Assembly (NCBI GenBank): GCA_964610105.1
Contig: CAZSUU010000015.1
Location: forward strand, 11,600-75,599
Reading direction: 5' to 3'
Length of the DNA: 64,000 nt
Source: an uncultured Verrucomicrobiota bacterium
GTDB lineage: Bacteria; Verrucomicrobiota; Kiritimatiellia; PWTM01
Both the position numbers and the translations under genes were made by a program. Position 1 is the first letter of the stretch; the number at the start of each line of letters is the position of its first letter. This document shows, in pieces, positions 1 through 64,000 of this stretch. The notes below the pieces were generated by a model. That model was not told the origin of the DNA. It saw only the letters and a program-made list of their open reading frames with translations, and did no database searches.

Positions 1-807
1 TTCGACTGGAACGGCATCCGCGCGCCGTTCGTCGTGGCGACGGAGAACGACTCGCTCAACGGCGTCTGCATGCTGCTGATGTACCTGCTGACCAACACGC
101 CGCAGATCTTCGCCGACGTGCGCACGTTCTGGAGCGCGGACGCCATCCGGCGCGTGACCGGCAGGAACATGGCGGGCCTCAACGCCAACGGCGTGATCCA
201 CCTGCTGAACTCGGGCGCGGCCTGTCTGGACGCCTGCGGAAAGCAGCGCCGGAAGGGCAAGCCGGCGATGAAGCCCTATTGGAACATCACGCGAAAAGAG
301 GCCGAAGCCTGTCTCAAGGCCACGCTCTGGGAACCCGCCAACGTCGGGTACTTCCGCGGCGGCGGTTTCTCCTCCAGTTTCCTCTCCGAAGGCGGCATGC
401 CGCTGACCATGATCCGCATCAGCCGGGTCAAGGGCCTGGGGCCGGCGTTACAGATCGCCGAGGGCTGGTCCACCGACCTGCCCGGAAACGTGACCGACAC
501 CCTGATGTCCCGCACCGATCCCACCTGGCCCTGCACGTGGTTCGTCCCGCGCCTGACGGGCAAGGGCGCGTTCAGGGACGTGTACAGCGTGATGAACAAC
601 TGGAGCGCGAACCACGGCGCGATCAGCTACGGGCACATCGGCGCGGACGTCACGACGCTGGCCGCCATGCTGCGCATCCCGGTGGCGATGTCGAACGTGC
701 CGGACGAGGACCTGTTCCGCCCGCACGCCTGGGGGTTGTTCGGCGTCGACGACCCGGTGGGCGCGGACTACCGCGCGTGCAGGAACTTCGGCCCGCTCTA
801 CGGCTGA
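1..807 (+). CDS. fucI: L-fucose isomerase, C-terminal part (5' end lies outside the window)
   Basis: The frame-1 translation is open from base 1. It aligns closely with the FucI C-terminus, including [38 protein letters not shown] and [11 protein letters not shown]. The ORF track entry 34..807 is only the internal GTG onward. Confidence 0.85.
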
Positions 808-885
808 ACCCGCCCGACCGCGCGGCGACGCGGCCGCGCGACGGCAGGACTCGACAGAGCGGAGGCGGCTTCGTAGCATCGGCCC

Positions 886-2445
886 ATGCGTCGGGCCCTG
901 GCCATCTTGCTCTGCGGATTTCCCGTCTTTTCCGCCCGCGCCGCCGAACCGGTGTTCCTCGCCGATTTCGAGGGCGCGCGCCCCGGGGCCGCATGGGGCG
1001 GCTGGGATGGCGGCGCGCGGATCGTGGAGAGCGGCGAGGGGGGGCAGGCGCTGGAGGTCGCCATCGCGCCCGGCGGTCCCCCGACCCGGCTCGTCCATCG
1101 CCCGCTGCCTCTGGATGAACTGCGCGGCGCACGGCTGCGATGCGAGGCGATGGTCCGCGCGTACGGCGTGACGGAGCCGCCGAACGCCTGGAACGGCATC
1201 AAGTTCATGCTGCACGTCCAGGCTCCGGCCGGCGATCGCTGGGCTCAGCAGAACGGCGTGTGGGGCACCTTCGACTGGAAGAGGATCCGCTTTCTCGCCT
1301 CCGTCCCGGCCGACGCGACGGCGGTCACGCTCTACCTGGGTCTCGAGTCGGCCGCCGGCGCCGCGCGGTTCGACCGGGTGCGGATCACCCGCGTCGCGGC
1401 GGCGCCGGCTCCCCCGCCCCGCCCCCCCGAAGGCCCCGTCTTCAAGGGCCACGACGTCCCCCGCCTGCGCGGCGCGATGGTCGGCCCCGACGCGACGGAG
1501 GACGATCTGCGCGAGCTGGGTCGCGGCTGGAAGGCGAACCTCATCCGCTGGCAGCTCATCAACCACCCCGGGCCGAACGGCCGGCTCGCGCCGGAGCAGT
1601 ACGACGCGTGGCTGGATCGCGAACTGGGGAAACTCGACCGCGTTCTCGGGTGGTGCGAACAGTACGGATTGCGGGCCGTGATCGACCTTCACTCGCCGCC
1701 GGGCGGGAAAGGGACGATCTCGGGGTACGCCGGCACGGACGACGCGCTCTTCACGGACCGCGCGGCGCAGGACAAGTTCGTCGCCATCTGGAGGCGGATC
1801 GCCGCCCGCTACAGGGACCGCCGGGCGGTGTGGGGCTACGACCTGGCCAACGAGCCGGTGGAGGAATACGTCGAGGAGGGCTGCGACGACTGGCGAGGGC
1901 TCGCCGCGCGCGCCGCGAAGGCCATCCGCGAGATCGACCCGGCGCGCGCGATCATCGTCGAAGCCCCCCCGTGGGGCAGTCCGGAGAGCCTGAGGGACTT
2001 CGTGCCGATCGAGGTCTCGAACGTCGTGTACAGTTGCCACATGTACGTGCCGTCGGAATTCACCCACCAGGGTGTGTTCCGACATACGGCGCGGTCCTTC
2101 GCCTATCCGGGCGCCATCGACGGGGTCCTGTGGGACAAGGCCGCGCTCGAGAAGGCGCTCCAGCCGGTGGTCGAGTTCCAGAAGCGCCACAACGTCCACA
2201 TCTACATCGGCGAGTTCAGTGCGATCCGGTGGGCGCCGGACGAGAGCGCGTTCCGATACCTGAGGGACGTCATCGACATCTTCGAAGACCATGGGTGGGA
2301 CTGGAGCTACCACGCCTTCCGCGAGTGGGATGGCTGGAGCGTCGAACACGGACCGGACCGGCAGGACCCTGCGCGAAGCCGCGCGCCCACCCGTCGGGAG
2401 GAGCTGCTTAAATCGTGGTATGCCAAGAACCGGAGGTTCCCGTGA
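886..2445 (+). CDS. secreted glycoside hydrolase family 5 (cellulase/mannanase-like) with a roughly 200-aa N-terminal extra domain
   Basis: N-terminal signal peptide (MRRALAILLCGFPVFSARA). GH5 catalytic motifs LANEP (acid/base) and IGEFS (nucleophile) are present. The opposite-strand ORF 448..2349 is Arg/Gly-rich junk. Confidence 0.8.
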   Translation: MRRALAILLCGFPVFSARAAEPVFLADFEGARPGAAWGGWDGGARIVESGEGGQALEVAIAPGGPPTRLVHRPLPLDELRGARLRCEAMVRAYGVTEPPNAWNGIKFMLHVQAPAGDRWAQQNGVWGTFDWKRIRFLASVPADATAVTLYLGLESAAGAARFDRVRITRVAAAPAPPPRPPEGPVFKGHDVPRLRGAMVGPDATEDDLRELGRGWKANLIRWQLINHPGPNGRLAPEQYDAWLDRELGKLDRVLGWCEQYGLRAVIDLHSPPGGKGTISGYAGTDDALFTDRAAQDKFVAIWRRIAARYRDRRAVWGYDLANEPVEEYVEEGCDDWRGLAARAAKAIREIDPARAIIVEAPPWGSPESLRDFVPIEVSNVVYSCHMYVPSEFTHQGVFRHTARSFAYPGAIDGVLWDKAALEKALQPVVEFQKRHNVHIYIGEFSAIRWAPDESAFRYLRDVIDIFEDHGWDWSYHAFREWDGWSVEHGPDRQDPARSRAPTRREELLKSWYAKNRRFP

Positions 2446-2520
2446 AACGCACGGCCCTGTTCCTGCCCGTCCTGCCGGCCCTCGGCGCGGCAGCCTGTCC
2501 CGGCGGTTGAATCACACACC

Positions 2521-3117
2521 ATGCAGATCGTCATTGCCACGCGAAATCCGCACAAGTTGCAGGAACTGCGCGAGATCCTCGGCGGGCCGGGGCTCGAGTG
2601 GCGCAGCGCCATCGACTTCCCGGACCTGCCGGACGTCGAGGAGGACGGCGAAACCTTCGAGGCCAACGCGGTCAAGAAGGCCGAGGCCCTGAGCCGCGCG
2701 ACAGGCACGTGGGCGCTGGCGGACGATTCAGGGCTCGAAGTCGACGCGCTCGGAGGAGCGCCCGGGGTGCGCTCCGCCCGCTACGCCGGCGAACCGGCCG
2801 ACTATGCGGCGAACAACGCCCGGCTGCTTCGAGATCTGGCGGGCGCCTCCGACCGTCGCGCACGCTTCCGCTGTGTCCTAGCCCTGGCCGGCCCCGGATT
2901 CCGGACCGCGACCGTGGAGGGATCGTGCGAGGGGCACATCGCGGAGGCGCCGCGCGGTGCGATGGGTTTCGGCTACGATCCGCTGTTCGTCCCCGACGGG
3001 CACACCGCCACGTTTGCCGAGCTGCCGCCGGAGGCCAAGCATCGCATCTCCCACCGCGGCCGCGCGCTGACGAAGGCACGGGAGGCCTGGGCGCATCGGC
3101 TCGGCGCGGGCCGATGA
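2521..3117 (+). CDS. rdgB: non-canonical purine NTP pyrophosphatase (dITP/XTP pyrophosphatase, Ham1/RdgB family)
   Basis: Motifs IATRNPHKLQE, DDSGLEVDALGGAPGVRSARYAG, FGYDPLFVP and SHRGRA are typical of RdgB. Length is 198 aa. Confidence 0.85.
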   Translation: MQIVIATRNPHKLQELREILGGPGLEWRSAIDFPDLPDVEEDGETFEANAVKKAEALSRATGTWALADDSGLEVDALGGAPGVRSARYAGEPADYAANNARLLRDLAGASDRRARFRCVLALAGPGFRTATVEGSCEGHIAEAPRGAMGFGYDPLFVPDGHTATFAELPPEAKHRISHRGRALTKAREAWAHRLGAGR

Positions 3118-3266
3118 CCCGGCGGTTCCTTCGGGAACTCCACTTCGCACCTCGGGATCGGGGATTGCCCGCGTGCCGGGGATGCGTCATGATGGGCGCG
3201 CACGACCACCGGGCCGCGGAAGGTCGGGTGACACGCCCGGTCCGGTGCGCGAACGAGGTGTCGAAC

Positions 3267-4118
3267 ATGAGCAATGTGGCGAAAGCGAAGTATCTCCTCT
3301 CCCGCCTGGCCGTGTGCAGTTGGTCGCTTCAGCCGCGGGATCCGGCGCACCTGGCCGAACGCGTCAAGGCCACCGGCCTGAAGCGGGTCCAGCTCGATCT
3401 CGACCCCCTGCGCGAGCAGCCGGAGGCGTGGGGCGATGTGGCCGCCACGCTGGGCGCGCAGGGCATCGAGATCGTCTCGGGGATGTTCCGGACCGTGGGC
3501 GAGGACTACACCACGCTCGAGACCATCCGTCGCACCGGCGGCGTGGTGCCCGACGCCACGTGGGAGCAGAACTGGACCCACGTGCAGGCGACGGTGCGGA
3601 ACGCGCGGACACTCGGGCTCCCGTTCGTCATGTTCCACGCGGGTTTCCTTCCGCACGATCCCGCCGACCCCGCCTTTCCGAAGATGATCGACCGCGTGCG
3701 GCGGATCGCCCGCGTCTTCGCCGACGAGGGCATCACCCTCGGGTGCGAAACCGGCCAGGAGACGGCGGAGTCCCTGAGCCGTTTCCTCGACCACCTGGAT
3801 GAGCCCCACGTCGCCGTCAACTTCGACCCCGCGAACATGATCCTGTACGGGAACGGCGATCCCATCGAGGCCCTCCGGCGGCTGGGCGGGCGCGTGAAAT
3901 CGTGCCACGTCAAGGACGCGTTGCGCACCCAGGCGCCCGGCACGTGGGGCGAAGAGGTGGCGGTTGGACGGGGGGAAGTGGACTGGCCGGCCTTCTTCGC
4001 GACGCTGGCGGAGATCGAATTCCCGGGCTGGTGCTGCTTCGAACGCGAGGCGGGAGACGATCGCGTGGGCGACATCGCCGCGGGCCGGGTCTTCGTCGAG
4101 AAACTCCTGGGGGCGTGA
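3267..4118 (+). CDS. sugar phosphate isomerase/epimerase (xylose-isomerase-like TIM barrel)
   Basis: Internal ATG (MSNVAKAKYLLSRLAVCSW) within ORF 2598..4118. Motifs FHAGF, CETGQE and AVNFDPANM are typical of AP-endonuclease-2/xylose-isomerase-like TIM barrels. The upstream part of the long ORF overlaps rdgB and is Arg-rich. The stop lies 2 nt before the next start. Confidence 0.72.
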   Translation: MSNVAKAKYLLSRLAVCSWSLQPRDPAHLAERVKATGLKRVQLDLDPLREQPEAWGDVAATLGAQGIEIVSGMFRTVGEDYTTLETIRRTGGVVPDATWEQNWTHVQATVRNARTLGLPFVMFHAGFLPHDPADPAFPKMIDRVRRIARVFADEGITLGCETGQETAESLSRFLDHLDEPHVAVNFDPANMILYGNGDPIEALRRLGGRVKSCHVKDALRTQAPGTWGEEVAVGRGEVDWPAFFATLAEIEFPGWCCFEREAGDDRVGDIAAGRVFVEKLLGA

Positions 4119-4120
4119 TC

Positions 4121-5143
4121 ATGATCAACGTGGCCATTGTCGGTCTGGGATTCATGGGGGTCACCCACATCAAGGCCTACCGGAAGATCCCGGGGGTCCG
4201 GCTCGCCGCGGTGTGCGACGCCGCGCGGTTGCCCGAGGACGGCGACCTGTCGTACGTCACCGGCAACGTCGGCGACGCGGATGCGGTGCGGCTGGACATG
4301 TCGCAGGTGAAGGCGACGAAGGACATCGCCGATCTCCTGGCGGACCCGTCGATCGATCTCATCGACCTGTGCGTGCCCACGATGGCCCATCCGAAGCTGG
4401 CCGTTGCGTCGCTGCGCGCCGGCAAGCACGTGGTCTGCGAGAAACCGCTCGCGCGCACCGCGGCGCTCGCCCGTGAGATCGTCGACGCGGCCCGGACGGC
4501 CCGGGGGTTCTTCATGCCCGCGATGTGCATCCGCTTCTGGCCCGAGTACCGGTGGCTGAAAGGCCTGATCGACGCCGGCGCCTACGGGCGTCTGCTGGCG
4601 GCGCGGTTCCGCCGCGTGTCCGAGCTCCCGGCCTGGGGACGGGAGCACTTCCTCGACGGCGCGAAATCGGGCGGCGCCATCCTCGACCTGCACATTCACG
4701 ACGCCGACTTCGTGCAGCACTGTTTCGGGCGGCCCGCGGCGGTGTTCGCGAGCGGGTTCACGCTCCACAGCGGCGCGATCGACCACGTCGTGGCGCAGTA
4801 CCGCGTCGCGGGCGGGGCGGCGGTGTATGCCGAGGGCGGCTGGGTGATGTCGGCGGGGCACGGTTTCCGCATGGCCTACACCGCGATCTTCGAGCGCGCG
4901 ACGGCGGACTACGACTGCACGCGTGGCGTCGACGCTCTTCGGCTGTTCACGGAGGGACGCTCGCCGCAGACCGTCGCCGTGGGCGGCGAGGACGGGTACG
5001 TCGGCGAATTGCGCCACATGGTCGAGTCCATCGCCGCCGGCCGTGCGCCGACGGTGGTGACGGCGGAGGACGGCGCCGCGGCGGTGGCGCTCGTCGAGGC
5101 CGAGGAGCGCTCCATCGCCAGCGGTCAGGTGGTCGCATTGTAG
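4121..5143 (+). CDS. Gfo/Idh/MocA family NAD(P)-dependent oxidoreductase
   Basis: N-terminal Rossmann motif MINVAIVGLGFMG and the EKPLA motif. Internal ATG of ORF 3902..5143, positioned 2 nt after the upstream stop. An alternative GTG start exists at 4115. Confidence 0.8.
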   Translation: MINVAIVGLGFMGVTHIKAYRKIPGVRLAAVCDAARLPEDGDLSYVTGNVGDADAVRLDMSQVKATKDIADLLADPSIDLIDLCVPTMAHPKLAVASLRAGKHVVCEKPLARTAALAREIVDAARTARGFFMPAMCIRFWPEYRWLKGLIDAGAYGRLLAARFRRVSELPAWGREHFLDGAKSGGAILDLHIHDADFVQHCFGRPAAVFASGFTLHSGAIDHVVAQYRVAGGAAVYAEGGWVMSAGHGFRMAYTAIFERATADYDCTRGVDALRLFTEGRSPQTVAVGGEDGYVGELRHMVESIAAGRAPTVVTAEDGAAAVALVEAEERSIASGQVVAL

Positions 5144-5288
5144 CCGCCGGCAGAACCGCCCCGCCGGTTCTGACCCGCGCGACCGGCATGCGACAATCCA
5201 GGCATCCGCTGCCCTCTCACACTTCGAGAGGTGTGAGAGGGCGCCTTTCGGTGGTTCCTTGCCTTCCGTGTGCGCCCGCCGCGCCGGG

Positions 5289-6488
5289 TCAGGCGGTCGG
5301 CCGTGCGCGGGCCGACTGGCGCACGCGACAGGCAAGGGGTTCCTCCGGCCCGAGCGCGCAGACTTCGCGGAGAACGGCATCAAGGCCGCCGGCTCGAATT
5401 CGCGCCTGCAGCTCCAGGGCGTGCGGATCGGAGGATTCGTCGAAGGTCAGGGCGCCGGCGATCCCGCAGGCGAGTCCTTCCGGCGCGATGCCGTGCTTCT
5501 CCGCCAGGCGCGCCGCTCCGACCAGGCGTTCGCCGGGCGCCAGTTTGCGGAGCGGATCACGGCCGAGACGGATCACCGGGTCGCCCAGCGCGCGGTTGGC
5601 GAAGCGCATCATCAGGCCATCGATGTGCTCCTGGAAGGCCACCGGTTCGAATCCGTATTCCGCGATCAGCGCCCGACCGGCCTCGTCCGCCGCGGCCTCC
5701 ACCCGTTCACGCACCCAGGCATCCTCCAGCGCCTCCCACCCGTAGACGTGGCCCCTCGCATACCCCAGATACCCGAGGATCGCGTGCGCCGCGTTGTGGA
5801 TGAAGAGCTTCCGCGCCGCATAGGCCTCGAACGGCGCGACGGCCTTCATCCCGACAATCCGCGGGACGGGGCCGACCAGGGCCTCGCGATCCACCGGCAG
5901 CACCTTGTACGGCTCGGCGACCGCCCGCGCCGGATCCGCCGCTCGCTGTTCCTCGGTCGGCACCGGCGCCATTCGCGCGATGACCGCCGCCACGAAGCCC
6001 ACCCGCGCCCGCAGGGGCTCGCGCCACGGCGCCGGCAGTGCGCCGGACACCGCCTCCCGCAACAGGTCCGGCGCCCCGTGCAGGTTCTCGCACAGGATGA
6101 TGTTGAGCGGATCCGTGCGACCCGCCTCCCACCGGCGAACCAACCCCGCCGCCAGCGCCGCCGCCAGCGACGCCAATTCGCGCGCGCCAACCGACGTGGC
6201 CGCCAGCGAGGCCCCGGCCACCGCCTCGGCCACCGCCTGGCGGTCGCCCGCCGACACGGCTCGCACGGGTCCGATGGTCAGCTCCTCGGCGCGCGTGAGT
6301 CCGGCCAGCCGCAGGGGATAGCAGCCCCGCCGGTTGAGCGCCTCGATGAGCGGTTGATCGACATCCACGAAGACGATCGCATAGCCGGACTCGCTGAGAA
6401 GCTGTCCGATGAATCCGCGGCCCACCGCGCCCGCGCCGAAAATGACGGCGGAGGGCCGGTCCGCGGCCGTTCGCGGCGGTTCACTCAT
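5289..6488 (-). CDS. mannitol dehydrogenase family protein (mannitol-1-phosphate 5-dehydrogenase-like)
   Basis: Rossmann motif VIFGAGAVGRGFIG and KLFIHNAAHAILGYLGY, which resembles the MtlD family. Start chosen at MSEPP; its ATG overlaps the stop of the upstream kinase (ATGA). The plus-strand ORF 5259..6860 covering the same DNA has no recognisable domains. Confidence 0.72.
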   Translation of the reverse strand: MSEPPRTAADRPSAVIFGAGAVGRGFIGQLLSESGYAIVFVDVDQPLIEALNRRGCYPLRLAGLTRAEELTIGPVRAVSAGDRQAVAEAVAGASLAATSVGARELASLAAALAAGLVRRWEAGRTDPLNIILCENLHGAPDLLREAVSGALPAPWREPLRARVGFVAAVIARMAPVPTEEQRAADPARAVAEPYKVLPVDREALVGPVPRIVGMKAVAPFEAYAARKLFIHNAAHAILGYLGYARGHVYGWEALEDAWVRERVEAAADEAGRALIAEYGFEPVAFQEHIDGLMMRFANRALGDPVIRLGRDPLRKLAPGERLVGAARLAEKHGIAPEGLACGIAGALTFDESSDPHALELQARIRAGGLDAVLREVCALGPEEPLACRVRQSARARPTA

Positions 6489-7681
6489 GGGCGCTCCCAC
6501 GCGCCCGATGCGCGATCGCGCTTCCAGTCCGGCCCCGGCGCGGGCATGGGCCATCGTTTCCAACCCCGGGAAATCCGCCGCATCGTCTCTTCCCAGGTCC
6601 GGATGCCGCCCAGCGCATCCGGCGCCTCCACGTTGCAGGCGCCCACCGCGACCGCGGCCGTGACGGCCTCGGGCAGCGCACACCCGCGCAGCAGCGCCGC
6701 GAGGAAGCCGGCCACCGTGGCATCGCCCGCTCCCGTCGTCCCCGCCACCCGAACCCTGAAACAGGGCGCCCAGATCTCCCGTCCGGCCCACTCCCGCGGC
6801 CGCCGGGGGCGAGCCGCGCCGATCGCCTCCATCGCCGCGCCCTCGGCCGTCCGCACGTAAAGCCCTCGATGACCCAGCTTGAGCCCGACCACGCGCGCGC
6901 CCCAGCCCAGCAGCTCACCGGCGAGTTCCCGCAGCAGCGCCGCGTCGGCGCCGGCCAGCACCCCGCCCTCGCCGCCGCCGGCGTACAGGGCGTCGAACCG
7001 CTCGCGCCGCAGCATGAACAGCGTCTCCTCGAAGTTGGGCATGAACACATCCACGAACGGCATCGCCGCCCGCAGGATCGCGCGCCAGTCGGCGCGCCCG
7101 GCGGGAGATGCGGAATCGGGAAACGACAGATCCAGCGAGGTGGTCACGCCGAGCCTCTTTACCCGACGCATCATCGCCGCCAGCTCCCGCCCATCCCGCT
7201 CGAACATGCGGCGCATGAGCGAGGGGTAGCCAAAATGGAAGAGGCGGGCATCCGCCACGGCATCGTAGGGCACGTCTCCGGCGCAGAAGGTGTCGTTGGC
7301 GCCGGGACAGTGCAGGAACATGCGGTCGATGCCGGGAGGATTGAGGATGACGGTGTAGGATGTGGCCGCGCCGGCGTCCTCGATCATGCCGTCGGCCAGC
7401 CGGCCGCCGCGCGCGGTCACGATGCCGCGGATCACGCCCCCGAACGCATCCGCGCCGATCTTGCCGGCGAGGCGCGTGGCGAGGCCGAGCCGGTGCAGCA
7501 CCAGCCCGGTGTTCGAAACCGCGCCGCCGGTGCAGAGCGTCGCAGGTCCGACCTGCGTCAGCCGCCCCGGTCTCAGCAGCTCGTCCAACCGGCCATGCGG
7601 CGCGACGGGCAGGTCCGGAATGATGTCCAGACAGATGTGGCCGGCCACCACGGCGTCCCAGCGTCCACTTCCCCTTTTCAT
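6485..7681 (-). CDS. PfkB-family carbohydrate kinase (ribokinase-like)
   Basis: C-terminal GAGD motif (VAGTTGAGDATVAGFL) and anion-hole region typical of PfkB kinases. Start at MKRGSGRWDAVVAGHICLD, with an alternative start at 7717. The 5' 300 codons of ORF 6485..8617 overlap a plus-strand gene and are treated as non-coding. Confidence 0.72.
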   Translation of the reverse strand: MKRGSGRWDAVVAGHICLDIIPDLPVAPHGRLDELLRPGRLTQVGPATLCTGGAVSNTGLVLHRLGLATRLAGKIGADAFGGVIRGIVTARGGRLADGMIEDAGAATSYTVILNPPGIDRMFLHCPGANDTFCAGDVPYDAVADARLFHFGYPSLMRRMFERDGRELAAMMRRVKRLGVTTSLDLSFPDSASPAGRADWRAILRAAMPFVDVFMPNFEETLFMLRRERFDALYAGGGEGGVLAGADAALLRELAGELLGWGARVVGLKLGHRGLYVRTAEGAAMEAIGAARPRRPREWAGREIWAPCFRVRVAGTTGAGDATVAGFLAALLRGCALPEAVTAAVAVGACNVEAPDALGGIRTWEETMRRISRGWKRWPMPAPGPDWKRDRASGAWERP

Positions 7682-7819
7682 GAACCCATCATGCCCTGTC
7701 TCGCGCCATTTTCCCATGCGATTCACCGTCCACACTTCGGCTTGCCGTCCGAGGCGGGAAGCGCGATGCTGCCGCGCATGGTGAAGTCGCAGACCCATGA
7801 CAAAGGAGCCCGCCCGTCC

Positions 7820-8665
7820 ATGAATCGACGACATTTCCTGTACCTCAGCGCCGCGGCGGCCGCAGCCAGCGCTCCGGTCCTCCCGGGATCCGCGTCCGCC
7901 GGAGAGCTTACCGGCCGCATCCACAAGAGCCTCAAGTGGAGCATGGTCGCCGATCGCACAGCGTCGATGGGTGAGACCTTCAAGAAGATCAAAGCCTGCG
8001 GTTTCGAGGGCATCGAGCCCAATTTCGGCGAGGTGAAGGACGCCGCCGAGTGGAAGGCGGCTAGCCGCGATTCCGGCCTCGCCATCGACTGTGTCGTCAG
8101 CCCGTCGGTCCGCGGCATCGAGGCGGCGGTCGATCTCTGCAAGGATCTGGGCGGCGACAGCATCCTCGTGGTTGCGCCCTACGACCACGCCAGGAGCTTT
8201 GCGGACAACTACCAGCAGTCCCTCACCGCCCTCAAGGCCGCCGCGCCGCACGCCGAGAAGCAGAAGATCAAGATCCTGGTTGAAAACGTGTGGGCCACAT
8301 TTCTGATCAGTGCGCTGGACATGGCGAAGTTCGTTGATGACGTTGGCTCGCCCGCCGTCGGCGTTCATTACGACGTGGGTAACGTCGTGCGATGGGGGGT
8401 TTCGGAACACTGGATCGAGGTGCTCGGCAAACGCATCGGCAAGCTCGACATCAAGGAGTACAGCCTGCCCCTGGCCATGAAGGAGGGCATGTCCAAGGGA
8501 TTCGGCGTTCCACTCGGCGAAGGCAGCATCAACTGGGCGAAGGTACGCGCGGAGTTGAAGAAGCTGGACTTCACCGGCTGGGCGGCGGCGGAAGTGGGGG
8601 GCGGAACCTGGGATCATCTCACGGACATCGCCAAGCGCATGGACAAGGTGCTGGGTCTGGCATGA
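7820..8665 (+). CDS. Tat-exported xylose-isomerase-like TIM-barrel protein (sugar phosphate isomerase/epimerase family)
   Basis: AAAGGAG Shine-Dalgarno sequence about 10 nt upstream of the ATG. Twin-arginine signal MNRRHFLYLSAAAAAASAPVLPGSASA. TIM-barrel motifs LVENVW and HYDVGN. Internal start of ORF 6869..8665. Confidence 0.75.
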   Translation: MNRRHFLYLSAAAAAASAPVLPGSASAGELTGRIHKSLKWSMVADRTASMGETFKKIKACGFEGIEPNFGEVKDAAEWKAASRDSGLAIDCVVSPSVRGIEAAVDLCKDLGGDSILVVAPYDHARSFADNYQQSLTALKAAAPHAEKQKIKILVENVWATFLISALDMAKFVDDVGSPAVGVHYDVGNVVRWGVSEHWIEVLGKRIGKLDIKEYSLPLAMKEGMSKGFGVPLGEGSINWAKVRAELKKLDFTGWAAAEVGGGTWDHLTDIAKRMDKVLGLA

Positions 8666-9465
8666 AGAAGCCCGTTGCCCTCGCCATCGGGGCGCATCCC
8701 GACGACGTCGAATTCACGATGGCCGGCACGCTTCTCCTGCTCCGGGAGGCCGGCTGCGAGATCCACGTCATGGCGGTCGCGACCGGCTCCTGCGGGAGCA
8801 TGGTGCATTCGGCGCGCGCGCTGCGCGCGATCCGCCGGCGTGAGGCGCAGGCCTCCGCCGCCCTCCTCGGGGCCGAGTGGCATCCGAGCCTCACGGACGA
8901 CCTCGAGATCGTCTACTCGGTTTCCCTCCTCCGCCGGCTGGCCGCGGTGGTGCGCAAGGTCCAGCCCTCGATCCTGCTCACCCACCCGCCGACCGACTAC
9001 ATGGAGGATCACGCCAACACGTGCCGGCTCGCGGTGTCGGCCGCCTTCGCGCGCGCGGCGCCGAATTTCCGCTCGGTCCCGCGCCGCCCGCCCTTCGCCG
9101 GCGACGTCACGATCTACCACGGCATGCCCAGCGGGCTGCGCGATCCGCTGCGGAGGCGGGTGATGGCCGGGGCGTTCGTGAATACGACCCGCGTCCACGC
9201 GCGCCAGCTCGAGGCCCTCGCGCAGCACCGCAGCCAGCAGGAGTGGCTCGATGCATCGCAGAAGATGAACTCCTACCTGGCGACCATGGAGGAGCGGTCG
9301 CGCGAGGTCGGCCGCATGTCGCGGCGATTCCGGTACGCCGAGGGCTGGCGTCGCCACCTGCACTTCGGCTTCTGTGCGGCGGAGGCCGATCCCCTCCGCG
9401 ACCTTCTCGGCAGGAACTACCGGATCGACCAGCGGTACGAACGGGCGCTGGAGCGGGGCGCATGA
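8662..9465 (+). CDS. PIG-L/LmbE family N-acetylglucosaminyl deacetylase
   Basis: The hallmark [10 protein letters not shown] metal-binding motif is near the N-terminus ([18 protein letters not shown]). The ATG overlaps the upstream stop (ATGA). Confidence 0.8.
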
Positions 9466-9562
9466 ATGTCTCCACTGCTTGTCGGTGGTCCCTGCGGGGT
9501 GGAGGGGCGAGCCATGCGAGCCCGGCCGATGCGCGTCGATTCGTCGCGAAAGGAGAGTAGCC

Positions 9563-10495
9563 ATGTCCCGCACGCTCAGTTCCGTGGCGCCCGACTGGTG
9601 GGATTACACGACCCTTGATGCCGCGTTGGTGTCCGAAGCGGCGGCGCTGACGCCCGAGCGGATGAGGCGCCTGTCGCGGCCGGGTTTTCAGGTGGTCTTT
9701 CACGACACGCTGGAGGACTTCTACCTTGCCGAGGCGCTGGAATACGTCGACGCGTGGCGACAGTCCACGGACGACAATCCCGTCGGCGTCTGCGGTCCCA
9801 TCGGCCCCACCGAGCAGCTTCCGCTCGTCGCGCGGATCGTCAACGCCCTCGCGCTCGATGTGCGGTCCGCGCATTTCTGGGGCATGGACGAATGGGTCGT
9901 CGACGGCCGCGAGGTGCCGGCGGATCACCCGCTGTCGTTCGAAAAGGCCGATCGCGACCTGTGTTTCCGGCGCATCGATCGGCGGCGGGTCATGCCGGAT
10001 GCGCACCTGCATTTCCCGAAGGCTGACACGCGCGCCTACCGGGCGACCTGGTCGGCGGGGGTCCGCTGCGCCGTGATGCAGGGGGGCCAGGGCGACGTGA
10101 AGCACTGGGCGTTCAACGATCCGTTTCGCCGCAAGGGCCGGTATCGCCAGGCGCCGCCCCCGGCGCGGGAGTTTCTGGCCCTTCTCGCGCGGGTCGTCGA
10201 CCTGCACCCGCTCACGGTCGCGCAGAACGCCCGCACGAGCGGCGGCGGCAACATCGCCCTGGTCCCCACGCAGGCCGTCACCGTCGGGCCGGCGGAAACC
10301 TGGAAGGCGGAGAAGGTGTCGATCTGGCAGGCAGGCCACCACGACAATCCGTTCGGCCAGCGGCTGACCTGCCTGATGGTCGCGCGGCGGATCGTCGACA
10401 CCGCCGTACCCATGTCGCTGCTGGCGCTCCACCCGAACGTGGAGTTCCACTACTACCGGGGCGGCCTCGGAACCTGCGCGGTGGAGATGCACTAG
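9563..10495 (+). CDS. glucosamine-6-phosphate deaminase/isomerase family protein (NagB-like)
   Basis: AAAGGAGAG Shine-Dalgarno sequence upstream. Motifs [15 protein letters not shown] and [15 protein letters not shown] resemble the NagB/6-phosphogluconolactonase fold. Internal start of ORF 9374..10495. Confidence 0.62.
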
Positions 10496-10514
10496 ACAGA
10501 CGGAGGAGCATGCG

Positions 10515-11783
10515 ATGAAGACGACCTGCACGCGACGTTCGTTTCTCCGGGCCGGCGCCGTGGCGGCGACGACCACCCTGGCGGCGCGGGCGCTCGATGC
10601 CGCCACCCGCGCCCGGGCGATCGGCGCGAACGACCGGATCCGCCTCGGGCTCATCGGCTGCGGCGGACGCGGCGTTGGCGCCCACCTCGCGGCCGTGCGC
10701 GAGCACGCCCAGGCGGCGAACCTCGAGGTCGTGGCGGTGACGGATCCCTGGCGGCCGGCCCGGGAGAACGCCGCGGCGAGGGCGAAGGAGTGGCTCGGCC
10801 GCGAACCGCGCCTGTGCTCGACCTACCGCGAACTCCTCGCCCTGCCGGAGGTGGACGCGGTGATGATCGCCTCCCCCGATCACGCCCACGCGACCCACCT
10901 CGAAGCGGCGGCCAGGGCGGGCAAGCACGCGTACTGCGAGAAGCCGATGGCCATCGGGATGGACGAGCTGATCCGCGCGGTGGACGCCGTGAAGGAGTCG
11001 GGCATCGTGCTGCAGGCCGGCACCCAGTTGCGCAGCACGCCGGGGGCCGTCGGCGCCCGCGACCTGCTCAAGACCGGCGTGCTGGGCCGGATCTCGCGCT
11101 GCGAGCAGGTGCGCAACGGCGACCGGCCCTACTGGTACGGCTACCAGAAGAAGGAGGTGAAGAAGGAGGACCTGGACTGGGCGGAGTTCACGATGGGACG
11201 CACGCGGCGGCCGTTCGATCCGACGCTCTATTCGGCGTGGTACGGCTACTACGAGTTCTCGCAGGGGCCGGTTCCGCAGTGGGGCAGCCACTACATCGAT
11301 CTCATTCACTTCGTCACCGGTCTGCACCTGCCCGAGACGTGCGTCTGCCTCGGCGGCGTCTACACGTGGAAGGACGAGAACCGGTTCACGGCGCCCGACC
11401 AGGTGCACGCCCTCTGGCACTATCCCGAAGGCGTGATGGTGAGCTACACGACGAACTTCGGAAACAGTTTCGGCAACGGCACGCGCGTGCTCGGCGAGAA
11501 GGGCCTGCTCCGGCTCGACGACGCCGACAAGCCCGTCTACACGGCCGAGGGCGGGATCAAGCGCGACGGATCGATCCGGGGCGAGAACAAGGTCACCCCG
11601 GTCGCGTGCCCGGACCATTTCCTCAACTGGTTCCAATGCCTCCGCAGCGGCGCCACGCCGCAGGCGCCGCTGGAGGCGGGCTACCAGCATTCCGTCGCGT
11701 GCATCATGGCCATGACCTCCTATGAGACCGGCGGCCGCACGCGCTTCGATGCCACCCAACGCCGCATCGTGAAGGAAGGCTGA
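10515..11783 (+). CDS. Tat-exported Gfo/Idh/MocA family oxidoreductase
   Basis: Twin-arginine signal MKTTCTRRSFLRAGAVAATTTLAARA. Rossmann motif RLGLIGCGGRG and the EKP motif. The opposite-strand ORF 10278..11936 was rejected. Confidence 0.8.
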   Translation: MKTTCTRRSFLRAGAVAATTTLAARALDAATRARAIGANDRIRLGLIGCGGRGVGAHLAAVREHAQAANLEVVAVTDPWRPARENAAARAKEWLGREPRLCSTYRELLALPEVDAVMIASPDHAHATHLEAAARAGKHAYCEKPMAIGMDELIRAVDAVKESGIVLQAGTQLRSTPGAVGARDLLKTGVLGRISRCEQVRNGDRPYWYGYQKKEVKKEDLDWAEFTMGRTRRPFDPTLYSAWYGYYEFSQGPVPQWGSHYIDLIHFVTGLHLPETCVCLGGVYTWKDENRFTAPDQVHALWHYPEGVMVSYTTNFGNSFGNGTRVLGEKGLLRLDDADKPVYTAEGGIKRDGSIRGENKVTPVACPDHFLNWFQCLRSGATPQAPLEAGYQHSVACIMAMTSYETGGRTRFDATQRRIVKEG

Positions 11784-11793
11784 GCCGGTTCGT

Positions 11794-13323
11794 ATGAATA
11801 CCCGCGCATGGGCATGGGTGGTGGTGGCCGGGTCGGCCCTGTGGGCCCCCTTGTCTCCGACCAGGGGCGCGGCGGCCGGGCCTTCGCTGTTCAAGGCCGG
11901 TTTCGCGGAGGCGGACATCACGCCGGAGGTCGGCATGGAGGTGCCCGGCGGCTACGGCAAGGCATTCCACCGGACGTTCAGCGATCCGTGCAAGGCGCGC
12001 GCCGCGGTGTTCGACGACGGGCGGATGCGGATGGCGGTGGTCAGCGTCGATGCGCTGGTCGTGCCGCGCGGCGTCGTGACCGCGGCGAGGGAGGAGATTC
12101 GCAAGCGGTGCGGCATCGAACCCTCCGCCGTCCTGATCGCCGCGACCCACTCCCACTCCTCGGGCCCCACGGGCATGGTGCAGCCGGGCGAGTTCGACGG
12201 CGCCCCCGAATTCGTCCGACGGCTGGCCTATGAACAGTCGTCCTGCGCCGATGCCGCCTACCTGGAGCGGGTGCGCCGGCAGATCGTCGCCGCGGTGACC
12301 AACGCCCACGCGCGCCGGACGGACGTGCGCTGCGGCGCGGGCTTCGGCCACGAGGATCGCGCGGCGTACAACCGCCGCTTCCGCATGAAGAGCGGGCCGG
12401 TGTTCACGCATCCGGGCAAGGGCAACCCGGACATCGTGGAGCCGGCCGGGCCGATCGACCCGCAGGTGGGCGTCCTCGGCGCCTGGACGACGGACGACCG
12501 CCTCGCCGGCTGCCTCGTGAACTACGCGTGCCACGCCACCACCGGCGCGGCGGGCATCTCCGCCAATTGGATCTTCCACCTGGAGCGGGTGATCCGGGGC
12601 GCGTTCGGCGCGGAGGCGATCGTGCTCTTCCTGCCCGGATTCTGCGGCGACGTGACGCAGGTGGACAACCTCGACCCCCGCCAGTATCGCTCGGGCAAGG
12701 GCTCCGCCGCCTTCGTCGGGGGCCGGGTGGGCGCCGAGGCGGTGAAGGTGCTTCTGGGGATGGAACCCGGCCCTCTCGGACCGCTCGATGCCCGATCGAA
12801 GGGGATGACCCTCGCGCGGCGCAGACCGGACCCGGATCGCGTGAAGCGCTGCCTCGAACTCGCGCAGCGGAAGCCGGAGGAGGTGGGCGCCACCGAGTGG
12901 ACCTTCGCGAAGGAGATCGTGCTGCTCGACGCCGACCTCGCCCGCCGGCCCGCCGCGGAGGCGGAGGTGCAGGCCCTGCAGATCGGACCCGTCGCGCTGT
13001 TGGGCAACCCGGGCGAGGTGTTCTGCCAGTTGGGGCTCGATCTCAAGAAGGCATCGCCGTTCCCGTTCACCTTCCCGGTGGAGCTGGCCAACGGATTCGT
13101 CGGCTACATCCCCACCGAGGAGGCGCTCGGCGAGAAGGGCGGCGGATACGAGACGCGGCTGACGAGCTACAGCAACCTCGAGCCGGCGGCGGGCCCGAAG
13201 CTCAACGCGGCGGCGCTGGAACTCGCGCGCGCGATGACGCCGGGGGCGCTTCCCGAGCCGCCGCAGGTCCCGCCCTTCAAAGCGCCGTGGTCCTACGGCA
13301 ACGTGCCGCCGGAACTGAAGTAG
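11794..13323 (+). CDS. neutral/alkaline non-lysosomal ceramidase-like hydrolase (N-terminal domain family)
   Basis: Signal peptide, then the GYGKAFHR and ATHSHSGP motif arrangement seen in neutral ceramidases. 509 aa. The antisense ORF 11704..13365 was rejected. Confidence 0.55.
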   Translation: MNTRAWAWVVVAGSALWAPLSPTRGAAAGPSLFKAGFAEADITPEVGMEVPGGYGKAFHRTFSDPCKARAAVFDDGRMRMAVVSVDALVVPRGVVTAAREEIRKRCGIEPSAVLIAATHSHSSGPTGMVQPGEFDGAPEFVRRLAYEQSSCADAAYLERVRRQIVAAVTNAHARRTDVRCGAGFGHEDRAAYNRRFRMKSGPVFTHPGKGNPDIVEPAGPIDPQVGVLGAWTTDDRLAGCLVNYACHATTGAAGISANWIFHLERVIRGAFGAEAIVLFLPGFCGDVTQVDNLDPRQYRSGKGSAAFVGGRVGAEAVKVLLGMEPGPLGPLDARSKGMTLARRRPDPDRVKRCLELAQRKPEEVGATEWTFAKEIVLLDADLARRPAAEAEVQALQIGPVALLGNPGEVFCQLGLDLKKASPFPFTFPVELANGFVGYIPTEEALGEKGGGYETRLTSYSNLEPAAGPKLNAAALELARAMTPGALPEPPQVPPFKAPWSYGNVPPELK

Positions 13324-13532
13324 AGGCCAGAGCCCGAAGCGCCTTGAGGCCCGTACGTTCGACACGGCGCCGGCGTGCCGTGCCGAAGCGGAGCCATCGC
13401 AGGTCGCCCGGCTCGCCCTCCAGACGCGTCCCCGGATGGACTGCTTTGTGTTCGCCCCTCGCGCGCAAATGAGTAAACTGGATGGCCAATGGCCCGGAAT
13501 GTGATGTGGTATCGCACATGAGGAAAAGAACC

Positions 13533-14822
13533 ATGAAGTTCAGAATGTCGGCGGTGTGTCTGGCGACCTTGTCGCTCTGTGCTCTGACGGTGCACCACGC
13601 GGCGGCCGAAGGATCATCGGCCCCCGTCGTGAAGACGGGCGCGCGGGTGGCCGTCATCGGCGACTCCATCACCGAGCAGAAGCTTTACAGCCGCTACATC
13701 GAGACCTACCTCGTCGCGTGCCAGCCGCAGCTCGACGCCCGCGTGATGCAGTTCGGCTGGAGCGGCGAGCGCGCCGCGGGATTCGCCGGCCGGATGGCGA
13801 ATGATCTCACCCCCTTCAAGCCCACCGTCGCGACCACCTGCTACGGGATGAACGACGGCCGGTACGGTCCCTATTCCGACGAGGTCGGCAAGTCGTACGA
13901 GGATCCCATGCGCGACATCGTCAAGCGGCTCAAGGCCGCCGGCGCGGTGGCCGTCGTCGGCGCACCCGGCGCCGTGGACACGAAGTACTACCAGCGCGGC
14001 TCGCCGGATTCCGCGAAGGAGTACAACGCCACGCTTGCCCGCCTGCGCGACATCGCGCGCCGGGTGGCCGCGGACGAGGGCATGCCGTTCGCGAACGTGC
14101 ACGACGTGCTGATCGAGACGATGTCGAAGGCCAAGGCGGCGCGGGGCGAAGGCTATGACGTCTGCGGCGGCGATGGCGTCCATCCCGCCCCCAACGGCCA
14201 GCTCGCCATGGCCTACGCGTTCCTCAGGGCCATGGGATTCGACGGCGACCTCGGAACGATCACGGTCGATCTGGCCGGCCCGTCCAGCGCCGCGAACGGC
14301 CACCGCATCGTCGGGCAGGAGGGCGGCACGGTGCGGATCGAGAGCGCCCGGTACCCGTTCTGCTTCAGCGGCGACGAGCAGTCCTCCGGCAGCCCGCGAA
14401 GCATCCTCCCCTTCCTGCCGTTCCAGCAGGATCTGAACCGCCTCACGCTGGTCGTCCGGAACGCGAAGGGACCGAAGGTGAAGGTGACATGGGGCGACGC
14501 GGCGAAGGTCTTCGACCGCGCGGACCTGGAGAAGGGCATCAATCTCGCGGTCGAGTTGCCCGAGAATCCCTTCTCGCCGGCCTTCAAGGGCGTCGACGGC
14601 GCCGTGGGGAACAAGCAGGCCTTCGAGACCTTCATGATCAAGAACAACATCACCGAGTATCCCCAGGCGAAGAGGTTCATCGGCCAGGACGCGGAGGCGC
14701 TGGCCGCGCTGGAGGCATTCCACCGCAAACTCTGGGAGCGCGAGGAACGGCTGCAGGCCGCCGTCAAAGCCGCCTTCCAGCCGGTGCAGCACACGATCGT
14801 GGTTGAGGATGCCGCGCCGTAG
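13533..14822 (+). CDS. secreted SGNH/GDSL-family hydrolase (lipase/esterase/carbohydrate esterase)
   Basis: AGGAAAAG Shine-Dalgarno sequence 8 nt upstream. Signal peptide MKFRMSAVCLATLSLCALTVHHAAA. Block I VAVIGDSIT, block III GMNDG and block V GDGVHP are present. An alternative start exists at 13518. Confidence 0.72.
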   Translation: MKFRMSAVCLATLSLCALTVHHAAAEGSSAPVVKTGARVAVIGDSITEQKLYSRYIETYLVACQPQLDARVMQFGWSGERAAGFAGRMANDLTPFKPTVATTCYGMNDGRYGPYSDEVGKSYEDPMRDIVKRLKAAGAVAVVGAPGAVDTKYYQRGSPDSAKEYNATLARLRDIARRVAADEGMPFANVHDVLIETMSKAKAARGEGYDVCGGDGVHPAPNGQLAMAYAFLRAMGFDGDLGTITVDLAGPSSAANGHRIVGQEGGTVRIESARYPFCFSGDEQSSGSPRSILPFLPFQQDLNRLTLVVRNAKGPKVKVTWGDAAKVFDRADLEKGINLAVELPENPFSPAFKGVDGAVGNKQAFETFMIKNNITEYPQAKRFIGQDAEALAALEAFHRKLWEREERLQAAVKAAFQPVQHTIVVEDAAP

Positions 14823-14978
14823 CGGCCTCGCCGACGCCGGGAGCGGTTCTGCATGGCATCCGTGGCCGCGTCGTCCCGCGACGCACCCGCCGCCTTTGCC
14901 ACCTTCTCGGACGCCGTACGCGTCCCTGCGCCGCGGCGGGGGGTGTCGTGCGGTCCGGGTTCCCGGTTGGCCGCCCCC

Positions 14979-17882
14979 CTACAGGAAGAAACCCTGTTCA
15001 TAGATGGCGCGGTTATCGGCCGGCGGCGCTCCGGCATCGGGCCGCGAGGATGCCGGGCGAGGCGCGGACAGCCCGACCTTCCACTCCCGGTACTGCTGGC
15101 GCACGCGATCCAGCACGTCGGCGAAGTACTGGAGGTGAGGATTCCGGTCGTCGATCATCTGCCCCAGCCCTATGAAGGTGTAGATGTTCACCCACTCCCC
15201 GCCCACTTCGATCTCGAGGTCCGGATTCGGAACATAGTAACCCCGCCGAAGCCGCAGGAAGAGCCGCCGGTTGCGGGGCGCCGGGCTGAACATCTCGTTG
15301 CCGGCCAGCGCCGCCGTGATCGCCCCGCGATGCCGGCGATGCAGCGGCAGGACGCGATTCGGGAACTGGCCCAGGTGGTGCACGATGTCGCCGGTCTGGA
15401 GGCCGGGGACCGCATACTCGATCTTGCGGCGCAGCAAGTCCTGCAGCAGCGCCACCATGACCTCGAAGACGAAGAACTCCATGCGGTGCCGGTCGATCTT
15501 GTGAAGCTGGCCGTCGGTCTTCACGTTGACCGCGGCGGGGGCCAGCAGATCGTAGATCCGCCCCAGGCTGTCGCGGGCGTAGCCGGCCACCATGAACGCC
15601 TGCCGCAGCGCGACATGAAAGGCCGTCCGTCCGAAGTTGTCACGCAGATGCGGATTCGAGCCCTGCCGCATGAGATCCTCGACAAGATCCGGCATGCCGC
15701 GACAGGCCGCGATCATCAGCGGCGTCTGGTTCAGCGGATTCCTGAAGTCCACGCCGTATTTCTCCAGTTTCTGCCGCAGCACGGTCAGGCTTCGCTCGGC
15801 ATAGTCGGCCTGATACTTGCGCTCGATGTTCGGCAGTTCCGCGACGAAACGCGCCGCGCGGCTGAACTTCATTTCTTCCAGACGGCAAAGGCGTGGGAGG
15901 TCGCAGTACGTCGCCGCGTACTCGAACAGCAACTGCTTGGCCTGCTTGTTGAATCGTTCCGGATCGAACGCCTCGCGGTCAAGGTCCGCGAGGTTCGAAG
16001 GTGTCAGCACCTTCCAGGGGACCGGCTGCTGGGACAGGATCGTTCGCCGGATCGCCTCGGCCTGCTCCTCCTTGCCCTGCATCTCCAGCCGGCGCGCCTC
16101 GGTCTTCCACTCCTCCGCGGTCGAGGACTGCGACCGGACCTTCACGCCCGTGGTGGCGGGGCGAAGATCCAGCAGGGCGAGGAACGGGTGGACGCCGTGC
16201 TGCTCGACCACGTACAACGTTCGCACCGCCCTCGTGACGGCGACAAAGAAGGCGTTGATGAAGAACTTGTAGACGTCCAGCGACTTGTCCGTCTTGTCGC
16301 GCGCCCGCGCATACTGGAGCTCGGCCTCCAGGTCGGCGGCGGACACGCCCTCGGCGATCTCGGCAAAATCGCGGTTCGACGACGACACCATGTTGAACAG
16401 CACGATGGTCTCGTATTCGAGCCCCTTCGCCTCCTGGATCGAGAACACCAGCGGCGTGCGAAACGATCGACGGGCCCCGGCCTTGTCCTCCTCCCGCAGG
16501 ACGATCACGGCCACGCGCGCGGAGCGGCACGTCTTGTCGTCCAGGTCGCGCACGACCGCGGGGCCGGCGTCGAGCAGATGCGCTTCTCCCTCCACTCCGG
16601 CGGTGCTGCGGGCCAGGTAGGTGCTCTCGCGGTCCACCGAGCCGAACCGCGCGTTCTTGACCCGCAGGATCCGGTTGGCGAGGTCGGTGATGCAGGGGGC
16701 GTTGCGGTAGTTGGCGTTGAGGATGCGCACGATCTCGGCCCGCCCCTGCATCCGCTGCTCGTAGAACATGCTCTTGAGGGCGGACCACGAGAAGAAGTTG
16801 GGGTGCACCACCTGGTTCGCATCGCCGCAGAGCACGAAGTTGCCGGGCTGACGCAGGGCGGCCAGGACCAGGTGCACCTGCATGTTGGTCAGGTCCTGCA
16901 CCTCGTCCAGCATCACGGCATCGTAGCGCTTCTCCACATGCGCCTGCGCGCGGTGCGACTCGATGTTGAGGTCGTAGAGGCCGTCCTCCGCGAGCCAGGA
17001 CCGGTACTTCTCGAACAGGGCGTACACGGCTTCGCGCTCGTCGGCGTTAAAGATCGATCGCCGGACGCCCAGCGACAGGTAGTCCTCCCGCTCGAGCCAG
17101 GGCCGGTCGACGGCGGCGCCGGTCAGCACGCCGCTGAACTCCTCGAAGAGCCGGTGCGCGTCCTTGACCGGCGAAGCGGTCCGATGACGGGCAAACCAGC
17201 CGGCAAAGGCGCGGAAGCTCACCGGCCGTCCCGCCGGAACCCGCACACTCTCGAGGTACTCCTTGAACGACAGGAAATCCACGTCCTGCCGGTCGTTCTC
17301 ATACCCGTGGGAGAAGTAGAGGCGGCTGGCGTGCTCCGCCAGGAACGGGGAGAGCGTGATGTACGCCACCTCGCCCGTCAGCCTCTTGAGTTTCTCCAGC
17401 ACCACGGCCGTCTTTCCGCTTCCGGCCGAGCCGATCAGAATGAGGGGCGGAGGCAGGTGCAGGGCCTCGTGCTGGTCGTCGTCGAACGAGAGCACCTTGT
17501 CGAGGAGGTGGAAATACCGCCGCCCGGGGTGCACGTACGCCAGGGCCAGGGCCTCGGCGGCCGCATCGTCCGGCGGGGCGTGCAGCGGTTGGAGTCGGGT
17601 CTCGTCCACGACCGCGCCGTTCAGGAACCGCGCGCGGTCATAGGCATGGTTCTCGATGATCTCGAGAAGGAGAATGCACCGCGCGCCCGCGTAGTCGCCC
17701 AGGCGGAAGACCAGACGGTCGGCGGCCGACAGTTCCGCGCGGTAGTACGGCGTCGGCGTCAGTTTCTTGACGTTGGCCGCGCGGAAGTCGCCGGCCCGCA
17801 GCGCCGCGACCACCCGCTCGAAGGCCCCTGCATGACGACCGGGGTGTAGATCCCCGTGAACCAGGATTTCCATGGGGGGCAT
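14979..17882 (-). CDS. UvrD-like superfamily-1 helicase with an N-terminal RelE/YoeB-like segment and C-terminal ankyrin repeats
   Basis: Walker A LILIGSAGSGKTAV. DExx motif II MLDEVQDLT. Motif III LCGDANQ. Motif V/VI SIQEAKGLEYETIVLF and VAVTRAVRTLYV. Residues 40-90 (KKLTPTPYYRAELSAADRLVFRL...CILLLEIIENHAYDRA) follow the RelE/YoeB toxin pattern. The C-terminal NPLNQTPLMIAACRGMPDLVEDLMRQGSNPHLRDNFGRTAFHVAL is an ankyrin repeat. The antisense ORF 14853..17849 is junk. Confidence 0.8.
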   Translation of the reverse strand: MPPMEILVHGDLHPGRHAGAFERVVAALRAGDFRAANVKKLTPTPYYRAELSAADRLVFRLGDYAGARCILLLEIIENHAYDRARFLNGAVVDETRLQPLHAPPDDAAAEALALAYVHPGRRYFHLLDKVLSFDDDQHEALHLPPPLILIGSAGSGKTAVVLEKLKRLTGEVAYITLSPFLAEHASRLYFSHGYENDRQDVDFLSFKEYLESVRVPAGRPVSFRAFAGWFARHRTASPVKDAHRLFEEFSGVLTGAAVDRPWLEREDYLSLGVRRSIFNADEREAVYALFEKYRSWLAEDGLYDLNIESHRAQAHVEKRYDAVMLDEVQDLTNMQVHLVLAALRQPGNFVLCGDANQVVHPNFFSWSALKSMFYEQRMQGRAEIVRILNANYRNAPCITDLANRILRVKNARFGSVDRESTYLARSTAGVEGEAHLLDAGPAVVRDLDDKTCRSARVAVIVLREEDKAGARRSFRTPLVFSIQEAKGLEYETIVLFNMVSSSNRDFAEIAEGVSAADLEAELQYARARDKTDKSLDVYKFFINAFFVAVTRAVRTLYVVEQHGVHPFLALLDLRPATTGVKVRSQSSTAEEWKTEARRLEMQGKEEQAEAIRRTILSQQPVPWKVLTPSNLADLDREAFDPERFNKQAKQLLFEYAATYCDLPRLCRLEEMKFSRAARFVAELPNIERKYQADYAERSLTVLRQKLEKYGVDFRNPLNQTPLMIAACRGMPDLVEDLMRQGSNPHLRDNFGRTAFHVALRQAFMVAGYARDSLGRIYDLLAPAAVNVKTDGQLHKIDRHRMEFFVFEVMVALLQDLLRRKIEYAVPGLQTGDIVHHLGQFPNRVLPLHRRHRGAITAALAGNEMFSPAPRNRRLFLRLRRGYYVPNPDLEIEVGGEWVNIYTFIGLGQMIDDRNPHLQYFADVLDRVRQQYREWKVGLSAPRPASSRPDAGAPPADNRAIYEQGFFL

Positions 17883-18002
17883 ATCCTCACACGCGCCGGG
17901 AGAAGGTCAATGCGGATGTGCGCCACCCCGCGCCGGCCGCCGCTCCTCGCCAAAACCGGCCGGCGCTGGTACAGTAGGCGCGTACCAACCCATGGAGCGA
18001 CG

Positions 18003-18632
18003 ATGAAGAGACTGAACGTGCTGATCGGCGCGGGATTCGTGGCGGCGGGCACGGCGGCCCTGGCGCAGACGCCGCCGCAGCCCTCGCCGGAACAGATGGA
18101 GCAGATGATGAAGGCCCTCGGGCAGCTGGGGGCGGCCATGGCGGCGAGCACGAACGCCGCGCCGCTGGTGAGCCACAAGGACCTGAAGGCCCTGCTGCCC
18201 GCCGAGCTGCCCGGACTCGCGCGCAAGGGGTCCGAGGCGGAGACCGGGGGCGGCATGGGCGTGCGGATCTCGCGGGCCCAGGCGGACTACCGCGACGACA
18301 AGGGCGCCGAGATCACCATCGAGCTGTCCGACCTCGGCGGCATCGGCGGCCTGGGGGCGATGGCCGCGGCGGGGTTCGCGATGGCGGACATCGACAAAGA
18401 GACCGACGAGGGCTACGAGCGCACCTTCGACCACAAGGGGCACAAGGCGAAGGAGGAATACAACACCCAGGACAAGGCGGGTTCCATCGAGATGATCGTC
18501 CGGCAGCGGTTCTCGGTGAAAATCCACGGCTCCGGCGTGAAGGCCGAGGCCCTCAAGGGCGCCCTGGAGAAGATCGACCTCGCCAAGCTGGCCGCGCTCA
18601 AGCCCGCCCCGGCGGCAGCCCCGCAGAAGTAG
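18003..18632 (+). CDS. hypothetical secreted protein
   Basis: Internal ATG with a GGAG sequence upstream. Signal peptide MKRLNVLIGAGFVAAGTAALAQTP. The mature protein is Ala/Gly/Lys-rich with no recognisable family. The N-terminal 49 codons of ORF 17856..18632 overlap the helicase start region. Confidence 0.45.
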   Translation: MKRLNVLIGAGFVAAGTAALAQTPPQPSPEQMEQMMKALGQLGAAMAASTNAAPLVSHKDLKALLPAELPGLARKGSEAETGGGMGVRISRAQADYRDDKGAEITIELSDLGGIGGLGAMAAAGFAMADIDKETDEGYERTFDHKGHKAKEEYNTQDKAGSIEMIVRQRFSVKIHGSGVKAEALKGALEKIDLAKLAALKPAPAAAPQK

Positions 18633-18765
18633 GGGCAGGACGCCGGCGCGCGACCTTAAGGCCAACGCGGGGAGTTTCAGGTTGCGAGTCAAGGACTGTT
18701 CCGCCCGGACATGACACGCGGATGCGTGGGGTGTTTTCCGTGAGGGTCCTCCGTGGCGAAGGGCG

Positions 18766-19509
18766 ATGGATGGGATGAGCCGGGAGCGTCTCGACATTCT
18801 GGTCGTGTCGCGGGGCCTCGCGGAGAGCCGCGAGAAGGCGCAGCGGCTCATACGGGCCGGCGCCGTCCGGGTGGCGGGCGCCGTGCGCACGAAGCCGGGG
18901 GAGGGCGTGAAATCCGACGTCGAAATCGCGGTGGACCCGCCCGAGCGCTTCGTCAGCCGCGGCGGGGAGAAACTGGAGGAGGCGTTCCAGCGGTTCTCCC
19001 TGCGGGTCGAGGGGCGGGTATGCGCCGACCTGGGCGCCTCCACCGGGGGCTTCACCGATTGCCTGCTGCAGCACGGGGCGGCCAGGGTCTACGCCGTCGA
19101 CGTCGGCCGCGGCCAGCTGCACTGGAAGCTCCGCCAGGACCCGCGGGTCATCGTGATGGACGGCCGCAACGCGCGCCATCTCGGGCGCGCGGACTTCCCG
19201 GAGCCCGTGCGTTTCGTCGCGATCGACGTGTCCTTCATTTCGTTGACGAAGATCCTCCCCGCGGCTAAAGACATCCTCGAACCCGGGGGCGAGGCGGTCA
19301 CGCTGATCAAACCGCAGTTCGAGGCGGGCCGGACCGAGGTCGGCCGGGGCGGGGTGGTGCGCGACGAGGCCGTGCGCGCCGCGGTGGTGGAACGCGTCCG
19401 GGCCTTCGGCTCGGCCGAGGTGGGGCTGGAATGGGTGGGTGTATGCCCGTCGCCCATCCGGGGGCCGGCCGGCAACGTGGAGTTCCTTGCGTATTGGAGA
19501 CGGCCATGA
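18766..19509 (+). CDS. tlyA: TlyA family rRNA (cytidine-2'-O)-methyltransferase
   Basis: S4 domain RLDILVVSRGLAESREKAQRLI followed by an FtsJ-like methyltransferase with GASTGGFTD. The tlyA-nadK adjacency is conserved in many bacteria. Confidence 0.8.
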   Translation: MDGMSRERLDILVVSRGLAESREKAQRLIRAGAVRVAGAVRTKPGEGVKSDVEIAVDPPERFVSRGGEKLEEAFQRFSLRVEGRVCADLGASTGGFTDCLLQHGAARVYAVDVGRGQLHWKLRQDPRVIVMDGRNARHLGRADFPEPVRFVAIDVSFISLTKILPAAKDILEPGGEAVTLIKPQFEAGRTEVGRGGVVRDEAVRAAVVERVRAFGSAEVGLEWVGVCPSPIRGPAGNVEFLAYWRRP

Positions 19510-20366
19510 AGGTGATCGGGGTCACGGCAAACTGCGCCAAACCGCGGGCCCCCGAGGTCCTGGCCCGCCTTTCGGGCGCGGCCCGGAGCCTCGGATTCGA
19601 GCTCGTGACCTGTGACGAGACGGCGGATCTGCTGCCCGGTTCGCGTTCCCTGCCCCAGGCCGACTTCGTGCAGTCGGTCGACGTCCTCATGGCGCTGGGG
19701 GGCGACGGCACGATGCTTCACGCCGCGCGCATCCTCGACGGGCACGACATCCCGGTCATCGGCGTGAACCTCGGCAGCCTGGGCTTCATGACCAGCGTCA
19801 CCGACGGCGATCTCGAATTCGCCCTCGAAAGCCTGCGGGGCGGCCAGTTCACCTTCTCCAGGCGGACCGTCGCCGAGGCCGCGCTGTGGCGCAACGGCCA
19901 GTCGCTCGGCGCCCACCGGGCGCTTAACGACATCGTCATCGGGTGGGGGGAAACCTCGCGGGTGGTCACGCTCAATCTGACCCTGGACGACGAGGGCGTG
20001 GGCACGTACATCTGCGACGGGCTGATCCTGTCGACGCCCACGGGCAGCACGGGGCATTCGCTCTCGGCCGGCGGCCCCATCCTGCTGCCGGAATCGCCGG
20101 TCTTCGTTCTGAACCCGATCTGTCCGCACACCCTCAGCAACCGGCCGCTGGTGGTGCCGGACCGTTGCACCATCGAGATCACCGTCGTCGATTCCTCCAA
20201 GCGGCAGCTCTTCGTGGTCGACGGGCAGGACCACCAGAAGATCATGAAGGGAGACCGCGTCGCGGTCCGCCGCGCCGCCACGGGCATCCGGTTCGTCCAC
20301 CTGCCCGGCTACAGCTACTTCTCCCTCCTGACGCAGAAACTGCACTGGCGGGCGTCGAACATCTGA
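19506..20366 (+). CDS. nadK: NAD(+) kinase
   Basis: GGDGTML motif and the NDIV and DGLILSTPTGSTGHSLSAGGP motifs. The ATG overlaps the tlyA stop (ATGA). Internal start of ORF 19431..20366. Confidence 0.85.
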   Translation: MKVIGVTANCAKPRAPEVLARLSGAARSLGFELVTCDETADLLPGSRSLPQADFVQSVDVLMALGGDGTMLHAARILDGHDIPVIGVNLGSLGFMTSVTDGDLEFALESLRGGQFTFSRRTVAEAALWRNGQSLGAHRALNDIVIGWGETSRVVTLNLTLDDEGVGTYICDGLILSTPTGSTGHSLSAGGPILLPESPVFVLNPICPHTLSNRPLVVPDRCTIEITVVDSSKRQLFVVDGQDHQKIMKGDRVAVRRAATGIRFVHLPGYSYFSLLTQKLHWRASNI

Positions 20367-20392
20367 GGCCTCCGCAAACGCAAGGCGCGGTC

Positions 20393-22183
20393 ATGGGTGA
20401 TGCGTCAGAATCCGAACGGAGACCGAGACCTCAATCGGCAGCGTCGCGGAGAGGGATGGTCGTCGGGATCCTCGGATCGAGCCTGCTCGCCGCCGGCTGT
20501 CTGATCGCCCCGCGTTCGCGGATGCCTCGAACGCTGGAGTTCCCGGCCGACCGGTCACTCGGAGAGATCCGGGTTCGAACCGTCGGTGCGGCGGAGGCGG
20601 TCGACGATTGGCGCTTCGGCGGAACGAAGGGGTGGCGGAAGCTGGCGCCCGCGCGGGGCTTCGTCCGGGTGCCACCCGGTGTGGAGGCACGCCTGTTTGT
20701 GGCAGAGGAGGCCCTGGCTGACCTCTCGCCGCTCTCGCGTCTTGCACCCGACGCCCTGGAAGGCATGGTGGTCACTGTGGCGCAGAGCGGTGTCGACACC
20801 TATGAGGGGCGCTGGCTCAAGGACATTGGCCATCTGCGGGGCTTGAGGAGCCTGATCATCCGGGCCGGCGTCCACAACGAGTCGCTCGCCGCGATCGCCG
20901 GGCTGCGGGCGCTCGAACACCTCGACCTTTCGTCGGCGGGCATCGACGGGAGGGCGTTCGAGACCCTCGGCCGGCTGCGCGGCCTGCGCCGTCTCCAACT
21001 GCGTCTCGGCGCCACCATCCTGCCGGAGGCCTGGTCCCGCCTGACCCACCTGACGGCCGTCCAGGAACTGAGCCTTTACGGTGCACAGACGTGCGAGTTC
21101 GCCACCGCCGCCATCGCGAAATTGCCTGCGCTCAAACGGCTCTTCCTGCGACAGGGCATCGTCTGGACCGCGGACGGCATCCGGCCCCTGGCGACCCATC
21201 CGGCGATCGAGCGGCTCTCGCTGTACGACATCACCTCGACGGCCATGCTCGCTGAGGTGGCGCGGATGCCCCGCTTGCGCAACCTAAGCGTTCGCATCGA
21301 CGAGGAGATCTCGCTCGCCCCGCTCGCCGGCGCCGCGTGTCTCGAGTCCCTTTCGATCGGCGGCACCCTTTGCGACCGGTCGATGGCGGGTCTGGAGGGT
21401 TGCCGCCGCCTCAAGTCAGTCAGCGGCCACGCGGATTTCCAGATGTTCTGGCCCAACCTCGCGGATCGAGGGCTGGAGATCCTGGGCCGGATTCCGACGC
21501 TGGAGTACATCGCGCTGGGCGACGGCCAGTTCACGGATGCGGGGCTGGAACACCTGTCGGCCCTCCGCCGGCTGCGCGCGCTGCGCTTGCCCAACTGTTC
21601 GGAGTTCACCGACGCAGGGCTCGCAGCGATCGCCGCCTGCGCGGGTCTCGAAGAAGTATACTTCCACGGCGACCATTTCACGGACGCGGGGGTGGAACGT
21701 CTGGCGAGCCTTCCCCGGCTTCGCTCCCTGAGACTCATGACGGCGCCCCGATTGACCGATGCCGGCATCGCGGTGATCGGCCGCGCGCGCAGCCTTCGCG
21801 AATTGGCGCTGTTTGCGCCGAAGGCGACCATGGGTGGCCTCAACGTCCTGGCCGCGCTGCGCGAACTCGAACACCTGAGTTCAGGGGGTGCGCGGGCGGA
21901 AGGGGCGATGCTCGATCTATCGTCCCTGCGCGCGTTGAAAGAAGTGGAGATCGGAAACGCGCGCCCCGGCGATACGCAGTGGCTGGCCGGCCTGCCGCAG
22001 GTGGAGTCGCTGCTCGTCCGCCTCGCGGAACCGATCGGGGATGCCGCGTTCGAGCGGCTCGCGCGCATCCCTTCGCTGCGCAGCCTCCGTCTCTACCCCC
22101 GCGCCAGGGCGGCGGTCTCCGACGCCGCCCGCGAACGCGTCAAGAAGGAGCGGCCGGACCTGGAGATCGTGACCTTCAACTGA
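20393..22183 (+). CDS. leucine-rich repeat protein, probably a lipoprotein
   Basis: About 20 tandem LRRs of roughly 24-26 aa (LxxLxLxxCxxITDAGL type). A possible lipobox, LLAAGC, follows the alternative start at 20456. The 5' part of ORF 19943..22183 overlaps nadK and is not coding. Confidence 0.65.
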   Translation: MGDASESERRPRPQSAASRRGMVVGILGSSLLAAGCLIAPRSRMPRTLEFPADRSLGEIRVRTVGAAEAVDDWRFGGTKGWRKLAPARGFVRVPPGVEARLFVAEEALADLSPLSRLAPDALEGMVVTVAQSGVDTYEGRWLKDIGHLRGLRSLIIRAGVHNESLAAIAGLRALEHLDLSSAGIDGRAFETLGRLRGLRRLQLRLGATILPEAWSRLTHLTAVQELSLYGAQTCEFATAAIAKLPALKRLFLRQGIVWTADGIRPLATHPAIERLSLYDITSTAMLAEVARMPRLRNLSVRIDEEISLAPLAGAACLESLSIGGTLCDRSMAGLEGCRRLKSVSGHADFQMFWPNLADRGLEILGRIPTLEYIALGDGQFTDAGLEHLSALRRLRALRLPNCSEFTDAGLAAIAACAGLEEVYFHGDHFTDAGVERLASLPRLRSLRLMTAPRLTDAGIAVIGRARSLRELALFAPKATMGGLNVLAALRELEHLSSGGARAEGAMLDLSSLRALKEVEIGNARPGDTQWLAGLPQVESLLVRLAEPIGDAAFERLARIPSLRSLRLYPRARAAVSDAARERVKKERPDLEIVTFN

Positions 22184-22195
22184 GCCGGGGGGACG

Positions 22196-22378
22196 CTACA
22201 GGGGGCGGAGCCAGATGAGGAGCCCTCCCGCGACCGCGAGGAGGGCGGTGAACAGGGCCGTCCTACGCCGGAAGGGTCTGGAGCCCAGCCCGGCGGCGAT
22301 GTCCGCCTCGTTCCGTTTGCCGACCAGCGCGCCGATCAGCAGGGCCAACACGAAATCACGAACGAGCGTCGGATCCAT
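22196..22378 (-). CDS. hypothetical small membrane protein
   Basis: 60 aa from MDPTLVRDFVLALLIGALVG. Two predicted TM helices. No family recognised. Weak call. Confidence 0.3.
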   Translation of the reverse strand: MDPTLVRDFVLALLIGALVGKRNEADIAAGLGSRPFRRRTALFTALLAVAGGLLIWLRPL

Positions 22379-22392
22379 CGCATGGCCCTCTC

Positions 22393-22448
22393 GGGCTTCG
22401 CGGGCGAAGTCGAAGAACCAGACTCCAGGGCTTCGCAAGCGAAGCCCT
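22393..22448 (-). terminator. two tandem GC-rich hairpins immediately after the larC stop (candidate terminator or attenuator)
   Basis: AGGGCTTCGC-AA-GCGAAGCCCT is a perfect 10-bp stem abutting the larC TAA stop. A second hairpin GGCTTCG-CGGG-CGAAGTC lies about 25 nt further on. There is no clean U-tract. Confidence 0.4.
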
Positions 22449-23692
22449 TACGCACGTTCCGCAGGGGCGTCGCCCGCCGACGCCCGTGCCGCCTCGAAGA
22501 CCACCCGCGGCGCCACCCCGTGTTCCGTCGCGCGTGCGATGCAGTCTTCCATCTCGGGCGCTCGAGTGACCACGCCGCCCTTCCACTCCCCGATCTTCAC
22601 GCGGATGTCGCCGTAGGGCGTGGGCACGGCCTCCCACCGCCGCGCCAGCACCGTCCGCCGCACCGCGTGCTCGCGCACGCCGAACGTCGTGGATTGACGG
22701 AAGATGAGGTCGAGCAGCGCCTCGCGATGCTCCGGCCGGCAGAGCACGCTCAGCAGCACGCCCGGCCGGTGTTTCTTCATCTGCACGCCGACGGTGAATA
22801 CATCCAGCGCCCCGGCTTCGAGCAACCGCGGGAGGAGGGCGCCGATCCACTCCCCGGAACAGTCGTCCATCTCGCATTCCAGGACCAGGCAATGCTCCAC
22901 GGCGCCGGCCGGCTCATCCGATTCCATGAGCACGGCACGGAGCGCATTCGGCCGGCCCTGGAGTTCATGGTGACCGAATCCCAGTCCGGCCCGCACGACG
23001 CGGCCCTCGGCCGGCGCGGCGGCCACGGATTTCCACTCCATCAGCAGGGCCGCCCCGGTCGGCGTGACCATCTCCTTCTCCTCGTCCACGCGCCGGACGG
23101 GAAAGCCCCGGAGCAGTTCCACCACGGCCGGCGCGGGCAGCGGGTACTCGCCGTGGGCGCAGCGGACGGTCCCGCCCCCGACGGGCAGGGCGCCCACGTC
23201 CACCGCATCGACGCCCAGCGCGTGCAGGGCCCAGCAGGCGCCGACGATGTCGGCGATGGAGTCGGCGGCGCCGACCTCGTGGAAGTGGATCTCCTCGAGC
23301 GGGCAGTTGTGTACGCGCGCTTCCGCCTCCGCCAGGCGGCGGAAGACGGCCCGGCTCCGCTCCGCCACGGGGCCCGGCAGCTTCGCGCGCCCGATGAGGC
23401 GTTCGATCTCCTCGAGATGGCGGCGCGTCCCGTCCGAGTGCCGCGGACCGTGCCCGTGGGGTCCGTGGGCGTCCGCGTGTCGCCGGCGCACGACCCGCCG
23501 CGTGTGCACACGCACCGCGGTCCCCGTCAGCCCGTGGCGCGTTTCGCGCCGGGCCTCGATGCGGATCGGCTCCATCGGGAAGCCGTCGAGGGCCGACTGG
23601 ATCGCGTCCGGGGCCACGCCGAGGTCCACCAGCGCGCCCAGCACCATGTCGCCGCTGGCGCCGCCGACGCTGTCGAAACGCACGAACTTCAC
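22448..23692 (-). CDS. larC: nickel-pincer cofactor biosynthesis protein LarC (CTP-dependent nickel insertase)
   Basis: N-terminal MKFVRFDSVGGASGDMVLGAL matches the LarC/DUF111 signature. GTG start overlaps the larB stop (GTGA). 414 aa. Confidence 0.8.
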   Translation of the reverse strand: MKFVRFDSVGGASGDMVLGALVDLGVAPDAIQSALDGFPMEPIRIEARRETRHGLTGTAVRVHTRRVVRRRHADAHGPHGHGPRHSDGTRRHLEEIERLIGRAKLPGPVAERSRAVFRRLAEAEARVHNCPLEEIHFHEVGAADSIADIVGACWALHALGVDAVDVGALPVGGGTVRCAHGEYPLPAPAVVELLRGFPVRRVDEEKEMVTPTGAALLMEWKSVAAAPAEGRVVRAGLGFGHHELQGRPNALRAVLMESDEPAGAVEHCLVLECEMDDCSGEWIGALLPRLLEAGALDVFTVGVQMKKHRPGVLLSVLCRPEHREALLDLIFRQSTTFGVREHAVRRTVLARRWEAVPTPYGDIRVKIGEWKGGVVTRAPEMEDCIARATEHGVAPRVVFEAARASAGDAPAERA

Positions 23693-24438
23693 CGCGGTTC
23701 TCCGATCCGGTTGATCATCGCCGCCGCCACGCCGGCGCCGAATCCGTTGTCGACATTCACCACCGTGATGCCCGGCACGCAGCTGTTCAGCATCGCCAGA
23801 AGGGCGGCGATCCCCCCGAGGTTCATGCCGTAGCCGACGCTGGTCGGCACGGCGATGACGGGGCAGTCCACGAGCCCGCCGACCACCGACGGGAGGGCCC
23901 CTTCCATCCCGGCCACGACCACGATCGCGCGGCAGCCGCGCAGCATGTCCACATGCCGCATCAGCCGGTGGAGGCCGGCGACGCCGACGTCGAACACGCG
24001 CTCCACGCGGGCGCCGAGCCGCTCGGCGGCCAGGGCGGCCTCCTCGGCCACGGCGATGTCGGAGGTGCCGGCGGTCACGACGGCGACGCGTCCGACCGGC
24101 TCCGGGCGGGGTCCGGCATCCAGCGTGATGCAGCGCGCGGCCTCGTGGTAGACGGCGGCCGGGTGGGCGGCGCGCACGGCGGCGGCGGTCTCGGCGGAGG
24201 CGCGGGTGGCCAGGACGTCATGCCCGCGGGCGATCATGGCGGAGGCGATGGCGGTCACCTGTCCGGGCGTCTTGCCCGCGCAGTAGATCACTTCCGGCAC
24301 GCCGCACCGGCGCCGGCGGTCCAGGTCGACCCGCGCGAACCCGAGATCGGATTCCCGCCCGTGCGCGATCCGCTCCAGCGCGGCGGCCACGTCCATCCGG
24401 CCGGCCGCCACCGCCTCCAGGAGTTGCTTCCAGTCCAT
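23689..24438 (-). CDS. larB: nickel-pincer cofactor biosynthesis protein LarB (PurE-like carboxylase/hydrolase)
   Basis: PurE-like C-terminal domain (VAVVTAGTSDIAVAEEA and AIVVVAGMEGALPSVVGGL). GGAGGGAG Shine-Dalgarno sequence upstream of the ATG at 24438. The 5' extension of ORF 23689..25008 overlaps the next gene and was rejected. Confidence 0.8.
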   Translation of the reverse strand: MDWKQLLEAVAAGRMDVAAALERIAHGRESDLGFARVDLDRRRRCGVPEVIYCAGKTPGQVTAIASAMIARGHDVLATRASAETAAAVRAAHPAAVYHEAARCITLDAGPRPEPVGRVAVVTAGTSDIAVAEEAALAAERLGARVERVFDVGVAGLHRLMRHVDMLRGCRAIVVVAGMEGALPSVVGGLVDCPVIAVPTSVGYGMNLGGIAALLAMLNSCVPGITVVNVDNGFGAGVAAAMINRIGEPR

Positions 24439-24464
24439 CTTCTCCCTCCGCCGCCGGCGGCCGC

Positions 24465-25184
24465 CTATGCCTCGAACGGCCGGCGCCGCGACCTGCACGT
24501 CCGCACCCGCCGTTCCGCCGCCATGCAGGCGACGGTGCGCGCCATCGTCTCGTTGTCCATGCTTCCCGTGTTGAACACCACGTCGTACAGGAGGGGATCG
24601 TCGATGTTCTTGCCGTAGTAGTCCCGCACCAGCCGCGCCCGCTCCTGTTCCTGCTTCCTCATCTCCCGGCGGGCCTCCTCCAGCGTGTTGCCCAGCACCT
24701 CCATCATGCGGCGCACGCGATGCTCCTCCGGGGCCACCAGCCGGACGTGGATGCCCGTCCGCAGGTCGCTCGCCACGCACATGCCGGCGCGCCCGATGAT
24801 GACGACCTTGCCGATGTAGGCCAGGAAGCGGACGACGCCGGCGATGCGTTTCTGCAGCAGGTATTGCTCGGCGCGTCCCACGAACATCTCGTAGACCTGC
24901 TGATGCAGGCCCACCTCGTATTCCTCCCGGAGGAGCGAATCGAACGAGGCCTGGTTCTCGGGATCCTGGGCGAGGTAGGCGCAGAGCTTCTGGTCGAACA
25001 GATCCCATCCCCGGTTCCAGGTCTCGTCGGGCCGGGCGTCGAGGTGCCGGATGATCTCCCGCCCGAGCGTGTGACCGCCCGCGCCGGGCTGACGGGAGAT
25101 GGTCACGAAGGGATAGCCGTGGTCCGCGACGTCCACGTCTTCCTCGCGCTCCAGGTAGCGCTTCAGCAGTTCCGCATGATTCAT
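24465..25184 (-). CDS. cytidylate kinase-like family protein (P-loop NMP kinase-like)
   Basis: P-loop-like VTISRQPGAGGHTLGREI near the N-terminus. Size (239 aa) and pattern match the cytidylate-kinase-like PF13189 family. Lies directly upstream of larB in the same orientation. Confidence 0.6.
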   Translation of the reverse strand: MNHAELLKRYLEREEDVDVADHGYPFVTISRQPGAGGHTLGREIIRHLDARPDETWNRGWDLFDQKLCAYLAQDPENQASFDSLLREEYEVGLHQQVYEMFVGRAEQYLLQKRIAGVVRFLAYIGKVVIIGRAGMCVASDLRTGIHVRLVAPEEHRVRRMMEVLGNTLEEARREMRKQEQERARLVRDYYGKNIDDPLLYDVVFNTGSMDNETMARTVACMAAERRVRTCRSRRRPFEA

Positions 25185-25473
25185 ACGACTCGCGACTCCG
25201 CTCCCGGCCGCGAACGGCAGCCGGCCGGCCCCGGCCGTTTCATGTCTCCGCGCCAGCCCGTCCTCTCGTGCGCACCCGCGCCGCCTTCGGCGGCTGTCCC
25301 GCCGCTGTTCTCACGAGCGCCGCCTCCTCGGTGACACCCTTCGCGCCGTCGCCCGGTCGTGCGGCACAACCATCCGACGTCGCCCGTTCGGCAAGGCCCC
25401 GAGGGCAGGGCGATTGTGGCCATCCTTCGCCCGCAGTTCAAGCTTTCCCGTACGGGGTGGCCCCCGATACCAT

Positions 25474-25770
25474 GAAGGCATGGATGGCGACGGCAGGAGC
25501 GACGGGTCGCCGGGGCCGGCCGACGGGGGCGCGCCGCGGGGTTCGTCATTGTTCGGGGTGCAACTCGCGGTCGGTTTCCTCCTGCTCGCGTGGCTGGGGG
25601 GATGGGTGGGCCGGCGCCTCGGCCATCCCCGCGGCGGGGTGCTCGCGGGTGTGCTCGCGGGATTCGGCTATCTCGCCTTCGAGACGTGGAAGGCCATCCG
25701 CCTTTCGGGCGATGACACGCCCAACCGCCGGCCACCCCGGCCTCCGCCGGGCGACTCGCCGGACGTGTGA
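25474..25770 (+). CDS. AtpZ/AtpI-like small membrane protein preceding the ATP synthase operon
   Basis: Two TM helices (LFGVQLAVGFLLLAWLGGWVGRRLG and GGVLAGVLAGFGYLAFETWKAI) as in the ATPase_gene1 family. Internal ATG of ORF 25414..25770. Confidence 0.5.
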   Translation, partial: EGMDGDGRSDGSPGPADGGAPRGSSLFGVQLAVGFLLLAWLGGWVGRRLGHPRGGVLAGVLAGFGYLAFETWKAIRLSGDDTPNRRPPRPPPGDSPDV

Positions 25771-25912
25771 GGCGGTCCGCCGCGGCCGGATCGGTCGTTT
25801 CGGCGGAAATCCGCCTTCCGTCCACGGGGGGGGCGGGCGGGCCCCGCCGGGACACCGCGCCATTGCCGAAAACGCGCGGGCATGCGATAATGGAGCGGGT
25901 GTAGGGTTAACC

Positions 25913-26719
25913 ATGAGCGAATCAGTACAGGTGGCCTCGTCCGTGTCGGGCGCGCGCGAGGCGGTGAAGGAATTCATCTTCCAGCACGTGCTGTATCATC
26001 ACACCGACGTGGACCAATGGAACATCCCTTTCGTGCATCTGCGCTTCCTGGACGTCTTCCGCTCCGACGCCTTCATGCTGTTCCTCGGCGCCGCCCTGCT
26101 GGTGGCGATGGCCGCCGCCTCGCGGAAGGGGCGCGGCGAGGTGCCGAAGGGATGGGCGAACGCGGGCGAGTTGTTCGTGAAGTTCATCCGCGACCACATC
26201 GCCGTGCAGTTCCTCGGGCCGGAGGACGGGCGGCGGCTCACCCCCCTGCTCTGTTCGCTCTTCCTCTTCATCATGTGCATGAACCTCCTCGGGCTGGTGC
26301 CCATCTTCAGCGCCCCGACCAGCAACCTGAGCGTCACCGGGGCGCTGGCGCTGGTGACCGCCGCCTTCATGGTGTTCGGCGCCCTCGTCCGCAACGGCCC
26401 CGCGGGGCTCCTCCGGGCCTTCATGACCCCCGGCGTGCCCGCACCGATGCAGCTTTTCATGGTGCCGATGGAGATCGTGAGCACCGTCAGCAAGGTGGGC
26501 GCCCTCATGATCCGGCTGTTCGCCAACATGCTCGCCGGCCACATCGTCATCTTCGCCATGATCGGCATGGTGGTGATCATCGGCTGGTATGCCCTGCCCG
26601 CGGTCCTTTTCGCCGTGGCGGTGTTCTTCTTCGAGCTGTTCGTCTCCTGTTTCCAGGCGTACATCTTCACCCTCCTTTCGGCGGTGTTCATCGGTCAGAC
26701 CTATCACCCGCATCACTGA
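25913..26719 (+). CDS. atpB: F0F1 ATP synthase subunit a
   Basis: The conserved Arg-containing helix LFANMLAGH and the overall hydrophobic profile. Internal ATG (MSESVQV) of ORF 25268..26719. Confidence 0.85.
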   Translation: MSESVQVASSVSGAREAVKEFIFQHVLYHHTDVDQWNIPFVHLRFLDVFRSDAFMLFLGAALLVAMAAASRKGRGEVPKGWANAGELFVKFIRDHIAVQFLGPEDGRRLTPLLCSLFLFIMCMNLLGLVPIFSAPTSNLSVTGALALVTAAFMVFGALVRNGPAGLLRAFMTPGVPAPMQLFMVPMEIVSTVSKVGALMIRLFANMLAGHIVIFAMIGMVVIIGWYALPAVLFAVAVFFFELFVSCFQAYIFTLLSAVFIGQTYHPHH

Positions 26720-26737
26720 GGCAAGAAAGGACATGCG

Positions 26738-27001
26738 ATGGATTCCATAACGAATGTCGTACTCGAAACCGCCGCGCAGACCGCCGTCGCCGCCCCGCTG
26801 AACCTGGCCGCGATCGCCGCCGCCCTCGTGACCCTCGCCGTGGGGATCAGCATCGGGTGGATCGTTTCCTCCGCCCTCGCCGGCATGGCCCGCCAGCCCG
26901 AGATGGCGCCGAAACTCCAGACGCTGACGCTCATCGGCGCCGCGCTGATTGAAGGGCTGGCGCTCTTCGCCATGGTGATCTGCTTCCTCGCCCTTGGCTG
27001 A
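26738..27001 (+). CDS. atpE: F0F1 ATP synthase subunit c
   Basis: 87-aa hairpin proteolipid with ALIEGLALFAMVI. AAAGGA Shine-Dalgarno sequence upstream. Confidence 0.9.
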   Translation: MDSITNVVLETAAQTAVAAPLNLAAIAAALVTLAVGISIGWIVSSALAGMARQPEMAPKLQTLTLIGAALIEGLALFAMVICFLALG

Positions 27002-27004
27002 GCC

Positions 27005-27538
27005 ATGACGCTTCTGCCGCCGCTGGCATCCGCCGGCGCCGCACCGGGGGGCCCCGGGGGCGTGATGGATATCTCGAACACGATGGTCGTCCTGACGTGG
27101 CTGGCGTTCGGGATCGCCGCCTGGCTCCTGCACCGCATCGCCTGGAAGCCGATCCTGCGCGGGCTGGAGAAACGCGAGCACGACATCGCCCGATCGGTCG
27201 CCGACGCGGCGCGCGCGCGCGAGCAAACGGCCCGGGCGCTCGAGGAGCAGAAGCGGGTCCTGGAGGAGACGGGGATCAAGGCCCGCGAGATCCTCGACGA
27301 CGCCCAGCGCACCGCCGCCACCATGACGGCCGAGATGGAGAACCGCGCCCGCGAGCAGGCCCGCAAGATGGTGGACGAAGCGGCGGCGGAGATCGAACGC
27401 CGCAAGGTCCAGGCGATGGCGTCCCTCCAGAACGAGGCGGCCGTCCTGGCGGGGGAGCTCGCCGCCCGCATCCTGGAGGAGGAACGCCCCTCGGAGGCCG
27501 CCCGGCGCTATACGCGACGGCAGATCGACCACCTGTGA
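27005..27538 (+). CDS. atpF: F0F1 ATP synthase subunit b
   Basis: A single N-terminal TM helix followed by a long charged coiled coil. An alternative start exists at 27065 (MDISNTM). Confidence 0.75.
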   Translation: MTLLPPLASAGAAPGGPGGVMDISNTMVVLTWLAFGIAAWLLHRIAWKPILRGLEKREHDIARSVADAARAREQTARALEEQKRVLEETGIKAREILDDAQRTAATMTAEMENRAREQARKMVDEAAAEIERRKVQAMASLQNEAAVLAGELAARILEEERPSEAARRYTRRQIDHL

Positions 27539-27551
27539 GGCGGAGCCGTCC

Positions 27552-28091
27552 ATGGGCATGAAGAACGAACGTCCACTCCGTGCGGCGGTGAGGGCCCTGC
27601 ATGCGGCCGCGGTGGCCGGGCAGGCCGCGGAGACCGTCGGCCGCGACCTGGAGTCCGTCGGGCGGCTGCTGGACGAGGTGCCGGGACTCGAGGCCGCCCT
27701 CCGCGACGCGGGGATGCGCTCGGACGCGCGCCGGGGGCTGATCGACGCCCTCTTCCGCGGCCGCGTGCACCGCCTCGCGTACGACTTCATCGTCCGGATC
27801 GAGCGTCTCGGCCTCCTGCCCCACCTCCGGCGGGCGGACGACCTCTACCGGCGGCGCGACAAGCTCCACCGGGGCGTGCGCGAGGTCGAGGTCGTATCCG
27901 CCATCGCCCTGCCGCCGGAGGACGCCGAGGCCCTGCGGCGACGCGTCGGCGGGGGCGACGCGGCCGTCGTGTTCCGCTTCCGGGAGGACGCCTCGCTTCT
28001 GGCCGGCTTCACCGTCCGCGAGGGCGACCGGATGACCGATTGCAGCGCCGCGAACCGGCTCGCCCGGTTCCGGCGGGAGATGATTCGATGA
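27552..28091 (+). CDS. atpH: F0F1 ATP synthase subunit delta
   Basis: OSCP/delta-like, 179 aa. Sits between atpF and atpA. Confidence 0.72.
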
Positions 28092-28098
28092 GAACGGG

Positions 28099-29619
28099 GT
28101 GTCCATGACGAACCAGCTCAAGCCGGACGAAATCTCCGCGATCCTCAAGCAGCAGCTCGCGGGGATGGAATTCAAGCCCGAGTACCATGAGGTCGGCGCG
28201 ACGGTCAGCGTCGGCGACGGCGTGGCGCGCTGTTTCGGCATCGGCTCGGTGATGGCCGGGGAGCTGGTCGAGTTCAAGGACGGCACCCCGGGGATCGCGC
28301 TCAACCTCGAGGACGAGAGCGTCGGCGTCGCCCTCCTCGGCGAGGACTTCCACGTCCGCGAGGGCGACGAGGTCCGGCGGACCGGCCGCATCGCCTCCGT
28401 CCCGGCGGGCGACGCGCTGCACGGCCGGGTGGTGGACGCCCTCGGCCGCCCCCTGGACGGGGGGGGCCCGATCCTGGCCAGGGACCGGCGCCCCGTGGAG
28501 ACCCGCGCGCCGGGGATCATGGAGCGCCAGAACGTCCGCGAGCCGCTGGTCACCGGCATCAAGGTCATCGACGCCCTCACGCCCATCGGCCGCGGGCAGC
28601 GGGAGCTCATCATCGGCGACCGCAAGACGGGCAAGACGACCATCGCCATCGACACCATCCTGAACCAGGCCGGCCAGGGCGTGGCGTGCTTCTACGTGGC
28701 GATCGGGCAGAAGCGTTCGACCGTGGCGCTGATCCACGAGCTGCTGCGCCGGAAGGGCGCGATGGAGTACACGACGATCGTCGCCGCCACCGCCTCCGAC
28801 CCGGCGCCGATGCAATACCTCGCCCCCTTCGCCGGCTGCGCGATGGCCGAGCACTACCGCGATTCCGGCCGGCACGCCCTGGTGGTCTATGACGACCTGA
28901 CCAAGCAGGCGCAGGCCTACCGCCAGATGTCGCTGCTCCTGCGCCGTCCCCCCGGCCGCGAGGCCTTCCCCGGCGACATCTTCTACCTGCACAGCCGTCT
29001 GCTCGAGCGGGCGGCGAAACTGAGCGACGGGCGGGGCGGCGGCAGCCTCACCGCGCTGCCGATCGTGGAGACGCAGGCCAACGACATCTCGGCCTACATT
29101 CCGACGAACGTCATCTCCATCACCGACGGCCAGATCTTCCTGGAGGCCGGCCTGTTCAACGCCGGGCAGCGACCGGCGATCAATCCGGGCATCTCGGTCT
29201 CGCGCGTCGGCGGCGACGCGCAGATCCGCGCGATGAAGAAGACGGCCGGCACGCTGCGGCTGGAGCTGGCCCAGTACCGCGAGCTGGCGGCCTTCTCGCA
29301 GTTTTCCGCGGACCTCGACGCGGCCACCCTGCGACAGCTCGACAGCGGGCGCCGGGCGATGCAGATGATGAAGCAGGGGCCGCACGAGCTGTTGACGATG
29401 GCCCGGCAGGTGGCGGCGATCTACGCGACGACCCACGGCTTCCTTGATCACATCCCGCCGGACCGGGTCCGCCGTTTCGAGCAGGAGTTGTACCTCGCCA
29501 TGGACGCGCTCTACGGCGACTACGTGCGGCGGTTCAACGAGGCGCGGGACCTGACCCCCGAGGTCGTCGCCGCGCTGGAGACGATGCTCAAGGAGTTCGC
29601 GCCGCGGTTCCAGCCCTGA
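28099..29619 (+). CDS. atpA: F0F1 ATP synthase subunit alpha
   Basis: Walker A GDRKTGKT and conserved alpha-subunit blocks. GTG start at 28099, alternative ATG at 28105. Confidence 0.9.
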
Positions 29620-29626
29620 ACGACCC

Positions 29627-30508
29627 ATGGCCACCTTCCGAGAGTTCAACGTGAAACTGGCGAGCCTGCGCGGCATGCGCCGGATCACGCGCACCATGCG
29701 CATGGTCGCCGCCGGCCATCTTCGGCGCACGCAGGAGGCCTTCGGGCACAGCGCCGCCTACCGCGACGCCCTGCGGAGCATCCTCGCCGAGGCGGCGCCC
29801 GCCGCCCCGCGTCCTCCGCCGCCGGACGCCCCCGTCCGGACGAGCCGCAATGCGCTGCTGCTGGTGCTCTCGTCGGACCGGGGTCTCTGCGGCGGATTCA
29901 ACGGACGGCTGGTCGAGGGGGTCGCGGACTGGCTGGAGGCGAATCGCGACCGCTGGCGCATCCTCCGCGCCGCGTTCTGGGGCCGCAAGGCGTGGCGCGC
30001 GCTGCGCACACGCGTGGAGACGCGCGGCCAGTATCCGGGCCTGCCTTCGCCGCCGGAGTTTGACGATGCCGTGCGCATCGGCATCGAGATCGACGAGCTG
30101 TTCAAGTCCGGCAAGTACGCCGAGATCCACCTGGCGTACACCCGGTTCCGCAACGTCACCGCGCAAGAGGTGACCGTCGAGCGGCTCCTGCCCTTCGTGC
30201 CGCCCGCCCACGCGCCCGAGCGTCCGCGCGCCGGGACGACCGATCTGCGCGAGAAGGTGTACGAACCGTCGCGGGAGATCCTCGCCGAGCGGCTGACGAT
30301 GCAGTGCGTCCGGTTCCACATCTACCAGGCCATGCTCCAGAGCGCCGCCAGCGAACACGGGGCGCGGATGATGGCCATGGAGAGCGCGACGAGCAACATC
30401 GACAAGCTCTCGGCCCAGTACACCCTGCTCCGCAACACCGCCCGCCAGGCCGCCATCACCCGCGAGCTCAACGAGATCGTCTCGGGCGCCGAGGCGCTGA
30501 AGGCGTAG
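29627..30508 (+). CDS. atpG: F0F1 ATP synthase subunit gamma
   Basis: N-terminal MATFREFNVKLASLRGMRRITRTMRMVAA and C-terminal ITRELNEIVSGAEAL are gamma-subunit signatures. Confidence 0.85.
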   Translation: MATFREFNVKLASLRGMRRITRTMRMVAAGHLRRTQEAFGHSAAYRDALRSILAEAAPAAPRPPPPDAPVRTSRNALLLVLSSDRGLCGGFNGRLVEGVADWLEANRDRWRILRAAFWGRKAWRALRTRVETRGQYPGLPSPPEFDDAVRIGIEIDELFKSGKYAEIHLAYTRFRNVTAQEVTVERLLPFVPPAHAPERPRAGTTDLREKVYEPSREILAERLTMQCVRFHIYQAMLQSAASEHGARMMAMESATSNIDKLSAQYTLLRNTARQAAITRELNEIVSGAEALKA

Positions 30509-30610
30509 GCGGCAAAGAGGCGCTCCCTTGCGGGAGCGGAACCATGAACAAAGCAGTCTGGAAAGTGACAACCGGAAATCAGGACGTGACACCTGGGGTT
30601 TGGAGTCTGA

Positions 30611-32430
<1,820 letters not shown>

Positions 32431-32630
32431 TCTGATTCCGATTTGAACAGGAGGAAACGGAGGCAACAGAGGGGGACATGGGGGATGGTTGACGGTTGAT
32501 GGTTAATGGGAGTGGGAGTCTGAGACTTGAGCCCTGAGGATGGCCCCCGCGGTTCCGGTGAGGTGGAACGGCTTCGCCTGAAGACGCTTCCCATCCAGCG
32601 GTCAGCGCCATGCGGTGACGGATCGCGGCC

Positions 32631-33851
32631 TCACGAGACCGGCGCCGCGCCGTCCGTCGCCTGTCCTTCGAGCAGCGTCCAGCCATACCACAGCATGCGC
32701 GGCAGGTGGAACGGACCCTTCCACATCGAGCCCTTGAGCGGGCTGGCCCGGCGCCCGTCGCGGCGCAGGTAGCCGTACCACTCGCCGAACTCGCGATCCG
32801 GGAAGTGGCGAAACGACCACGCATGCACCTTGCGGTGCCACTCCGCGTACTTCGGCCGGCCCGTCATCGCGTGCGCCAGCAGCGTCGCGATGACCGCCTC
32901 GTTGTGCGGCCACCAGAACTTCATGTCCTGCCAGTACTCCTGCACCGGCCGGCCGCGCACGTCGGTGAAGTAGAGGATGCCGCCGAACTGCCGGTCCCAT
33001 CCGCGCGCCCACATCCAGTCGAGGATCTTCAGGCCGAGCGCCCGGTAGTCCGCGCGCCCGCGCAGGCGAGCCTCGTGCAGGATGAACCAGGCGCATTCGA
33101 ACGAGTGACCGGGGTTCAGCATGCGGCCGTCGAAGTGGTCGTACACCTCGCCGCGCGGCCCCACGCATTCCATGAGCGCCTTCAGCCGGGGCTTGAGGAA
33201 ATCGCGGCGGATCTCGGCCACGGCGCGGTCGATCCACTCCGTGCACGCCGCCCCCTCCACGCGCACATCGCCCAGATGGGCACGGAGTTCCTGCGCCGTC
33301 GCGATCGTCATCATCAGTGGCGAGAGCCCCTTCATCGGCCGCGTCCGCGGGTCCGACTTCGGAACGATGCGGCCGGGCTCCCGGTGGTACCGGAGGAACG
33401 TGCCGAACGTCCGGACCGCATCCCGCGCGGCTTTCCTCTCCCCTGTCGCCTTCGCCCAGGCGGCGAACGCGATGGCGGCGAAGCACTCGCTGAAGACGTA
33501 GCGGCGCATCCTCAGCGGCCGGCCCTCGCGGGTGACGGTGAAGTAGAGTTTGCCGTTCGGGGCAAAACAGCGCCGGCGCAGGAAGTCGACGCCCAGGCGC
33601 GCCGCCTCGAGCCACGCGCGGCGCGGTTCCACGGTGTTGAAGAGCGTGGCGAACATCCACGCGCCCCGGCCCTGGAACCAGACCGACTTGTCCGTGTCCA
33701 CCACCGTCCCGTCGCGGTCGAGGGCGGTGAAGTACCCGCCGTGCCTTCGGTCCAGCCCGTGGCGGAGCCAGAACGGGATGACGTCGTCCAGCAGCGTCCG
33801 CCGGTAAAAGCCGGCCAGCCGCATCAGTTGCGCCCTGGAGTACGCGCTCAT
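32631..33851 (-). CDS. AGE-family epimerase/isomerase (N-acylglucosamine 2-epimerase-like)
   Basis: (alpha/alpha)6-barrel AGE family pattern: DVIPFW, GGYF, DKSVWFQGR, WFILHEA, GGILYF and FWWPHNEA. Start at MSAYSRAQL, the internal Met at position 60 of ORF 32631..34028. Confidence 0.75.
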   Translation of the reverse strand: MSAYSRAQLMRLAGFYRRTLLDDVIPFWLRHGLDRRHGGYFTALDRDGTVVDTDKSVWFQGRGAWMFATLFNTVEPRRAWLEAARLGVDFLRRRCFAPNGKLYFTVTREGRPLRMRRYVFSECFAAIAFAAWAKATGERKAARDAVRTFGTFLRYHREPGRIVPKSDPRTRPMKGLSPLMMTIATAQELRAHLGDVRVEGAACTEWIDRAVAEIRRDFLKPRLKALMECVGPRGEVYDHFDGRMLNPGHSFECAWFILHEARLRGRADYRALGLKILDWMWARGWDRQFGGILYFTDVRGRPVQEYWQDMKFWWPHNEAVIATLLAHAMTGRPKYAEWHRKVHAWSFRHFPDREFGEWYGYLRRDGRRASPLKGSMWKGPFHLPRMLWYGWTLLEGQATDGAAPVS

Positions 33852-33870
33852 GCCCCGGCGTTCCTGCCCC

Positions 33871-35349
33871 TCACCGGCTTCCCGCGGCGCTGCCCCTCGC
33901 CAGCTTCCCGCGGGCATCCCGCCAGCCTCTGCCGTGATTGAGCAGCGCGGCGAGACGATCAACCTCGGCCTTGTGTGCGGCATCCTCGACGAGGTTCCGC
34001 GCGGCGAGGGGTCCGCGCTCGTGGTCATACAGCTCGCGCGCCTGCATCGCGCCGGTCTTCCGGACGATCCACTCGGTGTAGCGCCACCGCCCGCTGCGCA
34101 GGGTGTAGCCCATCAACGCCCCGCGCGGGTACTGACTGAACGAGGCCTCCTTCCACGGGCGGGCGGGGTCGGCGAGGAGCGGCGCGAGGCTCGTGCCCTC
34201 GCAGTGCGCGGGCACGCCCAGGCCGCAGACCTCGGTGAGCGTGGGATAGAGATCCACGAATTCGACGAGCGCCTCGCTCGACTTGCCGTTGCCCGCTTGA
34301 CCGGGGACCGAGACAATCAGCGGCGCATGCGTGTCAAGCTCGAGATTCGTGTGCTTGCACCACGCGCCATACTCGCCGAGCTTCCACCCGTGGTCACCCC
34401 ACAGCACGACCACCGTCCGGTCAGAAAGCGCCAGCCGCTGAATCGCGTCCAGCAGCCGCCCCACCAGTGCGTCCGTGTAGCTGACGCACGCGTGGTAGCC
34501 GTGGATCAGGCGCAGCGCCCATTTGTCATCGACCGCTCCCTTCGCCGGAATCCCGGTGTATTGCCGCATCTCGCCCCACCCTGAACCGGCTATCGGCGGC
34601 ATACCCTCCGGCCATTCGCGTTGCGCGGGTACGGCGAAGTCGGTCTCCTTGTACAGATCCCAGTATCGTTTCGGCGCGTTGAAGGGCAGGTGCGGCTTGA
34701 TGAAGCCCACGGCGAGGAAGAACGGTTTCCCGCCGCCCGCCAGCCGGCGCATCTCCTCCTGCGCCTTCACGGCCGTGCGGCCGTCAGGATACTCTTCGTC
34801 GGCCACATCGGCGCACTCGAACGCCGGACCAAGCCCCTTGCCCTTCGCGCCGTTGTCCCTCACCTCCGACGCGAGATAGCCGCGGCCCTTCCACGGACCT
34901 TCCGGATGCCAGGCGGGCAGGCTCCAGCCCTTGCCGTTATCGTCGTTCGCGTGGTGATAGATCTTGCCAAGCGACACGGTCTCGTAGCCGGCCTCGCGGA
35001 AATGCTGCGGCAGCGTGCGCACGTCGGGCAGCGTCTTGCGGAGAGGGTGTTCAAGGTCGAAGATGCCTGTCGAGTCAGGCCGCAGTCCGCTCAGCAGGCT
35101 GGCGCGCGAGGGGGCGCACACGGCCTGTTGGCAGTAGGCGCGGCGGAAGACCACGCCCGCCTCCGCCAGCCGGTCGATGTTCGGACTCCGGACGACCGGC
35201 GCCCCGAAACATCCGAGCGTTGGACGGAGGTCGTCGACCGCGATGAACAGGACATTCAGCCGCTCGGGCTTCTCCACGGCCGGTGAGGCGGAACCGCACA
35301 GAAGCGCCCAGGCAACCGCCCCCGCCCGCCAGAACACGTGATCTTCCAT
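33871..35349 (-). CDS. sulfatase (formylglycine-dependent arylsulfatase family)
   Basis: Signal peptide, then the signature CAPSRASLLSG (C-x-P-x-R). Start at MEDHVFWRAGAVAWALL. The antisense ORF 33850..34584 was rejected. Confidence 0.8.
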   Translation of the reverse strand: MEDHVFWRAGAVAWALLCGSASPAVEKPERLNVLFIAVDDLRPTLGCFGAPVVRSPNIDRLAEAGVVFRRAYCQQAVCAPSRASLLSGLRPDSTGIFDLEHPLRKTLPDVRTLPQHFREAGYETVSLGKIYHHANDDNGKGWSLPAWHPEGPWKGRGYLASEVRDNGAKGKGLGPAFECADVADEEYPDGRTAVKAQEEMRRLAGGGKPFFLAVGFIKPHLPFNAPKRYWDLYKETDFAVPAQREWPEGMPPIAGSGWGEMRQYTGIPAKGAVDDKWALRLIHGYHACVSYTDALVGRLLDAIQRLALSDRTVVVLWGDHGWKLGEYGAWCKHTNLELDTHAPLIVSVPGQAGNGKSSEALVEFVDLYPTLTEVCGLGVPAHCEGTSLAPLLADPARPWKEASFSQYPRGALMGYTLRSGRWRYTEWIVRKTGAMQARELYDHERGPLAARNLVEDAAHKAEVDRLAALLNHGRGWRDARGKLARGSAAGSR

Positions 35350-35399
35350 CCTCACTTCTCCACGGTGCGGCCCTCGGCGAAGGCCAACAGCTCGCACTC

Positions 35400-36317
35400 T
35401 CACCGGACCCACTCCCAGAACCCCATCGCGTCGAGTTCCGCGCGCAACTGCCTGACCTGCTCCGGCGTCAGCGTGGTGTTCGGCAGCCGGGCCGGGCCGA
35501 CGTCGACGCCGAGCATGCCCATGACCGCCTTGGCCGCGCCCATGTAGCCGAAGCCCGCCAGGGTCTTCACCAGCCGCACGCCGCGGTACTGCTCTTCGCG
35601 CGCCGTCACGAGATCACCGGCGGCAAACGCCTTCATCAGCCGCAGGTAGACCGGCGCGGCGAAGTTGAAGCCGCTGCCCACCGCGCCCCGGGCCCCGACG
35701 GCGAGCGCGGCGAGCATGGCTTCGTCGATCCCCCACGGCAGGTCGAACCCGCCGGGCGCATGCAGGCAGACCTGGTAGGCGAACAGGTCGGGATTGGTCC
35801 ACTTGATGCCCGCGAGACTGGGGATGCGTTCGCGGCCGCGCGCGAGGAAGTCCGGCATCGGCAGGGCGACGCCGGTGAGCGAGGGAATGTCGTAGTAGTA
35901 GAACGGCAGGTCCGGCGCGCCGCCGGCGATCCGCGCACAACCCTCGATGAGCACGTCCACGTCGCGCGGCTTGAAATACGACGGGGCGAACGCCGCCACG
36001 CCGGCGGCGCCGAGCAGCTGCGCCTCGACGGCCAGGTCCCGCGCATCGGCCAGGCAGTTGGAACCCACGTGTACGATCACGCGCATCGGCGTGCCGCGCG
36101 ACACCTCGATCCACCGCTGCGTCAGCCGGAAGCGCTCGTCGAGCGACAGCGAGTGGCTTTCGCCCGTGCTGCCGCCGACGAAGGCGATGTCGACCCCGTT
36201 CTTCAGGAGATGCGCCGCCTGCCGCTCCACCGCCTTCAGATTCAGCGATCCGTCCCCGTCAAAAGGGGTGTGCGTCGCCGCCACCAATCCCTCGATCTTG
36301 AATCCGTTCCTGCTCAT
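35400..36317 (-). CDS. DapA/NanA-family class I aldolase (N-acetylneuraminate lyase-like)
   Basis: Schiff-base lysine region LAGIKWTNPDL and an overall match to the DHDPS/NanA fold. GGAGG Shine-Dalgarno sequence 7 nt before the internal ATG (MSRNGFKIEG). Confidence 0.75.
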   Translation of the reverse strand: MSRNGFKIEGLVAATHTPFDGDGSLNLKAVERQAAHLLKNGVDIAFVGGSTGESHSLSLDERFRLTQRWIEVSRGTPMRVIVHVGSNCLADARDLAVEAQLLGAAGVAAFAPSYFKPRDVDVLIEGCARIAGGAPDLPFYYYDIPSLTGVALPMPDFLARGRERIPSLAGIKWTNPDLFAYQVCLHAPGGFDLPWGIDEAMLAALAVGARGAVGSGFNFAAPVYLRLMKAFAAGDLVTAREEQYRGVRLVKTLAGFGYMGAAKAVMGMLGVDVGPARLPNTTLTPEQVRQLRAELDAMGFWEWVR

Positions 36318-36343
36318 GTATGGGCCTCCGATCGCGGTTCGGG

Positions 36344-38926
36344 TCAATCCTCATGCGCGCTCTTCCGGGTGAACACCGTCATGCCCTCCGGCGCCGCGCG
36401 CGGACCGGGCAGCACCAGGCTGGCCAGCCAGCCCACGATCACGCACGAGAGGACGCCGATGAGCGCGAAACACCAGAAGACCGTCAGGCGGTGCGACGAG
36501 ACGTACCAGACCAGCGCCCCGCTGACGAGGGCCCCCGCCAGCGCTCCCCGTCCGTGCGCGCGACGGGAGAAGATGCCGAGGACGAAGAGCCCGGAGATCG
36601 TCCCCCCGAAGAGGCCGAGGACATTGAGGAAGGCCTCCCAGATCGAGCGGACGTCCGAGCGGGCCAGCCACAGCGCCGCCAGCGTCCCGCCCAGCCCGAC
36701 GACGCCGGTGAGCGCCTGCGCCAGCCGCAGGTACTGCCGGTCGGTCCGTCCCGGCGCGAGGCGGCGGTGAAAATCGGTGATGTAGGCGGTGGCGACGCTG
36801 TTGAGGCTGCTCGCGAGGGTGGACTGGGCCGCGGCGAAGACGCCGGCGACGATCAGTCCCGCCACGCCCGCGGGCAGCTCGCGCACGATGAACAGCGGGA
36901 AGATCGCATCGGTCGGCAGGGTGGGATCGAGGCGGGCCGGGTGCTGCCGGTAGAAGGCGAAGAGGGCCGTGCCGATGGCGAAGAAGAGGGCCTGGGCGAC
37001 GGGCGAGAGCGCGGCGTTGGTCCAGATCGCGCGGGCCGCGCCGCGGCGGTCCGCCGTCGTGACGTAGCGCTGGACGATGTCCTGGCTGGCCGTGTACGAG
37101 AAGAGATTGCCGAACACGCTGCCGATCATGATCACCCAGCCCGACGCGAGGGTGACGTCCCAGGTCCACGGCACGGATTGGAGCACCTTGCCGCCCTCGT
37201 TCGCCGCGGCGACGATCGCCGGGGCGCCCCCGTCGACGCGCGCCACGATCGTGACGAGCGCCCACACGGCGCCGCCCATGAGCACGATGGTCTGGGCGAA
37301 ATCGGTCCAGATCACCGCCTCGATGCCGCCGAGCATGGTGTACACGACGCAGAGCACGCCCATCAGGATGATCGACGTCGTCACGTCCAGGCGGCTCACC
37401 GTCGCCAGCGCCAGGGCCGGCAGGTAGAGCACGATGGCGATGCGCCCGCACTGGAAGAGGATGAACAGGGCGCTGGCGATCATGCGCACGGCGCCGTTGA
37501 AGCGCCGCTCGAGGTACTCGTAGGCGGAGGTCACGTTCAGCGAGCGGTAGAACGGCAGGTAGACGAGGGTGACCAGCGGCGTGAGGAGCAGGTAGGTGTT
37601 GCCGAGAAAGAGGTTCCAGCCCTCCGCGTAGCCCTTGGCGGGGATGGCCATGAAGGTGATGGAGCTGAGCATCGTGGCGAAGATGCTCACGCCGGCCGCC
37701 CACCACGGGATGCGCTGTCCGCCCCGGAAGAAATCGTCGGTGGACCGGTTCCTCCGGGCGAAACTCGTGCCCAGCCAGACCATCGCCCCCAGGTACGCGA
37801 ACAGCGTCAGGTAGTTCGCCAGGCCGAAACCGGCCTTCTGCGCCACGGGCGCATATCGCCAGATCTCCGGCGAACGGACCCCGGGCCGCGCCTCGCCGCT
37901 GGGCACCACGATGCCGCCCTGCCACGTCACGGCCGGCGCCGTCACGCGGCACGCGGCGGCCGTGCCGAACGTCGTCCACGTGTCGGTGATGGTGTGATAG
38001 GCGAGGATCGCGCCGTTGAAGCCCGGGTGCGCGGAGGGCGGATCGAACCCGTAGTGCGCGCCGTCGTCGCAGCCGAGCAGAAGGAGATGCGAGGGGCCCA
38101 CCGCCGGCATGGGCGCGGGCCCCGCCGCGGCCGGGTGCGGAAGGTCGGCGAGGCGCCTCCAGCCGGTGCGGGGCTCGTAGCGGTAGGCGTCCCGCAGGTA
38201 CGTGCGCACCGGCGAGCCGTCCGGACCCGCCCGCAGCGAGACGCCGCCGGCGAGGTGGAAGACGCCCGCCTGCACGCCCGCCGCCGCCAGGGTGCGGGCG
38301 GGCCCGGGCCAGGAAGGCAGGGGGCGCCAGCCGGCCGCGGGGGCGTCGAGGTCGAGCGACCAGAAACCGGAGGAGGCCTCCACGGCGCCCGGCGCCGTCT
38401 CGCCGCCCGCGACGTACACCACCGCCCCCGCGGCCGCGCCGCAGGCGTTGGCCAGGGGCACCGGGAGGGGCGGGAGGCGGCGGACGGCCAGGCGCGCGCC
38501 GTCCCAGTTCAACAGGAAGGCGTCGGGATGGTGCCGCGCGGAATCGCTGCCGCCGACGCACAGCACGCCGCGCTCGGTGGTGATCGACACCCCGTACGCG
38601 CGGGGGGCCGGCAACGCGCCCGCCCGATCCCATGCGCCGGTCGGGGAGGCCAGCGCGTAGACCGCGTCGTGCCAGACCTTGCGTCCGCCCTCCCACGGCA
38701 TGCCGGCGGGGAAGTTCGCGCCGCCGGCGACGAGCAGGGCGCCGCCGCTCACCCCCGCGAAGGGGCCGGCGACGCCGACCGGATCCGGCAGCGGGGGCAG
38801 CGCGGCGGCGGAGAGGCCGCCGCGGGCCGCGCCCGCACCGGCCAGCACGAGTCCGAGCACGGCCCATGCGACGCCCCTGCGCGCGCGGCCGTCCGGGATC
38901 CGACCGGTCCGTCTGCCCCACAGCAT
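36344..38926 (-). CDS. fusion protein: N-terminal Kelch-repeat N-acetylneuraminate mutarotase-like domain plus C-terminal sodium:solute symporter (SSS family)
   Basis: Signal peptide, then about 6 Kelch blades (GGANFPAG and GGETAPG repeats), followed by 13-14 TM helices with SSS family motifs. Start at MLWGRRTG, defined by the frame of ORF 36344..40039. The 5' 371 codons of that ORF overlap the plus-strand regulator gene. The exact start may be off by 1 nt. Confidence 0.75.
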   Translation of the reverse strand: MLWGRRTGRIPDGRARRGVAWAVLGLVLAGAGAARGGLSAAALPPLPDPVGVAGPFAGVSGGALLVAGGANFPAGMPWEGGRKVWHDAVYALASPTGAWDRAGALPAPRAYGVSITTERGVLCVGGSDSARHHPDAFLLNWDGARLAVRRLPPLPVPLANACGAAAGAVVYVAGGETAPGAVEASSGFWSLDLDAPAAGWRPLPSWPGPARTLAAAGVQAGVFHLAGGVSLRAGPDGSPVRTYLRDAYRYEPRTGWRRLADLPHPAAAGPAPMPAVGPSHLLLLGCDDGAHYGFDPPSAHPGFNGAILAYHTITDTWTTFGTAAACRVTAPAVTWQGGIVVPSGEARPGVRSPEIWRYAPVAQKAGFGLANYLTLFAYLGAMVWLGTSFARRNRSTDDFFRGGQRIPWWAAGVSIFATMLSSITFMAIPAKGYAEGWNLFLGNTYLLLTPLVTLVYLPFYRSLNVTSAYEYLERRFNGAVRMIASALFILFQCGRIAIVLYLPALALATVSRLDVTTSIILMGVLCVVYTMLGGIEAVIWTDFAQTIVLMGGAVWALVTIVARVDGGAPAIVAAANEGGKVLQSVPWTWDVTLASGWVIMIGSVFGNLFSYTASQDIVQRYVTTADRRGAARAIWTNAALSPVAQALFFAIGTALFAFYRQHPARLDPTLPTDAIFPLFIVRELPAGVAGLIVAGVFAAAQSTLASSLNSVATAYITDFHRRLAPGRTDRQYLRLAQALTGVVGLGGTLAALWLARSDVRSIWEAFLNVLGLFGGTISGLFVLGIFSRRAHGRGALAGALVSGALVWYVSSHRLTVFWCFALIGVLSCVIVGWLASLVLPGPRAAPEGMTVFTRKSAHED

Positions 38927-39013
38927 GCGCCCATCATACCGATCGCCCTGCAAACGACGATGAAAAGCGATTGGTTTCGTGATAGAACCTTCAATGGTGG
39001 GACGGGATGGAAC

Positions 39014-40111
39014 ATGCACCTGACGCCCGAACGGAGACCGCTGCCCCTGGCCGCCGCGGACCTGCTGAAGCGGCAGATCGCCGCCGGCGTGTGGCACGCG
39101 TACATCCCTCCCGAGCGCGATCTGTGCGCGCGGATGGAGATCGGCCGCAACACGCTCCGGGCGGCCCTCGCGCTCCTCGAGCGCGAGGGATGGATCGGCC
39201 GCGGGCATCCCGGCCGCCGCCGCGCGGTGAATCCGAAGAGGGCGACGGTCTCCCCGGGCGCCGCGGAGTCGTCGCACCAGGTGGCCTTCCTCACCGACCA
39301 GGCGCAGGACGCCCTGCCCCTGCACACCCTGCGCGAGGTGGACATGCTGCGGGTGGCCCTGGGGGAAGCGGGCTACCGGCTGGTGGTCCGCTCCAGCCAG
39401 GCCTTCCCCGCGAAGGGGCCGTCGGGCATCCTCACCCGTCTCGTTCGATGCCACCCCGCCGCGGTATGGATCCTGCACAGGTCCTCCTTCGACACCCAGC
39501 AGTGGTTTCAGATCCGCGGGATTCAGGCCCTCGTCCTGGGATGCCCCCACGAGGGCATCGACCTGCCCTACGTCACCGAGAACATCGAGGCCGCCGCGCG
39601 CCACGCGGCCGGCCTGCTCTTCACGGCCGGCCACCGCAGCGTCGCGCTCCTCTGCCCCGGCACCCGGCTGGCCGGCCACCACGTGGCCGCCCGCAGCGTG
39701 GAGGGCGTCTTCTCCCGCCTCTCCCCGAGCTCCACCGTCCGCGCCTCGTCTCACGACGGATCGGCGGACGGACTCTGCCTCCAGATCCGCACGCTCCTCG
39801 CCGGGGACGACCCGCCGACCGCGTTCATCACGATGTCCGTGGCCGAGACGGTGACCCTGGTGACGTTCCTGGCGCAACTGGGTCGCCGGGTGCCGGACGA
39901 TGCCTCCGTGCTCTGCCTGTTCGACGACCCCACGTTTTCGCAGATCGTCCCCGCAATCACGCGCTACCGCGCGAACACGGCCCACCTCGTGCGCCTCGTG
40001 CATCGCCGCGCCCTGGAGATCGCGGAAGGCCTTCCGCATCCGCCGCCGTCGAAGCTGATGTGCGAGTGCATACGCGGCCGGAGCGTGGCCCCGCCCCCGC
40101 CCCGCCCCTGA
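39014..40111 (+). CDS. transcriptional regulator with an N-terminal GntR-like wHTH and a C-terminal periplasmic-binding-protein-like sugar-binding domain
   Basis: The HTH region LPPERDLCARMEIGRNTLRAALALLEREGWI is followed by a LacI/PBP-type fold. Divergent from the symporter gene. The remaining 5' part of ORF 36320..40111 is antisense junk. Confidence 0.65.
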   Translation: MHLTPERRPLPLAAADLLKRQIAAGVWHAYIPPERDLCARMEIGRNTLRAALALLEREGWIGRGHPGRRRAVNPKRATVSPGAAESSHQVAFLTDQAQDALPLHTLREVDMLRVALGEAGYRLVVRSSQAFPAKGPSGILTRLVRCHPAAVWILHRSSFDTQQWFQIRGIQALVLGCPHEGIDLPYVTENIEAAARHAAGLLFTAGHRSVALLCPGTRLAGHHVAARSVEGVFSRLSPSSTVRASSHDGSADGLCLQIRTLLAGDDPPTAFITMSVAETVTLVTFLAQLGRRVPDDASVLCLFDDPTFSQIVPAITRYRANTAHLVRLVHRRALEIAEGLPHPPPSKLMCECIRGRSVAPPPPRP

Positions 40112-40199
40112 TCCCGCGCCGCGTCCGCAGGCCTCCTCCCGCCAGAACGGCGGGCTGCAGGCGGCCCGCCGTTCGACCGGACCCGGGATCCTCTTCCCG

Positions 40200-40979
40200 T
40201 CAGCGCCTCAACCCGCGCCGTAGAAGCGTGGCCACGCCGAACAGGATCAGCAGGCTGATCGTGCCGGGTTCGGGAATGACCTCGAGCGTCACGCTGTTCC
40301 AGACTTCCGAGCCCTGCCCCGTGCCCGTGAACGCGCCAAACAGCATGCGGTTCGCCGAAACGATGCCGGCCGGCGTCAGGGTGAACGACTGCGATCCGAC
40401 GCTCAGGCTTGCCGCGTTGTTGGTGCCCTCGATGACAAAGGTGCGAAACGTCTCGAACGCGGAGCCATCGATGACGAACCGGCTGGTCTGGTCGTAGACC
40501 ACGAGGTTCGTGTCGGCGTTGACCTCAAAATACAGGGAATAGCGGAAGTTCGGGCCCTCGAACCACACCCCCGAGTTGTTCTGGCGGCTCAGCGTGGACA
40601 CGAAGTAGTTGTTGACTCCGACGACATTGCCCGTCGTCCACGCGTGCCGGTCGATCGCCGCCGAGTACGTGAGGCGCCACAGGCCCGCGTCCGCCAAGGC
40701 CGTCTGGTCTTGCGGAGTCAGGGCGTACTGGTAGTACACGTAGCCGGTGCTCGTGGCATCCACCGTCCGCCAGCCGCCGTTGGTCGAATCGAATCCGCCC
40801 AGGTAGGCGTTGTTCACGTTCTTGACGTACGTCCACCCCGCGTCCGTGGGATTGGCCGAACTCCCCGCCGCGCCCCACACGGCACTGACGCCCGATGTGT
40901 ACCCGACGATAACCGAGGCCTGGACCGACCCGGCGAGCGCCAGCGCGCCTCCGACAACCAAAGCAAGCGACGTCTTCAT
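40200..40979 (-). CDS. PEP-CTERM sorting-domain secreted protein
   Basis: Signal peptide MKTSLALVVGGALALAGSVQA. C-terminal VIPEPGTISLLILFGVATLLRRGLRR is the PEP motif plus TM helix plus basic tail. GGAGACC Shine-Dalgarno sequence upstream of the ATG at 40979. Confidence 0.72.
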   Translation of the reverse strand: MKTSLALVVGGALALAGSVQASVIVGYTSGVSAVWGAAGSSANPTDAGWTYVKNVNNAYLGGFDSTNGGWRTVDATSTGYVYYQYALTPQDQTALADAGLWRLTYSAAIDRHAWTTGNVVGVNNYFVSTLSRQNNSGVWFEGPNFRYSLYFEVNADTNLVVYDQTSRFVIDGSAFETFRTFVIEGTNNAASLSVGSQSFTLTPAGIVSANRMLFGAFTGTGQGSEVWNSVTLEVIPEPGTISLLILFGVATLLRRGLRR

Positions 40980-41044
40980 CTGTGGTCTCCGTATCTGGAC
41001 AGATGACGTATAGACCGGCCCTTGACAGGGGGGGGAGCCGAATC

Positions 41045-41070
41045 TACTTGTATCATAGTGATACAGGTTT
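41045..41070. promoter_or_regulatory. perfect palindrome GTATCA-TAG-TGATAC in the divergent promoter region; candidate GntR-type operator
   Basis: A 6-3-6 perfect inverted repeat sits between the PEP-CTERM gene start and the regulator gene start. It fits the GntR-family GT-Nx-AC operator pattern. Coordinates are within about 2 nt. Confidence 0.45.
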
Positions 41071-41078
41071 CCACGCCG

Positions 41079-42176
41079 GTGGAGTCGTGGCGCCTCGCCC
41101 GGCAGAGCCTGCCGCGCCAGGTGGCGCAGCGTCTGCGGTCGCTGGCGGCCGCGGGCCGCCTTCCGCCCGTGCTCCCGTCGGAGGCCGTCCTGGCGGTCCG
41201 CTTCGGAACGAGCCGCCGCACGGTGCGCGCGGCGCTCGCGATGCTCGAGGCGGAGGGATGGGTGAGCGGCGGGCAGGGGCGCCGGCGGCAGGTCCGGGCC
41301 CTCCGGGGGGGACGGGCGTGTCCGTCGGCCGCCTCCCGCCTGATCGGCTATCTCACCCCCTTCGTCCCCGAACGGTCGGGCGGCGCCGCCTTGTTTCAGT
41401 TCGAGAGCTTCCGGGCGGCGCTGCTCGATCACGGATGGAGAACGCAGGTCGTGCCCACCCACGCCGAACGGCTGGCGAATCCCGGGCGCGCACTGGCCGC
41501 CGCGGTTTCCACCGTGGGCGCCGCGGCGTGGGTCCTGCATCTCTCCTCGCCGGAGATGCAGCGGTGGTTTGCCTCGCGGCGGATCCCCTGCGTGGTGAAT
41601 GGAACGACGGATCGGGGGTCCGGCCTGTGCGGCGTGGACGCGGACTGGCAGGCGATGGGCCGCCATGCGGCGGGCACGCTGCTTCACCACGGCCACACCT
41701 CCGTGGCCCTGCTCGAACCGTCGGAGAGGACGATCGGGCTCGCGCGTCTGAACGCGGGACTGGCCGCCGGCCTCGCCGGCCGCGCGTCTCTTCACGTCCT
41801 GCGCCACGACGGCTCGGTCGCACAGATCCTGCGGGAACTGGGCCGCATCCGCCGTCTCGTCGCCCGCCCGACTGCGATCGTGGTTCACGCGTTCCGCAAT
41901 CTGCTGACGGTGCTGACCGGCTTGGCGACCCTCGGTGTCCGCATCCCCGATGACTTCGCCGTGCTGTCCACGGACGACGATCCCCTGATCGACCGCCTGG
42001 TGCCCTCGATCGCCCACTACCGGCGGGACCACGCCGCCCAGGCGCGCCGCCTGGCCGATGTCCTGCTGCGCGTCCTCGACCACCGCCCGCCGCGGCAGCC
42101 GGTCATCCTGATGCCCGATTTCGTGCCCGGCGATTCGCTGCCGCCGCGGCCGGGCAGCCGGACCGCCGGTCGGTGA
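41079..42176 (+). CDS. paralogous GntR-like/PBP-domain transcriptional regulator
   Basis: Same architecture as 39014..40111, with HTH LPSEAVLAVRFGTSRRTVRAALAMLEAEGWV. The GTG start at VESWRLA was chosen by alignment with its paralogue and to leave the palindrome in non-coding DNA. The ORF track start at 41022 is the alternative. Confidence 0.58.
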   Translation: MESWRLARQSLPRQVAQRLRSLAAAGRLPPVLPSEAVLAVRFGTSRRTVRAALAMLEAEGWVSGGQGRRRQVRALRGGRACPSAASRLIGYLTPFVPERSGGAALFQFESFRAALLDHGWRTQVVPTHAERLANPGRALAAAVSTVGAAAWVLHLSSPEMQRWFASRRIPCVVNGTTDRGSGLCGVDADWQAMGRHAAGTLLHHGHTSVALLEPSERTIGLARLNAGLAAGLAGRASLHVLRHDGSVAQILRELGRIRRLVARPTAIVVHAFRNLLTVLTGLATLGVRIPDDFAVLSTDDDPLIDRLVPSIAHYRRDHAAQARRLADVLLRVLDHRPPRQPVILMPDFVPGDSLPPRPGSRTAGR

Positions 42177-42270
42177 TCGCCCGGACCCGCCGCCCGACCG
42201 ACGCCAGAGGGGCGCGGCAGCGGGAGGTGGAGCGTTGTCGATCGGCGCGGCGCCCGCTATAGTGCCGGCC

Positions 42271-43179
<909 letters not shown>

Positions 43180-43342
43180 GTTGGAGTCTGTGGCTTGAGG
43201 CGTGCGATCGCGAGGTCGATCGGGAAGGAACGGTCACCTGCGGCTCAGTACGAGGCAGGGGTTCCGGGCAGACCTGGGCCCTGCGGCCCAGGCCCCCCCA
43301 CCGTCCCGTGCGAGAGGAGCGGGGATGCCGGCACGGCGCCGG

Positions 43343-44959
43343 CTACGGGACGAATCCCGACGCGATGCGGCCGAACGCCTCCACCTGCCGCTGCTGCCAG
43401 GCCTCGTCGCGGTCCAGCTCGCGCGCCAGAAGGTGCGCCACGGCCGGCGCGACCGACACGGCGGCACGGGCGTTCAGATACAGCGCCCGCGTCCGCCGCG
43501 CGAGAACGTCGTCCACCGTTCTCGCCATCTCGTGACGCGCGGCCCACACCACCTGCGCCCCCATGATCGACAGGCCCGCATGCAGCGGCCGGGCGAGCTC
43601 CGGCTGGCGGCGAGCGAGCTCCTCGAGCGGCGCGGCGTCCGTGCCGTAACCGGCGAGCGCCTCCGTCCGGGGCGGTTCCCGATCGTATCCGTGAATCCGC
43701 AGGTCGCGCGTCACGCAGGGCCGTTCCTCGAGCCGTCCCAGCACGAGGGCATGGTCCACCACATCCTCCGCCATCTTCCGGTACGTGGTCCACTTGCCGC
43801 CGGCGACGGTGAGCAGACCGGATCGGGAGATGTGAATCGTGTGTTCACGGGAAAGCGACGCCGTCTTCGCGACGTCCCCCGCCCTCACGAGCGGACGGAT
43901 GCCCGTGAAGACACTGAGGATGTCGCCGCGCGACGGCTTGCGGGCGAGGTAGTCGCGCGCGGTGTCGAGGATGAAATCCACCTCGTGCGCCAGCGGCCGG
44001 GGTTCGAGGCTCACGTCCGGAATGGGCGTGTCCGTCGTGCCGACCACCGCATGCCCATGCCAGGGGATCGCGAACATGACGCGTCCGTCGCGCGTGTGCG
44101 GCACCATGATCGCCGTGTCGCCCGGCAGGAAGGTGCGATCGAGCACGAGGTGCACGCCCTGGCTCGGGGCGATCATCGGCTCGGCCCCGGGTTCGTCGAG
44201 GCGACGGACGTCGTCGCAGAACGCGCCGCCGGCGTTGACGACGCAGCGGGCGGACACCGCGCAGCCGCATCCGCTCTCCTCGTCCCGGAACTCCAGGCCC
44301 GTCACATACCCGCCGGCGTCCTTCCGGAGCCCGACCACGCGCGCGTAGTTCAGGGCGCAGGCGCCGTGTTCGACGGCCGTCTGGACGAGGTGGACCAGGA
44401 GGCGGCTGTCGTCGAACTGCCCGTCATGGTACAGCACGCCGCCGCGCAGCCCCTCGCGCTGCAGGGTGGGAATGCGCGCGAGCACCTCGTCGGGCGAGAG
44501 CAGCACCGATCGTCCGAAACCGTAGCGTCCGGCCAGCAGGTCGTAAACCTTGAGGCCAATCCCGTAGAAGGGCGTCTCCCACCAGGCGTAGTTGGGAACC
44601 ACGAACGGCAGGTCGTGCACCAGGTGGGGGGCGTTCTGCAGCAGCAGGCCGCGCTCCTTCAGCGCCTCCATCACGAGGGGAACGTTTCCCTGCTGGAGGT
44701 AGCGCACGCCCCCGTGCACGAGCTTCGTCGAGCGGCTCGAGGTCCCCTTGCCGAAGTCGCTCTGCTCCAGCAGCACCACCGCGTATCCGCGCGACGCGGC
44801 GTCGACGGCGACGCCGACGCCCGTCGCCCCTCCCCCGACCACCGCGAGGTCCCACGGCTCCCGGCGCGCACGGATGCGGGCCAGGCATGCGTCGCGCTGA
44901 AAGGCGGCGGCGCCGTCTCCCCCACCCTCCGCGGCCCCCTGCAGGTCAGGTGCTTTCAT
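43343..44959 (-). CDS. glpD: FAD-dependent glycerol-3-phosphate dehydrogenase
   Basis: FAD Rossmann motif [15 protein letters not shown] and GlpD/GlpA family blocks throughout. Start at MKAPDLQG (internal Met 141 of ORF 43343..45379), which overlaps the glpK 3' end by 14 nt. The true start may be a downstream non-ATG codon. Confidence 0.8.
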
Positions 44960-46457
44960 GTTCCTCCCAGTCCGCGGCGCGGCGGAGCGCCTCCGCCCAG
45001 CGGGCGCGCCGGTGGGCGGCCTCGTCCGCGCCCATGGCCGGTTCGAAGACACGGTCGGCCTGCCACGTCCGCCGGATGTCCTCCCGATCGCGCCAGTACC
45101 CGACCGCCAGTCCGGCGAGGCAGGCCGCCCCGAAGGCGGTGGTCTCCACCACGAGCGGCCGGACCACCGGCACCCGGAGCAGATCCGACTGGAACTGCAG
45201 GAGCAGGTTGTTCGCCGCCGCCCCGCCGTCGACCCGCAGCTCGTCGACCGCCCCACCCGAATCCGCGCGCATGACGTCCAGCACGTCGGCGACCTGGAAG
45301 GCGATCGCTTCGAGCGCCGCCCGCGCCAGGTGGCCCGCGCCCGTCCCGCGCGTGAGGCCGACCACCGTCCCCCGCGCATACGGGTCCCAGTGCGGCGCCC
45401 CCAATCCCGAGAAGGCCGGCACGAGGTACACGCCGCCGCAGTCCGGCACGCTCTCGGCCAGGGCTTCCACCTCCGCGGACGAGCGGATCAGACCCAGGCC
45501 GTCGCGGAGCCACTGGACCACGGCCCCCCCCGCGAACACGCTGCCCTCCAACGCATAATCGGTGCCCTCGGGCATCTTCCACGCGACGGTGGTAAGCAGC
45601 CGGTGGCGCGACGGCACGGGCTGCCCGCCGATGTTCATCAGCATGAAGCAGCCCGTGCCGTACGTGTTCTTCGCCATGCCACGCGAGAGACAGCCCTGCC
45701 CGAACAGCGCGGCCTGCTGGTCCCCCGCGATCCCCCCGATGCGGACTGGCGCATCGAACACGCCCGCCGCCGTCTCGCCGTACACCTCGCTCGAGGAGCG
45801 CACCTCGGGCAGCACCTCCCTCGGCACGCCCAGCAGGCGCAGGAGCTCGTCGTCCCAGTCGCCCGTGTGGAGGTTGAAGAGCATCGTGCGCGACGCGTTG
45901 CCGGGGTCCGTGATGTGGAGTCCCCCGGCCGTCAGATTCCACAGCAACCAGGTGTCGACCGTCCCGAAGGCCAGCTCGCCTCGCGCCGCCCGCTCGCGGG
46001 CGCCGGGCACGTGATCGAGCATCCAGCGGATCTTGCTCCCGGAGAAATACGCGTCCGGAACCAGCCCGGTCTTCCCCTGGATCAAGTCCGCGTGGCCGGC
46101 CCGGCGGAGTCCGTCGCAGAACGCCGCGGTGCGACGGTCCTGCCAGACGATCGCAGGGTGGATTGGCTCGCCGGTCCGCCGATCCCAGAGGATGGAGGTT
46201 TCGCGCTGATTGGCGACGCCGATGGCCGCGACATCCGCCGCGCCCAGCCCCGCGCGCGACAGGGCCTCGCGGGCGACGGCGATCTGGGAGGACCAGATCT
46301 CGCGCGGGTCATGCTCCACCCACCCGCCGCGCGGGTAGCTCTGCCGGAATTCCCGTTGCGCAGTAGCGAGGATCGCGCCGGCGTGGTCGAACACGATCGC
46401 GCGGGAACTGGTCGTGCCCTGGTCGAGGGCGAGGACGGCGGATGGGGAATTGGACAT
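44946..46457 (-). CDS. glpK: glycerol kinase
   Basis: N-terminal [16 protein letters not shown] plus GlpK blocks NTYGTGCF and [15 protein letters not shown]. Start at MSNSPSAV (internal Met 85). The upstream part of ORF 44946..46709 overlaps vapC and is non-coding. Confidence 0.85.
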
Positions 46458-46494
46458 CGATGCACCCGTGGCGGATTCGGCCGCGGCCCAATAA

Positions 46495-46869
46495 TCATGG
46501 CTTCGGAAAGTACCGGACCTCCGGGAAGGATTTGAAATGGACATCCTGCGTCCAGAGTGTCGCCTGATGCTCGCGGGCCGTGGCGAGGATGATCGCGTCG
46601 GCCATGGGCAGCCCATGGCGCAAGCTGAGCTTGCCTGCCATGATGGCCAGCTTCGACGTGAGGTCGACAACCAGACCCTTCCGCAGGGCTGCGCATGCCT
46701 GCAACGCACGGTTCTCCCCGGATTCCCGCAGGACCACCTTGAACACCTCGTAGAGAATCACCGTGGGAACGAGCAACTCGTCCGATGCCCTTACCACGGG
46801 AGCGAACCGATCAGCGTTGGGTTCGTCTGCAAAGTACTCCAGCCAGCCGGAGGAATCGACAACGTTCAC
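46495..46869 (-). CDS. vapC: type II toxin-antitoxin system VapC-family toxin (PIN domain)
   Basis: PIN domain with N-terminal [13 protein letters not shown] (Asp at position 5) and conserved acidic residues. 124 aa. Starts 4 nt inside the antitoxin gene (ATGA). Confidence 0.8.
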
Positions 46870-47072
46870 AACCGATCCCCCTCCCGTTCGAACTTGGTGT
46901 TGATCCCCTTCAGAAATCCCCGTAGCTCGGCGATGTCGCGGTCGGGGATGAGTTCGATACGCCCCTCGTACTCGACGACCTGGATCTTCTGCCCCGGACG
47001 CAGACGCATCGCCCGGCGAACCGGCAACGGAATGACCACCTGGTACTTGGGCGAAAGTTTCACTGCATACAT
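46866..47072 (-). CDS. vapB: AbrB/MazE/SpoVT-type antitoxin (VapB)
   Basis: 68 aa with a SpoVT/AbrB swapped-hairpin N-terminus (MYAVKLSPKYQVVIPLPVRRAMRL). Translationally coupled to vapC. Confidence 0.7.
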   Translation of the reverse strand: MYAVKLSPKYQVVIPLPVRRAMRLRPGQKIQVVEYEGRIELIPDRDIAELRGFLKGINTKFEREGDRL

Positions 47073-47488
47073 AACGATTACCCTATCGATATTCAGTAGT
47101 TGTACGCTAGCATGATCGATCGAGCTTCGTCAACCTCCCCGAATAACCGGTCCCATCGCTGTCGATTCTTCAAGCGCTCGATTGCTTCACTTCTGTTCCA
47201 GCACGACGCATCGCTCGTTGCCTCGCAAATCCGTCGCCGAGCGTCCGGGCGTCGAGCGCGGACGCCCGCGACCGTCCCTGGCGGACAGCGGAGACGGAAC
47301 ACGCGGCCAGCGGTGCCTTGGGCCTGGCACACCTGGAAGTGAATCCAAGCGTCGATACGGGCTCCCTTCTGCCATGGCTCAGTCGTCCGACGATGGCGAA
47401 CAGGACGATGTGCGCTCTGGAAGGTGGAGGTTCACCGCCGGCTGCCCGCCCGCCGTCGTCAGCGCGTTCATTGCGCCTGGGTCGGGCG

Positions 47489-48817
47489 TCAGTCTTGTCT
47501 GGCGCCCACACCCGCCTCGATCCGATACAGGTGCGTCTTCGTCCGCAGGAAAAGGGCGTTGCCCGAAACCGCCGGCGAGGCCATGAAGCCGGCATCCAGC
47601 GTGTTGGTCCCCAGAACCTCGAAGGTGCGACCGGCCTTGAGTACGGTCGCCTTGCCCTGCTGGTTGAAGAAATGGAGCCGTCCCGCCGCGAAGATCGGCG
47701 AAGCGATGAAGTTGCCGCCCAGCCGCTCCCGCCAGACTTCCTTGCCCGTCGCCGCCTCCAGGCAGGTGACCATCCCGTCGTCGGACGGCATGTACAGCAG
47801 GTCGTCCACGAGAATGGATGACGGGGTCCGCGGGACGTGGCGGTCGAGTTTCCACGCCACATGGGTGCCGGTGACGTCGCCGGTCCCGTCGACGCGGACC
47901 GCCCACATCTCGGGCTTGGGAAAGCCGATGGCGATGATGGCAAGTCCCCGCGTGAACAACGGCCGGGCCGCGCATGAGTAGGCGGCGTGGTGGACCTTCC
48001 AGAGCTCCTTCCCGGTCCGCGGATCGTAGCCGTAGGCGGCCTTGGCACCGGTGCTGATCAGCATGGGCTTGCCCTTGACGTCCACGATCAACGGCGTGCT
48101 GAAGGCCTTGCGCATGTCGCCTTCGCGAGACGGTTTGCCGTCGGCGTCCAGGTCATTCCACTCCGCCGTGCGGTCGGTCTTCCAGACCGTGCGGCCCGTC
48201 TTCTTGTCGAGGGCGACGACGTACTGCACGTCGACCCCGTCCATCGTGAGGATCAGCAGATCCTCGAAGAGAACGGGCGACGAACCCGGTCCGCGGTAGT
48301 GGCGGCAGGGCAGGTCGCGCCGGTCCCAGAGGACCTTGCCCGTCCCCGTGTCGAGGCCGGCGGTGCCGTAGCTGCCGAAGTGGACATACACGCGCCCCGG
48401 CTCGATCGCCGGCGAGGGCGAGGCGTAGCAGTTGACCGCGTTGCCCAGCGGTTCGGGACTGTCAGAGTGGAACAGCTTCTCGTTCAGCCGGACTTTCCCC
48501 GTCTCGGCGTCGACGCAGATCGCGAAGAAGTCGTTTCCCTCCGCCGTGGCCGTGGTGAGCCAAACCTGGCCGCCCATGACCACCGGCGTGGACCAGCCGC
48601 GGTGCGGGATCTCGGTCCTCCACTTGACGTTCTCCGTCTCACTCCACTTGAGCGGGAGACCCGGCGCGGCGGCGCCCGGAGCGGCGGGCACGTATCCGTC
48701 GCCCGTCGGACCGCGGAACTCGGGCCAGTCCGCCCGCGCCGCGCCCGCGGTCGCCAGGAGGATGAAAGGAGCCGCCCAGCGGTGGCGAAGCACGAACGAC
48801 CGGCTGCACAGACTCAT
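47489..48817 (-). CDS. secreted PQQ-like beta-propeller repeat protein
   Basis: Signal peptide, then repeated W-containing blades (KVLWDR, RTVWKT, KELWKV and KEVWRE) typical of PQQ/BamB-type beta-propellers. 442 aa. Confidence 0.7.
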   Translation of the reverse strand: MSLCSRSFVLRHRWAAPFILLATAGAARADWPEFRGPTGDGYVPAAPGAAAPGLPLKWSETENVKWRTEIPHRGWSTPVVMGGQVWLTTATAEGNDFFAICVDAETGKVRLNEKLFHSDSPEPLGNAVNCYASPSPAIEPGRVYVHFGSYGTAGLDTGTGKVLWDRRDLPCRHYRGPGSSPVLFEDLLILTMDGVDVQYVVALDKKTGRTVWKTDRTAEWNDLDADGKPSREGDMRKAFSTPLIVDVKGKPMLISTGAKAAYGYDPRTGKELWKVHHAAYSCAARPLFTRGLAIIAIGFPKPEMWAVRVDGTGDVTGTHVAWKLDRHVPRTPSSILVDDLLYMPSDDGMVTCLEAATGKEVWRERLGGNFIASPIFAAGRLHFFNQQGKATVLKAGRTFEVLGTNTLDAGFMASPAVSGNALFLRTKTHLYRIEAGVGARQD

Positions 48818-48893
48818 GACGTGTCATCTCCTGTCGCCCGCCGGGCGCCGACGGGGGTCCCGCGTGCGATCGACGGCCTCATCCCTATCGCAC

Positions 48894-48926
48894 TCCCAAT
48901 CCCAATCGCAATCGCAATCGCGATCC
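48894..48926. repeat. hexanucleotide microsatellite (CAATCG/CAATCC)x5 flanked by direct CCTCATCCCT repeats and a GATGAGG-GA-CCTCATC palindrome
   Basis: Lies in the 430-bp region upstream of the PQQ-propeller gene. The sequence cccaatcccaatcgcaatcgcaatcgcgatcc is visible directly. Confidence 0.6.
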
Positions 48927-49248
48927 GTCGCTCGATCGAGACCGATGAGGGACCTCATCCCTGCGCGCGGCCGTCCTGAAGCGGCTTGGGGCCATCGCGC
49001 GGTTCTGTAGCTCCGGCGCTCCGTCGCCAGCGTCAGCGTCTCGTATCCGGAACGATTGCGAGTGGGATGGCGATGCACGTTCCGATACCGGCCGGGGCGC
49101 TGAATCTGATGATGGACTGCAGCCCGTATGGTCGCCTTCCCCGACGCCACAGGCGCGTCCACGGAGCATCTGTAGACGCGTCGTTATGCAACGCACGCGC
49201 CGCACAGCGGCGCGGCCACGGACCTCGGGCGGCGCGCGCGAGCCCGCC

Positions 49249-50577
49249 TCAATCGAACTTCCTCAGGTCGACCACGCGTCGGGCCTTGCCCTCGGATCGC
49301 TCGATGGTGCCGGGTTCGACGAGTTTCACCCCCACGTGCACGCCCAGCGATCGCTCCAGTTTGTACTCGAGATCCTGGGTCATCGCCCGCAGCTTCTTCA
49401 TCTCGTCGAAGAACATCCGTTCCGAGACCTCGACGCGCACCTCCATCTGGTCCAGGGCCGCCTCGCGGGTGACGACGATCTGGTAGTGGGGACTGGCGCC
49501 TTCGACCGCCATGAGGACCTCCTCGACGTGCGAGGGATAGACGTTCACGCCGCGGATGATCAGCATGTCGTCCGATCGGCCGGTGACCTTCGACATCCGC
49601 ACGCTGGTGCGGCCGCACGGGCAGCGCGAGTAGTCGAGCGAGCAGATGTCGCGCGTGCGGTACCGGATGACGGGGATGGCCTCCTTGGTCAGCGTCGTCA
49701 GCACCAGCTCGCCGCCCCGCGACGGATCCTCCTCCGTCTCGCCGGTTCCCGGATGGATCAGTTCCGGAAGGAAGTGGTCCTCGAAGATGTGCATGCCCCG
49801 CTGGTGGCGGCACTCGCCCGACACGCCCGGGCCCATGACCTCGCTGAGGCCGTAGTTGTCGGTGGCGAAGATGCCGAGCCGGCCCTCGATCTGCTCCCGC
49901 ATGCCGTTCGACCAGAACTCGCCGCCGAAGAAGCCCAGCCGAAGCTCCAGGTCCTCGCGCGGCACGCCGAGTTTGCGCACGGTCTCCCCGAGATACACGG
50001 CATAAGAGGGCGTGCACACCAGGGCCGTGGAGCCGAAATCGCGCATGATCTGGATCTGCCGCTCCGTGCGGCCCGACGAAACGGGGATCACGGCCGCCCC
50101 CACCCGCTCCGCGCCGTAGTGCAGGCCGAAGCCGCCGGTGAAGAGGCCGTAGCCGAAGGCCACCTGTACCACGTCATGGGGGGTCAGCCCGCCGGCGACC
50201 AGGAAGCGCGCCACCAGCGTCGTCCAGGTCTCCATGTCGTTGCGGGTGTAGCCGACCACCGTGGCCTTGCCGGTGGTGCCCGACGACGCGTGGATGCGCA
50301 CCAGATCCTCGCGGGGCACGGCGAAGGCCCCGTAGGGATACGTCTTCCGCAGGTCTTCCTTCGTCGTGAACGGAAGCCACCGCACGTCGTCCAGCGTCTT
50401 GATGTCGCCCGGCGCGATACCGGCCGTCCGCATCTTGTCGTGGTAGTAGGGCAGGCGGTCCCATGCGCAGCGCACCACGCCCTGGAGACGGTCGAGTTGG
50501 AGCTGCTCCAATTCAGCGCGGGGCATGCACTCCAGCGCCGGCTCCCAGATGGAAAACTTGAGTCTTGAGGTGTTCAC
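49249..50577 (-). CDS. paaK: phenylacetate-CoA ligase
   Basis: AMP-binding motif [15 protein letters not shown] and PaaK-specific C-terminal blocks (YRTRD and CPCGRT). Confidence 0.85.
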
Positions 50578-50616
50578 AGCCGTCCCGCCTCCGCTCCCCC
50601 GACGCCGGCCCGCCTT

Positions 50617-51048
50617 CTACAACGCATACACCGTCTGGGCCGGCAGCACGGAGATGCCCGCGCCGCGCAGGACGTTGACCGCGGCCTCGGGTTCCTCGAA
50701 GCGGAAGATCACGACCGCCTTGTCTGTCGCCTTCTCGACAAAGGCATACATGTACTCGACGTTGATTCCGGCGCGCTGCAGGGGGTCGAGCACGCTGGCG
50801 AGGCCGCCCGGCTGGTCCGGCACCTCCACGGCGATGACGTCGGTCAACTGCACCGTGAAACTCGCCTCGCGCAGGACGGCATGGGCGCGGGCCACGTCGT
50901 TGACGATCAGGCGCAGGATCCCGAAATCGGACGTGTCGGCCAGCGAAAGGGCCCGGATATTGATGCCCGACTCGCCGAGCAGCCGCACGATCTCGGCCAG
51001 CCGCCCCGCCCGGTTCTCCAGAAACACCGACAGTTGCCGCACCTTCAT
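50617..51048 (-). CDS. ACT domain-containing protein
   Basis: 143 aa with two ACT-like beta-alpha-beta-beta-alpha-beta units. Sits between the two paaK paralogues. Confidence 0.7.
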
Positions 51049-51074
51049 GGTCTACTCCTTCCCGCCGAGGGCGC

Positions 51075-52373
51075 CTACCCCACGAACACCACCCGCTTCG
51101 CCTTGCCGAGGCTCCGCTCGATCGTCTTCGGCTCCACCAGCGTCACCTTCGCCGACAGCCCCAGCACCGCCTGGATCTCCCTGTGGATCCGTCTCCGCAG
51201 GGCCTCGAGGCCGCGGATCTCGTCCGAGAACAGCGCCGCCGACACCTCGATCTTGATCTCCATCTCGACCATCGGATGCGAGCGGTCGACGACGATCACG
51301 TAGTGGGGTTCCGTGCCTTCGATCTTCATCAGCACGCTTTCGATCTGCGACGGGAACACGTTCACGCCGCGGATGATCAGCATGTCGTCGGTGCGCCCCG
51401 AGATGCGGTTCATCCGCCGCAGCGTGCGGCCGCAGGGGCATTCGTCGTCGCGGAGGGACGACAGGTCGCGCGTGCGGTAGCGGATCAGCGGCATGCCGCG
51501 CTTGGTCAGGCACGTGAAGACCAGCTCGCCCGTCTGGCCCGGCTCCAGCACCGCGCCCGTAGCGGGATCGATGATCTCGGGATAGAAATGATCCTCGAAC
51601 ACGTGCAGGCCGTCCTGCTGCAGGCACTCGCTCGCCACGCCGGGCCCGATGACCTCGCTCAGCCCGTAGATGTCGATCGCCTTCAGCGGGAGGCGCTGCT
51701 CGATCTGGCGGCGCATGGACTCCGTCCACGGCTCGGCGCCGAGGTACCCCACGCGCAGCTTCGTCTTCCGGAGGTCCACCCCCTGCTCCTCCGCCACCTC
51801 GGCGATCTGCAGGGCGTAGGACGGCGTGCACGAGAGCAGCGTCGTGCCCAGGTCCTGGATGAGCATGACCTGCTTGATCGTGTTGCCGCCGGACATCGGG
51901 ATCACGGTGCACCCGAGACGCTCGCCGCCGTAGTGCAGCCCCAGCCCGCCGGTGAAAAGGCCGTAGCCGTAGGCGTTCTGCATCACGTCGTCGGCCGTTC
52001 CGCCCCCGCAGCCGAGTGTGCGCGCGATCGTGTCGGCCCACAGGGCGATGTCCTCCCTCGTGTAGCCCACCACGGTCGGCTTGCCCGTCGTGCCGGAGGA
52101 GGCGTGGACGCGGACGATGTCGCGCAGCGGGACGGCGAAGAGGCCGAAGGGGTAGTTCTCGCGGAAGTCGTCCTTGACCGTGAACGGCAGTCGCACGATG
52201 TCGTCGATCGACCGGATCGAGTCCGGGGCGACCCCCGCCTCCTCGAACTTGCGCCGGTAGAACGGCACGCGCTCGTAGGCGCGTTGCACGGCCTCGTGCA
52301 GGCGTTCGCCCTGCAGTCTCCTCAGGGCCTCGCGGTCCATGCACTCATAGGTAGGGTCGAAGATCATGGTCAT
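51075..52373 (-). CDS. paaK: phenylacetate-CoA ligase paralogue
   Basis: [15 protein letters not shown] and the same C-terminal blocks as the first copy. The two copies are about 60% identical by eye. Confidence 0.85.
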
Positions 52374-52741
52374 GTCCCCTGGTGACTGGATCCTCGCATA
52401 TCATGCCCGCCCCCCCGGTGTCAAATCCGGCGACCGTCCCGGCCGCCGGCGGTGCGGGCGCATCGGCGGATCTGCACCCGAGGCGGCCGGCCGCACCCCG
52501 GTTTCCTCTGAACAGAAGGGGCCGCGTTTGTGTCTTGAATCCTGGGGATTGCGGAGTAGCCTGCCCCCGGTCCGTCCACGCCGCCGGCCTCTCCGCGCGC
52601 CGGCCGATGGCCGGGCCGGGGAAGAGAGGATATGAGACGACGGGCACTCGCCGAGGGCGCCCTTCTGTTGGGCATCATCGCCCGGGAGAAGGGCAAGTGG
52701 ATGCTGAAGGAACGGAGTCTCCGGCTCCCGTGACGGCCGCG

Positions 52742-53860
52742 ATGATCCCCCCCACGCGATCCTGCCTGCTGTTCTCGATCGCGCTCGGCGCGGTGCCGGC
52801 GACCGGCGCCGAGGCCGCCTCCGCGTACGGGGCGGCCGCGCGCGAGGTGACGGCGTTCATCCAGACCCATTTCTGGAACGTGCGCACGGGCTTCTACGCG
52901 CACTCGCTCAAGGACCGCAGCCCGGAGTTCATGTGGGGCAACGGCGTGATGTTCTCCGCGCTGGTCGGGGCGGCGCGTCATGAATCCGCGGCCTGGGCGC
53001 CCGTGCGCGACGGGTTCTTCCGCTCGCTCGATGCCTACTGGGACACGCGCGCCCGCGTGCCCGGCTATGAACCGAGCCCCACGCGCGGCGGCGGACACGA
53101 CAAGTACTACGACGACAATGCCTGGATGGTCCTGACCTTTCTCGAAGCCCACGAACAGACCCGCGACCCGCGCTACCTGAGCCGGGCCGAGCAGTCCCTC
53201 GCCTTCGTGCTGAGCGGCTGGGACGACGAGCGGGGCGGCGGCATCTGGTGGCACGAGGAACACAAGGGCGGCAGCAAGAACACCTGCGCCAACGCGCCCG
53301 CCGCCGTCGGCTGCCTCCGGCTGGCGAAATTCAAGCAGGGCGCGGACCGCCGCGCGCTGCTCGATCGCGCCCGCCGGATCGTCGTCTGGACCACCCGCAC
53401 TCTCCAGGCCGAGAACGGGCTCTTCGCGGACAACATATCGGTCACCAACGGCGTGGTCCATCGGGTCCAGTTGACCTACAACACGGCCCTGATGCTGCGC
53501 GCGTTTCTGGGACTGTGGCGATGGGAGGGAAAGCCGGAGGACCTCGCCGAGGCCAAGCGCATCGCCCTGGCGGCGGACCGTTTCGTCAGCCGCCGCACGG
53601 GCTGCTACCGCGACTCGGTGAAATGGTCGCACCTGATGGTCGAGGCGGATCTGGAGCTCTTCCGCGCCACCGGCGAACCCTACCTGCTGGAGCGGGCGCG
53701 CAAGAACGCCGACGGCCACTACGCCGCCTGGAAACGGCGGCCCCCGGACGAGCTCATCGACCACGCCTCCATCGCGCGCCTGCTGTGGCTGCTCGCCGAC
53801 ACCGAAACGCCGGCCGGCCGGCTCTTCTGGCAGACCTCCGACCGCGTCCCGCGGCCGTGA
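52742..53860 (+). CDS. glycoside hydrolase family 76-like protein (alpha-1,6-mannanase family), secreted
   Basis: Signal peptide MIPPTRSCLLFSIALGAVPATGA. GH76-type blocks are present: YYDDNAWMVLTFLEA (the catalytic Asp-Asp pair), GGIWW and NTCANAPAAV. Start at internal Met 121 of ORF 52382..53860. Confidence 0.6.
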   Translation: MIPPTRSCLLFSIALGAVPATGAEAASAYGAAAREVTAFIQTHFWNVRTGFYAHSLKDRSPEFMWGNGVMFSALVGAARHESAAWAPVRDGFFRSLDAYWDTRARVPGYEPSPTRGGGHDKYYDDNAWMVLTFLEAHEQTRDPRYLSRAEQSLAFVLSGWDDERGGGIWWHEEHKGGSKNTCANAPAAVGCLRLAKFKQGADRRALLDRARRIVVWTTRTLQAENGLFADNISVTNGVVHRVQLTYNTALMLRAFLGLWRWEGKPEDLAEAKRIALAADRFVSRRTGCYRDSVKWSHLMVEADLELFRATGEPYLLERARKNADGHYAAWKRRPPDELIDHASIARLLWLLADTETPAGRLFWQTSDRVPRP

Positions 53861-54099
53861 GGCACATCCTCCCGGCCATGAATCGGTCGATCGAGCCGCG
53901 CCGCGCCCCCGGCCTGCGCAGCTTCAGCGAAGCAGGCTCGGCGTGGTCGGCGGGATGAAGCCTGCCCCTCGGCGCCCGGGATCCGGTAGTCCTCCCGCCA
54001 GCGCTCCGCCGCCCGGTCGCTGCCCGCCGCGGAGATCCGGTGCAGGACCGTCAGATGCACGGCCCGCTCTACCTCAAATCCGTATCGCCGCCCAAGCCG

Positions 54100-56043
54100 T
54101 CAGTCGTAGTACCGCGCCCGTTCGTGCTCGAGCAGGTGGCCGGGGACCTCGCGGATGAAGCGCGACGGGCTGTAGAACTGCATCCCGCCATCGTGCGAGC
54201 GCCGCAGCTGCGGGACGCAGAGGAACAGCTCGTCCTTCGCCCGCGTGGTGGCGACGTAGAAGAGCCGGCGCTCCTCCGCCAGCCCGCCGCCGTGCTCGTC
54301 GGACAGCGAGCGGCCCGACGGGAACAGCCCCTCGGCCATCCACAGCACGAACACCGCCCGCCATTCGAGGCCCTTGGCCTGATGCACGGTGCTCAGCAGC
54401 ACCTGGTCCGCCTTCTCCCCCATCCGGTCGGGCTGGGTGTCGACATTGGTCAGCAGGGCCACCTCGTTCAGGAAATCGTCCACCGTCGCGAACCGGCCCA
54501 TGAAGCCGGCCATCTCCGCGATGTCCTCCAGCCGCCGCTCGAAGTCGTCGAAGTTCTCCGCGGCATAGCGCGAGTAGAACCGGTCGACGAACCCGTCGAC
54601 GAGGCCGGTGGGGGACGGCAGGACCCCGTCCGGCCCCGCGGTGAAGACCGGCTCCAGTCGCGCCCAGTCCGCCTGCGCCCCGCTCGGCAGGGCGGCCCCC
54701 AGCCGCTTCCGCTCGCCCTCCTCGCGCAGGCACACGCGGCCGCCGAAGGACCGCCAGATCTTCTGCGCGGTGCGTTCGCCGGTGCGCGGGAACAGCGACA
54801 GGAACCGCTGGAAGGCCAGCTCGTCGCCCGGATTCTGCACCCCTCGCAGGAACGCCAGGGCGTCCTTGACATGCGCCTGCTCGAAGAAGCGGACGCCCGA
54901 CGTGATGACGTAGGGCACGTTCTCGCGCGCGAGTTCGAGCTGGAGCTCCATCGCGTGGAAGTGGGCGCGGTAGAGGACCGCGATGTCGCGCAGGGCGGTC
55001 CCGCGCCGCCGGAGCTCGTGGATGCGCTGGATGACGAACCGCGCCTGCTGCAGGCCGTCGCGCAGTTCCACCAGCACCGGTCTCCGCGCATCCTGCCGCA
55101 CCGCGCGGAGGGTCTTCTGGAACTGTTCCGGGTTGCCGGCGATGCAGGCGTTGGCGACGTCGAGGATGCCCGGGACGCTGCGGTAGTTCGTTTCGAGCTT
55201 GAAGACCGCCGCGTCGGCGTACCGTTTCGGGAAGGTCAGGAAGTTCCGGAAGTCCGCCCCGCGCCAGGCGTAGATGCTCTGAAAGTCGTCGCCGACGACC
55301 AGCAGGTTCCGATGGCGCGCCGCCAGGGCGTCGACGAGGTGCGCCTGCAGCGGATTGGTGTCCTGGTACTCATCGACGAGGATGTGCAGGAACTGCTCCT
55401 GGTACCGCTCGCAGACCCCGGCGTGCTCCTGGAGGAGCCGCAGCGCGTGGACGAGCAGGTCGTCGAAGTCCATCGCGTTGAGGGCCTGCTTCCGTCGCGC
55501 GTACTCCGTCGCCGCGCGATCGAGGGCGTCGGGATCGACCAGTCCGGCGAACCGGTTCTCCGCCGTGCGGCGCAGCGGTTCCTCCCGGTTGCGGGCGAGG
55601 CTGAGGACGCTCAGCACGACATCGGGCTTCGGGAAGTGGGCCTCGTTGAGCTTCAGGTCCGCGACGCACGCGCGCATGAGCCGTTCCGCATCGTCCTGGT
55701 CGAGGATGGCGTAATCGGAGCGGTAGCCCACCCGCTGGGCGTACCGGCGCAGGATCCGGTTGCCCAGGTGATGGAAGGTCCCGCCCCACACGCCGCCCAC
55801 CGCCTCGCCGACCAGGGCGCGCGCCCGGTCGAGCATCTCGCGCGCGGCCCGGTTGGTGAAGGTGAGCAGGAGGAGACGGTTCGGGTCGATGCCGCGCTCG
55901 ACCAGGTGGGCGACGCGGTACGTGAGCGTGCGCGTCTTGCCGGTGCCGGCGGCGGCGATGACGAGCACCGGCCCGTCGGGCGCGAGGGCGGCCGCCCGCT
56001 GTTCGGGGTTCAGGGCCGCGTCGAAATCGACCGGCGCCTTCAT
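54100..56043 (-). CDS. uvrD: ATP-dependent DNA helicase UvrD/PcrA family
   Basis: Motif I AAAGTGKTRTL, motif II DEYQDTN, and C-terminal QAKGLEWRAVFV and VATTRAKDEL. Start at MKAPVDFDAALNPEQ, overlapping the NUDIX gene stop (ATGA). Confidence 0.85.
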   Translation of the reverse strand: MKAPVDFDAALNPEQRAAALAPDGPVLVIAAAGTGKTRTLTYRVAHLVERGIDPNRLLLLTFTNRAAREMLDRARALVGEAVGGVWGGTFHHLGNRILRRYAQRVGYRSDYAILDQDDAERLMRACVADLKLNEAHFPKPDVVLSVLSLARNREEPLRRTAENRFAGLVDPDALDRAATEYARRKQALNAMDFDDLLVHALRLLQEHAGVCERYQEQFLHILVDEYQDTNPLQAHLVDALAARHRNLLVVGDDFQSIYAWRGADFRNFLTFPKRYADAAVFKLETNYRSVPGILDVANACIAGNPEQFQKTLRAVRQDARRPVLVELRDGLQQARFVIQRIHELRRRGTALRDIAVLYRAHFHAMELQLELARENVPYVITSGVRFFEQAHVKDALAFLRGVQNPGDELAFQRFLSLFPRTGERTAQKIWRSFGGRVCLREEGERKRLGAALPSGAQADWARLEPVFTAGPDGVLPSPTGLVDGFVDRFYSRYAAENFDDFERRLEDIAEMAGFMGRFATVDDFLNEVALLTNVDTQPDRMGEKADQVLLSTVHQAKGLEWRAVFVLWMAEGLFPSGRSLSDEHGGGLAEERRLFYVATTRAKDELFLCVPQLRRSHDGGMQFYSPSRFIREVPGHLLEHERARYYD

Positions 56044-56570
56044 GCGGGGGACCGCCGTCGGTGAAGCGCCCAGGCCGCGACGGTCTTCGCGTCCCGCACC
56101 CGTCCCCCGGCCACCGCCGCATCGAGCTCCGCGGTCGTCATCGCCACCACCTCCACCTGCTCGTCCGCGTCGAAGTCCGTCGCCCCCCGCTCCCCGCACT
56201 CCGCGAAGAAGAGGTCGATGCGCTCGTCCGTGTAGCCGGGGGAGGAGAAGACGGTGCCGAGGTGTTCCATGGTGCGGGCCGCGTAGCCGGTCTCCTCGCG
56301 CAGCTCGCGGCGGGCGGCCTCGGCCGGCGCCTCGCCCGGGTCGTTGATCCCGGCGCAGACCTCGAGCACATGGGCCTCGACGGCCTTGCGGAACTGGCGC
56401 ACCAGCAGGTAGCGCCCGTCGGGGGCCCTCGCCAGCACGCCGACGGCGGGGGCATGGCGGACGATCTCCCGCACGCCCCGGCGGCCGTCGTCGAGGGCCA
56501 CGTCGAGCACATCGAGGGTCACCACCCGCCCCGCGTATTTCCGTTCCGATCGGACTGTCCGTTCCCTCAT
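56040..56570 (-). CDS. NUDIX hydrolase (ADP-ribose pyrophosphatase-like)
   Basis: Nudix box GINDPGEAPAEAARRELREETG. Start at MRERTV (internal Met 21). Confidence 0.7.
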   Translation of the reverse strand: MRERTVRSERKYAGRVVTLDVLDVALDDGRRGVREIVRHAPAVGVLARAPDGRYLLVRQFRKAVEAHVLEVCAGINDPGEAPAEAARRELREETGYAARTMEHLGTVFSSPGYTDERIDLFFAECGERGATDFDADEQVEVVAMTTAELDAAVAGGRVRDAKTVAAWALHRRRSPA

Positions 56571-56704
56571 CGCGCCGCTCTTTCGCCCCGGCTCCTGTGC
56601 CTGACTCGGGTGTCGAATCTCAGGTCTCAAGTTCCCGCGTCCCCGCCCGGCCTTTGCGTTTTGCCTTTTGCGGACGGATGGGGCATGGTTATGGCCCTAT
56701 CGTC

Positions 56705-57925
56705 ATGTTTCATTCAAGAAAAGAACGCGAGGCGTGGGAGGAGCGCGATCTGGCGCCGTACGCGGTGCGCAGCGCGCGCAGCCGGGGGAGGCGGTACGCC
56801 CAGCGGCCGCACGAGCTCCGCACCGAGTTCCAGCGCGATCGCGACCGGGTGATCCACGCCCGGGCGTTCCGCCGCCTGGAGTACAAGACGCAGGTGTTCG
56901 TCAACGGCACGGCCGATCACTACCGGACGCGCCTGACGCACACCATGGAGATGGCCGCCGTCTCGCGCACCCTGGCGCGGTGCCTGGGCGCCAACGAGGA
57001 GCTCGCGGAGGCGATCGCCCTGGCCCACGACATCGGCCACAGCCCGTTCGGCCACTGCGGCGAGGAGGCGCTCGACACCCTGATGAAGAGCGAGGGGGGC
57101 TTCGACCACAACGTCCAGAGCTGCCGCGCGGTGGAGCTGCTGGAAACGCCCTACCCCGACCACCCCGGCCTCAACCTGACCTGGGAGGTGCGCGCGGGAC
57201 TGCGCAAGCACGAGGCCGCGGTGCCCGGCGCCGAGCTCGACGGCCACCCGCTGGGGCCGTTCCAGTTCATCGAGGCGCAGATCGCCGACATCGCCGACGA
57301 CATGACCTACCACGCGCACGATGTCGACGACGGCCTCGATGCCGGCCTGATCGCGGAAGAGCATCTGTCGGGGCTCGAGCTCTGGACCCTGGCGTGGGAG
57401 CGGGCGCACGCGCAGCACCCCGGCGCGGGAACGGAGCGCCTGCGCTCGCTGGCCATACGCAACCTGCTCGACGTGCAGGTGGAGGACGTGCTGCGCACGA
57501 GCGCCGGCCTGCTGGACCGCCACGCGCCGGAGTCGCCGGAGCACGTGATGCGCGCCCCGGAGCGCCTGGTGAATTACAGCGCCCGCCTGCGCGCGCTGCT
57601 CGACCCGCTGCGCGCGTTCCTTTTCCGGAACGTCTACTTCCATCCCGCGGTCTCCGGCGCTAACGAGGAGGCCGTCCGGCTGATGCGGCGGCTCTTCATG
57701 CACTACGTCGAACACCCCGAAGCGATGGGCCGCAAGGCGCAGGCGCGGATCGCGACCGACGGACTCTGGCGCACCGCCTGCGACTACGTCGCCGGATGCA
57801 CGGACCGGTACGCGCTGGAGGAGATCCACCGCTTCGGGCTCGACCGGGACGGACCCGCGGGGACGGGTCCGCGAAAGGAAGGAGGCCCCCCCCATGATAC
57901 GCGAAGCGATTGCGAAGCTGGTTGA
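56705..57925 (+). CDS. dgt: dGTP triphosphohydrolase-like HD-domain phosphohydrolase
   Basis: HD motif HTMEMAAVSR...LAHDIGHSPFGH. Start at MFHSRKEREAWEERDLAPYA. The 3' end overlaps trpD by 32 nt. Confidence 0.75.
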   Translation: MFHSRKEREAWEERDLAPYAVRSARSRGRRYAQRPHELRTEFQRDRDRVIHARAFRRLEYKTQVFVNGTADHYRTRLTHTMEMAAVSRTLARCLGANEELAEAIALAHDIGHSPFGHCGEEALDTLMKSEGGFDHNVQSCRAVELLETPYPDHPGLNLTWEVRAGLRKHEAAVPGAELDGHPLGPFQFIEAQIADIADDMTYHAHDVDDGLDAGLIAEEHLSGLELWTLAWERAHAQHPGAGTERLRSLAIRNLLDVQVEDVLRTSAGLLDRHAPESPEHVMRAPERLVNYSARLRALLDPLRAFLFRNVYFHPAVSGANEEAVRLMRRLFMHYVEHPEAMGRKAQARIATDGLWRTACDYVAGCTDRYALEEIHRFGLDRDGPAGTGPRKEGGPPHDTRSDCEAG

Positions 57926-58907
57926 CGGCCGGGCGCTCGACGGCCATGAGGCGCGGGAGGCGCTGCGGGAGATCATGGCCGGGACGGCGACGCCGGCGCA
58001 GATCGGCGCGTTCATCACGGCGCTCCGCATCCGGGGCGAAACCCCGGAGGTCATCGCCGGCTGCGCGGAGGCGATGCGGGAGAACTTCACGCCCGTCGCC
58101 ACCGACGGCGGGATCGTCGTCGACACGTGCGGCACGGGCGGCGACGGGGCGCAGACCTTCAACATCTCCACCGGCGCCGCCCTCGTCGCGGCCGGCGCGG
58201 GCGTGCGGGTGGCCAAGCACGGCAACCGAAGCGTCTCCAGCCGGTGCGGCAGCGCCGACGTGCTGGCGGCGCTCGGCGTCAACATCGCCGTCACGCGGGA
58301 ACGCATGGCCGCCTGCCTCCGCGAGATCGGGATCGCGTTCCTCTTCGCCCCGTCGCTTCACCCGGCGATGAAGCACGCGGTCGGTCCCCGCAAGGAGATC
58401 GGCATCCGGAGCATCTTCAACATCCTCGGCCCGCTGTCCAACCCGGCCGGCACCCGCCACGGGGTGCTGGGGGTCTACCACCGCGATCTCGTCGAGGTCA
58501 TGGCCGGCGCCGCCGCACGGCTTGGCGCCGCCCGCCTGTTCATCGTCCATGGCCTGGATGGCCTGGACGAGATCACCCTCGCCGGCCCGAGCATGATCGC
58601 GGAAGTCCGCGACGGCCGGGTGGAGACGTCGGTCCTGAGGCCCGAGGACGTCGGACTCGCATCCTGCCGGACGGGCGACCTCGCCGGCGGCGACGCGGCT
58701 GAGAACGCGGCCATTCTCCGCGCAATCCTGGAGGGGGCGCGCGGCCCCCGGCGCGACGTGGTGACCCTCAACGCCGCCGCCGCGATCGTCGCGGGCGGAC
58801 GCGCCGCCGATCTCCGCGAAGGCGTGGAGCGGGCGCGCGCCGCCCTCGACTCCGGCGCGGCGGGGGAGCGCCTGGACGCCCTCATCCGCATGACCACCGA
58901 GGCCTGA
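57894..58907 (+). CDS. trpD: anthranilate phosphoribosyltransferase
   Basis: DTCGTGGDG and KHGNRSVSS motifs. 337 aa. Confidence 0.85.
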   Translation: MIREAIAKLVDGRALDGHEAREALREIMAGTATPAQIGAFITALRIRGETPEVIAGCAEAMRENFTPVATDGGIVVDTCGTGGDGAQTFNISTGAALVAAGAGVRVAKHGNRSVSSRCGSADVLAALGVNIAVTRERMAACLREIGIAFLFAPSLHPAMKHAVGPRKEIGIRSIFNILGPLSNPAGTRHGVLGVYHRDLVEVMAGAAARLGAARLFIVHGLDGLDEITLAGPSMIAEVRDGRVETSVLRPEDVGLASCRTGDLAGGDAAENAAILRAILEGARGPRRDVVTLNAAAAIVAGGRAADLREGVERARAALDSGAAGERLDALIRMTTEA

Positions 58908-59074
58908 GGCCGCGGACCGACGGGGGAGGGCTGCCGGCCCCGCCGCCGGCGCCGTCCGTCGGCGTCAACCCGCCGGCCGGTTCGCGGCGCGTTTTCGATT
59001 GCGGGCACCCTTCGGCATCAAATATAGTCGCAGCGCGACTTGTCGGGTGGCGAGAGCGAGGGCGTGCGGCCGAA

Positions 59075-61720
59075 GTGCACTCGATCGAGATACCGGGATA
59101 CGAATTGCTCGAGCCGATCGGCGAGGGCGGGATGGCGCTCGTCTACAAGGCGAAGCAGCGCTCGCTCGAACGGATCGTCGCCGTCAAGATCCTGCGCCCC
59201 GACCTGACCTCCGATCCGACCGCGGTCGTGCAGTTCAAGCTTGAGGCCAACTCCGTCGCCAACCTCAAGCACCCGAACATCCTGATGATCCACGAGGCGG
59301 GCTCCACCGAAGGCGTCCATTACTTCATCATGGAGTACGTCTCCGCCTACAGCGTGTCGACCTGGCTTCAGCGCAAGGGGCGGCTGACGGAAAGCGACGC
59401 CCTGACCGTGGCCGACGCCGTGGCGCGGGCCCTGCAGTACGCCTGGGAGAAGGCGGGGCTGGTTCACTGCGACATCAAGCCGGGCAACATCCTCGTCGAC
59501 GAGGATGGCGTGGTGAAACTGGCGGACTTCTCGGGCCTCAGCCGGACCAACCTGAGCGAAGAGGCCCAACTGCTGCAGGACGTCACGATCGGCACACCCA
59601 ACTACATGGCGCCCGAGCAGGTGCGAGGTTTTTCGACCCTGGATTTCCGGGCCGACATCTACGCGCTGGGCGCGGTGATCTACCACCTGGTGACGGGGCG
59701 GCTGCCTTTCGAGACCTGCACGGAAGAGGAGGCGATGCAGCAGCAGGTGGAGGGACACCTCGAGGATCCGCTCAAGCTCAACCCCGCGATATCCCCGCAT
59801 CTCGCCCTGCTGGTCGAGAAGATGATGGTCAAGGACCGCGACCAGCGGTACGGAAGCTGGGATGCGGTGGTGGCCGACATCGGCCGCGTGCGCGCGGATC
59901 AGGCGCCCAATCCGCCGCTCCCCTATCCCGGCTCCAGCACCGTTCGGCGCGAAATGCCGGCCGCGACGGTGCCCCGGCCCGCGCCGGCGCCGAGATTCGC
60001 GGGATCGTCGGTGTTCGCGCCGGTCGGTGTCACGCCAGCCCAGGCCGCCTCCATCGCCCCGCATCCCATCGGCACCCGCGCCCGCCGCCGCAAGCTTCTC
60101 TTCCTCATTTCGCTCGCCGCCGTCCTGCTGCTGCTCGACGTGGGCCTGATCTCGGTCGGGCTGGTGCGCAAGCACCGGACGCGTCCGCCGAAGCCGCCCG
60201 TCCCCGGGATCGCGGCCACCAACGCGACGCCCCTCCCGCCGCCGACCGCGGTGGCGGTCGTCGCTCCGGACCCCGAACCGACCCCCGTGCCTCCGCCCCC
60301 GCCGGCCGTCACCCCCACCGGCACACCGGTGGTGGCGGCCGTCCAGACGCAGGCGGTCGACGCGGCTGCGTCCAATGGGCTGCCGGCCACGGCCGTCGTC
60401 GCCGCGACGGACACCAACGCCGCGGGGACTTTCACGGGGTTGGTGGTCTCGGCCACGAACGGAGTGGCGGCGGCCACGAACGCGGCCGCGCTACCGCCCC
60501 CTGCCACCTCCACCACGGGGGGGACCGCGGTCGCGGCGTCGCAGGCCGAGAGCCAGCGCGAGCAGAAGCTGATGGAGCTGCGGGAGTATCTGAAGCTGGT
60601 GGTAAATGCCACCGGTCTCTGCCAGCGGCGCGCGTACGCGGCCGCCATCGCCGCCATGAAGGAATGGCATGACCGGAACACCCTGAATCCCCTTCGGGAG
60701 CAGGTGGCGAAGGACGTCGCCCAGCTGGAGCTGGTCGCCGCGCTTTACGCGCGGCTGGAAAACGTGCCCCGCATATCGCCGGGGATCGTCATCCAGGTCT
60801 CGCCGGAGCTGTCCGGCGAGGCGGCCTCCATCCACGGCGGCCGCGTGACGGTGATGCGGAGACTGGCGACCGGCACGGCCCAGTACGACGTCGAGCTGGC
60901 GCGCGTCTCCGACGCCGAGGTGGGGGCGTTGCTCCAGGCGCTCGACGCCCCCCAGCATCCCCTGAATCTTGCGCGCTTCCTGGCCGCGTCGGTCCAGTTC
61001 GACGCGGCCACCGCGCAGGCGGAACGGGCGTCGTCGGCCGGCCTGCCGGCCGATGACATCAAGGCATGGATCGCCGAGTGGGCGCGCGCCGTCCGGAACG
61101 TGCAGGCGGATCGGATGCTGGACGACATCAAGACGCTGACCGTCAACAGCCGGTATGCCGAGGCCGATGCCCAGATGAAGCGGCTGAAGAACATGTTCGC
61201 CGACAGCGATATCGTGCAATGGGGACGCACGGCGGAGATCGCCTCGCTCGACGAACTGCTGGAGCGCATGGCGGGGGTGGTCATGCCGGACGGGACGACG
61301 TCCTCCACCGGCGCGGTGGCCGGCACCACGTCCGACCCCACGACGCCCGCCACGGGGGAGGATCTCGACACGAGCGCCGACATCGTCACCCTGACCCCGG
61401 AGGAGCTGACCGAGGGCTTCGGGAGATACGACAAGAAGATCGTGCGCCTGCGGTTCCGCTTCAGGAGCGACATCGTCCGGGAGCTCGGCGGACAGAGCCG
61501 CACGGAGATCGGCATGCAGGCGCAGATACCGGGATTGAAGGTGGTCTTTCCCACGGACGCGGTCAAGTGGTTTCAAGGCGTGTCGCGGGTCATTTCGGTG
61601 GCCGACAACCGGGTGCGGGTCGTGTACGGAACGGTCGATGCGCAGACCCAGACGGTCCGGCTTCTCGGCCGCACGCGCAAGGCGCAGATGGGCGGCCTGG
61701 GGAGCGAGTTCAGTTGGTAG
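59075..61720 (+). CDS. membrane-anchored serine/threonine protein kinase with a Pro/Thr/Ala-rich extracytoplasmic linker and a C-terminal domain
   Basis: Hanks kinase subdomains: GEGGMALVYKAK with VAVK (I-II), HCDIKPGNILV (VIb), DFSG (VII) and PNYMAPE (VIII). A TM helix (LLFLISLAAVLLLLDVGLISVGLV) follows at about aa 340. GTG start. Confidence 0.75.
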   Translation: MHSIEIPGYELLEPIGEGGMALVYKAKQRSLERIVAVKILRPDLTSDPTAVVQFKLEANSVANLKHPNILMIHEAGSTEGVHYFIMEYVSAYSVSTWLQRKGRLTESDALTVADAVARALQYAWEKAGLVHCDIKPGNILVDEDGVVKLADFSGLSRTNLSEEAQLLQDVTIGTPNYMAPEQVRGFSTLDFRADIYALGAVIYHLVTGRLPFETCTEEEAMQQQVEGHLEDPLKLNPAISPHLALLVEKMMVKDRDQRYGSWDAVVADIGRVRADQAPNPPLPYPGSSTVRREMPAATVPRPAPAPRFAGSSVFAPVGVTPAQAASIAPHPIGTRARRRKLLFLISLAAVLLLLDVGLISVGLVRKHRTRPPKPPVPGIAATNATPLPPPTAVAVVAPDPEPTPVPPPPPAVTPTGTPVVAAVQTQAVDAAASNGLPATAVVAATDTNAAGTFTGLVVSATNGVAAATNAAALPPPATSTTGGTAVAASQAESQREQKLMELREYLKLVVNATGLCQRRAYAAAIAAMKEWHDRNTLNPLREQVAKDVAQLELVAALYARLENVPRISPGIVIQVSPELSGEAASIHGGRVTVMRRLATGTAQYDVELARVSDAEVGALLQALDAPQHPLNLARFLAASVQFDAATAQAERASSAGLPADDIKAWIAEWARAVRNVQADRMLDDIKTLTVNSRYAEADAQMKRLKNMFADSDIVQWGRTAEIASLDELLERMAGVVMPDGTTSSTGAVAGTTSDPTTPATGEDLDTSADIVTLTPEELTEGFGRYDKKIVRLRFRFRSDIVRELGGQSRTEIGMQAQIPGLKVVFPTDAVKWFQGVSRVISVADNRVRVVYGTVDAQTQTVRLLGRTRKAQMGGLGSEFSW

Positions 61721-61740
61721 CATCCGGCCGGTCTTCTCCC

Positions 61741-62595
61741 ATGAATGTCCCGGAATCCATGATGGCGCATCTCCTGCTCATCGCCGGTCGCGGGCTGTAT
61801 CCGGTGGAGCTGGCGCGCGCCGCCCGCCGTCAGGGCGTGCGACGGCTGTCGCTCATCGCGTTCCGCGGCGAGACGGACCGCGAGGTGGAAGGGCTGGCCG
61901 ACGATACCCGCTGGATTCACGTGGGGCAGCTCGGCGCGCTCCTCGACGCCGCCGGGCAGTGCGGCGCCCGCGACGCGGTGATGGCCGGCCAGGTGCGACC
62001 GACCCACATCTTCCGCGTCCGTCTCGACCGGGCCATGCTCGACCTGTTGAAGCGGCTGCCCGTCCGCAATGCTCACACCGTCTTCGGCGCGCTGGGGGAC
62101 GCCCTGTCCGCCCGCGGCATCACCCTCCGGCCCGCCTGGTGGTTCATGGAGTCGGCCATGCCGGCGGCGGGCCTGCTCGGCGGCCGCGCCCCGACGGAAC
62201 GCGAGCAGGCGGACCTCGACCTCGGCCGCAGGGTCGCCAAGGCGACCAGCGCGCTGGAGATCGGGCAGACGGTGGTCGTCAAGGAGGGCATCCTGCTGGC
62301 CGTGGAGGCGCTGGAGGGGACGGACGCGGCGATCCTGCGCGCCGGTCAGCTCGGCGGGCCGGGCGCCGTCGTGGTCAAGACGGCGCGAACCGGCCACGAC
62401 ATGCGGTTCGACATCCCGGTCGTCGGCCTCCACACCTTCCGCTCCCTTCGCCGCATCCGCGCCGCCGCGCTCGCCGTGGAGGCCGGCCGCACGATCCTGC
62501 TCGAGCGCGAGAAGCTCGCTCAGGAGGCGGCGCGGCTGGGGATGTGTTTCCTCGCGTTCGAGAGCGACAGGTCGTGCGAAGGGAGGGCGTCATGA
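61741..62595 (+). CDS. lpxI: UDP-2,3-diacylglucosamine pyrophosphatase LpxI (DUF1009)
   Basis: N-terminal LLLIAGRGLYP and the C-terminal LpxI fold. Start at internal Met 226 of ORF 61066..62595, 21 nt after the kinase stop. Confidence 0.7.
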   Translation: MNVPESMMAHLLLIAGRGLYPVELARAARRQGVRRLSLIAFRGETDREVEGLADDTRWIHVGQLGALLDAAGQCGARDAVMAGQVRPTHIFRVRLDRAMLDLLKRLPVRNAHTVFGALGDALSARGITLRPAWWFMESAMPAAGLLGGRAPTEREQADLDLGRRVAKATSALEIGQTVVVKEGILLAVEALEGTDAAILRAGQLGGPGAVVVKTARTGHDMRFDIPVVGLHTFRSLRRIRAAALAVEAGRTILLEREKLAQEAARLGMCFLAFESDRSCEGRAS

Positions 62596-63542
62596 GCGGA
62601 GCCAGGATCCGGGTCGGTGTCGTCGGCGTGGGCAGCCTGGGAGAACACCATGCGCGCCTGTACCACGAGATGGACGGCGCCGAGCTGGTCGGGGTCTATG
62701 ACGTCAATCCCGCCCGCGCCGCCGAGATCGCGACGCGGCACGCCACGCGGCCCTTCGATTCGCTCGAGGCGCTGGCCGGCGAGGTGGAGGCGGCCAGCGT
62801 GGTGGTGCCCACGGACCGTCACCGCTCCGTCGCCGGGCTTCTGCTGGAACGCGGCCGGCACCTGCTGGTGGAGAAGCCGATCGCCTCGACCACGCAGGAG
62901 GCCGAGGAGCTCTCCGCGCTGGCCGACAACCGCGGGCTGATCCTCCAGGTGGGCCACGTGGAGCGGTTCAATCCCGTGCTGGGCGTGCTCGAGCAGCTCG
63001 GAGGCCGTCCGCGGTTCATCGAGGCCCACCGCCTCGCCCCCTACCCCGCGCCGCGTCCCGGCCTTCCGCCGCGGGGCACGGAGGTCAGCGTCATTCTTGA
63101 CCTCATGATCCACGACCTCGAGGTGATCCTGCATCTGGTGCGTTCGACCGTCACGACCATCCATGCGGTCGGCGTGCCCGTCCTGAGCCCGAGCGAGGAC
63201 ATTGCCAACGTCCGGCTCGCCTTCGCGAACGGCTGCATCGCGAACATCACGGCCAGCCGCATCAGCCCGGAGCGCATGCGCAAGATCCGGGTGTTCTTCG
63301 ACGACGCGTACGTGTCGTTGGACTACATGAACCAGACCGGCGAGGTCCACCGCCGCACGGCCACGGGCATCGGCCGGAGCGACATCCCCATCGAGAAGGG
63401 CGAGCCCCTGCGGCTCGAGCTGGAGTCGTTCATCGACTGCGTGGCGCGCCGCGACGAGCCGCGCGTCGGGGGTCGTCAGGCCGCCGAGGCGCTCAGACTC
63501 GCGGTGGCGATCCATCGCCGGCTCGCCGAGGGCCCCTCATGA
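62592..63542 (+). CDS. Gfo/Idh/MocA family oxidoreductase embedded in the lipid A cluster
   Basis: Rossmann motif IRVGVVGVGSLG and the EKP motif. ATGA overlaps with lpxI upstream and lpxB downstream. Confidence 0.75.
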   Translation: MSGARIRVGVVGVGSLGEHHARLYHEMDGAELVGVYDVNPARAAEIATRHATRPFDSLEALAGEVEAASVVVPTDRHRSVAGLLLERGRHLLVEKPIASTTQEAEELSALADNRGLILQVGHVERFNPVLGVLEQLGGRPRFIEAHRLAPYPAPRPGLPPRGTEVSVILDLMIHDLEVILHLVRSTVTTIHAVGVPVLSPSEDIANVRLAFANGCIANITASRISPERMRKIRVFFDDAYVSLDYMNQTGEVHRRTATGIGRSDIPIEKGEPLRLELESFIDCVARRDEPRVGGRQAAEALRLAVAIHRRLAEGPS

Positions 63543-64000
63543 GCCGGTCCATCCTGGTGGTGGCCGGCGAGATCTCCGGCGACCTTCTCGCCGCCGGGGT
63601 GGTGCGGGCGGCGCGTGACCGCGGCCCTGCGGCGCGGTGGTGGGGGATCGGCGGCGACCGGATGCGGGGCGAGGGGGTCGAACTCCGCCATCACGTTCGC
63701 GAGATGGCGGTCATGGGCCTGTCGGAGGTGATCGCGCGCTACGGTTTCTTCCGCCGCGTCTTTCGCGACCTGCTTCGCGAGGTCGAGTCCAGCCGGCCCG
63801 ACCTCGCGCTGCTGGTGGACTACCCGGGATTCAACCTGCGCCTCGCCGCCGCGCTTCACGAGCGCGGCATTCGCGTCGTCTACTACGTCTGCCCCCAGGT
63901 GTGGGCCTGGCACCGCTCGCGCATCCCGCGCATGGCGCGGATCCTCGACCACCTGATGGCGATCTTTCCCTTCGAGCCGGCCGTGTTCGAGGGGACCGGC
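63539..64000 (+). CDS. lpxB: lipid-A-disaccharide synthase, N-terminal part (continues beyond the window)
   Basis: The frame is open to the window end. MSRSILVVAGEISGDLLAAGVVRA is the canonical LpxB N-terminus. Confidence 0.7.
   Translation, partial: MSRSILVVAGEISGDLLAAGVVRAARDRGPAARWWGIGGDRMRGEGVELRHHVREMAVMGLSEVIARYGFFRRVFRDLLREVESSRPDLALLVDYPGFNLRLAAALHERGIRVVYYVCPQVWAWHRSRIPRMARILDHLMAIFPFEPAVFEGTG

Follow-up and report, generated by a model that had tools for sequence, protein, structure and literature searches.

The nearest described systems to the locus analyzed here are the AL1-4 and BT2156-2159 clusters for oxidative glycoside cleavage, known from Alistipes and Bacteroides thetaiotaomicron, and P2B11. 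In the P2B11 cluster, a pair of oxidoreductases accompanies a pair of TIM barrels (Nasseri et al., 10.1101/2024.03.25.586180), and the enzymology of the Tat-exported Gfo/Idh/MocA protein, the TIM-barrel lyase, DUF1080, and the cytosolic Gfo/Idh/MocA protein is established (Nasseri et al., 10.1101/2024.03.25.586180; Liu et al., PMC8121099). The stretch of DNA that we analyzed (the window; 64,000 nucleotides from an uncultured Verrucomicrobiota bacterium) matches P2B11 in its two oxidoreductases and two TIM barrels. With AL1-4/BT2156-2159 it has in common a Tat-exported Gfo/Idh/MocA oxidoreductase (G8), an exported “sugar-phosphate isomerase” TIM barrel (G5), and a cytosolic Gfo/Idh/MocA protein (G2), and relatives of G8 are also found with DUF1080/PF06439 and a sugar transporter. 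However, sequence similarity to these clusters is remote (G8, 80.7 bits against BT_2158_fam, cutoff 750; G2, 31.5 bits against BT_2159_fam, cutoff 650), DUF1080 is missing from the window, the cluster does not include a transporter, and there is no SusR-type or DUF6377 regulator. Moreover, an LmbE protein, a divergent NagB-like protein, and a ceramidase-fold hydrolase are present in the window and in none of the described systems. The original prediction considered the whole combination undescribed; this is incorrect for the two dehydrogenases with two TIM barrels, which is exactly the P2B11 layout, but the addition of the other three seems to be new, and we found no published description of periplasmic cleavage combined with amino-sugar enzymes. 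We tentatively propose that the locus joins oxidize-then-eliminate glycoside cleavage in the periplasm to amino-sugar deacetylation and deamination in the cytoplasm; many bacteria of soil and water share this combination.

Two further systems offer partial precedents. GH109 enzymes are NAD-dependent alpha-N-acetylgalactosaminidases that act on HexNAc glycosides via C3 oxidation and elimination. Like G8, they have a Tat-exported Gfo/Idh/MocA fold, and GH109-type genes are neighbors in two related loci (L087 and L102); but G8 does not have the GH109 C-terminal domain (PF21252), its match to GH109 structures is weak (29 bits), and whereas GH109 performs all steps in one active site, G8 is partnered with separate lyase-type proteins. 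In the archaeal chitin route, the diacetylchitobiose deacetylase Dac (LmbE/CE14) is followed by a glucosamine kinase and a GlcN-6-P deaminase. The pairing of an LmbE-type deacetylase, not NagA, with an amino-sugar deaminase is common to the window, and Dac enzymes are the closest solved relatives of G6. The archaeal deaminase, however, is of the GlmD/SIS type, whereas that of the window is the divergent NagB-type G7, and in place of a kinase, which is not conserved here, the third member retained with the pair is a Gfo/Idh/MocA dehydrogenase.

Gene content and organization

The cluster was predicted to hold ten genes between 3267 and 13323 (Table 1). These coordinates are exact, the first base being the start of G1 and the last the end of G9, but the count is nine, as established from a GC3 frame plot and from genes called independently on the identical contigs of other assemblies; the gene list behind the prediction likewise sums to nine, against the ten in its title. 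The opposite-strand placement of G3 and G4 was correct, as was that of Tat signals on one TIM barrel and one Gfo/Idh/MocA protein: twin-arginine motifs were confirmed on G5 (MNRRHFLYL...) and G8 (TRRSFLRAG...), and no signal peptide was found on G1. The spacing of G1-G2 (2 nt), the 4-nt overlap of G4-G3, and the tight operon of G5-G9, with its overlapping or short-gap junctions (the G6 start overlaps the G5 stop by 4 nt; gaps of 97 nt for G6-G7, 19 nt for G7-G8, and 10 nt for G8-G9), mean that the nine genes form three transcription units, not one.

Table 1. Genes of the cluster and the hydrolase gene downstream of it
Gene	Product	Position	Strand	Basis
G1	Cytoplasmic xylose-isomerase-like TIM barrel, 283 aa	3267..4118	+	PF01261, 114 bits
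G2	Cytoplasmic Gfo/Idh/MocA oxidoreductase, 340 aa	4121..5143	+	PF01408+PF22725
G3	Mannitol-1-phosphate 5-dehydrogenase-like, 399 aa	5289..6488	-	PF01232+PF08125
G4	Long PfkB sugar kinase, 398 aa	6485..7681	-	PF00294
G5	Tat-exported xylose-isomerase-like TIM barrel, 281 aa (299 aa if start 7766)	7820..8665	+	PF01261 + Tat signal
G6	LmbE/PIG-L (CE14) zinc N-deacetylase, 267 aa, cytoplasmic	8662..9465	+	PF02585, 82 bits
G7	Divergent NagB-superfamily protein, 310 aa	9563..10495	+	TIGR00502 E 3e-5 + NagB motifs
G8	Tat-exported Gfo/Idh/MocA oxidoreductase, 422 aa	10515..11783	+	PF01408/PF02894 + RRSFL signal
G9	Exported neutral-ceramidase-fold zinc hydrolase, 509 aa	11794..13323	+	Predicted fold, conserved residues
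G10	Exported GDSL/SGNH hydrolase, 429-446 aa, 158 nt downstream of G9	13533..14822	+	PF13472/PF00657

Of the families that the original prediction had named, PF01261, PF01408/PF02894, and PF02585 were matched, but PF01182 was not (G7 has no Pfam match at all), nor was PF04734, where G9 at 23.7 falls below the Pfam cutoff of 32.1 and likewise misses the NCBIfam cutoff. No gene of the cluster reaches an NCBIfam equivalog cutoff. These scores bear directly on the second of the two pathway models first put forward, in which IolG-, IolE-, and IolC-like enzymes, together with a GlcNAc-inositol deacetylase and a ceramidase, would catabolize glycosyl-inositol-phosphoceramides or GPI-like glycolipids. 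The Gfo/Idh/MocA, PF01261 TIM-barrel, and PfkB superfamilies are indeed those of myo-inositol catabolism, the best NCBIfam names for G2, G8, G1, and G4 are IolG, IolE, and IolC, and G6 and G9 belong to the PIG-L family and the ceramidase fold, respectively. However, no cutoff is approached: IolG gives 114 (G2) and 84 bits against 355, IolE 39 and 25 against 290, and IolC 69 (G4) against 300. IolB, IolD, IolA, and IolJ and a phosphodiesterase are absent from the annotated cluster and its flanks, as is a phospholipase from the annotated genes. Two of the proteins from these superfamilies are exported, and relatives of G8 accompany DUF1080 3-keto-glycoside enzymes. The PIG-L reaction (GlcNAc-inositol de-N-acetylation) does not suit G6 either, since MshB-type models score it at 19 bits against a cutoff of 224, and BshB1 and the diacetylchitobiose deacetylases are nearer; nor is an IolC-like PfkB kinase supported, G4 and G3 never accompanying the other genes in relatives. 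The model is largely refuted by the family scores, and we regard it as very improbable.

Conservation in related loci

The comparison set comprised about 190 related loci, with neighbor counts taken from 80 G7-centered and 19 G8-ortholog loci; as a control, we used 55 loci (490 kb) centered on Gfo genes that the same scan had returned as distant paralogs. The control loci held no TIM barrel, LmbE, NagB-like, or DUF1080 gene and a single ceramidase-fold gene. Only part of the cluster is a conserved unit. The order G1-G2-G6-G7-G8 recurs in three lineages, namely the window, L087/L088 (64-79% identity), and a Lentisphaerae MAG (L060). Orthologs of G1 (51-66% identity) adjoin G2, G6, or G7 in L017, L020, L029, L034, L060, L087, and L088, and they are accompanied by orthologs of G2 at 47-70% identity. 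Whether the genes are syntenic in relatives had been named as decisive, and linkage was found for seven of the nine, the exceptions being G3 and G4 (each present in 0 of 99 related loci).

The same absence from all 99 loci holds for the GDSL gene G10, and the G4-G3 pair (kinase and polyol-phosphate dehydrogenase) and this hydrolase are lineage-specific additions. G3 scores 297.6 bits against NF002652 (cutoff 356), and among solved structures G4 comes closest to fructokinase and KDG kinase, with scores near 40 bits. G10 has a Sec-type signal and no NCBIfam match, and is possibly an accessory esterase, without conserved linkage.

The oxidoreductases and TIM barrels

The other original model, periplasmic glycoside 3-oxidation and elimination by a Tat-exported Gfo/Idh/MocA protein and a TIM-barrel lyase, fits the neighborhoods well. 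Orthologs of G8 were found at 19 loci (54-74% identity), many of them near-duplicates, so that the independent lineages number about 8-9. Within 6 kb, 13 of the 19 carry a TIM barrel, which is exported, and five each carry DUF1080/PF06439, an MFS sugar transporter, and an SGSH-like sulfatase; LmbE (four loci), NagB-like (three), and ceramidase-fold genes (two, with two more loci having a truncated G8) are also present. The closest solved relatives of G8 (DgpA, YjhC, levoglucosan dehydrogenase, and 8tdf/8tdh) are sugar C3-oxidoreductases, and G8 is a candidate periplasmic glycoside 3-dehydrogenase. In L093, L094, and L097-L100, the gene immediately upstream of the G8 ortholog encodes a relative of G5 (36-40% identity). 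The G5 family profile finds only weak solved relatives, with no sequence relationship detected to solved 3-keto-glycoside lyases; G5 can be put forward as a candidate lyase of this kind.

In the cytoplasmic pair, G2 shares with G8 its assignment to the PF01408/PF02894/PF22725 group, reads as having the canonical EKP lysine and a D-x3-H motif, and has levoglucosan dehydrogenase, DgpA, and 1,5-anhydrofructose reductase among its solved relatives. It is probably a reductase of a 3-keto sugar. The best solved relative of G1 is 3tva, an uncharacterized planctomycete TIM barrel (129 bits).

The putative amino-sugar pair

G6 carries the LmbE zinc motif as AHPDD, and its closest relatives are BshB1 (87 bits; cutoff 182.5) and the archaeal diacetylchitobiose deacetylases. 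G7 has only a weak nagB match (TIGR00502, 23 bits; cutoff 237). It keeps catalytic motifs of NagB, MDEW and KHWAFNDP aligning to the human and Vibrio enzymes, and the residues at the NagB phosphate-ligand positions are apparently replaced. The family is very highly conserved, with more than 8000 relatives at 71-83% identity in at least six phyla and a mean column identity of 85%. LmbE is directly upstream of G7 in 51 of the 80 G7-centered loci; the other neighbors are Gfo (35 loci; 30 of these genes form one orthologous group, directly upstream), ceramidase-fold (10), and TIM-barrel genes (7).

In most of the 80 loci, the G6-G7 pair occurs without G8, TIM-barrel, or ceramidase-fold genes, and often its surroundings are not a sugar locus but housekeeping genes such as RNase HII, Dus, FabG, and dapF; most marine loci have G8 with a TIM barrel and DUF1080 but neither G6 nor G7. 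Together with the three transcription units, this would suit a simpler arrangement, in which a neutral-sugar 3-keto-glycoside module (G5, G8, G1, and G2) merely adjoins G6-G7, a separate pair for amino-sugar salvage in the cytoplasm that would stand in for NagA/NagB, with G9, G3-G4, and G10 as unrelated neighbors. However, G5-G9 form a single tight operon, three lineages share the five-gene order, L091/L092 have LmbE immediately next to G8 although G7 is absent, and ceramidase-fold genes occur both with G7 and with G8, against one in the 55 control loci. We judge such chance adjacency unlikely, though it is the alternative to be taken most seriously.

The ceramidase-fold hydrolase

With an AF2 model of G9 (pLDDT 79.5), Foldseek matches only neutral ceramidases (2ZWS of Pseudomonas aeruginosa, 2ZXC, and the human 4WGK; E 6e-21 to 2e-19), and the HxH, His, Glu, and Tyr zinc and catalytic residues are conserved (H119, H121, H247, E408, Y438, and Y452, all invariant). 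Both G9 and these enzymes are exported. In contrast to the latter, with about 650 aa and a C-terminal domain beside PF04734, G9 does not have that domain, is 15-19% identical, and has as partners sugar oxidoreductases, TIM barrels, and amino-sugar enzymes. In at least 120 sequence clusters, a single protein of 752-785 aa combines a Tat signal and a TIM barrel with the ceramidase-fold domain, and in complete Phycisphaerae chromosomes the gene for this fusion lies directly downstream of a G8 ortholog. G5 is outside the TIM subfamily that is fused; in L030, G7, the ceramidase-fold protein, the fusion-type TIM subfamily, and DUF1080 are all separate genes. One close G9 homolog has an unrelated gene context.

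A literal reading of the fold would have the periplasmic triad degrade N-acyl glycolipids, for example glycosyl-ceramides: oxidation and elimination by G8 and the TIM-barrel lyase would free the lipid aglycone, and the ceramidase-fold enzyme would then cut its amide bond. The complete set of active-site residues, with no other fold matched, and an exported GDSL lipase/esterase after G9 are in line with this, and the fusion would be sensible for consecutive steps on a hydrophobic product. But the low identity, the sub-cutoff scores, and the missing domain all set G9 apart from real ceramidases, no sphingoid-base or fatty-acid catabolism genes are nearby, and a ceramide route would have no use for LmbE and NagB-like proteins, with which the ceramidase-fold family is most strongly and repeatedly associated in the G7-centered sample. 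We consider glycolipid degradation improbable; the most likely role of G9 would be the processing or removal of an N-acyl group in the periplasm.

Proposed pathway

The genes present, their export signals, their families and folds, the conservation of catalytic residues, and the recurring neighborhoods and fusions are shown directly; from these we infer a composite locus with periplasmic, cytoplasmic, and lineage-specific parts, the last being G4-G3 and the GDSL hydrolase. In the periplasm, G8, G5, and G9 would act like the AL/BT “non-Koshland” system: G8, presumably with tightly bound NAD(P), would oxidize the C3-OH of the terminal sugar, G5 would expel the aglycone by elimination across C1-C2, and re-reduction of the 3-keto product would follow later. 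In the cytoplasm, G6 as N-deacetylase, G7 as a divergent NagB-type deaminase/isomerase, G2 as reductase, and G1 as isomerase or hydratase could take up the 2-acylamido or 3-keto product after its import and yield acetate, ammonia, and a neutral sugar. This would imply as substrates glycosides that end in an N-acylated or N-sulfated amino sugar. An amino sugar is suggested because of the zinc motif of G6 and its kinship to GlcNAc-type deacetylases, the NagB motifs of G7, and the GH109-type and N-sulfoglucosamine-sulfohydrolase-type neighbors in relatives; the locus would be an apparent specialization of the glycoside 3-oxidation system for amino sugars. Against the pathway, G9 and G6 look redundant if both are deacylases; the sub-cutoff scores, the want of lyase kinship in G5 and its place outside the fused TIM subfamily, the lack of DUF1080 in the window and of a transporter in the cluster, the unrelated context of the close G9 homolog, and the housekeeping contexts count in the same direction.

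Those contexts also raise the question of whether the substrate is the cell's own envelope, the G8 and TIM::ceramidase-fold pair and the Gfo-LmbE-NagB-like trio recycling or remodeling amino-sugar polymers (peptidoglycan, LPS, or lipid A). The G8-fusion pair, like G6-G7, is often amid RNase HII, Dus, FabG, and dapF and not in sugar loci, LysM and LpoB are further neighbors in several genomes, and the exceptional conservation of G7 across phyla would be in keeping with such a function; lipid A, moreover, has amide-linked acyl chains on glucosamine. We nonetheless rate an envelope role as quite improbable, slightly more so than glycolipid degradation: in the window, L087, L091-L100, and L030, the surroundings are those typical of nutrient acquisition, with genes for glycoside hydrolases and sulfatases, DUF1080 genes, and an MFS sugar transporter, and the families are patchily distributed, as is usual for catabolic genes.

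Gene organization of the cluster

Because the window has a G+C content of about 70%, many of the frames in a raw ORF list are spurious; genes were called from third-position GC frame plots and inspection of start codons. Nine genes were obtained between 3267 and 13323, not the ten announced in the title of the original prediction, whose own list also holds nine. Independent gene calls on identical contigs of other assemblies concur, save for a G5 start 54 nt further upstream. By junction geometry there are three transcription units: G1-G2, spaced by 2 nt; G4-G3, which overlap by 4 nt on the strand opposite to the other cluster genes; and a tight operon of G5 to G9, in which G5 and G6 overlap by 4 nt and the G6-G7, G7-G8 and G8-G9 gaps are 97, 19 and 10 nt. 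The gene for an exported GDSL hydrolase begins 158 nt past G9. Flanking genes are either housekeeping or without relation to the cluster: a fucose isomerase fragment, a GH5 gene and Ham1 upstream and a helicase/ankyrin protein gene on the other strand downstream.

Pfam and NCBIfam recovered all of the superfamilies named in the original prediction, the assignments of G7 and G9 being remote and under cutoff, and bore out the twin-arginine signals on G5 and G8. None of the cluster proteins reaches an NCBIfam equivalog cutoff. G3, for instance, carries PF01232 and PF08125, and comes closest to the equivalog NF002652, with 297.6 bits where the cutoff is 356. As for the flanking genes, NCBIfam makes no assignment for the GH5 ("cellulase" family) protein (519 aa, window 886-2445) encoded two genes upstream of G1; endoglycoceramidases belong to GH5, and the gene would bear on the glycolipid reading considered below if it encoded one. 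The 967-aa protein directly downstream of the cluster (window 14979-17882, minus strand) joins a UvrD/AAA-type helicase core to ankyrin repeats, an architecture that is unusual in a bacterium.

Coordinates of the cluster genes, of a sialic-acid-type cluster elsewhere in the window, and of the TIM::ceramidase-fold fusion in related loci
Feature	Position	Strand	Basis or remark
G1, TIM barrel	3267-4118	+	frame plot and start codons
G2, Gfo/Idh/MocA dehydrogenase	4121-5143	+	frame plot and start codons
G3, mannitol-1-P-dehydrogenase-like	5289-6488	-	frame plot and start codons
G4, PfkB kinase	6485-7681	-	frame plot and start codons
G5, Tat-signal TIM barrel	7820-8665	+	frame plot and start codons
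G6, LmbE deacetylase	8662-9465	+	frame plot and start codons
G7, divergent NagB-like	9563-10495	+	frame plot and start codons; 310 aa
G8, Tat-signal Gfo/Idh/MocA	10515-11783	+	frame plot and start codons
G9, ceramidase-fold protein	11794-13323	+	frame plot and start codons; 509 aa
N-acylglucosamine 2-epimerase	32631-34028	-	NF052547 373 bits, below the 600 cutoff
SGSH-like sulfatase	33952-35256	-	sialic-acid-type cluster
NanA-like DHDPS-family lyase	35400-36347	-	sialic-acid-type cluster
NanM-type mutarotase repeats fused to sodium:solute symporter	36344-40039	-	sialic-acid-type cluster; 1231 aa
GntR/periplasmic-binding-type regulator	41022-42176	-	sialic-acid-type cluster
TIM::ceramidase-fold fusion	L104:650-2923; L167-L169:8001-10274		Tat signal, TIM barrel and ceramidase-fold domain, about 757 aa

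Which genes travel together

Two sets of related loci (numbered with L) were compared with the window. In the first, 80 loci anchored on G7 in reference genomes, the window genes were mapped and neighboring ORFs were subjected to unbiased clustering. In 51 of these the gene directly upstream of G7 is G6, and in 30 loci G6 follows a cytoplasmic Gfo/Idh/MocA gene belonging to an orthologous group (cluster 6) separate from G2, to which it is 25-28% identical. Ten loci have a ceramidase-fold gene at most 6 kb from G7, in many cases as its direct neighbor (L011, L030, L056, L070 and L078), and true orthologs of G1 and G2 lie near G7 in six. Among cultured bacteria, Segetibacter koreensis DSM 18137 carries G6-G7 (L053), with Chitinophaga and cultured Verrucomicrobia and Planctomycetes as further candidate carriers. 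The second set comprised 19 metagenome loci anchored on G8 orthologs of 54-74% identity, which amount to some eight or nine independent lineages because some loci are near-duplicates; the neighbors were a TIM barrel (13/19), a second Gfo (8/19), DUF1080/PF06439, an MFS transporter and an SGSH-like sulfatase (5/19 each), LmbE (4/19), NagB-like (3/19) and a ceramidase-fold gene (2/19, plus 2 further loci with a truncated G8 gene). As a control, 55 loci (490 kb) of the same scan, anchored on distant Gfo paralogs, were compared with identical criteria; TIM, LmbE, NagB-like, DUF1080, MFS and sulfatase genes were found in none of them and a ceramidase-fold match in one.

Synteny in relatives, whose absence was originally named as a refutation of the cluster, is thus a property of part of it: the ordered block G1-G2-G6-G7-G8 recurs in the window, in L087/L088 (66, 70, 64, 79 and 72% identical to the respective window genes) and in a Lentisphaerae MAG (L060), while G3, G4 and the GDSL gene are present in none of the related loci compared. 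The association of the cluster families is, in comparative-genomic terms, well supported, and the mechanism discussed below is plausible. A different explanation is that the cluster consists of independent neighboring modules, as might be expected from the many loci in which G6-G7 alone, or G8 with a TIM barrel alone, stand often amid housekeeping genes. The tightness of the G5-G9 operon, the conservation of block order, an LmbE gene next to G8 in L091/L092 and the lack of such partners in the control loci all speak against it, and we regard independent modules as unlikely.

Several marine loci (L091-L094, L098-L100 and L103) place the G8/TIM pair beside Tat-signal sulfatases with an N-sulfoglucosamine-sulfohydrolase C-terminal domain, together with an MFS transporter, a CehA/McbA- or DUF3604-like metallohydrolase and DUF1080, which suggests sulfated amino-sugar glycans as substrates there. 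Separately, MAG records labeled Akkermansia muciniphila, Klebsiella, Bifidobacterium and Bacillota carry loci of the environmental Verrucomicrobiota type (L001, L002, L016, L026, L031, L035 and L047); these labels look wrong, probably through mis-binning or placeholder names.

The exported oxidoreductase and the TIM barrels

G8 has the two-domain Gfo/Idh/MocA fold (PF01408, 71.5 bits; PF02894, 43.7 bits) and begins MKTTCTRRSFLRAGAVAATTTLAARA, with a twin-arginine export signal. Its score against the glycoside 3-dehydrogenase AL3/BT2158 model (NF058561) is 80.7 bits, under the cutoff of 750, with a match spanning only model positions 1-262 of 487; the alignment to BT_2158_fam starts at residue 6. 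The nearest solved relatives are C3-oxidoreductases, namely DgpA, YjhC/NanOx, levoglucosan dehydrogenase and 8tdf/8tdh. Of these partner families, the window itself contains the G5 TIM barrel and no DUF1080 gene. By family, localization and genomic partners, G8 is a candidate glycoside 3-dehydrogenase predicted to oxidize the C3 hydroxyl of glycosides, presumably with tightly bound NAD. G5, a candidate 3-keto-beta-glucoside 1,2-lyase of the AL1/BT2156 type, scores 107.7 bits as a PF01261 TIM barrel and 20.7 bits for the Tat signal TIGR01409 (cutoff 16.7). A profile of four G5 family members matched solved structures only weakly (5tnv, 27.6 bits; YcjR, a 3-keto-glucoside 4-epimerase, 24 bits; IolE, 18 bits), and invariant E, D and H residues are present across the family.

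The known systems closest to this arrangement are the oxidative glycoside-cleavage clusters AL1-4 of Alistipes and BT2156-2159 of B. thetaiotaomicron, in which the glycoside is oxidized at C3 by a Tat-exported Gfo/Idh/MocA enzyme that binds NAD tightly. Elimination of the aglycone falls to a "sugar-phosphate isomerase" TIM barrel or to a DUF1080 protein, the glycal is hydrated by DUF1080, and reduction of the 3-keto sugar is ascribed to a cytosolic Gfo/Idh/MocA enzyme (10.1101/2024.03.25.586180; PMC8121099). G8, G5 and G2 (with G1) match these roles in localization and family. A periplasmic route of 3-oxidation and elimination, the first of two models offered originally, gains support from the TIM and DUF1080 neighbors of G8 orthologs, lacking in the controls, and from the C3-oxidoreductases among its solved relatives.

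The second of those models, an inositol route coupled to catabolism of glycosyl-inositol-phosphoceramide or GPI glycolipids, fared badly, and we now hold it to be highly improbable. The gene set that inspired it does resemble IolG, IolE and IolC by superfamily, but its scores with the Iol models are 25-115 bits, where 290-355 would be required: IolG TIGR04380 (cutoff 355) gives 114.5 for G2 and 84.4 for G8, IolE TIGR04379 (cutoff 290) 38.9 for G1 and 24.9 for G5, and IolC TIGR04382 (cutoff 300) 69.1 for G4. The GlcNAc-inositol-type deacetylase model MshB (TIGR03445, cutoff 224) gives 19.3 bits for G6. Moreover, neither a phosphodiesterase nor the other Iol genes are present, IolB, IolD, IolA and IolJ families being absent from the annotated genes of the cluster, its flanks and the rest of the window, and G4, the putative IolC gene, is syntenic nowhere.

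The LmbE deacetylase and the NagB-like protein

G6 is a clear member of PF02585 (82.3 bits, cutoff 28.2) in which the zinc motif AHPDDVE can be read; among the subfamilies it fits BshB1 best (87 bits, cutoff 182.5), and the closest structures are diacetylchitobiose deacetylases. G7 is far more divergent, with no Pfam match at E 0.01 or better and 23.4 bits against NagB TIGR00502 (cutoff 236.9). Even so, its WGMDEW and KHWAFNDP motifs, invariant in 20 homologs, align with the catalytic Asp (MDEY) and His (GHIAFNEP) motifs of human and Vibrio NagB (1ne7 and 5hj5). At the NagB 6-phosphate sites (the Thr41 loop and Lys208) G7 has PIGPT and GHHD and no Lys, in a weak alignment, which hints at a nonphosphorylated substrate; an AlphaFold (AF2) model from a shallow alignment was too poor for use (pLDDT 54). 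More than 8000 relatives are 71-83% identical to G7, and the family spans at least six phyla, including Verrucomicrobiota, Planctomycetota, Lentisphaerae, Bacteroidota, Acidobacteriota and Armatimonadota. Across the window and L001-L080 it is far more conserved (71-83%) than the neighboring G6 (48-67%). Annotation pipelines label it "glucosamine-6-phosphate isomerase."

A ceramidase fold and its fusion to a TIM barrel

The AlphaFold model of G9 (pLDDT 79.5, pTM 0.84) retrieved only neutral ceramidases from the PDB with Foldseek (2ZWS, 2ZXC and 4WGK; E 6e-21 to 2e-19), at TM-scores of 0.63 normalized to the query and about 0.5 normalized to the target, the next match having an E of 1e-2. The motifs ATHSHSSGP, CHATT and PGEVF align to those of 2ZWS that supply the HxH, His, Glu and Tyr residues for zinc binding and catalysis, and all of 26 sequences, fusions included, share H119, H121, H247, E408, Y438 and Y452. 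G9 nonetheless falls under the family cutoffs (PF04734, 23.7 bits vs 32.1; NF041649, 21 bits vs 1200), is only 15-19% identical to real ceramidases and, at 509 aa vs 630-670, has neither their C-terminal beta-sandwich nor a second Pfam domain. The model thus points to a neutral-ceramidase catalytic fold, with ceramide hydrolysis only putative.

In L104, the gene directly downstream of the G8 ortholog is an uninterrupted ORF of 757 residues that comprises a Tat signal, a PF01261 TIM barrel and a full-length ceramidase-fold domain, the last 34% identical to G9 over residues 21-481. Proteins of this architecture (752-785 aa, 76-100% identical) make up at least 120 sequence clusters and come from Phycisphaerae, Sedimentisphaerales and other Planctomycetota. 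The unit G8-type oxidoreductase, fusion, dapF stands in one long contig as well as in the complete chromosomes of two Phycisphaerae MAGs. In the verrucomicrobial L030, the fusion-type TIM subfamily and the ceramidase fold are separate adjacent genes between G7 and a DUF1080 gene. Since the TIM subfamily in the fusion differs from that of G5, the link between G9 and G5 holds for an "exported TIM barrel" and not as strict orthology. In Phycisphaerae and Sedimentisphaerales, where the fusion family is large and highly conserved, its gene always comes directly after one for a Gfo/Idh/MocA protein of about 417 aa and in most cases before dapF; database labels for the family vary between "neutral ceramidase" and "sugar phosphate isomerase." In one complete Phycisphaerae chromosome (CP070723.1, L167:7335-7964), the G8-type gene before the fusion is called at 209 aa, with C-terminal domains only, which could reflect a frameshift, a pseudogene or an assembly error.

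Were G9 a true ceramidase acting on the released aglycone, in a pathway of glycolipid degradation, the fusion would attractively link one step to the next; such a pathway leaves the LmbE and NagB-like partners unexplained, and we consider it improbable. Envelope recycling is quite improbable in our estimate.

A proposed amino-sugar branch of oxidative glycoside cleavage

As in the AL/BT systems, G8 orthologs travel with TIM barrels and DUF1080; unlike them, they are recurrently coupled to enzymes for the C2 substituent of amino sugars (LmbE, the NagB-like G7 and the ceramidase-fold amidase), to which the loci of relatives add GH109-type and N-sulfoglucosamine-sulfohydrolase-type proteins. From these recurrent partners we tentatively propose, at somewhat under even confidence, an amino-sugar branch of the oxidative route. 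Glycosides would be oxidized and eliminated in the periplasm, where G9 may handle the N-acyl group; deacetylation, deamination, reduction and isomerization would follow in the cytoplasm. In a bolder and decidedly unlikely version, the Tat Gfo, TIM and ceramidase-fold proteins would form an unrecognized periplasmic machine that strips glycolipids or N-acylated amino-sugar lipids (glycosyl-ceramides or lipid-A-like molecules, for example), oxidative-eliminative deglycosylation being coupled directly to amide hydrolysis, with LmbE and a phosphate-independent NagB-like deaminase finishing the amino sugar in the cytoplasm. The TIM and ceramidase-fold components are one polypeptide in Phycisphaerae; G5, G8 and G9 are separate genes in the window. 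If true, bacteria would have a new route for turning over membrane glycolipids, which are abundant, and the neutral-ceramidase fold would gain its first function that is sugar-linked or other than that of a ceramidase.

Oxidative (3-keto) cleavage is a recently recognized, broad alternative to classical glycosidases; its characterized cases so far, to our knowledge, come from gut bacteria and concern neutral sugars and glucuronides. The window locus and its relatives suggest that the route extends to amino sugars, in a branch that would be widespread among Verrucomicrobiota, Planctomycetota, Lentisphaerae, Bacteroidota and Acidobacteriota and would include three uncharacterized components: a large family of ceramidase-fold hydrolases (with the conserved TIM fusion), one of the most conserved of the uncharacterized NagB-like enzymes, and a dedicated LmbE deacetylase. 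If confirmed, it would give functions to abundant families now mis-annotated as "glucosamine-6-phosphate isomerase," "neutral ceramidase" or "sugar phosphate isomerase," and would bear on soil and water C and N cycling from chitin, peptidoglycan, and mucin-type or sulfated amino-sugar glycans. The claim that the combination was undescribed needs trimming, as a layout of two oxidoreductases and two TIM barrels is already known from the P2B11 cluster (10.1101/2024.03.25.586180). For the Gfo-LmbE-NagB-like trio, the TIM::ceramidase-fold fusion and their association with a Tat Gfo enzyme, no description was found in the open-access literature, in itself weak evidence. Fitness work on GlcN/GlcNAc use in Bacteroidota invoked NagA, NagK, NagP and NagX, and none of these genes (PMC9007349).

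Elsewhere in the window

A sialic-acid-type catabolic cluster occupies 32631-42176 on the minus strand, and its end product, GlcNAc, could feed G6/G7. A leucine-rich-repeat protein (window 19943-22183; a 746-aa ORF, 575 aa in independent annotations) adjoins NAD kinase and FtsJ/S4 methyltransferase genes. Finally, two tandem phenylacetate-CoA-ligase-like genes (window 49249-52373, minus strand; AMP-binding plus AMP-binding_C_2, 442 and 432 aa) have a 143-aa ORF between them.

Follow-up and report, generated by a model that had tools for sequence, protein, structure and literature searches.

RelE-family toxins are textbook two-gene modules, and the mRNA interferases RelE, YoeB, HigB and YafQ are free-standing proteins of about 90 aa. 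RelE, YoeB, HigB and the CARF-RelE fusion Cami1 cut mRNA on the ribosome, with K52, K54, R61, R81 and Y87 as the catalytic residues of RelE and E46, R65, H83 and Y84 as those of YoeB. To our knowledge, toxins of this family have not been found coupled to motor proteins, and we know of few recent fusions (Cami1, fused TA genes). None of the words helicase, UvrD and ankyrin occurs in a 2025 survey of multidomain RelE/ParE toxins (PMC11980606). In this work we have investigated a gene in a window of 64,000 nucleotides from an uncultured Verrucomicrobiota bacterium whose product joins a RelE/YoeB-type fold to a UvrD-like helicase, an ankyrin array and a C-terminal domain, which is an undescribed multidomain architecture of the RelE family. 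Its features, with residues counted from the first ATG, are the following:

14979..17882, minus strand: whole ORF; stop codon at 14979-14981, probable true start Met4 at 17873 (964 aa)
17583..17873, minus strand: RelE/YoeB-like (BECR-fold) N-terminal domain, residues 4-100; topology beta-alpha-beta-beta-beta
17511..17582, minus strand: linker of low conservation (mean pairwise identity 0.30), residues 101-124
16158..17510, minus strand: SF1A UvrD/PcrA-like helicase core, residues 125-575, placed by Pfam, closest solved sequences and motif invariance
15543..16118, minus strand: residues 589-780; a helical hairpin, then an array of degenerate ankyrin repeats
15078..15542, minus strand: conserved family-specific C-terminal domain, residues 781-935, rich in invariant K/R
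14982..15077, minus strand: variable C-terminal tail, residues 936-967, probably disordered

How does this protein compare with the described systems? It extends a RelE-like unit by about 870 aa, which comprise the helicase, the ankyrin repeats and the C-terminal domain. Unlike the type II toxins RelE, YoeB, HigB and YafQ, it comes without an antitoxin gene, and its RelE-like unit falls below every Pfam family threshold. In Cami1, an ancillary effector of type III CRISPR systems (PDB 8phb), the sensor is a CARF domain, whereas here its place is taken by an SF1 helicase and ankyrin repeats, the RelE domain is N-terminal and the neighbour analyses revealed no CRISPR linkage. Single-polypeptide helicase-nuclease defence proteins and GajB of Gabija also have a UvrD-like SF1 motor which is joined, in one accessory gene, to a domain of the nucleic-acid-cutting type, but they use a DNA nuclease, such as PLD, Vsr or TOPRIM, where our protein has a RelE-like effector. 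The best PADLOC matches were to GajB models (E 4e-12); we rejected this identity, as the match spans about 100 residues around motifs II-IV out of 500-600 model positions, and no GajA (OLD/TOPRIM nuclease) partner was conserved in 80 loci. With RNase L, an ankyrin sensor coupled to an RNase, the protein shares no more than a generic ankyrin fold: the KEN domain that is the RNase of that system is unrelated to BECR, and the ankyrin array of the fusion protein is a putative sensor only. No model of PADLOC-DB v2.0.0 was matched over its full length, and the best 25 of the 47 families matched gave generic partial matches of UvrD-like or ankyrin type. Together with the generic NCBIfam matches and the silence of the 2025 survey, this agrees with the preliminary description, in which the architecture was not recognized as a described family.

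The gene is intact, and its ORF of 967 aa, counted from the first ATG, lies exactly where the preliminary description had placed it. The start at Met4 (17873) is nevertheless the likelier one, because a GAGGA box precedes the second ATG by 9 nt, the database protein P0001, which is 100% identical, has 964 aa, and the homologues begin with MEIL or MDIL. The neighbours are arranged as previously described: a GDSL-lipase gene (13482..14822, plus strand) converges with the fusion gene and a 209-aa gene with its start near 18003 diverges from it. With 156 and 120 bp, the intergenic spaces leave no room for an antitoxin gene in the window; an adjacent cognate antitoxin gene, the mark of a type II toxin-antitoxin module, was found neither in these flanks nor conserved in 80 loci. 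The GC content had been said to match the host, and it is indeed close (0.664 vs 0.699 for the window), though slightly lower rather than identical; the GC3 is 0.886, vs 0.89-0.96 in the neighbour genes. Promoter and terminator consensus scans, which are uninformative for this organism, were empty. A 998-aa antisense ORF (14853..17849, plus strand) was set aside as a high-GC shadow ORF.

Structure prediction and a fold search showed that the N-terminal domain has the compact BECR fold of the RelE superfamily, an antiparallel sheet with an N-terminal helix. The preliminary description, which had proposed a RelE/YoeB-like N-terminus, named an ordinary 1A-domain extension lacking a toxin fold as the outcome that would speak against it; we looked for this and found the RelE fold instead. 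RNase-type toxins scored above ParE in the fold search. In place of the two helices of RelE and YoeB, the model contains a single long one. This kinship is visible by fold comparison only, and all sequence-profile routes failed: Pfam gave no match over residues 1-130 of the window protein and only ParE_like in 2 of 34 N-domain members (E 0.019), no curated family (Pfam RelE, YoeB, HigB, YafQ, ParE and others) was matched above its threshold, a domain HMM retrieved nothing from the PDB sequences, and the hhalign comparisons with YoeB and RelE of E. coli were not significant. Since the sequence similarity to RelE and YoeB is not significant, the mapping of catalytic residues rests on the fold and on a weak local hhalign register, in which R48, K50 and R56 stand opposite RelE K52, K54 and R61, and R56 also opposite YoeB R65; manual extension of this non-significant register brings the NHAY motif (H79/Y81) opposite YoeB H83-Y84. 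The candidate active-site residues are K40, Y47, R48, K/R50, R56, E74, H79, Y81 and R85. Four of them, K40, R56, H79 and Y81, are invariant in all 145 homologues, R48 and E74 are each kept in 144 of 145, and position 50 is K or R in 138 of 145, with E in the window copy. The mean pairwise identity of the domain is 0.55 vs 0.56 for the helicase motor, with 0.43-0.44 for the ankyrin region and the C-terminal domain; judged from the alignment, purifying selection on the RelE-like domain appears to be as strong as that on the ATPase site. A profile search with the domain retrieved 685 clusters (50% identity), and the best 150 were without exception members of this helicase family that carry the domain N-terminally, so that no standalone relative occurs among them; short matches were truncated or frameshifted gene calls.

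The complete UvrD-like motor that had been recognized in the central region stood up to closer analysis. It carries the motifs Q (a Q-like LSFDDxQ), I, Ia, II, III, IV, V and VI of an SF1A helicase. Walker A (GSAGSGKT, 151-158), DEVQD (326-330), GDxNQ (353-357), NYRN (391-394), EAKGLEY (484-490) and VTRA (548-551) are all present and invariant in the 145 homologues, including Walker A K157 and motif II D326/E327 in 145 of 145. Pfam UvrD-helicase scored 42.9 bits vs a cutoff of 23 (6e-11), AAA_19 and UvrD_C_2 were also matched, and Viral_helicase1 reached its cutoff in the window protein and several family members. Among proteins of solved structure, UvrD (3lfu/2is1, E 2.6e-5) and PcrA come closest in sequence. 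The NCBIfam equivalogs of UvrD, Rep, PcrA, RecB, AddA and HelD gave 12-28 bits vs cutoffs of 419-1168, and orthology to UvrD, Rep, PcrA or RecB was rejected on scores and domain content, the matches being generic and confined to motifs II-IV.

The ankyrin repeats expected near the C-terminus were likewise found by structure prediction and fold search, as a solenoid in which a single canonical repeat (residues 704-760, window 15603-15773) lies above the Pfam cutoff. The domain that follows is predicted to consist of a beta-hairpin, a long helix, two helices and a four-strand beta-meander, an order which may be winged-helix-like. It had no Pfam or PDB sequence match, and the fold search gave no non-ankyrin fold. 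Other members carry long extensions in place of this tail, such as DUF1186 with a SEC-C motif, the latter added in a large subclade of the family.

The family is large and occurs in at least 567 species, among them PVC, Bacteroidota and Gammaproteobacteria, patchily spread over many phyla at 43-56% identity; across phyla the identity is 40-60%. The gene is present on 139 plasmids, including 101 Shigella records with virulence plasmids (pINV) among them, and in 99 of 5426 complete E. coli genomes (about 2%), and both chromosomal E. coli contexts inspected were CP4-like islands. No match was found in phages. TA modules lie nearby in three of eight annotated contexts. The preliminary description had suggested looking for the company of defence genes. 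In a search of 80 loci from 80 genomes, no ORF of at least 80 aa recurred in more than five, and 123 flanking ORFs that were scanned with Pfam and PADLOC yielded a mixed list in which no system recurred. Around the gene in environmental genomes, metabolic and housekeeping functions prevail, with only scattered defence-like matches. Nor was the gene ever embedded in a repair operon at the loci examined, a setting that had been named as contrary to the proposal. Database names of the members are only generic, our literature search found no paper on them, and the family appears to have been studied by nobody so far.

What could such a protein do? A role as a single-gene defence or stress/conflict factor is plausible but unproven: it is favoured by the sporadic distribution and by carriage on Shigella and E. 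coli plasmids and E. coli genomic islands, and disfavoured by the lack of a conserved neighbour, the mostly housekeeping surroundings and the absence from phages. Our preferred reading, to which we give somewhat less than an even chance, is a self-contained, cis-regulated toxin-sensor of the conflict or accessory type, serving abortive-infection-like defence or mobile-element maintenance. It builds on the observed architecture and folds, the invariant residues of the motor and at RelE/YoeB positions, the solitary gene, the patchy spread and the enterobacterial mobile elements, and we infer from these an RNase activity, autoinhibition, a trigger and a biological role. The E at position 50 of the window copy and the lack of a full-length PADLOC match speak against it. 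The RelE/YoeB-type endoribonuclease-fold domain would be the effector, the UvrD-like SF1 helicase, driven by ATP, would act as motor or as sensor of nucleic acids, and the ankyrin array with the basic C-terminal domain would recognize a partner or ligand. Because there is no antitoxin gene, the RelE-like domain would be kept inactive within its own polypeptide. Binding of a particular nucleic acid or protein, for example intermediates of an invading replicon, by the helicase, ankyrin and C-terminal part might then cause an ATP-dependent rearrangement that releases the RelE-like domain, which would cut RNA, most likely ribosome-bound mRNA, and arrest translation. More tentatively still, the protein could be the first representative of a hitherto undescribed class of immune or addiction effectors that consist of a single protein and in which the helicase and the ankyrin/C-terminal sensors gate a covalently attached RelE/YoeB-type mRNA interferase as an antitoxin-free, ATP-controlled translation-arrest switch, carried for instance on the Shigella virulence plasmid and E. 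coli pathogenicity-type islands.

A cellular function that is stably maintained would fit the identity across phyla and the host-like GC and GC3 as well. Is it possible that the protein is an RNA or ribosome-surveillance helicase, whose RelE-like domain docks into the A site of stalled or collided ribosomes, or cleaves there, after which the SF1 motor removes or unwinds the mRNA? It would then serve mRNA quality control, as a bacterial counterpart of the endonuclease-plus-helicase kind, and not a conflict system. We consider this unlikely, yet worth serious attention. The SEC-C motif of the large subclade is in line with it, as this motif contacts ribosomes and SecB in SecA, and so are the strong and even conservation across all domains, the mostly housekeeping neighbours with host-like GC, and the matches to Viral_helicase1, a family of SF1 RNA helicases. 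The characterised RNase members of the fold, moreover, all act on ribosome-bound mRNA (PMC11980606). Occurrence in so few E. coli genomes, on islands and plasmids and in patchy phyla, would however be unusual for a core quality-control factor, and no ribosome-related gene was linked to the family gene in 80 loci.

The N-terminal domain might instead be ParE-like and non-catalytic, binding gyrase or another DNA enzyme, with a DNA helicase that serves plasmid or island maintenance or the resolution of replication conflicts. This seems improbable in view of the higher fold-search scores of RNase-type toxins and of the invariant basic, His and Tyr set at RelE/YoeB catalytic positions, which ParE proteins lack (PMC11980606). 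Least probable is an ordinary repair- or transcription-associated helicase of UvrD/HelD type with terminal domains as mere scaffolds, a reading already disfavoured. In its favour, motifs II-IV match the models of UvrD, Rep, PcrA, RecB and HelD in a generic way, but the equivalog scores are far under their cutoffs (UvrD 23.3 bits vs 1144, HelD 16.8 vs 419), the distribution is accessory and repair operons are never seen around the gene. The HelD-like alternative of the preliminary description fails on the same score and on the N-terminal domain, a beta-sheet RelE fold and not the coiled-coil arm that HelD inserts into the RNAP secondary channel.

Returning to the toxin-sensor that we prefer, a widespread RelE-helicase fusion points to a new kind of toxin control, by nucleic-acid sensing or translocation and not by antitoxin degradation. 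Alternatively, an A-site-binding fold may have been put to a new use, the recruitment of a helicase to ribosomes. E. coli (WP_000686652.1, WP_187655799.1) and Shigella pINV (WP_164925050.1) have intact copies, and the matter is therefore immediately testable by standard genetics. What is learned may also be relevant to a major virulence plasmid, its stability or its resistance to phages.

The gene examined here is an open reading frame of 967 codons which, as the ORF call bore out, runs without interruption. It was correctly placed by the preliminary description between a convergent downstream neighbour and a divergent upstream one, which encodes a 209-aa protein. The flanking gaps are only 156 and 120 bp, so that no space is left for a second cistron. 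The features of this region of the window are:

13482..14822, + strand: GDSL-lipase gene, the downstream neighbour
14979..17882, − strand: gene for the RelE/YoeB-like, helicase and ankyrin protein
14853..17849, + strand: 998-aa ORF antisense across the whole helicase gene, rejected as a shadow ORF typical of 70%-GC DNA
about 20450-22183, + strand: leucine-rich-repeat protein just past the genes for NAD kinase and a TlyA-like protein (called as 575 aa on the identical contig, L001)

The match in GC content to the host that had been claimed is close, though the gene is slightly lower (0.664 vs 0.699 for the window), with a GC3 of 0.886 vs 0.89-0.96 in neighbouring genes. The true product is probably 964 aa long and starts at the second ATG (Met4, position 17873) instead of the annotated 17882, because a GAGGA box precedes the second ATG by 9 nt and is only 3 nt from the first, the N-termini of homologues read MEIL or MDIL, and the database protein P0001 (964 aa, found on 14 metagenomic contigs) starts at Met4 and is 100% identical from there on. 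Residues are numbered below from the first ATG.

The RelE/YoeB pattern that had been spotted by eye at the N-terminus is right at the level of the fold, since the best matches are YoeB, HigB, archaeal RelE and YafQ.

Fold comparison of the N-domain
YoeB: 8.8 and 8.4
HigB: 8.2
Archaeal RelE: 8.1
YafQ: 7.8
Cami1 (CARF-RelE effector): 7.1
ParE: 6.9 and below

With hhalign we obtained weak, non-significant registers in which YYRA(K/E)L...DRLVF falls against YKIKL...YRLVY of RelE and WSRRI...HRLVY of YoeB, the latter sequence having been checked as identical to 2a6q_E. In this weak register R48, K/R50 and R56 fall on K52, K54 and R61 of RelE, and only by its manual extension does the NHAY motif (H79, Y81) sit at the H83-Y84 position of YoeB. 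Over 145 homologues, K40, R56, H79 and Y81 are conserved in all, equal to the Walker A lysine K157, and R48 and E74 in 144; position 50 is K or R in 138 and E in seven, the window copy among them. The N-domain is strongly constrained, and these residues are a candidate for the set needed by an RNase of the RelE/YoeB fold, as mapped through the non-significant alignment together with the fold.

Mean pairwise identity over the 145 homologues
N-domain: 0.55
Motor: 0.56
Ankyrin region: 0.43
C-terminal domain: 0.44
Linker: 0.30
Tail: 0.20

The UvrD-like motor is complete, as had been described: its match to Pfam UvrD-helicase reaches 42.9 bits (cutoff 23), AAA_19 and UvrD_C_2 match too, and all 145 full-length homologues share Walker A (K157), DEVQD (326-330) and motifs III, IV (R393), V and VI (R551) without variation. 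The closest solved sequences are UvrD and PcrA, at an E-value of only 2.6e-5. Judged by sequence, the motor is of the SF1A type, complete yet divergent, and orthologous to no named helicase.

How widely is this protein distributed? A search of 1.84 billion representatives with a profile of the N-domain matched 685 clusters (50% identity, E ≤ 1e-3). Each of the best 150 is a member of this helicase family that has the domain at its very N-terminal end, and the short matches are truncated or frameshifted gene calls; at HMMER sensitivity the N-domain occurs solely in this fusion. Full-length homologues of 43-56% identity are present in at least 567 species-representative genomes, the matches listed including Planctomycetota, Verrucomicrobiota, Lentisphaerota, Kiritimatiellota, Bacteroidota, Desulfobacterota, Chloroflexota, Gammaproteobacteria (Methylococcales, Thiothrix, Endozoicomonas) and others. 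In the databases they go under nothing more specific than "hypothetical protein", "AAA family ATPase", "ankyrin repeat domain-containing protein" and "UvrD-helicase domain-containing protein". No member was found in phage genomes. A large subclade of 1320-1430 aa proteins (P0085, P0096 and about 25 others) ends in DUF1186 and a SEC-C zinc motif, and the C-terminal extensions of the long members P0134, P0253, P0198 and P0208 matched nothing in Pfam; it may be this variable C-terminus that determines specificity. The apparent fusion of P0025 to uroporphyrinogen decarboxylase (residues 1093-1338) is probably a read-through gene call, because paralogues of that enzyme lie on both sides of the gene in the related contig L093 (3997-5052 and 11074-12060).

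In Enterobacteria, homologues are also carried by 139 plasmids (42% identity, 95% coverage), 101 of them Shigella records, and are intact in most, 126 covering at least 80% of the query. In the one Shigella plasmid inspected, pSD1_197 of Shigella dysenteriae (L087, 8938-11850), a full-length homologue of 42% identity, annotated merely as a UvrD-helicase domain protein, lies between shf-capU-virK-lpxM and IS4/ospG/ipaH9.8. Of the 5426 complete E. coli genomes, 99 have the gene. In all three contexts inspected, one on a plasmid and two in chromosomal islands, it directly follows a block of an inovirus Gp2 family protein, a hypothetical protein, an AlpA-type HTH protein and a 178-188-aa Gp2-like protein. 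The small gene upstream may be a partner specific to this lineage, or it may just be part of the island backbone.

E. coli loci with the upstream block
L088: 8339-11850
L089: 13422-16898
L090: 13401-16894

Both chromosomal copies lie in CP4-like islands with CbtA/CbeA, antirestriction, afa/dra or cdiBAI genes. A three-way alignment showed that these copies retain every part of the architecture as well as the residues invariant in the N-domain. The copy of strain EC28 is frameshifted.

Clustering of all ORFs of at least 80 aa around 80 loci gave no neighbour recurring in more than five, and therefore neither a partner gene nor an antitoxin. In contrast to the enterobacterial settings, eight contexts annotated with Pfam and 123 flanking ORFs scanned in bulk contained largely metabolic and housekeeping genes (ThiC, ArgJ, IlvD, AcrB, PBPs, tRNA synthetase, ScpAB and others), among which conflict genes are scattered (BrnT/BrnA together with a reverse transcriptase, PIN/PhdYeFM, VapBC, one Septu-like PtuA/PtuB pair, Fic). 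The preliminary description proposed to look for enrichment beside defence genes; linkage to defence islands was not seen in environmental genomes. Of the eight annotated contexts, three have a toxin-antitoxin pair next to the gene or close by, which suggests insertion at variable genomic spots.

Toxin-antitoxin pair sites (BrnT/BrnA with reverse transcriptase; PIN with PhdYeFM; VapBC)
L004: 4122-7706
L092: 9948-10576
L093: 1-343

What, then, could such a protein do? The facts are best fitted by a self-contained toxin-sensor protein, a reading we hold tentatively. It is favoured by a toxin fold with an intact-looking putative active site, fused to this motor only and without an antitoxin, and by the patchy, transferable distribution, the plasmid and island carriage in Enterobacteria and the variable C-terminus. 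The RelE-like domain would be held in check by the helicase, ankyrin and C-terminal parts until a specific nucleic acid or protein is encountered; once set free, it would cleave RNA and so arrest translation. In Cami1 a RelE domain is able to work while tethered to a sensor, as is proposed here for the helicase family. Gerdes (2025, PMC11980606) documents further RelE/ParE toxins of multidomain build that have links to defence. Our confidence is lowered because we infer the activity, autoinhibition and trigger, because environmental genomes show no defence-island linkage, and because no PADLOC model matches the family over its full length.

Could the RelE-type fold instead serve a ribosome or mRNA surveillance helicase as a means to reach the A site? 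We consider this unlikely. Rather less probable is a ParE-like, non-catalytic domain with a targeting role, carried by a DNA helicase for replicon maintenance; ParE stands lowest in the fold comparison. An ordinary repair or HelD-type helicase, the latter raised earlier as an alternative, is very improbable: it is contradicted by the fold of the N-domain and by the scores of the NCBIfam equivalogs UvrD, Rep, PcrA, RecB, AddA and HelD (12-28 bits vs cutoffs of 419-1168).

Each domain is of a known kind, and the protein is both a multidomain member of the RelE family and a fusion of a helicase with an effector. In keeping with the view that this is not a described family, we found no description of the RelE-helicase-ankyrin combination in NCBIfam, PADLOC or the literature searched, and the survey of Gerdes 2025 nowhere mentions helicase, UvrD or ankyrin. 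This is so even though a virulence plasmid that ranks among the best studied carries the gene, and a helicase-coupled RelE domain would be surprising to specialists in TA systems or phage defence. The copies in E. coli and Shigella make the helicase-RelE family directly testable.

Follow-up and report, generated by a model that had tools for sequence, protein, structure and literature searches.

The stretch of DNA that we analysed, referred to here as the window, is 64,000 nucleotides (64 kb) long. On its minus strand lie three genes in the order CKL, larB and larC, followed by a hairpin, where CKL denotes a cytidylate-kinase-like gene. The original prediction had placed a cytidylate-kinase-like gene at the head of a unit with larB and larC, and this three-gene unit proved to be real, at the following positions.

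24465..25184, minus strand: CKL, a PF13189 cytidylate-kinase-like protein of 239 aa that leads the unit (Pfam PF13189)
24439..24464, minus strand: CKL-larB spacer of 26 nt, with the Shine-Dalgarno sequence GGAGGGAG (read from the sequence)
23689..24438, minus strand: larB, 249 aa, predicted pyridinium carboxylase/hydrolase of nickel-pincer nucleotide (NPN) biosynthesis (NF033503)
23689..23692, minus strand: GTGA overlap, the larC GTG start lying on the larB TGA stop (read from the sequence)
22448..23692, minus strand: larC, 414 aa, GTG start, predicted CTP-dependent nickel insertase in which LarC1 and LarC2 are fused (PF01969, TIGR00299, NF052512)
22428..22447, minus strand: hairpin GGGCTTCG-cttg-CGAAGCCC right after the larC stop, with a T-poor tail (read from the sequence)
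25185..25912, no strand assigned: intergenic region separating CKL from the divergent atp operon (atpB start at 25913, plus strand)

The GTGA overlap at 23689-23692 can be read directly from the sequence as had been proposed, and would couple the translation of larC to that of larB. The 26-nt spacer between CKL and larB is too short for a terminator, which suggests that the genes on either side of it are co-transcribed, and a terminator scan found no terminator-like site within it. The transcription unit probably ends at the hairpin after larC, which the consensus terminator scan skipped because it has no T-run. Directly beyond the CKL start, atp genes lie on the opposite strand, both in public contigs and in relatives. 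The promoters of CKL and of the atp operon presumably both sit in the intergenic region, for which a promoter scan returned one sigma-70-like site (plus strand, 25863-25891). A search for riboswitches and other regulatory RNAs around the unit found none, the sole match being a chance snoRNA (E = 0.74). With the correct gene borders, the GC3 of CKL, larB and larC is 0.90-0.93, which is usual for this genome and thus gives no sign of a foreign origin for the unit. An apparently atypical codon-position GC in larBC was traced to an artefact, a stop-to-stop ORF that merged out-of-frame larB sequence with larC.

Both lar genes belong to their expected families. LarB matched NF033503 at 288 bits (cut-off 175) over model positions 1-208 of 209. 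Its start is the ATG at 24438, which is also called on public contigs, and not the start of the longer ORF at 25008. The protein is 58.5% identical to LarB of Lactiplantibacillus plantarum, with S126 (in GTSD) and C220 (in LNSC) at the positions of S127 and C221 in that enzyme. A role for C221 in L. plantarum LarB is reported by Rankin et al. 2021. An S127A variant of LarB has also been mentioned (PMC13524815). LarC matched PF01969 at 428 bits and is about 37% identical to L. plantarum LarC. Within one polypeptide it scored above the cut-offs for both LarC1 (TIGR00299, 201 against 90) and LarC2 (NF052512, 150 against 50), and a His-rich stretch with seven histidines at residues 63-92 corresponds to the nickel-binding region of LarC1. 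By family membership, larB-larC is an ordinary, intact pair predicted to supply two of the three enzymes of NPN synthesis.

Compared with the lar operon of L. plantarum (larA-larB-larC1/C2-larE), the window has the same larB-larC adjacency and order. By analogy the chemistry would be expected to be alike, with carboxylation and hydrolysis of NaAD followed by CTP-dependent nickel insertion. The window unit differs in lacking an upstream larA and a downstream larE, in being led by a PF13189 gene, and in encoding LarC as one fused protein, whereas the L. plantarum plasmid record has larC as two CDSs.

The absence of larA and larE from the window was borne out in each search. Neither Pfam, run on 40 candidate ORFs of the 64-kb window with the atp genes excluded, nor NCBIfam, run on the leftover and alternative-frame ORFs, detected PF09861, LarE, an AKR (PF00248 in Pfam) or a member of the ornithine-cyclodeaminase family; an AKR-type NPN enzyme is therefore also missing from the 64 kb. 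The best tblastn match of L. plantarum LarA and LarE to the window had E = 1.3, while as a control the same LarE query retrieved a Streptomyces LarE at 5e-29. A canonical lar cluster, with larE adjacent and larA or an AKR user nearby, is thus not what we find in these 64 kb. The three loci in which larBC is linked to CKL have neither larE nor larA within 8-10 kb of larBC, and in all five lineages examined larE is missing from the vicinity of larBC, so that the sulfur-insertion step is left without a gene in these data.

A larBC pair with no larE or larA nearby, as pointed out for this locus, is not special to it; the same stand-alone, overlapping pair occurs in two Kiritimatiellia relatives (L095 and L096). 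Here too, neither larE nor larA lies within 10 kb of larB-larC, and L096 shares the nadK-tlyA block found downstream of larC in the window. Unlike the window, they have no CKL upstream of the pair or within 10 kb of it, and no adjoining atp operon. Among surveyed genomes, about 15% have larBCE without larA (PMC11796402).

CKL is clearly a PF13189 protein (94 bits, Pfam cut-off 28). Its match to the Cmk model TIGR02173 reached 40.4 bits, below the cut-off of 102.1, and covered the C-terminal half only, and Pfam returned no PF02224 match. The P-loop, PFVTISRQPGAGGHT with the core GAGGHT, is atypical in that it has no Walker lysine, and the Walker A lysine (GxxGxGK[ST]) is found in none of the 47 CKL relatives that we aligned. 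Across these 47 sequences R31, R132, R148, R156 and R182 are nearly or fully invariant, as expected for phosphate binding, and C68 is invariant. An AlphaFold model of CKL (pLDDT 84.7) was compared with known structures using Foldseek. The top matches were 3hdt (E = 2e-9) and 3fdi, with target-normalised TM scores of 0.81-0.86 for the two. Dephospho-CoA, CMP, shikimate and adenylate kinases came next, with TM scores of about 0.5. The predicted fold is that of a P-loop kinase, and on this ground we rejected the idea that GAGGHT resembles the PP-loop of LarE. Judged by its sequence, CKL is not a cytidylate kinase.

The two closest structures are themselves PF13189 proteins, one a "putative kinase" from Clostridium symbiosum (3hdt) and the other an uncharacterised protein from Eubacterium ventriosum (3fdi), and they share with CKL the family, the fold and a lysine-less G-[SA]-G-G P-loop. 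Unlike other PF13189 proteins, the CKLs of the PVC clade have their own motif, PFVTISR[EQ]xGAGGH[TS], and a fixed place beside the atp operon. Our literature searches found nothing on the function of PF13189 or on lactate racemase in Kiritimatiellia. They also found no paper that combines LarB, LarC and "cytidylate kinase", consistent with the suggestion that the association is undescribed.

We then considered how often CKL and larBC occur together in relatives. Searches with CKL alone as the query against genome and metagenome contigs returned nothing, and the relatives were found by alignment-based scans, giving 118 distinct loci, 98 of them with at least 1 kb of downstream sequence. Only two of these 98 loci (L005 and L142) have larBC downstream of CKL, both belong to the window's own clade, and no co-occurrence was found beyond it. 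The original prediction had named two observations that together would count against it, and the lack of co-occurrence in relatives was one of them. Neither larB nor larC was present in the flanks (up to 10 kb or 6 kb) of the CKL loci from GTDB species representatives (0/80) or from metagenomes (0/42). Within the window's clade, seven other lineages have no larBC downstream of CKL. In a neighbor-joining tree of AtpA, the window, L005 and L142 fall in one clade with four larBC-negative lineages (L012, L099, L143 and L101). The close relatives P0004, P0005, P0007 and P0019 also have no larBC downstream of CKL; P0017 was scored negative on only about 0.8 kb of downstream sequence, in which the next gene runs on the other strand. 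No alignment column separates the CKLs that are linked to larBC from those that are not.

The conserved neighbor of CKL is instead the divergent F1Fo atp operon, with atpB upstream of CKL in 35 of 94 loci; in the group at or above 55% identity this holds for 9 of 10 loci. The downstream neighbor is variable, being an EIIA-Ntr-like gene (PTS_EIIA_2) in about 16 loci, a sulfite-reductase-like gene (NIR_SIR) in six distinct loci, and larBC in three lineages. These three lineages keep the order CKL-larB-larC at 48-58% identity for CKL and 49-54% for LarC, and the junction between CKL and larB changes from the 26-nt gap in the window to a 4-nt gap in L005 and a 4-nt overlap in L142. The 4-nt overlap of larB with larC recurs in L142, L095 and L096, and the window LarC is nearer to those of the stand-alone pairs in L095 and L096 (56-57%) than to those of the linked lineages.

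We favor the explanation, at a probability of roughly 0.68, that an ordinary larB-larC pair was placed behind CKL in one PVC clade and that the linkage arose by chance at a variable junction and was then inherited as gene order. Under this model, larB-larC came to sit directly downstream of a conserved PF13189 gene in a single clade (Kiritimatiellia/Lentisphaerae-like PVC). That gene keeps a fixed place, transcribed divergently from the F1Fo ATP-synthase operon. A single transcript would probably carry all three genes, from the CKL promoter to the hairpin beyond larC. Going by family membership and published work, LarB would carboxylate and hydrolyse NaAD and LarC would insert nickel using CTP, while LarE and the enzyme that uses NPN are presumably encoded elsewhere in the genome. 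CKL itself would have a nucleotide-related function of its own, independent of the lar genes. Most likely, the juxtaposition arose once, in this clade only, and was then inherited and repeatedly lost. The mixture of larBC-positive and larBC-negative members in one clade fits a single origin with several losses.

An observation that counts against an accident is the persistence of the three-gene order, with tight junctions, in three diverged lineages, and operons that are kept for a long time often reflect shared function. The three LarC proteins are not each other's closest relatives, so independent juxtapositions, which would imply selection, could also have occurred. A phylogeny of LarC or LarB was considered as a way to tell a single origin of the linkage from several and was rejected because the identities are too flat (44-59% for LarC and 58-71% for LarB). 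On balance, we regard a functional link between CKL and larBC as unlikely, though not negligible.

Such a link could mean that CKL truly assists NPN biosynthesis in this clade, where it might recycle CMP or CDP for LarC or else bind or deliver a pyridinium mononucleotide intermediate. This role fits the shared direction and the close packing or overlap of the genes in three diverged lineages, the P-loop nucleotide-kinase fold, the conserved arginines and the fact that LarC releases CMP (PMC13510736). Against it, the Walker lysine is found in 0/47 aligned relatives, CKL falls under the Cmk cut-off, 96 of 98 loci have no adjacent larBC, the conserved partner is the atp operon, and there is no residue signature specific to lar. 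We also reason that the CMP from cofactor synthesis would be negligible next to the cellular pool. We consider an accessory role doubtful, and the dedicated CMP/CDP kinase partner of LarC that had been proposed is not supported by the missing lysine, the Cmk score, the linkage in 2/98 loci or the search for a lar-specific residue. Put more broadly, it seems a little less probable again that a lysine-less PF13189 protein was recruited to NPN synthesis in one PVC clade, as a partner that handles nucleotides or binds an intermediate for LarB or LarC, or even in place of LarE.

That CKL replaces the missing LarE, or is a non-LarA protein that binds NPN, in a self-contained new system strikes us as very improbable. 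The lack of larE and larA within 8-10 kb of the three linked loci and the invariant C68 are compatible with this idea, and non-LarA NPN enzymes of unrelated folds were recently found by neighborhood mining (PMC13524815). However, the predicted fold is a P-loop kinase and not the PP-loop ATP pyrophosphatase fold of LarE, C68 and the other conserved residues are equally kept in about 100 loci that have no lar genes in the vicinity, and relatives have stand-alone larBC pairs without CKL. The mining pipeline demands the joint presence of LarB, LarE and LarC, and it yielded hundreds of co-occurrences, 427 of them for AKRs (PMC13524815). Like the clusters it anchors, such as that of the AKR NphT, the window has a non-LarA gene directly adjoining NPN biosynthesis genes, but it has no LarE and its co-occurrence is confined to three lineages of one clade. 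Finally, larE, larA and an AKR are absent from the 64 kb and many sister lineages have no larBC at the same position, yet there is little chance that larB-larC is a functionless, decaying remnant of a lost pathway, as both ORFs are intact and well over their family cut-offs, LarB keeps the residues matching S127 and C221 and is 58-70% identical to homologues across phyla, and codon composition is normal.

If the link between CKL and the lar genes were functional, PF13189, for which there are two crystal structures, would gain its first assigned role, and NPN biosynthesis would have a fourth participant, just as the same neighborhood logic is bringing non-LarA NPN enzymes to light. As we read the data, the larB-larC of this bacterium adds a further pair of a known type, and its pairing with CKL looks like the gene order of one small clade and not a new step in the pathway. 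The case also carries a caution, in that a tight operon may be no more than inherited gene order, whether it is seen in one genome or even in three related genomes, as becomes clear when the comparison is anchored on the whole gene family and not on the window alone. For the function of PF13189, a better lead may be that a lysine-less P-loop protein keeps a fixed place next to the ATP-synthase operon across the PVC bacteria.

The cluster of CKL (the PF13189 cytidylate-kinase-like gene) with larB and larC, two genes of nickel-pincer nucleotide (NPN) synthesis, was borne out in every particular. The three genes lie in the same direction on the minus strand, and larB and larC are coupled at GTGA, where the GTG start of larC shares bases with the TGA stop of larB.

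Genes and features of the CKL-larB-larC unit and its flanks
upstream of CKL, divergent: complete F1Fo atp operon, atpB start at 25913
24465-25184, minus: CKL, first gene, 239 aa; Pfam PF13189 "cytidylate kinase-like family", 94 bits
CKL-larB spacer, minus: 26 nt, containing GGAGGGAG
ATG start at 24438, minus: larB, 249 aa; NF033503, 288 bits against a cut-off of 175
22448-23692, minus: larC, LarC1 and LarC2 domains fused, both well over cut-off
22428-22447, minus: perfect 8-bp hairpin directly 3′ of the larC stop
downstream, convergent to larC: 575-aa LRR protein, nadK and tlyA (nadK-tlyA pair at 18766-20366, plus)

A longer larB ORF starting at 25008 was rejected in favor of ATG 24438, which gene calls on public contigs also use. 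With correct borders, GC3 is 0.90-0.93 in all three genes, similar to neighboring genes; an apparent composition anomaly in larBC was discarded, as it came from an ORF in which larC was run together with larB sequence from another frame. LarB shares 58.5% identity with the characterized L. plantarum enzyme, whose S127 and C221 correspond to S126 and C220 here, and neither LarB nor LarC departs from the ordinary for its family. The hairpin was missed by a consensus terminator scan because its tail is T-poor, and no known RNA element was found around the unit. Just past the hairpin is a 60-aa hydrophobic ORF (22196-22378, minus), which public contigs list as a gene and which matches no family.

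The noted absence of larA and larE from the window also held. A Pfam scan of 40 further candidate ORFs (atp genes excluded) and an NCBIfam scan of leftover and alternative-frame ORFs found no LarA (PF09861), LarE, aldo-keto reductase, a kind of enzyme recently shown to use the NPN cofactor (PMC13524815), or ornithine cyclodeaminase. In tblastn, L. plantarum LarA and LarE from an annotated plasmid gave a best E of 1.3 against the window; the same LarE query does detect Streptomyces LarE (5e-29).

Several other genes of the window were noted. A plus-strand run at 2511-11783, 11-20 kb from larBC, encodes two PF01261 xylose-isomerase-like TIM barrels, two Gfo/Idh/MocA oxidoreductases and a PIG-L deacetylase; its annotation is that of NAD-binding oxidoreductases, and it was among these that PMC13524815 found hidden NPN users. 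On the minus strand, an uninterrupted 1288-codon ORF (36344-40207) joins NanM (PF24996) N-acetylneuraminate epimerase repeats to a sodium:solute symporter (PF00474) within a sialic-acid-type cluster (GlcNAc 2-epimerase, 32631-34112; sulfatase, 33871-35613; DHDPS/NanA-like, 35400-36350). A 964-aa protein (14979-17906, minus) shows an unusual pairing of weak UvrD-helicase core matches with ankyrin repeats, and an ACT-domain-pair gene sits between two paralogous AMP-binding, phenylacetate-CoA-ligase-like genes (49249-52400, minus).

The phyla that carry CKL are also rich in LarC homologs (51-59% identity), and we inspected the neighborhoods of two Kiritimatiellia loci (L095 and L096) together with the three loci where CKL is linked to larBC. 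Both L095 and L096 carry larB and larC as an overlapping pair on its own, with no CKL, larE or larA within 10 kb; therefore, judging from these two stand-alone loci, it is normal in the phylum for larBC to lie far from larE and larA. About 15% of surveyed genomes carry larBCE without larA (PMC11796402). L096, which has no CKL there, also carries nadK-tlyA (14697-16303) about 3.5 kb downstream of larBC. The pair common to L096 and the window suggests that larBC is syntenic with nadK-tlyA and would have arrived at its current location within that block. A NAD kinase beside a pathway that consumes NaAD may be coincidence.

The original prediction described CKL as cytidylate-kinase-like and as a possible dedicated CMP/CDP partner of LarC. 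The likeness stands at the level of family and fold: the AlphaFold model (pLDDT 84.7) has a P-loop nucleotide-kinase fold, best matched by 3hdt and 3fdi, both structural-genomics PF13189 entries, and then by dephospho-CoA, CMP, shikimate and adenylate kinases at a TM of about 0.5. Judged by sequence, the enzymatic identity does not. The only kinase model touched, TIGR02173, gives 40 bits where its cut-off is 102, over the C-terminal half only, and where the Cmk P-loop reads GAGKGT, that of CKL reads PGAGGHT, with glycine and then histidine replacing the lysine. That lysine occurs in none of 47 aligned relatives, and by the available tests CKL is a PF13189 protein and not a cytidylate kinase. 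Across the alignment, five arginines (R31, R132, R148, R156 and R182) vary little or not at all, which suggests that CKL still binds a phosphorylated ligand. A literal CMP-recycling role seems unlikely on quantitative grounds, by our own reasoning.

Co-occurrence with larBC across genomes, put forward as a check, was not borne out. We collected 479 CKL homologs, mostly from Kiritimatiellia, Lentisphaerae and Verrucomicrobiota, and examined 80 loci from GTDB species representatives and 42 metagenome loci. All three sources gave 118 distinct loci after removal of duplicates, 98 of which extend 1 kb or more downstream. Only two of these 98 (L005 and L142) have larB and larC downstream, and neither gene was near CKL in any of the 80 GTDB loci (flanks up to 10 kb). 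No alignment column separates CKLs with larBC downstream from those without, so CKL appears to be constrained alike in both. The association amounts to a gene order confined to one clade and is no conserved partnership.

Conservation lies on the other side of CKL. A divergent atpB lies upstream in 35 of 94 loci with enough upstream sequence, and in 9/10 of a close group (at least 55% identity), and the atp operon is the only conserved neighborhood of CKL. The PF13189 clade adjoining it in Kiritimatiellia, Lentisphaerae and Verrucomicrobiota MAGs has the lysine-less P-loop GAGGH[TS]. The co-directional gene downstream differs by sublineage.

Neighbors of CKL
divergent atp operon: window 24465-25912; L012-L063, L099-L116, L142-L146
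PtsN-like PTS_EIIA_2, directly downstream (about 16 loci), about 170-230 nt after CKL: L036, L047, L048, L053, L055, L057, L062, L063 and others
PTS_EIIA_2, further positions: L005 2836-3282; L142 707-1180
562-aa NIR_SIR (sulfite/nitrite-reductase-like), co-directional, downstream in six distinct loci of one Kiritimatiellia sublineage: L007/L008 10774-14876; also L015, L019, L030, L033, L103
larBC, downstream in three lineages: window, L005, L142

Other loci have PTS_EIIA_2 at the opposite end of the atp operon and, taking both positions together, EIIA-atp-CKL forms a loose block; the window yielded no EIIA homolog. NIR_SIR is followed in L007/L008 by a Fer4/Pyr_redox_2 protein.

In a neighbor-joining AtpA tree without support values, the window, L005 and L142 fall in one clade with the larBC-negative L012, L099, L143 and L101. 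In the CKL tree, likewise neighbor-joining without support values, unlinked close relatives (P0004, P0005, P0006, P0007, P0014, P0017, P0019) are seen for every linked tip, L005 being P0016 and L142 P0020. The simplest reading of these trees is that the CKL-larBC order would have arisen once at the base of the clade, larBC then being lost from several of its lineages. Repeated loss is plausible because the NPN pathway is patchily distributed.

Some functional link between CKL and larBC is improbable, yet it keeps a small share of our confidence because the order CKL-larB-larC is kept despite divergence (CKL 48-58%, LarC 49-54% identity), the genes are tightly packed (both junctions overlap by 4 nt in L142, with gaps of 4 nt in L005 and 26 nt in the window), and no larE was found near larBC in five lineages. 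The three linked LarCs are also not mutual nearest relatives, which leaves room for independent juxtapositions. Against such a link, the conserved side of CKL is the atp operon, with larBC downstream at so few loci. We found no description of the CKL-larB-larC arrangement in the literature searched, in keeping with the suggestion that it was undescribed. The arrangement is thus new to that literature, nothing in the data indicates a new mechanism, and the atp neighborhood may be the better clue to the function of CKL.

Follow-up and report, generated by a model that had tools for sequence, protein, structure and literature searches.

The closest described relatives of the locus analyzed here are the SiaF proteins, a clade of ST5 transporters in which a NanM-type mutarotase is fused to a sodium:solute symporter (SSS), described in 2021 (Severi et al., Microb Genom, PMC8461474). 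The rationale given in that work is that the fused mutarotase supplies the transported beta-anomer to the permease (PMC8461474). Experimental evidence on SiaF was called "very scarce" at the time (PMC8461474), and our literature search found no SiaF characterization after 2021 and no demonstrated SiaF transport. Each half of the fusion has a known counterpart. SiaT of Proteus mirabilis (PmSiaT; 5NV9/5NVA) is a LeuT-fold 13-TM SSS transporter that is unfused and lacks an N-terminal propeller, while NanM/YjhT of Escherichia coli (EcNanM; 2UVK) is a six-bladed periplasmic Kelch propeller that forms a soluble homodimer and has a helical dimerization hairpin. A separate solution is found in NanM-NanZ of Akkermansia (ST4, MFS; PMC8461474), in which an exported N-terminal NanM-like domain is likewise fused to a sialic acid transporter, but one of the MFS superfamily, with an N-terminal helix added there to correct the topology. 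SiaF needs no such extra helix, because the N-terminus of an SSS transporter is already outside.

The gene described here, siaF, lies on the minus strand at positions 36344 to 38926 of the window, meaning the whole 64-kb stretch of DNA that was analyzed. It is another member of the SiaF clade, and the fusion, the periplasmic topology, and the anomer rationale were already published in 2021. Like the published members (PMC8461474), it combines a putative leader peptide, a cyclically permuted NanM domain without the dimerization hairpin, and an SSS transporter with 13 predicted TMHs; its nan cluster likewise includes genes for a lyase and an epimerase of the NanE-II type, and its phylogenetic neighborhood is also that of Verrucomicrobia and Planctomycetes. 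There is no difference in kind; what sets this copy apart is its host, an uncultured 70% GC bacterium of the PVC group, and a sulfatase inside the operon. We place the probability that the siaF product is a sialic acid uptake protein of the SiaF type (ST5, SSS family) with a mutarotase-like propeller at roughly 0.78.

The original prediction was that a single polypeptide joins a Kelch mutarotase-like domain to a sodium:solute symporter. This was confirmed by ORF translation, Pfam, NCBIfam, and AF2 modeling: siaF is one uninterrupted 860-amino-acid CDS with an ATG start and no internal stops, independent gene calls on other assemblies return the same 860 residues, and the proposed check of domain boundaries placed Pfam NANM in the N-terminal third and SSF (PF00474) at residues 399 to 801 (E value of 2e-38). 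Long spurious ORFs are frequent in DNA of 70% GC, and this was the sole prior reason to suspect that a frameshift, sequencing error, or misassembly had merged separate nanM and siaT genes. No support for such an artifact was found, and we give it practically no credence. Independent assembly of several sequencing runs yielded the identical 860-residue product and its operon on 20 contigs, a separate ENA assembly carries a 99% identical copy, the GC3 value of 0.95 to 0.96 is the same in both halves and does not change over the junction, and the AF2 model of the full chain is confident (mean pLDDT of 88.5, pTM of 0.87). Separate ORFs in related genomes had been named as the sign of an artificial fusion, yet both domains occur in one chain in all of the best 120 database homologs (52 to 99% identity). 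These homologs are 784 to 917 residues long, the single exception being a 620-residue protein truncated on a 2-kb contig. A continuous two-domain ORF was also present in 80 of the 80 species-representative loci fetched, and relatives of siaF are encoded in at least 531 species-representative genomes. The two-domain siaF is a real single gene.

Two longer frames that overlap siaF were rejected as spurious, being of the antisense or read-through kind that is typical at 70% GC. Extended to position 40039 (1,231 residues), the siaF frame runs antisense through the divergent regulator, and in the case of a 1,263-residue plus-strand ORF (36320 to 40111), the true plus-strand gene is the 365-residue regulator.

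Residues 1 to ~33 of SiaF (38828 to 38926, minus strand) resemble a signal sequence, with an Arg-rich n-region (6 Arg within the first 17 residues), a hydrophobic core at residues 18 to 36 by hydropathy and charge count, and a possible A-G-A cleavage motif; the AF2 model has a low-confidence helix at residues 14 to 28. Behind this segment, where Kelch blades like those of NanM had been predicted, matches to 2UVK, AF2, and Foldseek define a six-bladed, cyclically permuted Kelch propeller of the NanM type (residues ~37 to 361; 37844 to 38818, minus strand). Pfam NANM (PF24996) matches the propeller with an E value of 1e-34 and a score of 120 bits (cutoff, 45). The NCBIfam model TIGR03548 ("cyclically-permuted mutarotase") matches partially and below its curated cutoff, and the YjhT model also matches below cutoff. 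Alignment to 2UVK proceeds in permuted order, with SiaF residues 42 to 141, 151 to 262, and 289 to 356 corresponding to residues 233 to 340, 3 to 104, and 153 to 220, respectively. The modeled domain is all beta (pLDDT of ~96), DSSP on the AF2 model assigns no helix reaching 4 residues in length from position 37 to 361, and Foldseek gives TM scores of ~0.78 to 0.8 against six-bladed Kelch domains. In contrast to EcNanM, the blade order is cyclically permuted, the domain is covalently joined to a transporter, and the helical dimerization hairpin is absent: the EcNanM segment from 105 to 152 has no match and only ~26 counterpart residues in SiaF.

Within the propeller, the GEAxPGxR motif shared with EcNanM supplies E345 and R351, the counterparts of E209 and R215 in the alignment with 2UVK. 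In 2008, Severi et al. reportedly found that NanM E209 and R215 are required for mutarotase activity. The Glu and Arg, within their G-E-x-x-P-G-x-R surroundings, are at least 90% conserved across homologs and across phyla, as expected for a catalytic site, and the profile match is specifically to the NanM family rather than to generic Kelch repeats. Both observations argue against a nonenzymatic propeller that would act as a tethered lectin or receptor domain, capturing sialic acid and passing it to the permease. Such a role, comparable to that of the solute-binding domains fused to some transporters, draws on the fact that Kelch propellers are commonly binding modules, and in a sub-clade from Bryobacterales (L057, L058, L060, and L079) the motif Arg is replaced by Ser, so some members may do without catalysis. 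For this protein we consider a pure binding role quite improbable and favor a NanM/YjhT-family domain with predicted mutarotase activity on sialic acid. We know of no cyclically permuted NanM-family protein that has been assayed so far.

The propeller is followed by a Na+:solute symporter domain of the SSS/ST5, SiaT-like type (residues 366 to 840; 36407 to 37831, minus strand), identified by phmmer, Foldseek, and hydropathy, with 13 TM segments in a predicted N-out/C-in orientation. The C-terminal SSS transporter of the original prediction is therefore upheld, with both PF00474 and the NCBIfam model TIGR00813 (sss; 213 bits versus a cutoff of 184) above cutoff. Among PDB entries searched with phmmer, PmSiaT (5NV9) is the best match (E value of 1e-126, covering residues 5 to 482 of 496), followed by SMVT at 4e-51, and Foldseek superimposes the domain on 5NVA/5NV9 with a TM score of 0.93, an rmsd of 2.5 Å, and 43 to 44% identity. 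The hydropathy-based topology prediction is concordant and fits a propeller on the periplasmic side, as the Arg-rich n-region and core, the positive-inside pattern, and the full-length alignment to 13-TM PmSiaT all agree.

Mutating S60, T63, R135, S342, S343, or D182 of PmSiaT abolishes Neu5Ac transport (PMC5931594). The three carboxylate-binding residues, S60, T63, and R135, correspond to S421, T424, and R495 in SiaF; among 120 homologs, the first and third never vary and T63 is found in 118. The Na2 site (A56, L59, A339, S342, and S343) corresponds to A417, L420, A699, S702, and T703, positions that are invariant or nearly so in the 120 homologs, and the gate residue R260 is kept. The Na3 site is partly kept, with D182 and S346 matched by D542 and S706 but S345 replaced by A705. 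Elsewhere in the pocket, T58, F78, Q82, F243, and Q250 of PmSiaT become M419, L439, N443, S603, and S610, leaving N247 (N607) as the only one of these six residues retained. Across the SiaF clade, the same positions read T58M/Q, F78L/Y, Q82N, F243S/N, and Q250P/S. Because the remaining Neu5Ac-contact residues and the Na3 site are not fully matched, the protein is classed as SiaF and not as a SiaT ortholog, and because the pocket beyond the carboxylate site differs from that of PmSiaT, the transported sialic acid may be Neu5Ac or a different species. The five pocket changes and the Ala at the S345 position were counted against the SiaF assignment, as was the loss of transport in the Q82D mutant of PmSiaT (PMC5931594).

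This pattern raises the question of whether the same architecture and mechanism serve a physiological substrate other than plain Neu5Ac, such as Neu5Gc, Kdn, an O-acetylated or O-sulfated sialic acid, or another nonulosonic or 2-keto-3-deoxy acid sugar. Of the PmSiaT residues, only those binding the carboxylate and Na+ are conserved, while the whole clade has other residues near the anomeric OH, the N-acetyl group, and the glycerol tail. Pocket residues also vary among SiaF sub-clades, which suggests several specificities. Against a different substrate, T58 shows the weakest conservation among the binding residues of SiaT, and the T58A mutant keeps full activity (PMC5931594). The uncultured PVC-group host and the sulfatase within the operon would fit an unusual sugar, but the other operon genes point toward an N-acylated neuraminic acid.

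These genes form a tight operon in the order siaF, NanA-like lyase, exported sulfatase, and N-acylglucosamine 2-epimerase. The nanA-like N-acetylneuraminate lyase (305 residues; 35400 to 36317, minus strand; Pfam DHDPS, PDB matches, and gene call) begins 27 nt after the siaF stop. It is nearest to true N-acetylneuraminate lyases, matching the NAL structures 6H4E, 5AFD, and 6ARH with E values of 2e-64 to 6e-53 versus 2e-31 for the best DHDPS; NCBIfam NanA models rank first for this protein yet fall below the equivalog cutoff. At the operon end is an AGE/NanE-II-type N-acylglucosamine 2-epimerase (406 residues; 32631 to 33851, minus strand; Pfam, NCBIfam, and gene call), with E values of 1e-46 for Pfam GlcNAc_2-epim and 2e-111 for NCBIfam AcylGsamEpipAGE, the latter below its equivalog cutoff. 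Facing siaF across an 87-bp intergenic region is a divergent regulator (365 residues; 39014 to 40111, plus strand) that, from its translation and Pfam, combines a GntR-type HTH with a LacI-type periplasmic-binding-like sugar sensor; the GntR and Peripla_BP_3 assignments are precomputed for the identical gene in other assemblies. A 36% identical paralog of the regulator lies at 41079 to 42176. A search of the 87-bp region for an operator palindrome found no inverted repeat with a seed of 6. Both the adjoining NanA-like lyase and the sugar-sensing regulator on the opposite strand had been cited as a sialic acid context, and both are where they were expected; together with the epimerase, they make up a genetic context of sialic acid catabolism.

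Loci of relatives carry a similar signature. Of 80 related loci, 45 have a NanA homolog within 10 kb of the siaF relative, in most cases right next to it. In the four closest homolog contexts examined (64 to 68% identity), genes of the BNR_2 sialidase family occur along with AGE and DHDPS, and one of the four also has a SASA sialate O-acetylesterase. The presence of GH33-type sialidases and a sialate O-acetylesterase beside close homologs, like the AGE and lyase, argues for an N-acylated neuraminic acid, and we regard a substrate other than plain Neu5Ac as unlikely. In this window, Pfam scans of ~40 ORFs found no GH33 sialidase. That result, like the NCBIfam matches for NanA, AGE, and mutarotase that fell below curated cutoffs, was counted against the SiaF assignment.

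The one loose end is the sulfatase within the nan operon, an exported, formylglycine-type S1 enzyme of 492 residues (33871 to 35349, minus strand; Pfam Sulfatase plus SGSH_C) that is S1_7-like, has a CAPSR motif at residue 78, and begins with a signal-like N-terminus. Its best PDB match is 6HHM (E value of 1e-125), identified as P18_S1_7 (PMC9096561), followed by human iduronate-2-sulfatase. A role as a sialate O-sulfatase, or as an enzyme that unmasks sulfated sialoglycans, would turn the operon into a route for sulfated sialic acid in which periplasmic desulfation is followed by mutarotation and Na+-coupled uptake. [quoted passage not shown] In 7 of the 80 species-representative loci, drawn from three phyla, a sulfatase homolog is the immediate neighbor of siaF, and another metagenome contig (L085) shows the same arrangement. 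Given how many sulfatases these phyla encode, this linkage may be opportunistic. The siaF-adjacent sulfatases elsewhere are 39 to 48% identical to this one, more distant than homologs of 55 to 68% identity, and the SiaF pocket residues showed no correlation with the presence of an adjacent sulfatase. The idea of a dedicated clade of sialate sulfatases was rejected, because the closest homologs are not nan linked: the four closest on usable contigs (64 to 66% identity) lie in loci without nan genes, three of them multi-sulfatase/glycoside-hydrolase clusters. We therefore view the sulfated sialic acid route as very doubtful.

SiaF-type uptake of sialic acid would proceed as follows. The N-terminal signal sequence would place a monomeric NanM-like six-bladed propeller in the periplasm, from which the chain would continue without a break into TM1 of the Na+ symporter, a LeuT-fold protein of 13 helices with a naturally external N-terminus. 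In the periplasm, the propeller may speed alpha-to-beta mutarotation of freshly released sialic acid beside the outward-facing vestibule. The symporter would hold the sugar carboxylate through Ser421, Thr424, and Arg495 and import the sugar together with Na+, using the Na2 site and what is retained of the Na3 site. Once in the cytoplasm, the sugar would be cleaved by the cotranscribed NanA-like lyase to pyruvate and N-acylmannosamine, and the AGE/NanE-II epimerase would convert N-acylmannosamine to N-acylglucosamine, as in the Bacteroidetes-type nan route, with the divergent GntR/sugar-binding regulator probably controlling the operon. The analysis itself establishes the architecture, the homology, the residue conservation, the operon structure, and the conservation of the fusion; mutarotase catalysis, Neu5Ac or a close derivative as the substrate, coupling to Na+, and any kinetic channeling are inferred. 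The form bound in PmSiaT is beta-Neu5Ac, with which the anomer-feeding idea agrees (PMC5931594).

As a compact and repeatedly assembled set of transporter, lyase, sulfatase, epimerase, and regulator genes, this locus could serve for a first biochemical test of SiaF, and the map of pocket residues (T58M/Q, Q82N, F243S/N, and others) names individual positions at which specificity could be probed by mutagenesis. SiaF relatives are spread over many more phyla than had been described, among them lineages of soil and sediment, with members in metagenome-assembled genomes of Acidobacteriota, Armatimonadota, Sumerlaeota, KSB1, Gemmatimonadota, and Hydrogenedentes, phyla not listed in the original description (PMC8461474). 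This distribution suggests that scavenging of sialic-acid-like sugars extends well beyond animal mucosa.

The gene siaF (positions 36344 to 38926, reverse strand) begins at an ATG and encodes an 860-residue protein in which a NanM-type propeller precedes a sodium:solute symporter (SSS). The window has a GC content of about 70%, which produces long spurious open reading frames (ORFs) on both strands. Two of these, at 36344 to 40039 (reverse strand, 1,231 residues) and 36320 to 40111 (forward strand, 1,263 residues), overlap real genes and were rejected as by-products of base composition. The siaF frame remains open upstream of its ATG, as far as 40039, only because it lies antisense to a divergent regulator gene. 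Gene calls on independent assemblies also gave the 860-residue product, there was no internal stop in the siaF ORF, and GC3 was 0.95 for the part encoding the propeller and 0.96 for the part encoding the transporter.

The original prediction of a fusion would be refuted by a frameshift or sequencing error joining two separate genes, which reads or relatives carrying separate ORFs would expose. An identical protein is found on 20 contigs from several sequencing runs, with the same operon on each, and a 99% identical copy is present in a separate ENA assembly. Both PF24996 and PF00474 occur in all of the 120 best database matches (52 to 99% identity), which span 784 to 917 residues except for a truncated 620-residue entry on a 2-kb contig, and a continuous two-domain ORF was present in 80 of 80 fetched related loci. 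The recurrence of the identical protein and the two-domain homologs argue against an artifact and confirm the fusion. When each species was represented by one genome, at least 531 relatives were confirmed. Fusions also appear in metagenome-assembled genomes labeled Sumerlaeota, Armatimonadota, KSB1, Acidobacteriota (Bryobacterales and Vicinamibacteraceae), Gemmatimonadota, and Hydrogenedentes (loci L010, L030, L032, L035, L039-L040, L044, L072, and L077), labels that are subject to possible binning error but that extend beyond the Bacteroidetes, Planctomycetes, Verrucomicrobia, and Gammaproteobacteria reported in 2021 (PMC8461474).

Domain searches assigned both halves as originally proposed. 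Pfam NANM (PF24996) matched in three stretches (E value of 1e-34; 120 bits, cutoff 45). The NCBIfam “cyclically-permuted mutarotase family” (TIGR03548) and YjhT mutarotase models also gave matches, at scores below their cutoffs. The N-terminal third aligned with Escherichia coli NanM (2UVK) in three pieces, residues 42 to 141 with 233 to 340, 151 to 262 with 3 to 104, and 289 to 356 with 153 to 220, a rotated order that in the alignment is a cyclic permutation. The C-terminal half matched SSF (PF00474, residues 399 to 801, 2e-38) as well as TIGR00813, the model for the sss superfamily (213 bits, cutoff 184), and in a search of solved structures it aligned with residues 5 to 482 of the 496 in the Proteus mirabilis Na+/sialic acid symporter PmSiaT (5NV9, 1e-126), followed by SMVT (4e-51). 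An AlphaFold2 model built on 67 homologs was confident (mean pLDDT of 88.5, pTM of 0.87), with an all-beta propeller at residues ~37 to 361 (pLDDT of ~96) that lacked helices longer than three residues, and a helical bundle at 368 to 838. In Foldseek comparisons, the modeled bundle matched 5NVA/5NV9 (TM score of 0.93, root mean square deviation of 2.5 Å, 43 to 44% identity) and the propeller matched six-bladed Kelch domains (TM scores of ~0.78 to 0.8). Hydropathy revealed an Arg-rich N terminus followed by a hydrophobic core at residues 18 to 36, and loop charges in the SSS half are compatible with 13 transmembrane helices in an N-out/C-in arrangement, which predicts a periplasmic location for the propeller, as first suggested.

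The SiaF clade described in 2021 combines a leader peptide, an N-terminal, cyclically permuted NanM lacking the dimerization hairpin, and a 13-helix SSS core, often within nan clusters of Bacteroidetes, Planctomycetes, Verrucomicrobia, and a few Gammaproteobacteria (PMC8461474). The testable defining features are present here, with a leader peptide and the 13-helix topology predicted from hydropathy, and the siaF product belongs to this kind. The 2021 authors described experimental evidence as very scarce (PMC8461474), and no later characterization of SiaF was found in the literature.

Binding-site residues were mapped once the PmSiaT numbering had been verified at 20 positions cited by the authors of its structure (PMC5931594). 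The carboxylate-binding residues S60, T63, and R135 of PmSiaT correspond to S421, T424, and R495 of SiaF; S60 and R135 were invariant among 120 homologs, and T63 was present in 118. The Na2 site (A417, L420, A699, S702, and T703 of SiaF) and the gate residue R260 (PmSiaT numbering, as hereafter) are retained, as are D182 and S346 of Na3, where S345 is replaced by Ala. Across the clade, T58 is replaced by M, F78 by L, Q82 by N, F243 by S, and Q250 by S; in PmSiaT, T58 contacts the anomeric hydroxyl and Q82 the glycerol tail (PMC5931594). The name “SiaT orthologue” is unsuitable for a protein that has lost much of the SiaT sugar pocket. Pocket positions fall into several subclade patterns among 80 species.

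In the propeller, the motif G-E-A-x-P-G-x-R aligns with E209 and R215 of 2UVK and is at least 90% conserved among SiaF homologs. Both residues were reportedly found by Severi et al. in 2008 to be needed for the mutarotase activity of NanM. A subclade from Bryobacterales metagenome-assembled genomes (L057, L058, L060, and L079, the first two being copies on a single 1.4-Mb contig) has Ser at the motif Arg (R351 here) and a distinct pocket (Q58, P82, N243, and D345), and in these proteins mutarotase activity may be changed or lost, or the substrate may differ.

The siaF operon comprises four tightly spaced, codirectional genes. Adjacent to siaF is the predicted NanA-like lyase (35400 to 36317, reverse strand), a DHDPS-family protein that is closest, among solved structures, to the N-acetylneuraminate lyases 6H4E, 5AFD, and 6ARH (2e-64 to 6e-53, versus 2e-31 for DHDPS). 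An exported S1 sulfatase (33871 to 35349, reverse strand) separates it from an N-acylglucosamine 2-epimerase (AGE; 32631 to 33851, reverse strand; NCBIfam, 2e-111). A lyase together with AGE constitutes the sialic acid catabolic route of the Bacteroidetes type. Within 10 kb of siaF relatives, a NanA homolog was found in 45 of 80 loci, mostly adjacent, and AGE in 16. The four closest annotated homologs (64 to 68% identity) lie among BNR_2 sialidase-family, AGE, and DHDPS genes, with a SASA sialate O-acetylesterase in one context. While these homologs adjoin one or two sialidase-family genes, no GH33/BNR_2 sialidase was detected among ~40 ORFs scanned in the 64-kb window; a sialidase may be encoded elsewhere in the genome, or sialic acid freed by others may be scavenged.

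Opposite siaF, a sugar-sensing regulator was correctly anticipated: a divergent GntR-HTH/Peripla_BP_3 gene (39014 to 40111, forward strand), with a 36% identical paralog at 41079 to 42176 (forward strand). Both pair a GntR HTH with a LacI-type sugar-binding domain, and between them lies a gene for a secreted, PEP-CTERM-tailed protein of 259 residues (40200 to 40979, reverse strand). Among the 80 related loci, regulator homologs occurred near siaF in just 3. On its flanks the operon has genes for the F1Fo ATP synthase and for housekeeping or other sugar metabolism functions. By AtpD homology the organism belongs to the PVC group, the nearest named matches coming from Verrucomicrobia, Kiritimatiellia, and Omnitrophica. 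Some sialate O-acetylesterases share the GDSL/SGNH fold class, and one hydrolase of this family (13473 to 14822, forward strand) lies ~20 kb from the nan operon with no sign of connection. A cluster of GFO/IDH/MocA oxidoreductases, xylose isomerase-like TIM barrels, a PfkB kinase, a PIG-L deacetylase, and a GH5 enzyme (1 to 13323 and 61539 to 63542) is also encoded, as is a GH76 (52355 to 53860); such genes are typical of carbohydrate metabolism in PVC bacteria and appear unrelated to the nan operon.

The sulfatase is S1_7-like, with a CAPSR formylglycine motif, a signal-like N terminus, and a GC3 of 0.84, below the 0.92 to 0.95 of its operon neighbors. Its best PDB match was 6HHM, the ulvan xylose-2-sulfatase P18_S1_7 (PMC9096561), followed by human iduronate-2-sulfatase. 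Homologous sulfatases directly adjoin siaF in seven related loci (L011, L014, L015, L016, L027, L061, and L072) and in the further metagenome contig L085, at only 39 to 48% identity to the operon enzyme. According to a review, no sulfatase from microbes is known to act on sulfated sialic acid (PMC10017367). Loci of its four closest homologs on usable contigs (64 to 66% identity) contained no nan genes, three being multisulfatase polysaccharide clusters. Sulfatases are very common in the phyla concerned. Given this abundance, the low identity, and closest homologs not linked to nan genes, an unproven functional link to siaF is improbable.

The proposal that an anomerase feeds the permease during sialic acid uptake is supported, and its rationale is that of the 2021 authors (PMC8461474). 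Architecture, homology, and conservation were observed directly in this analysis, whereas we infer that SiaF is catalytic, which sugar it carries, how ions are coupled, and whether substrate is channeled. In the best-supported reading, a monomeric NanM-like domain in the periplasm would speed alpha-to-beta mutarotation of sialic acid beside the transporter, which would bind sialic acid through its carboxylate site as the beta-anomer, as PmSiaT does (PMC5931594), and import it with Na+. The lyase and then the epimerase would process the imported sugar in the cytoplasm.
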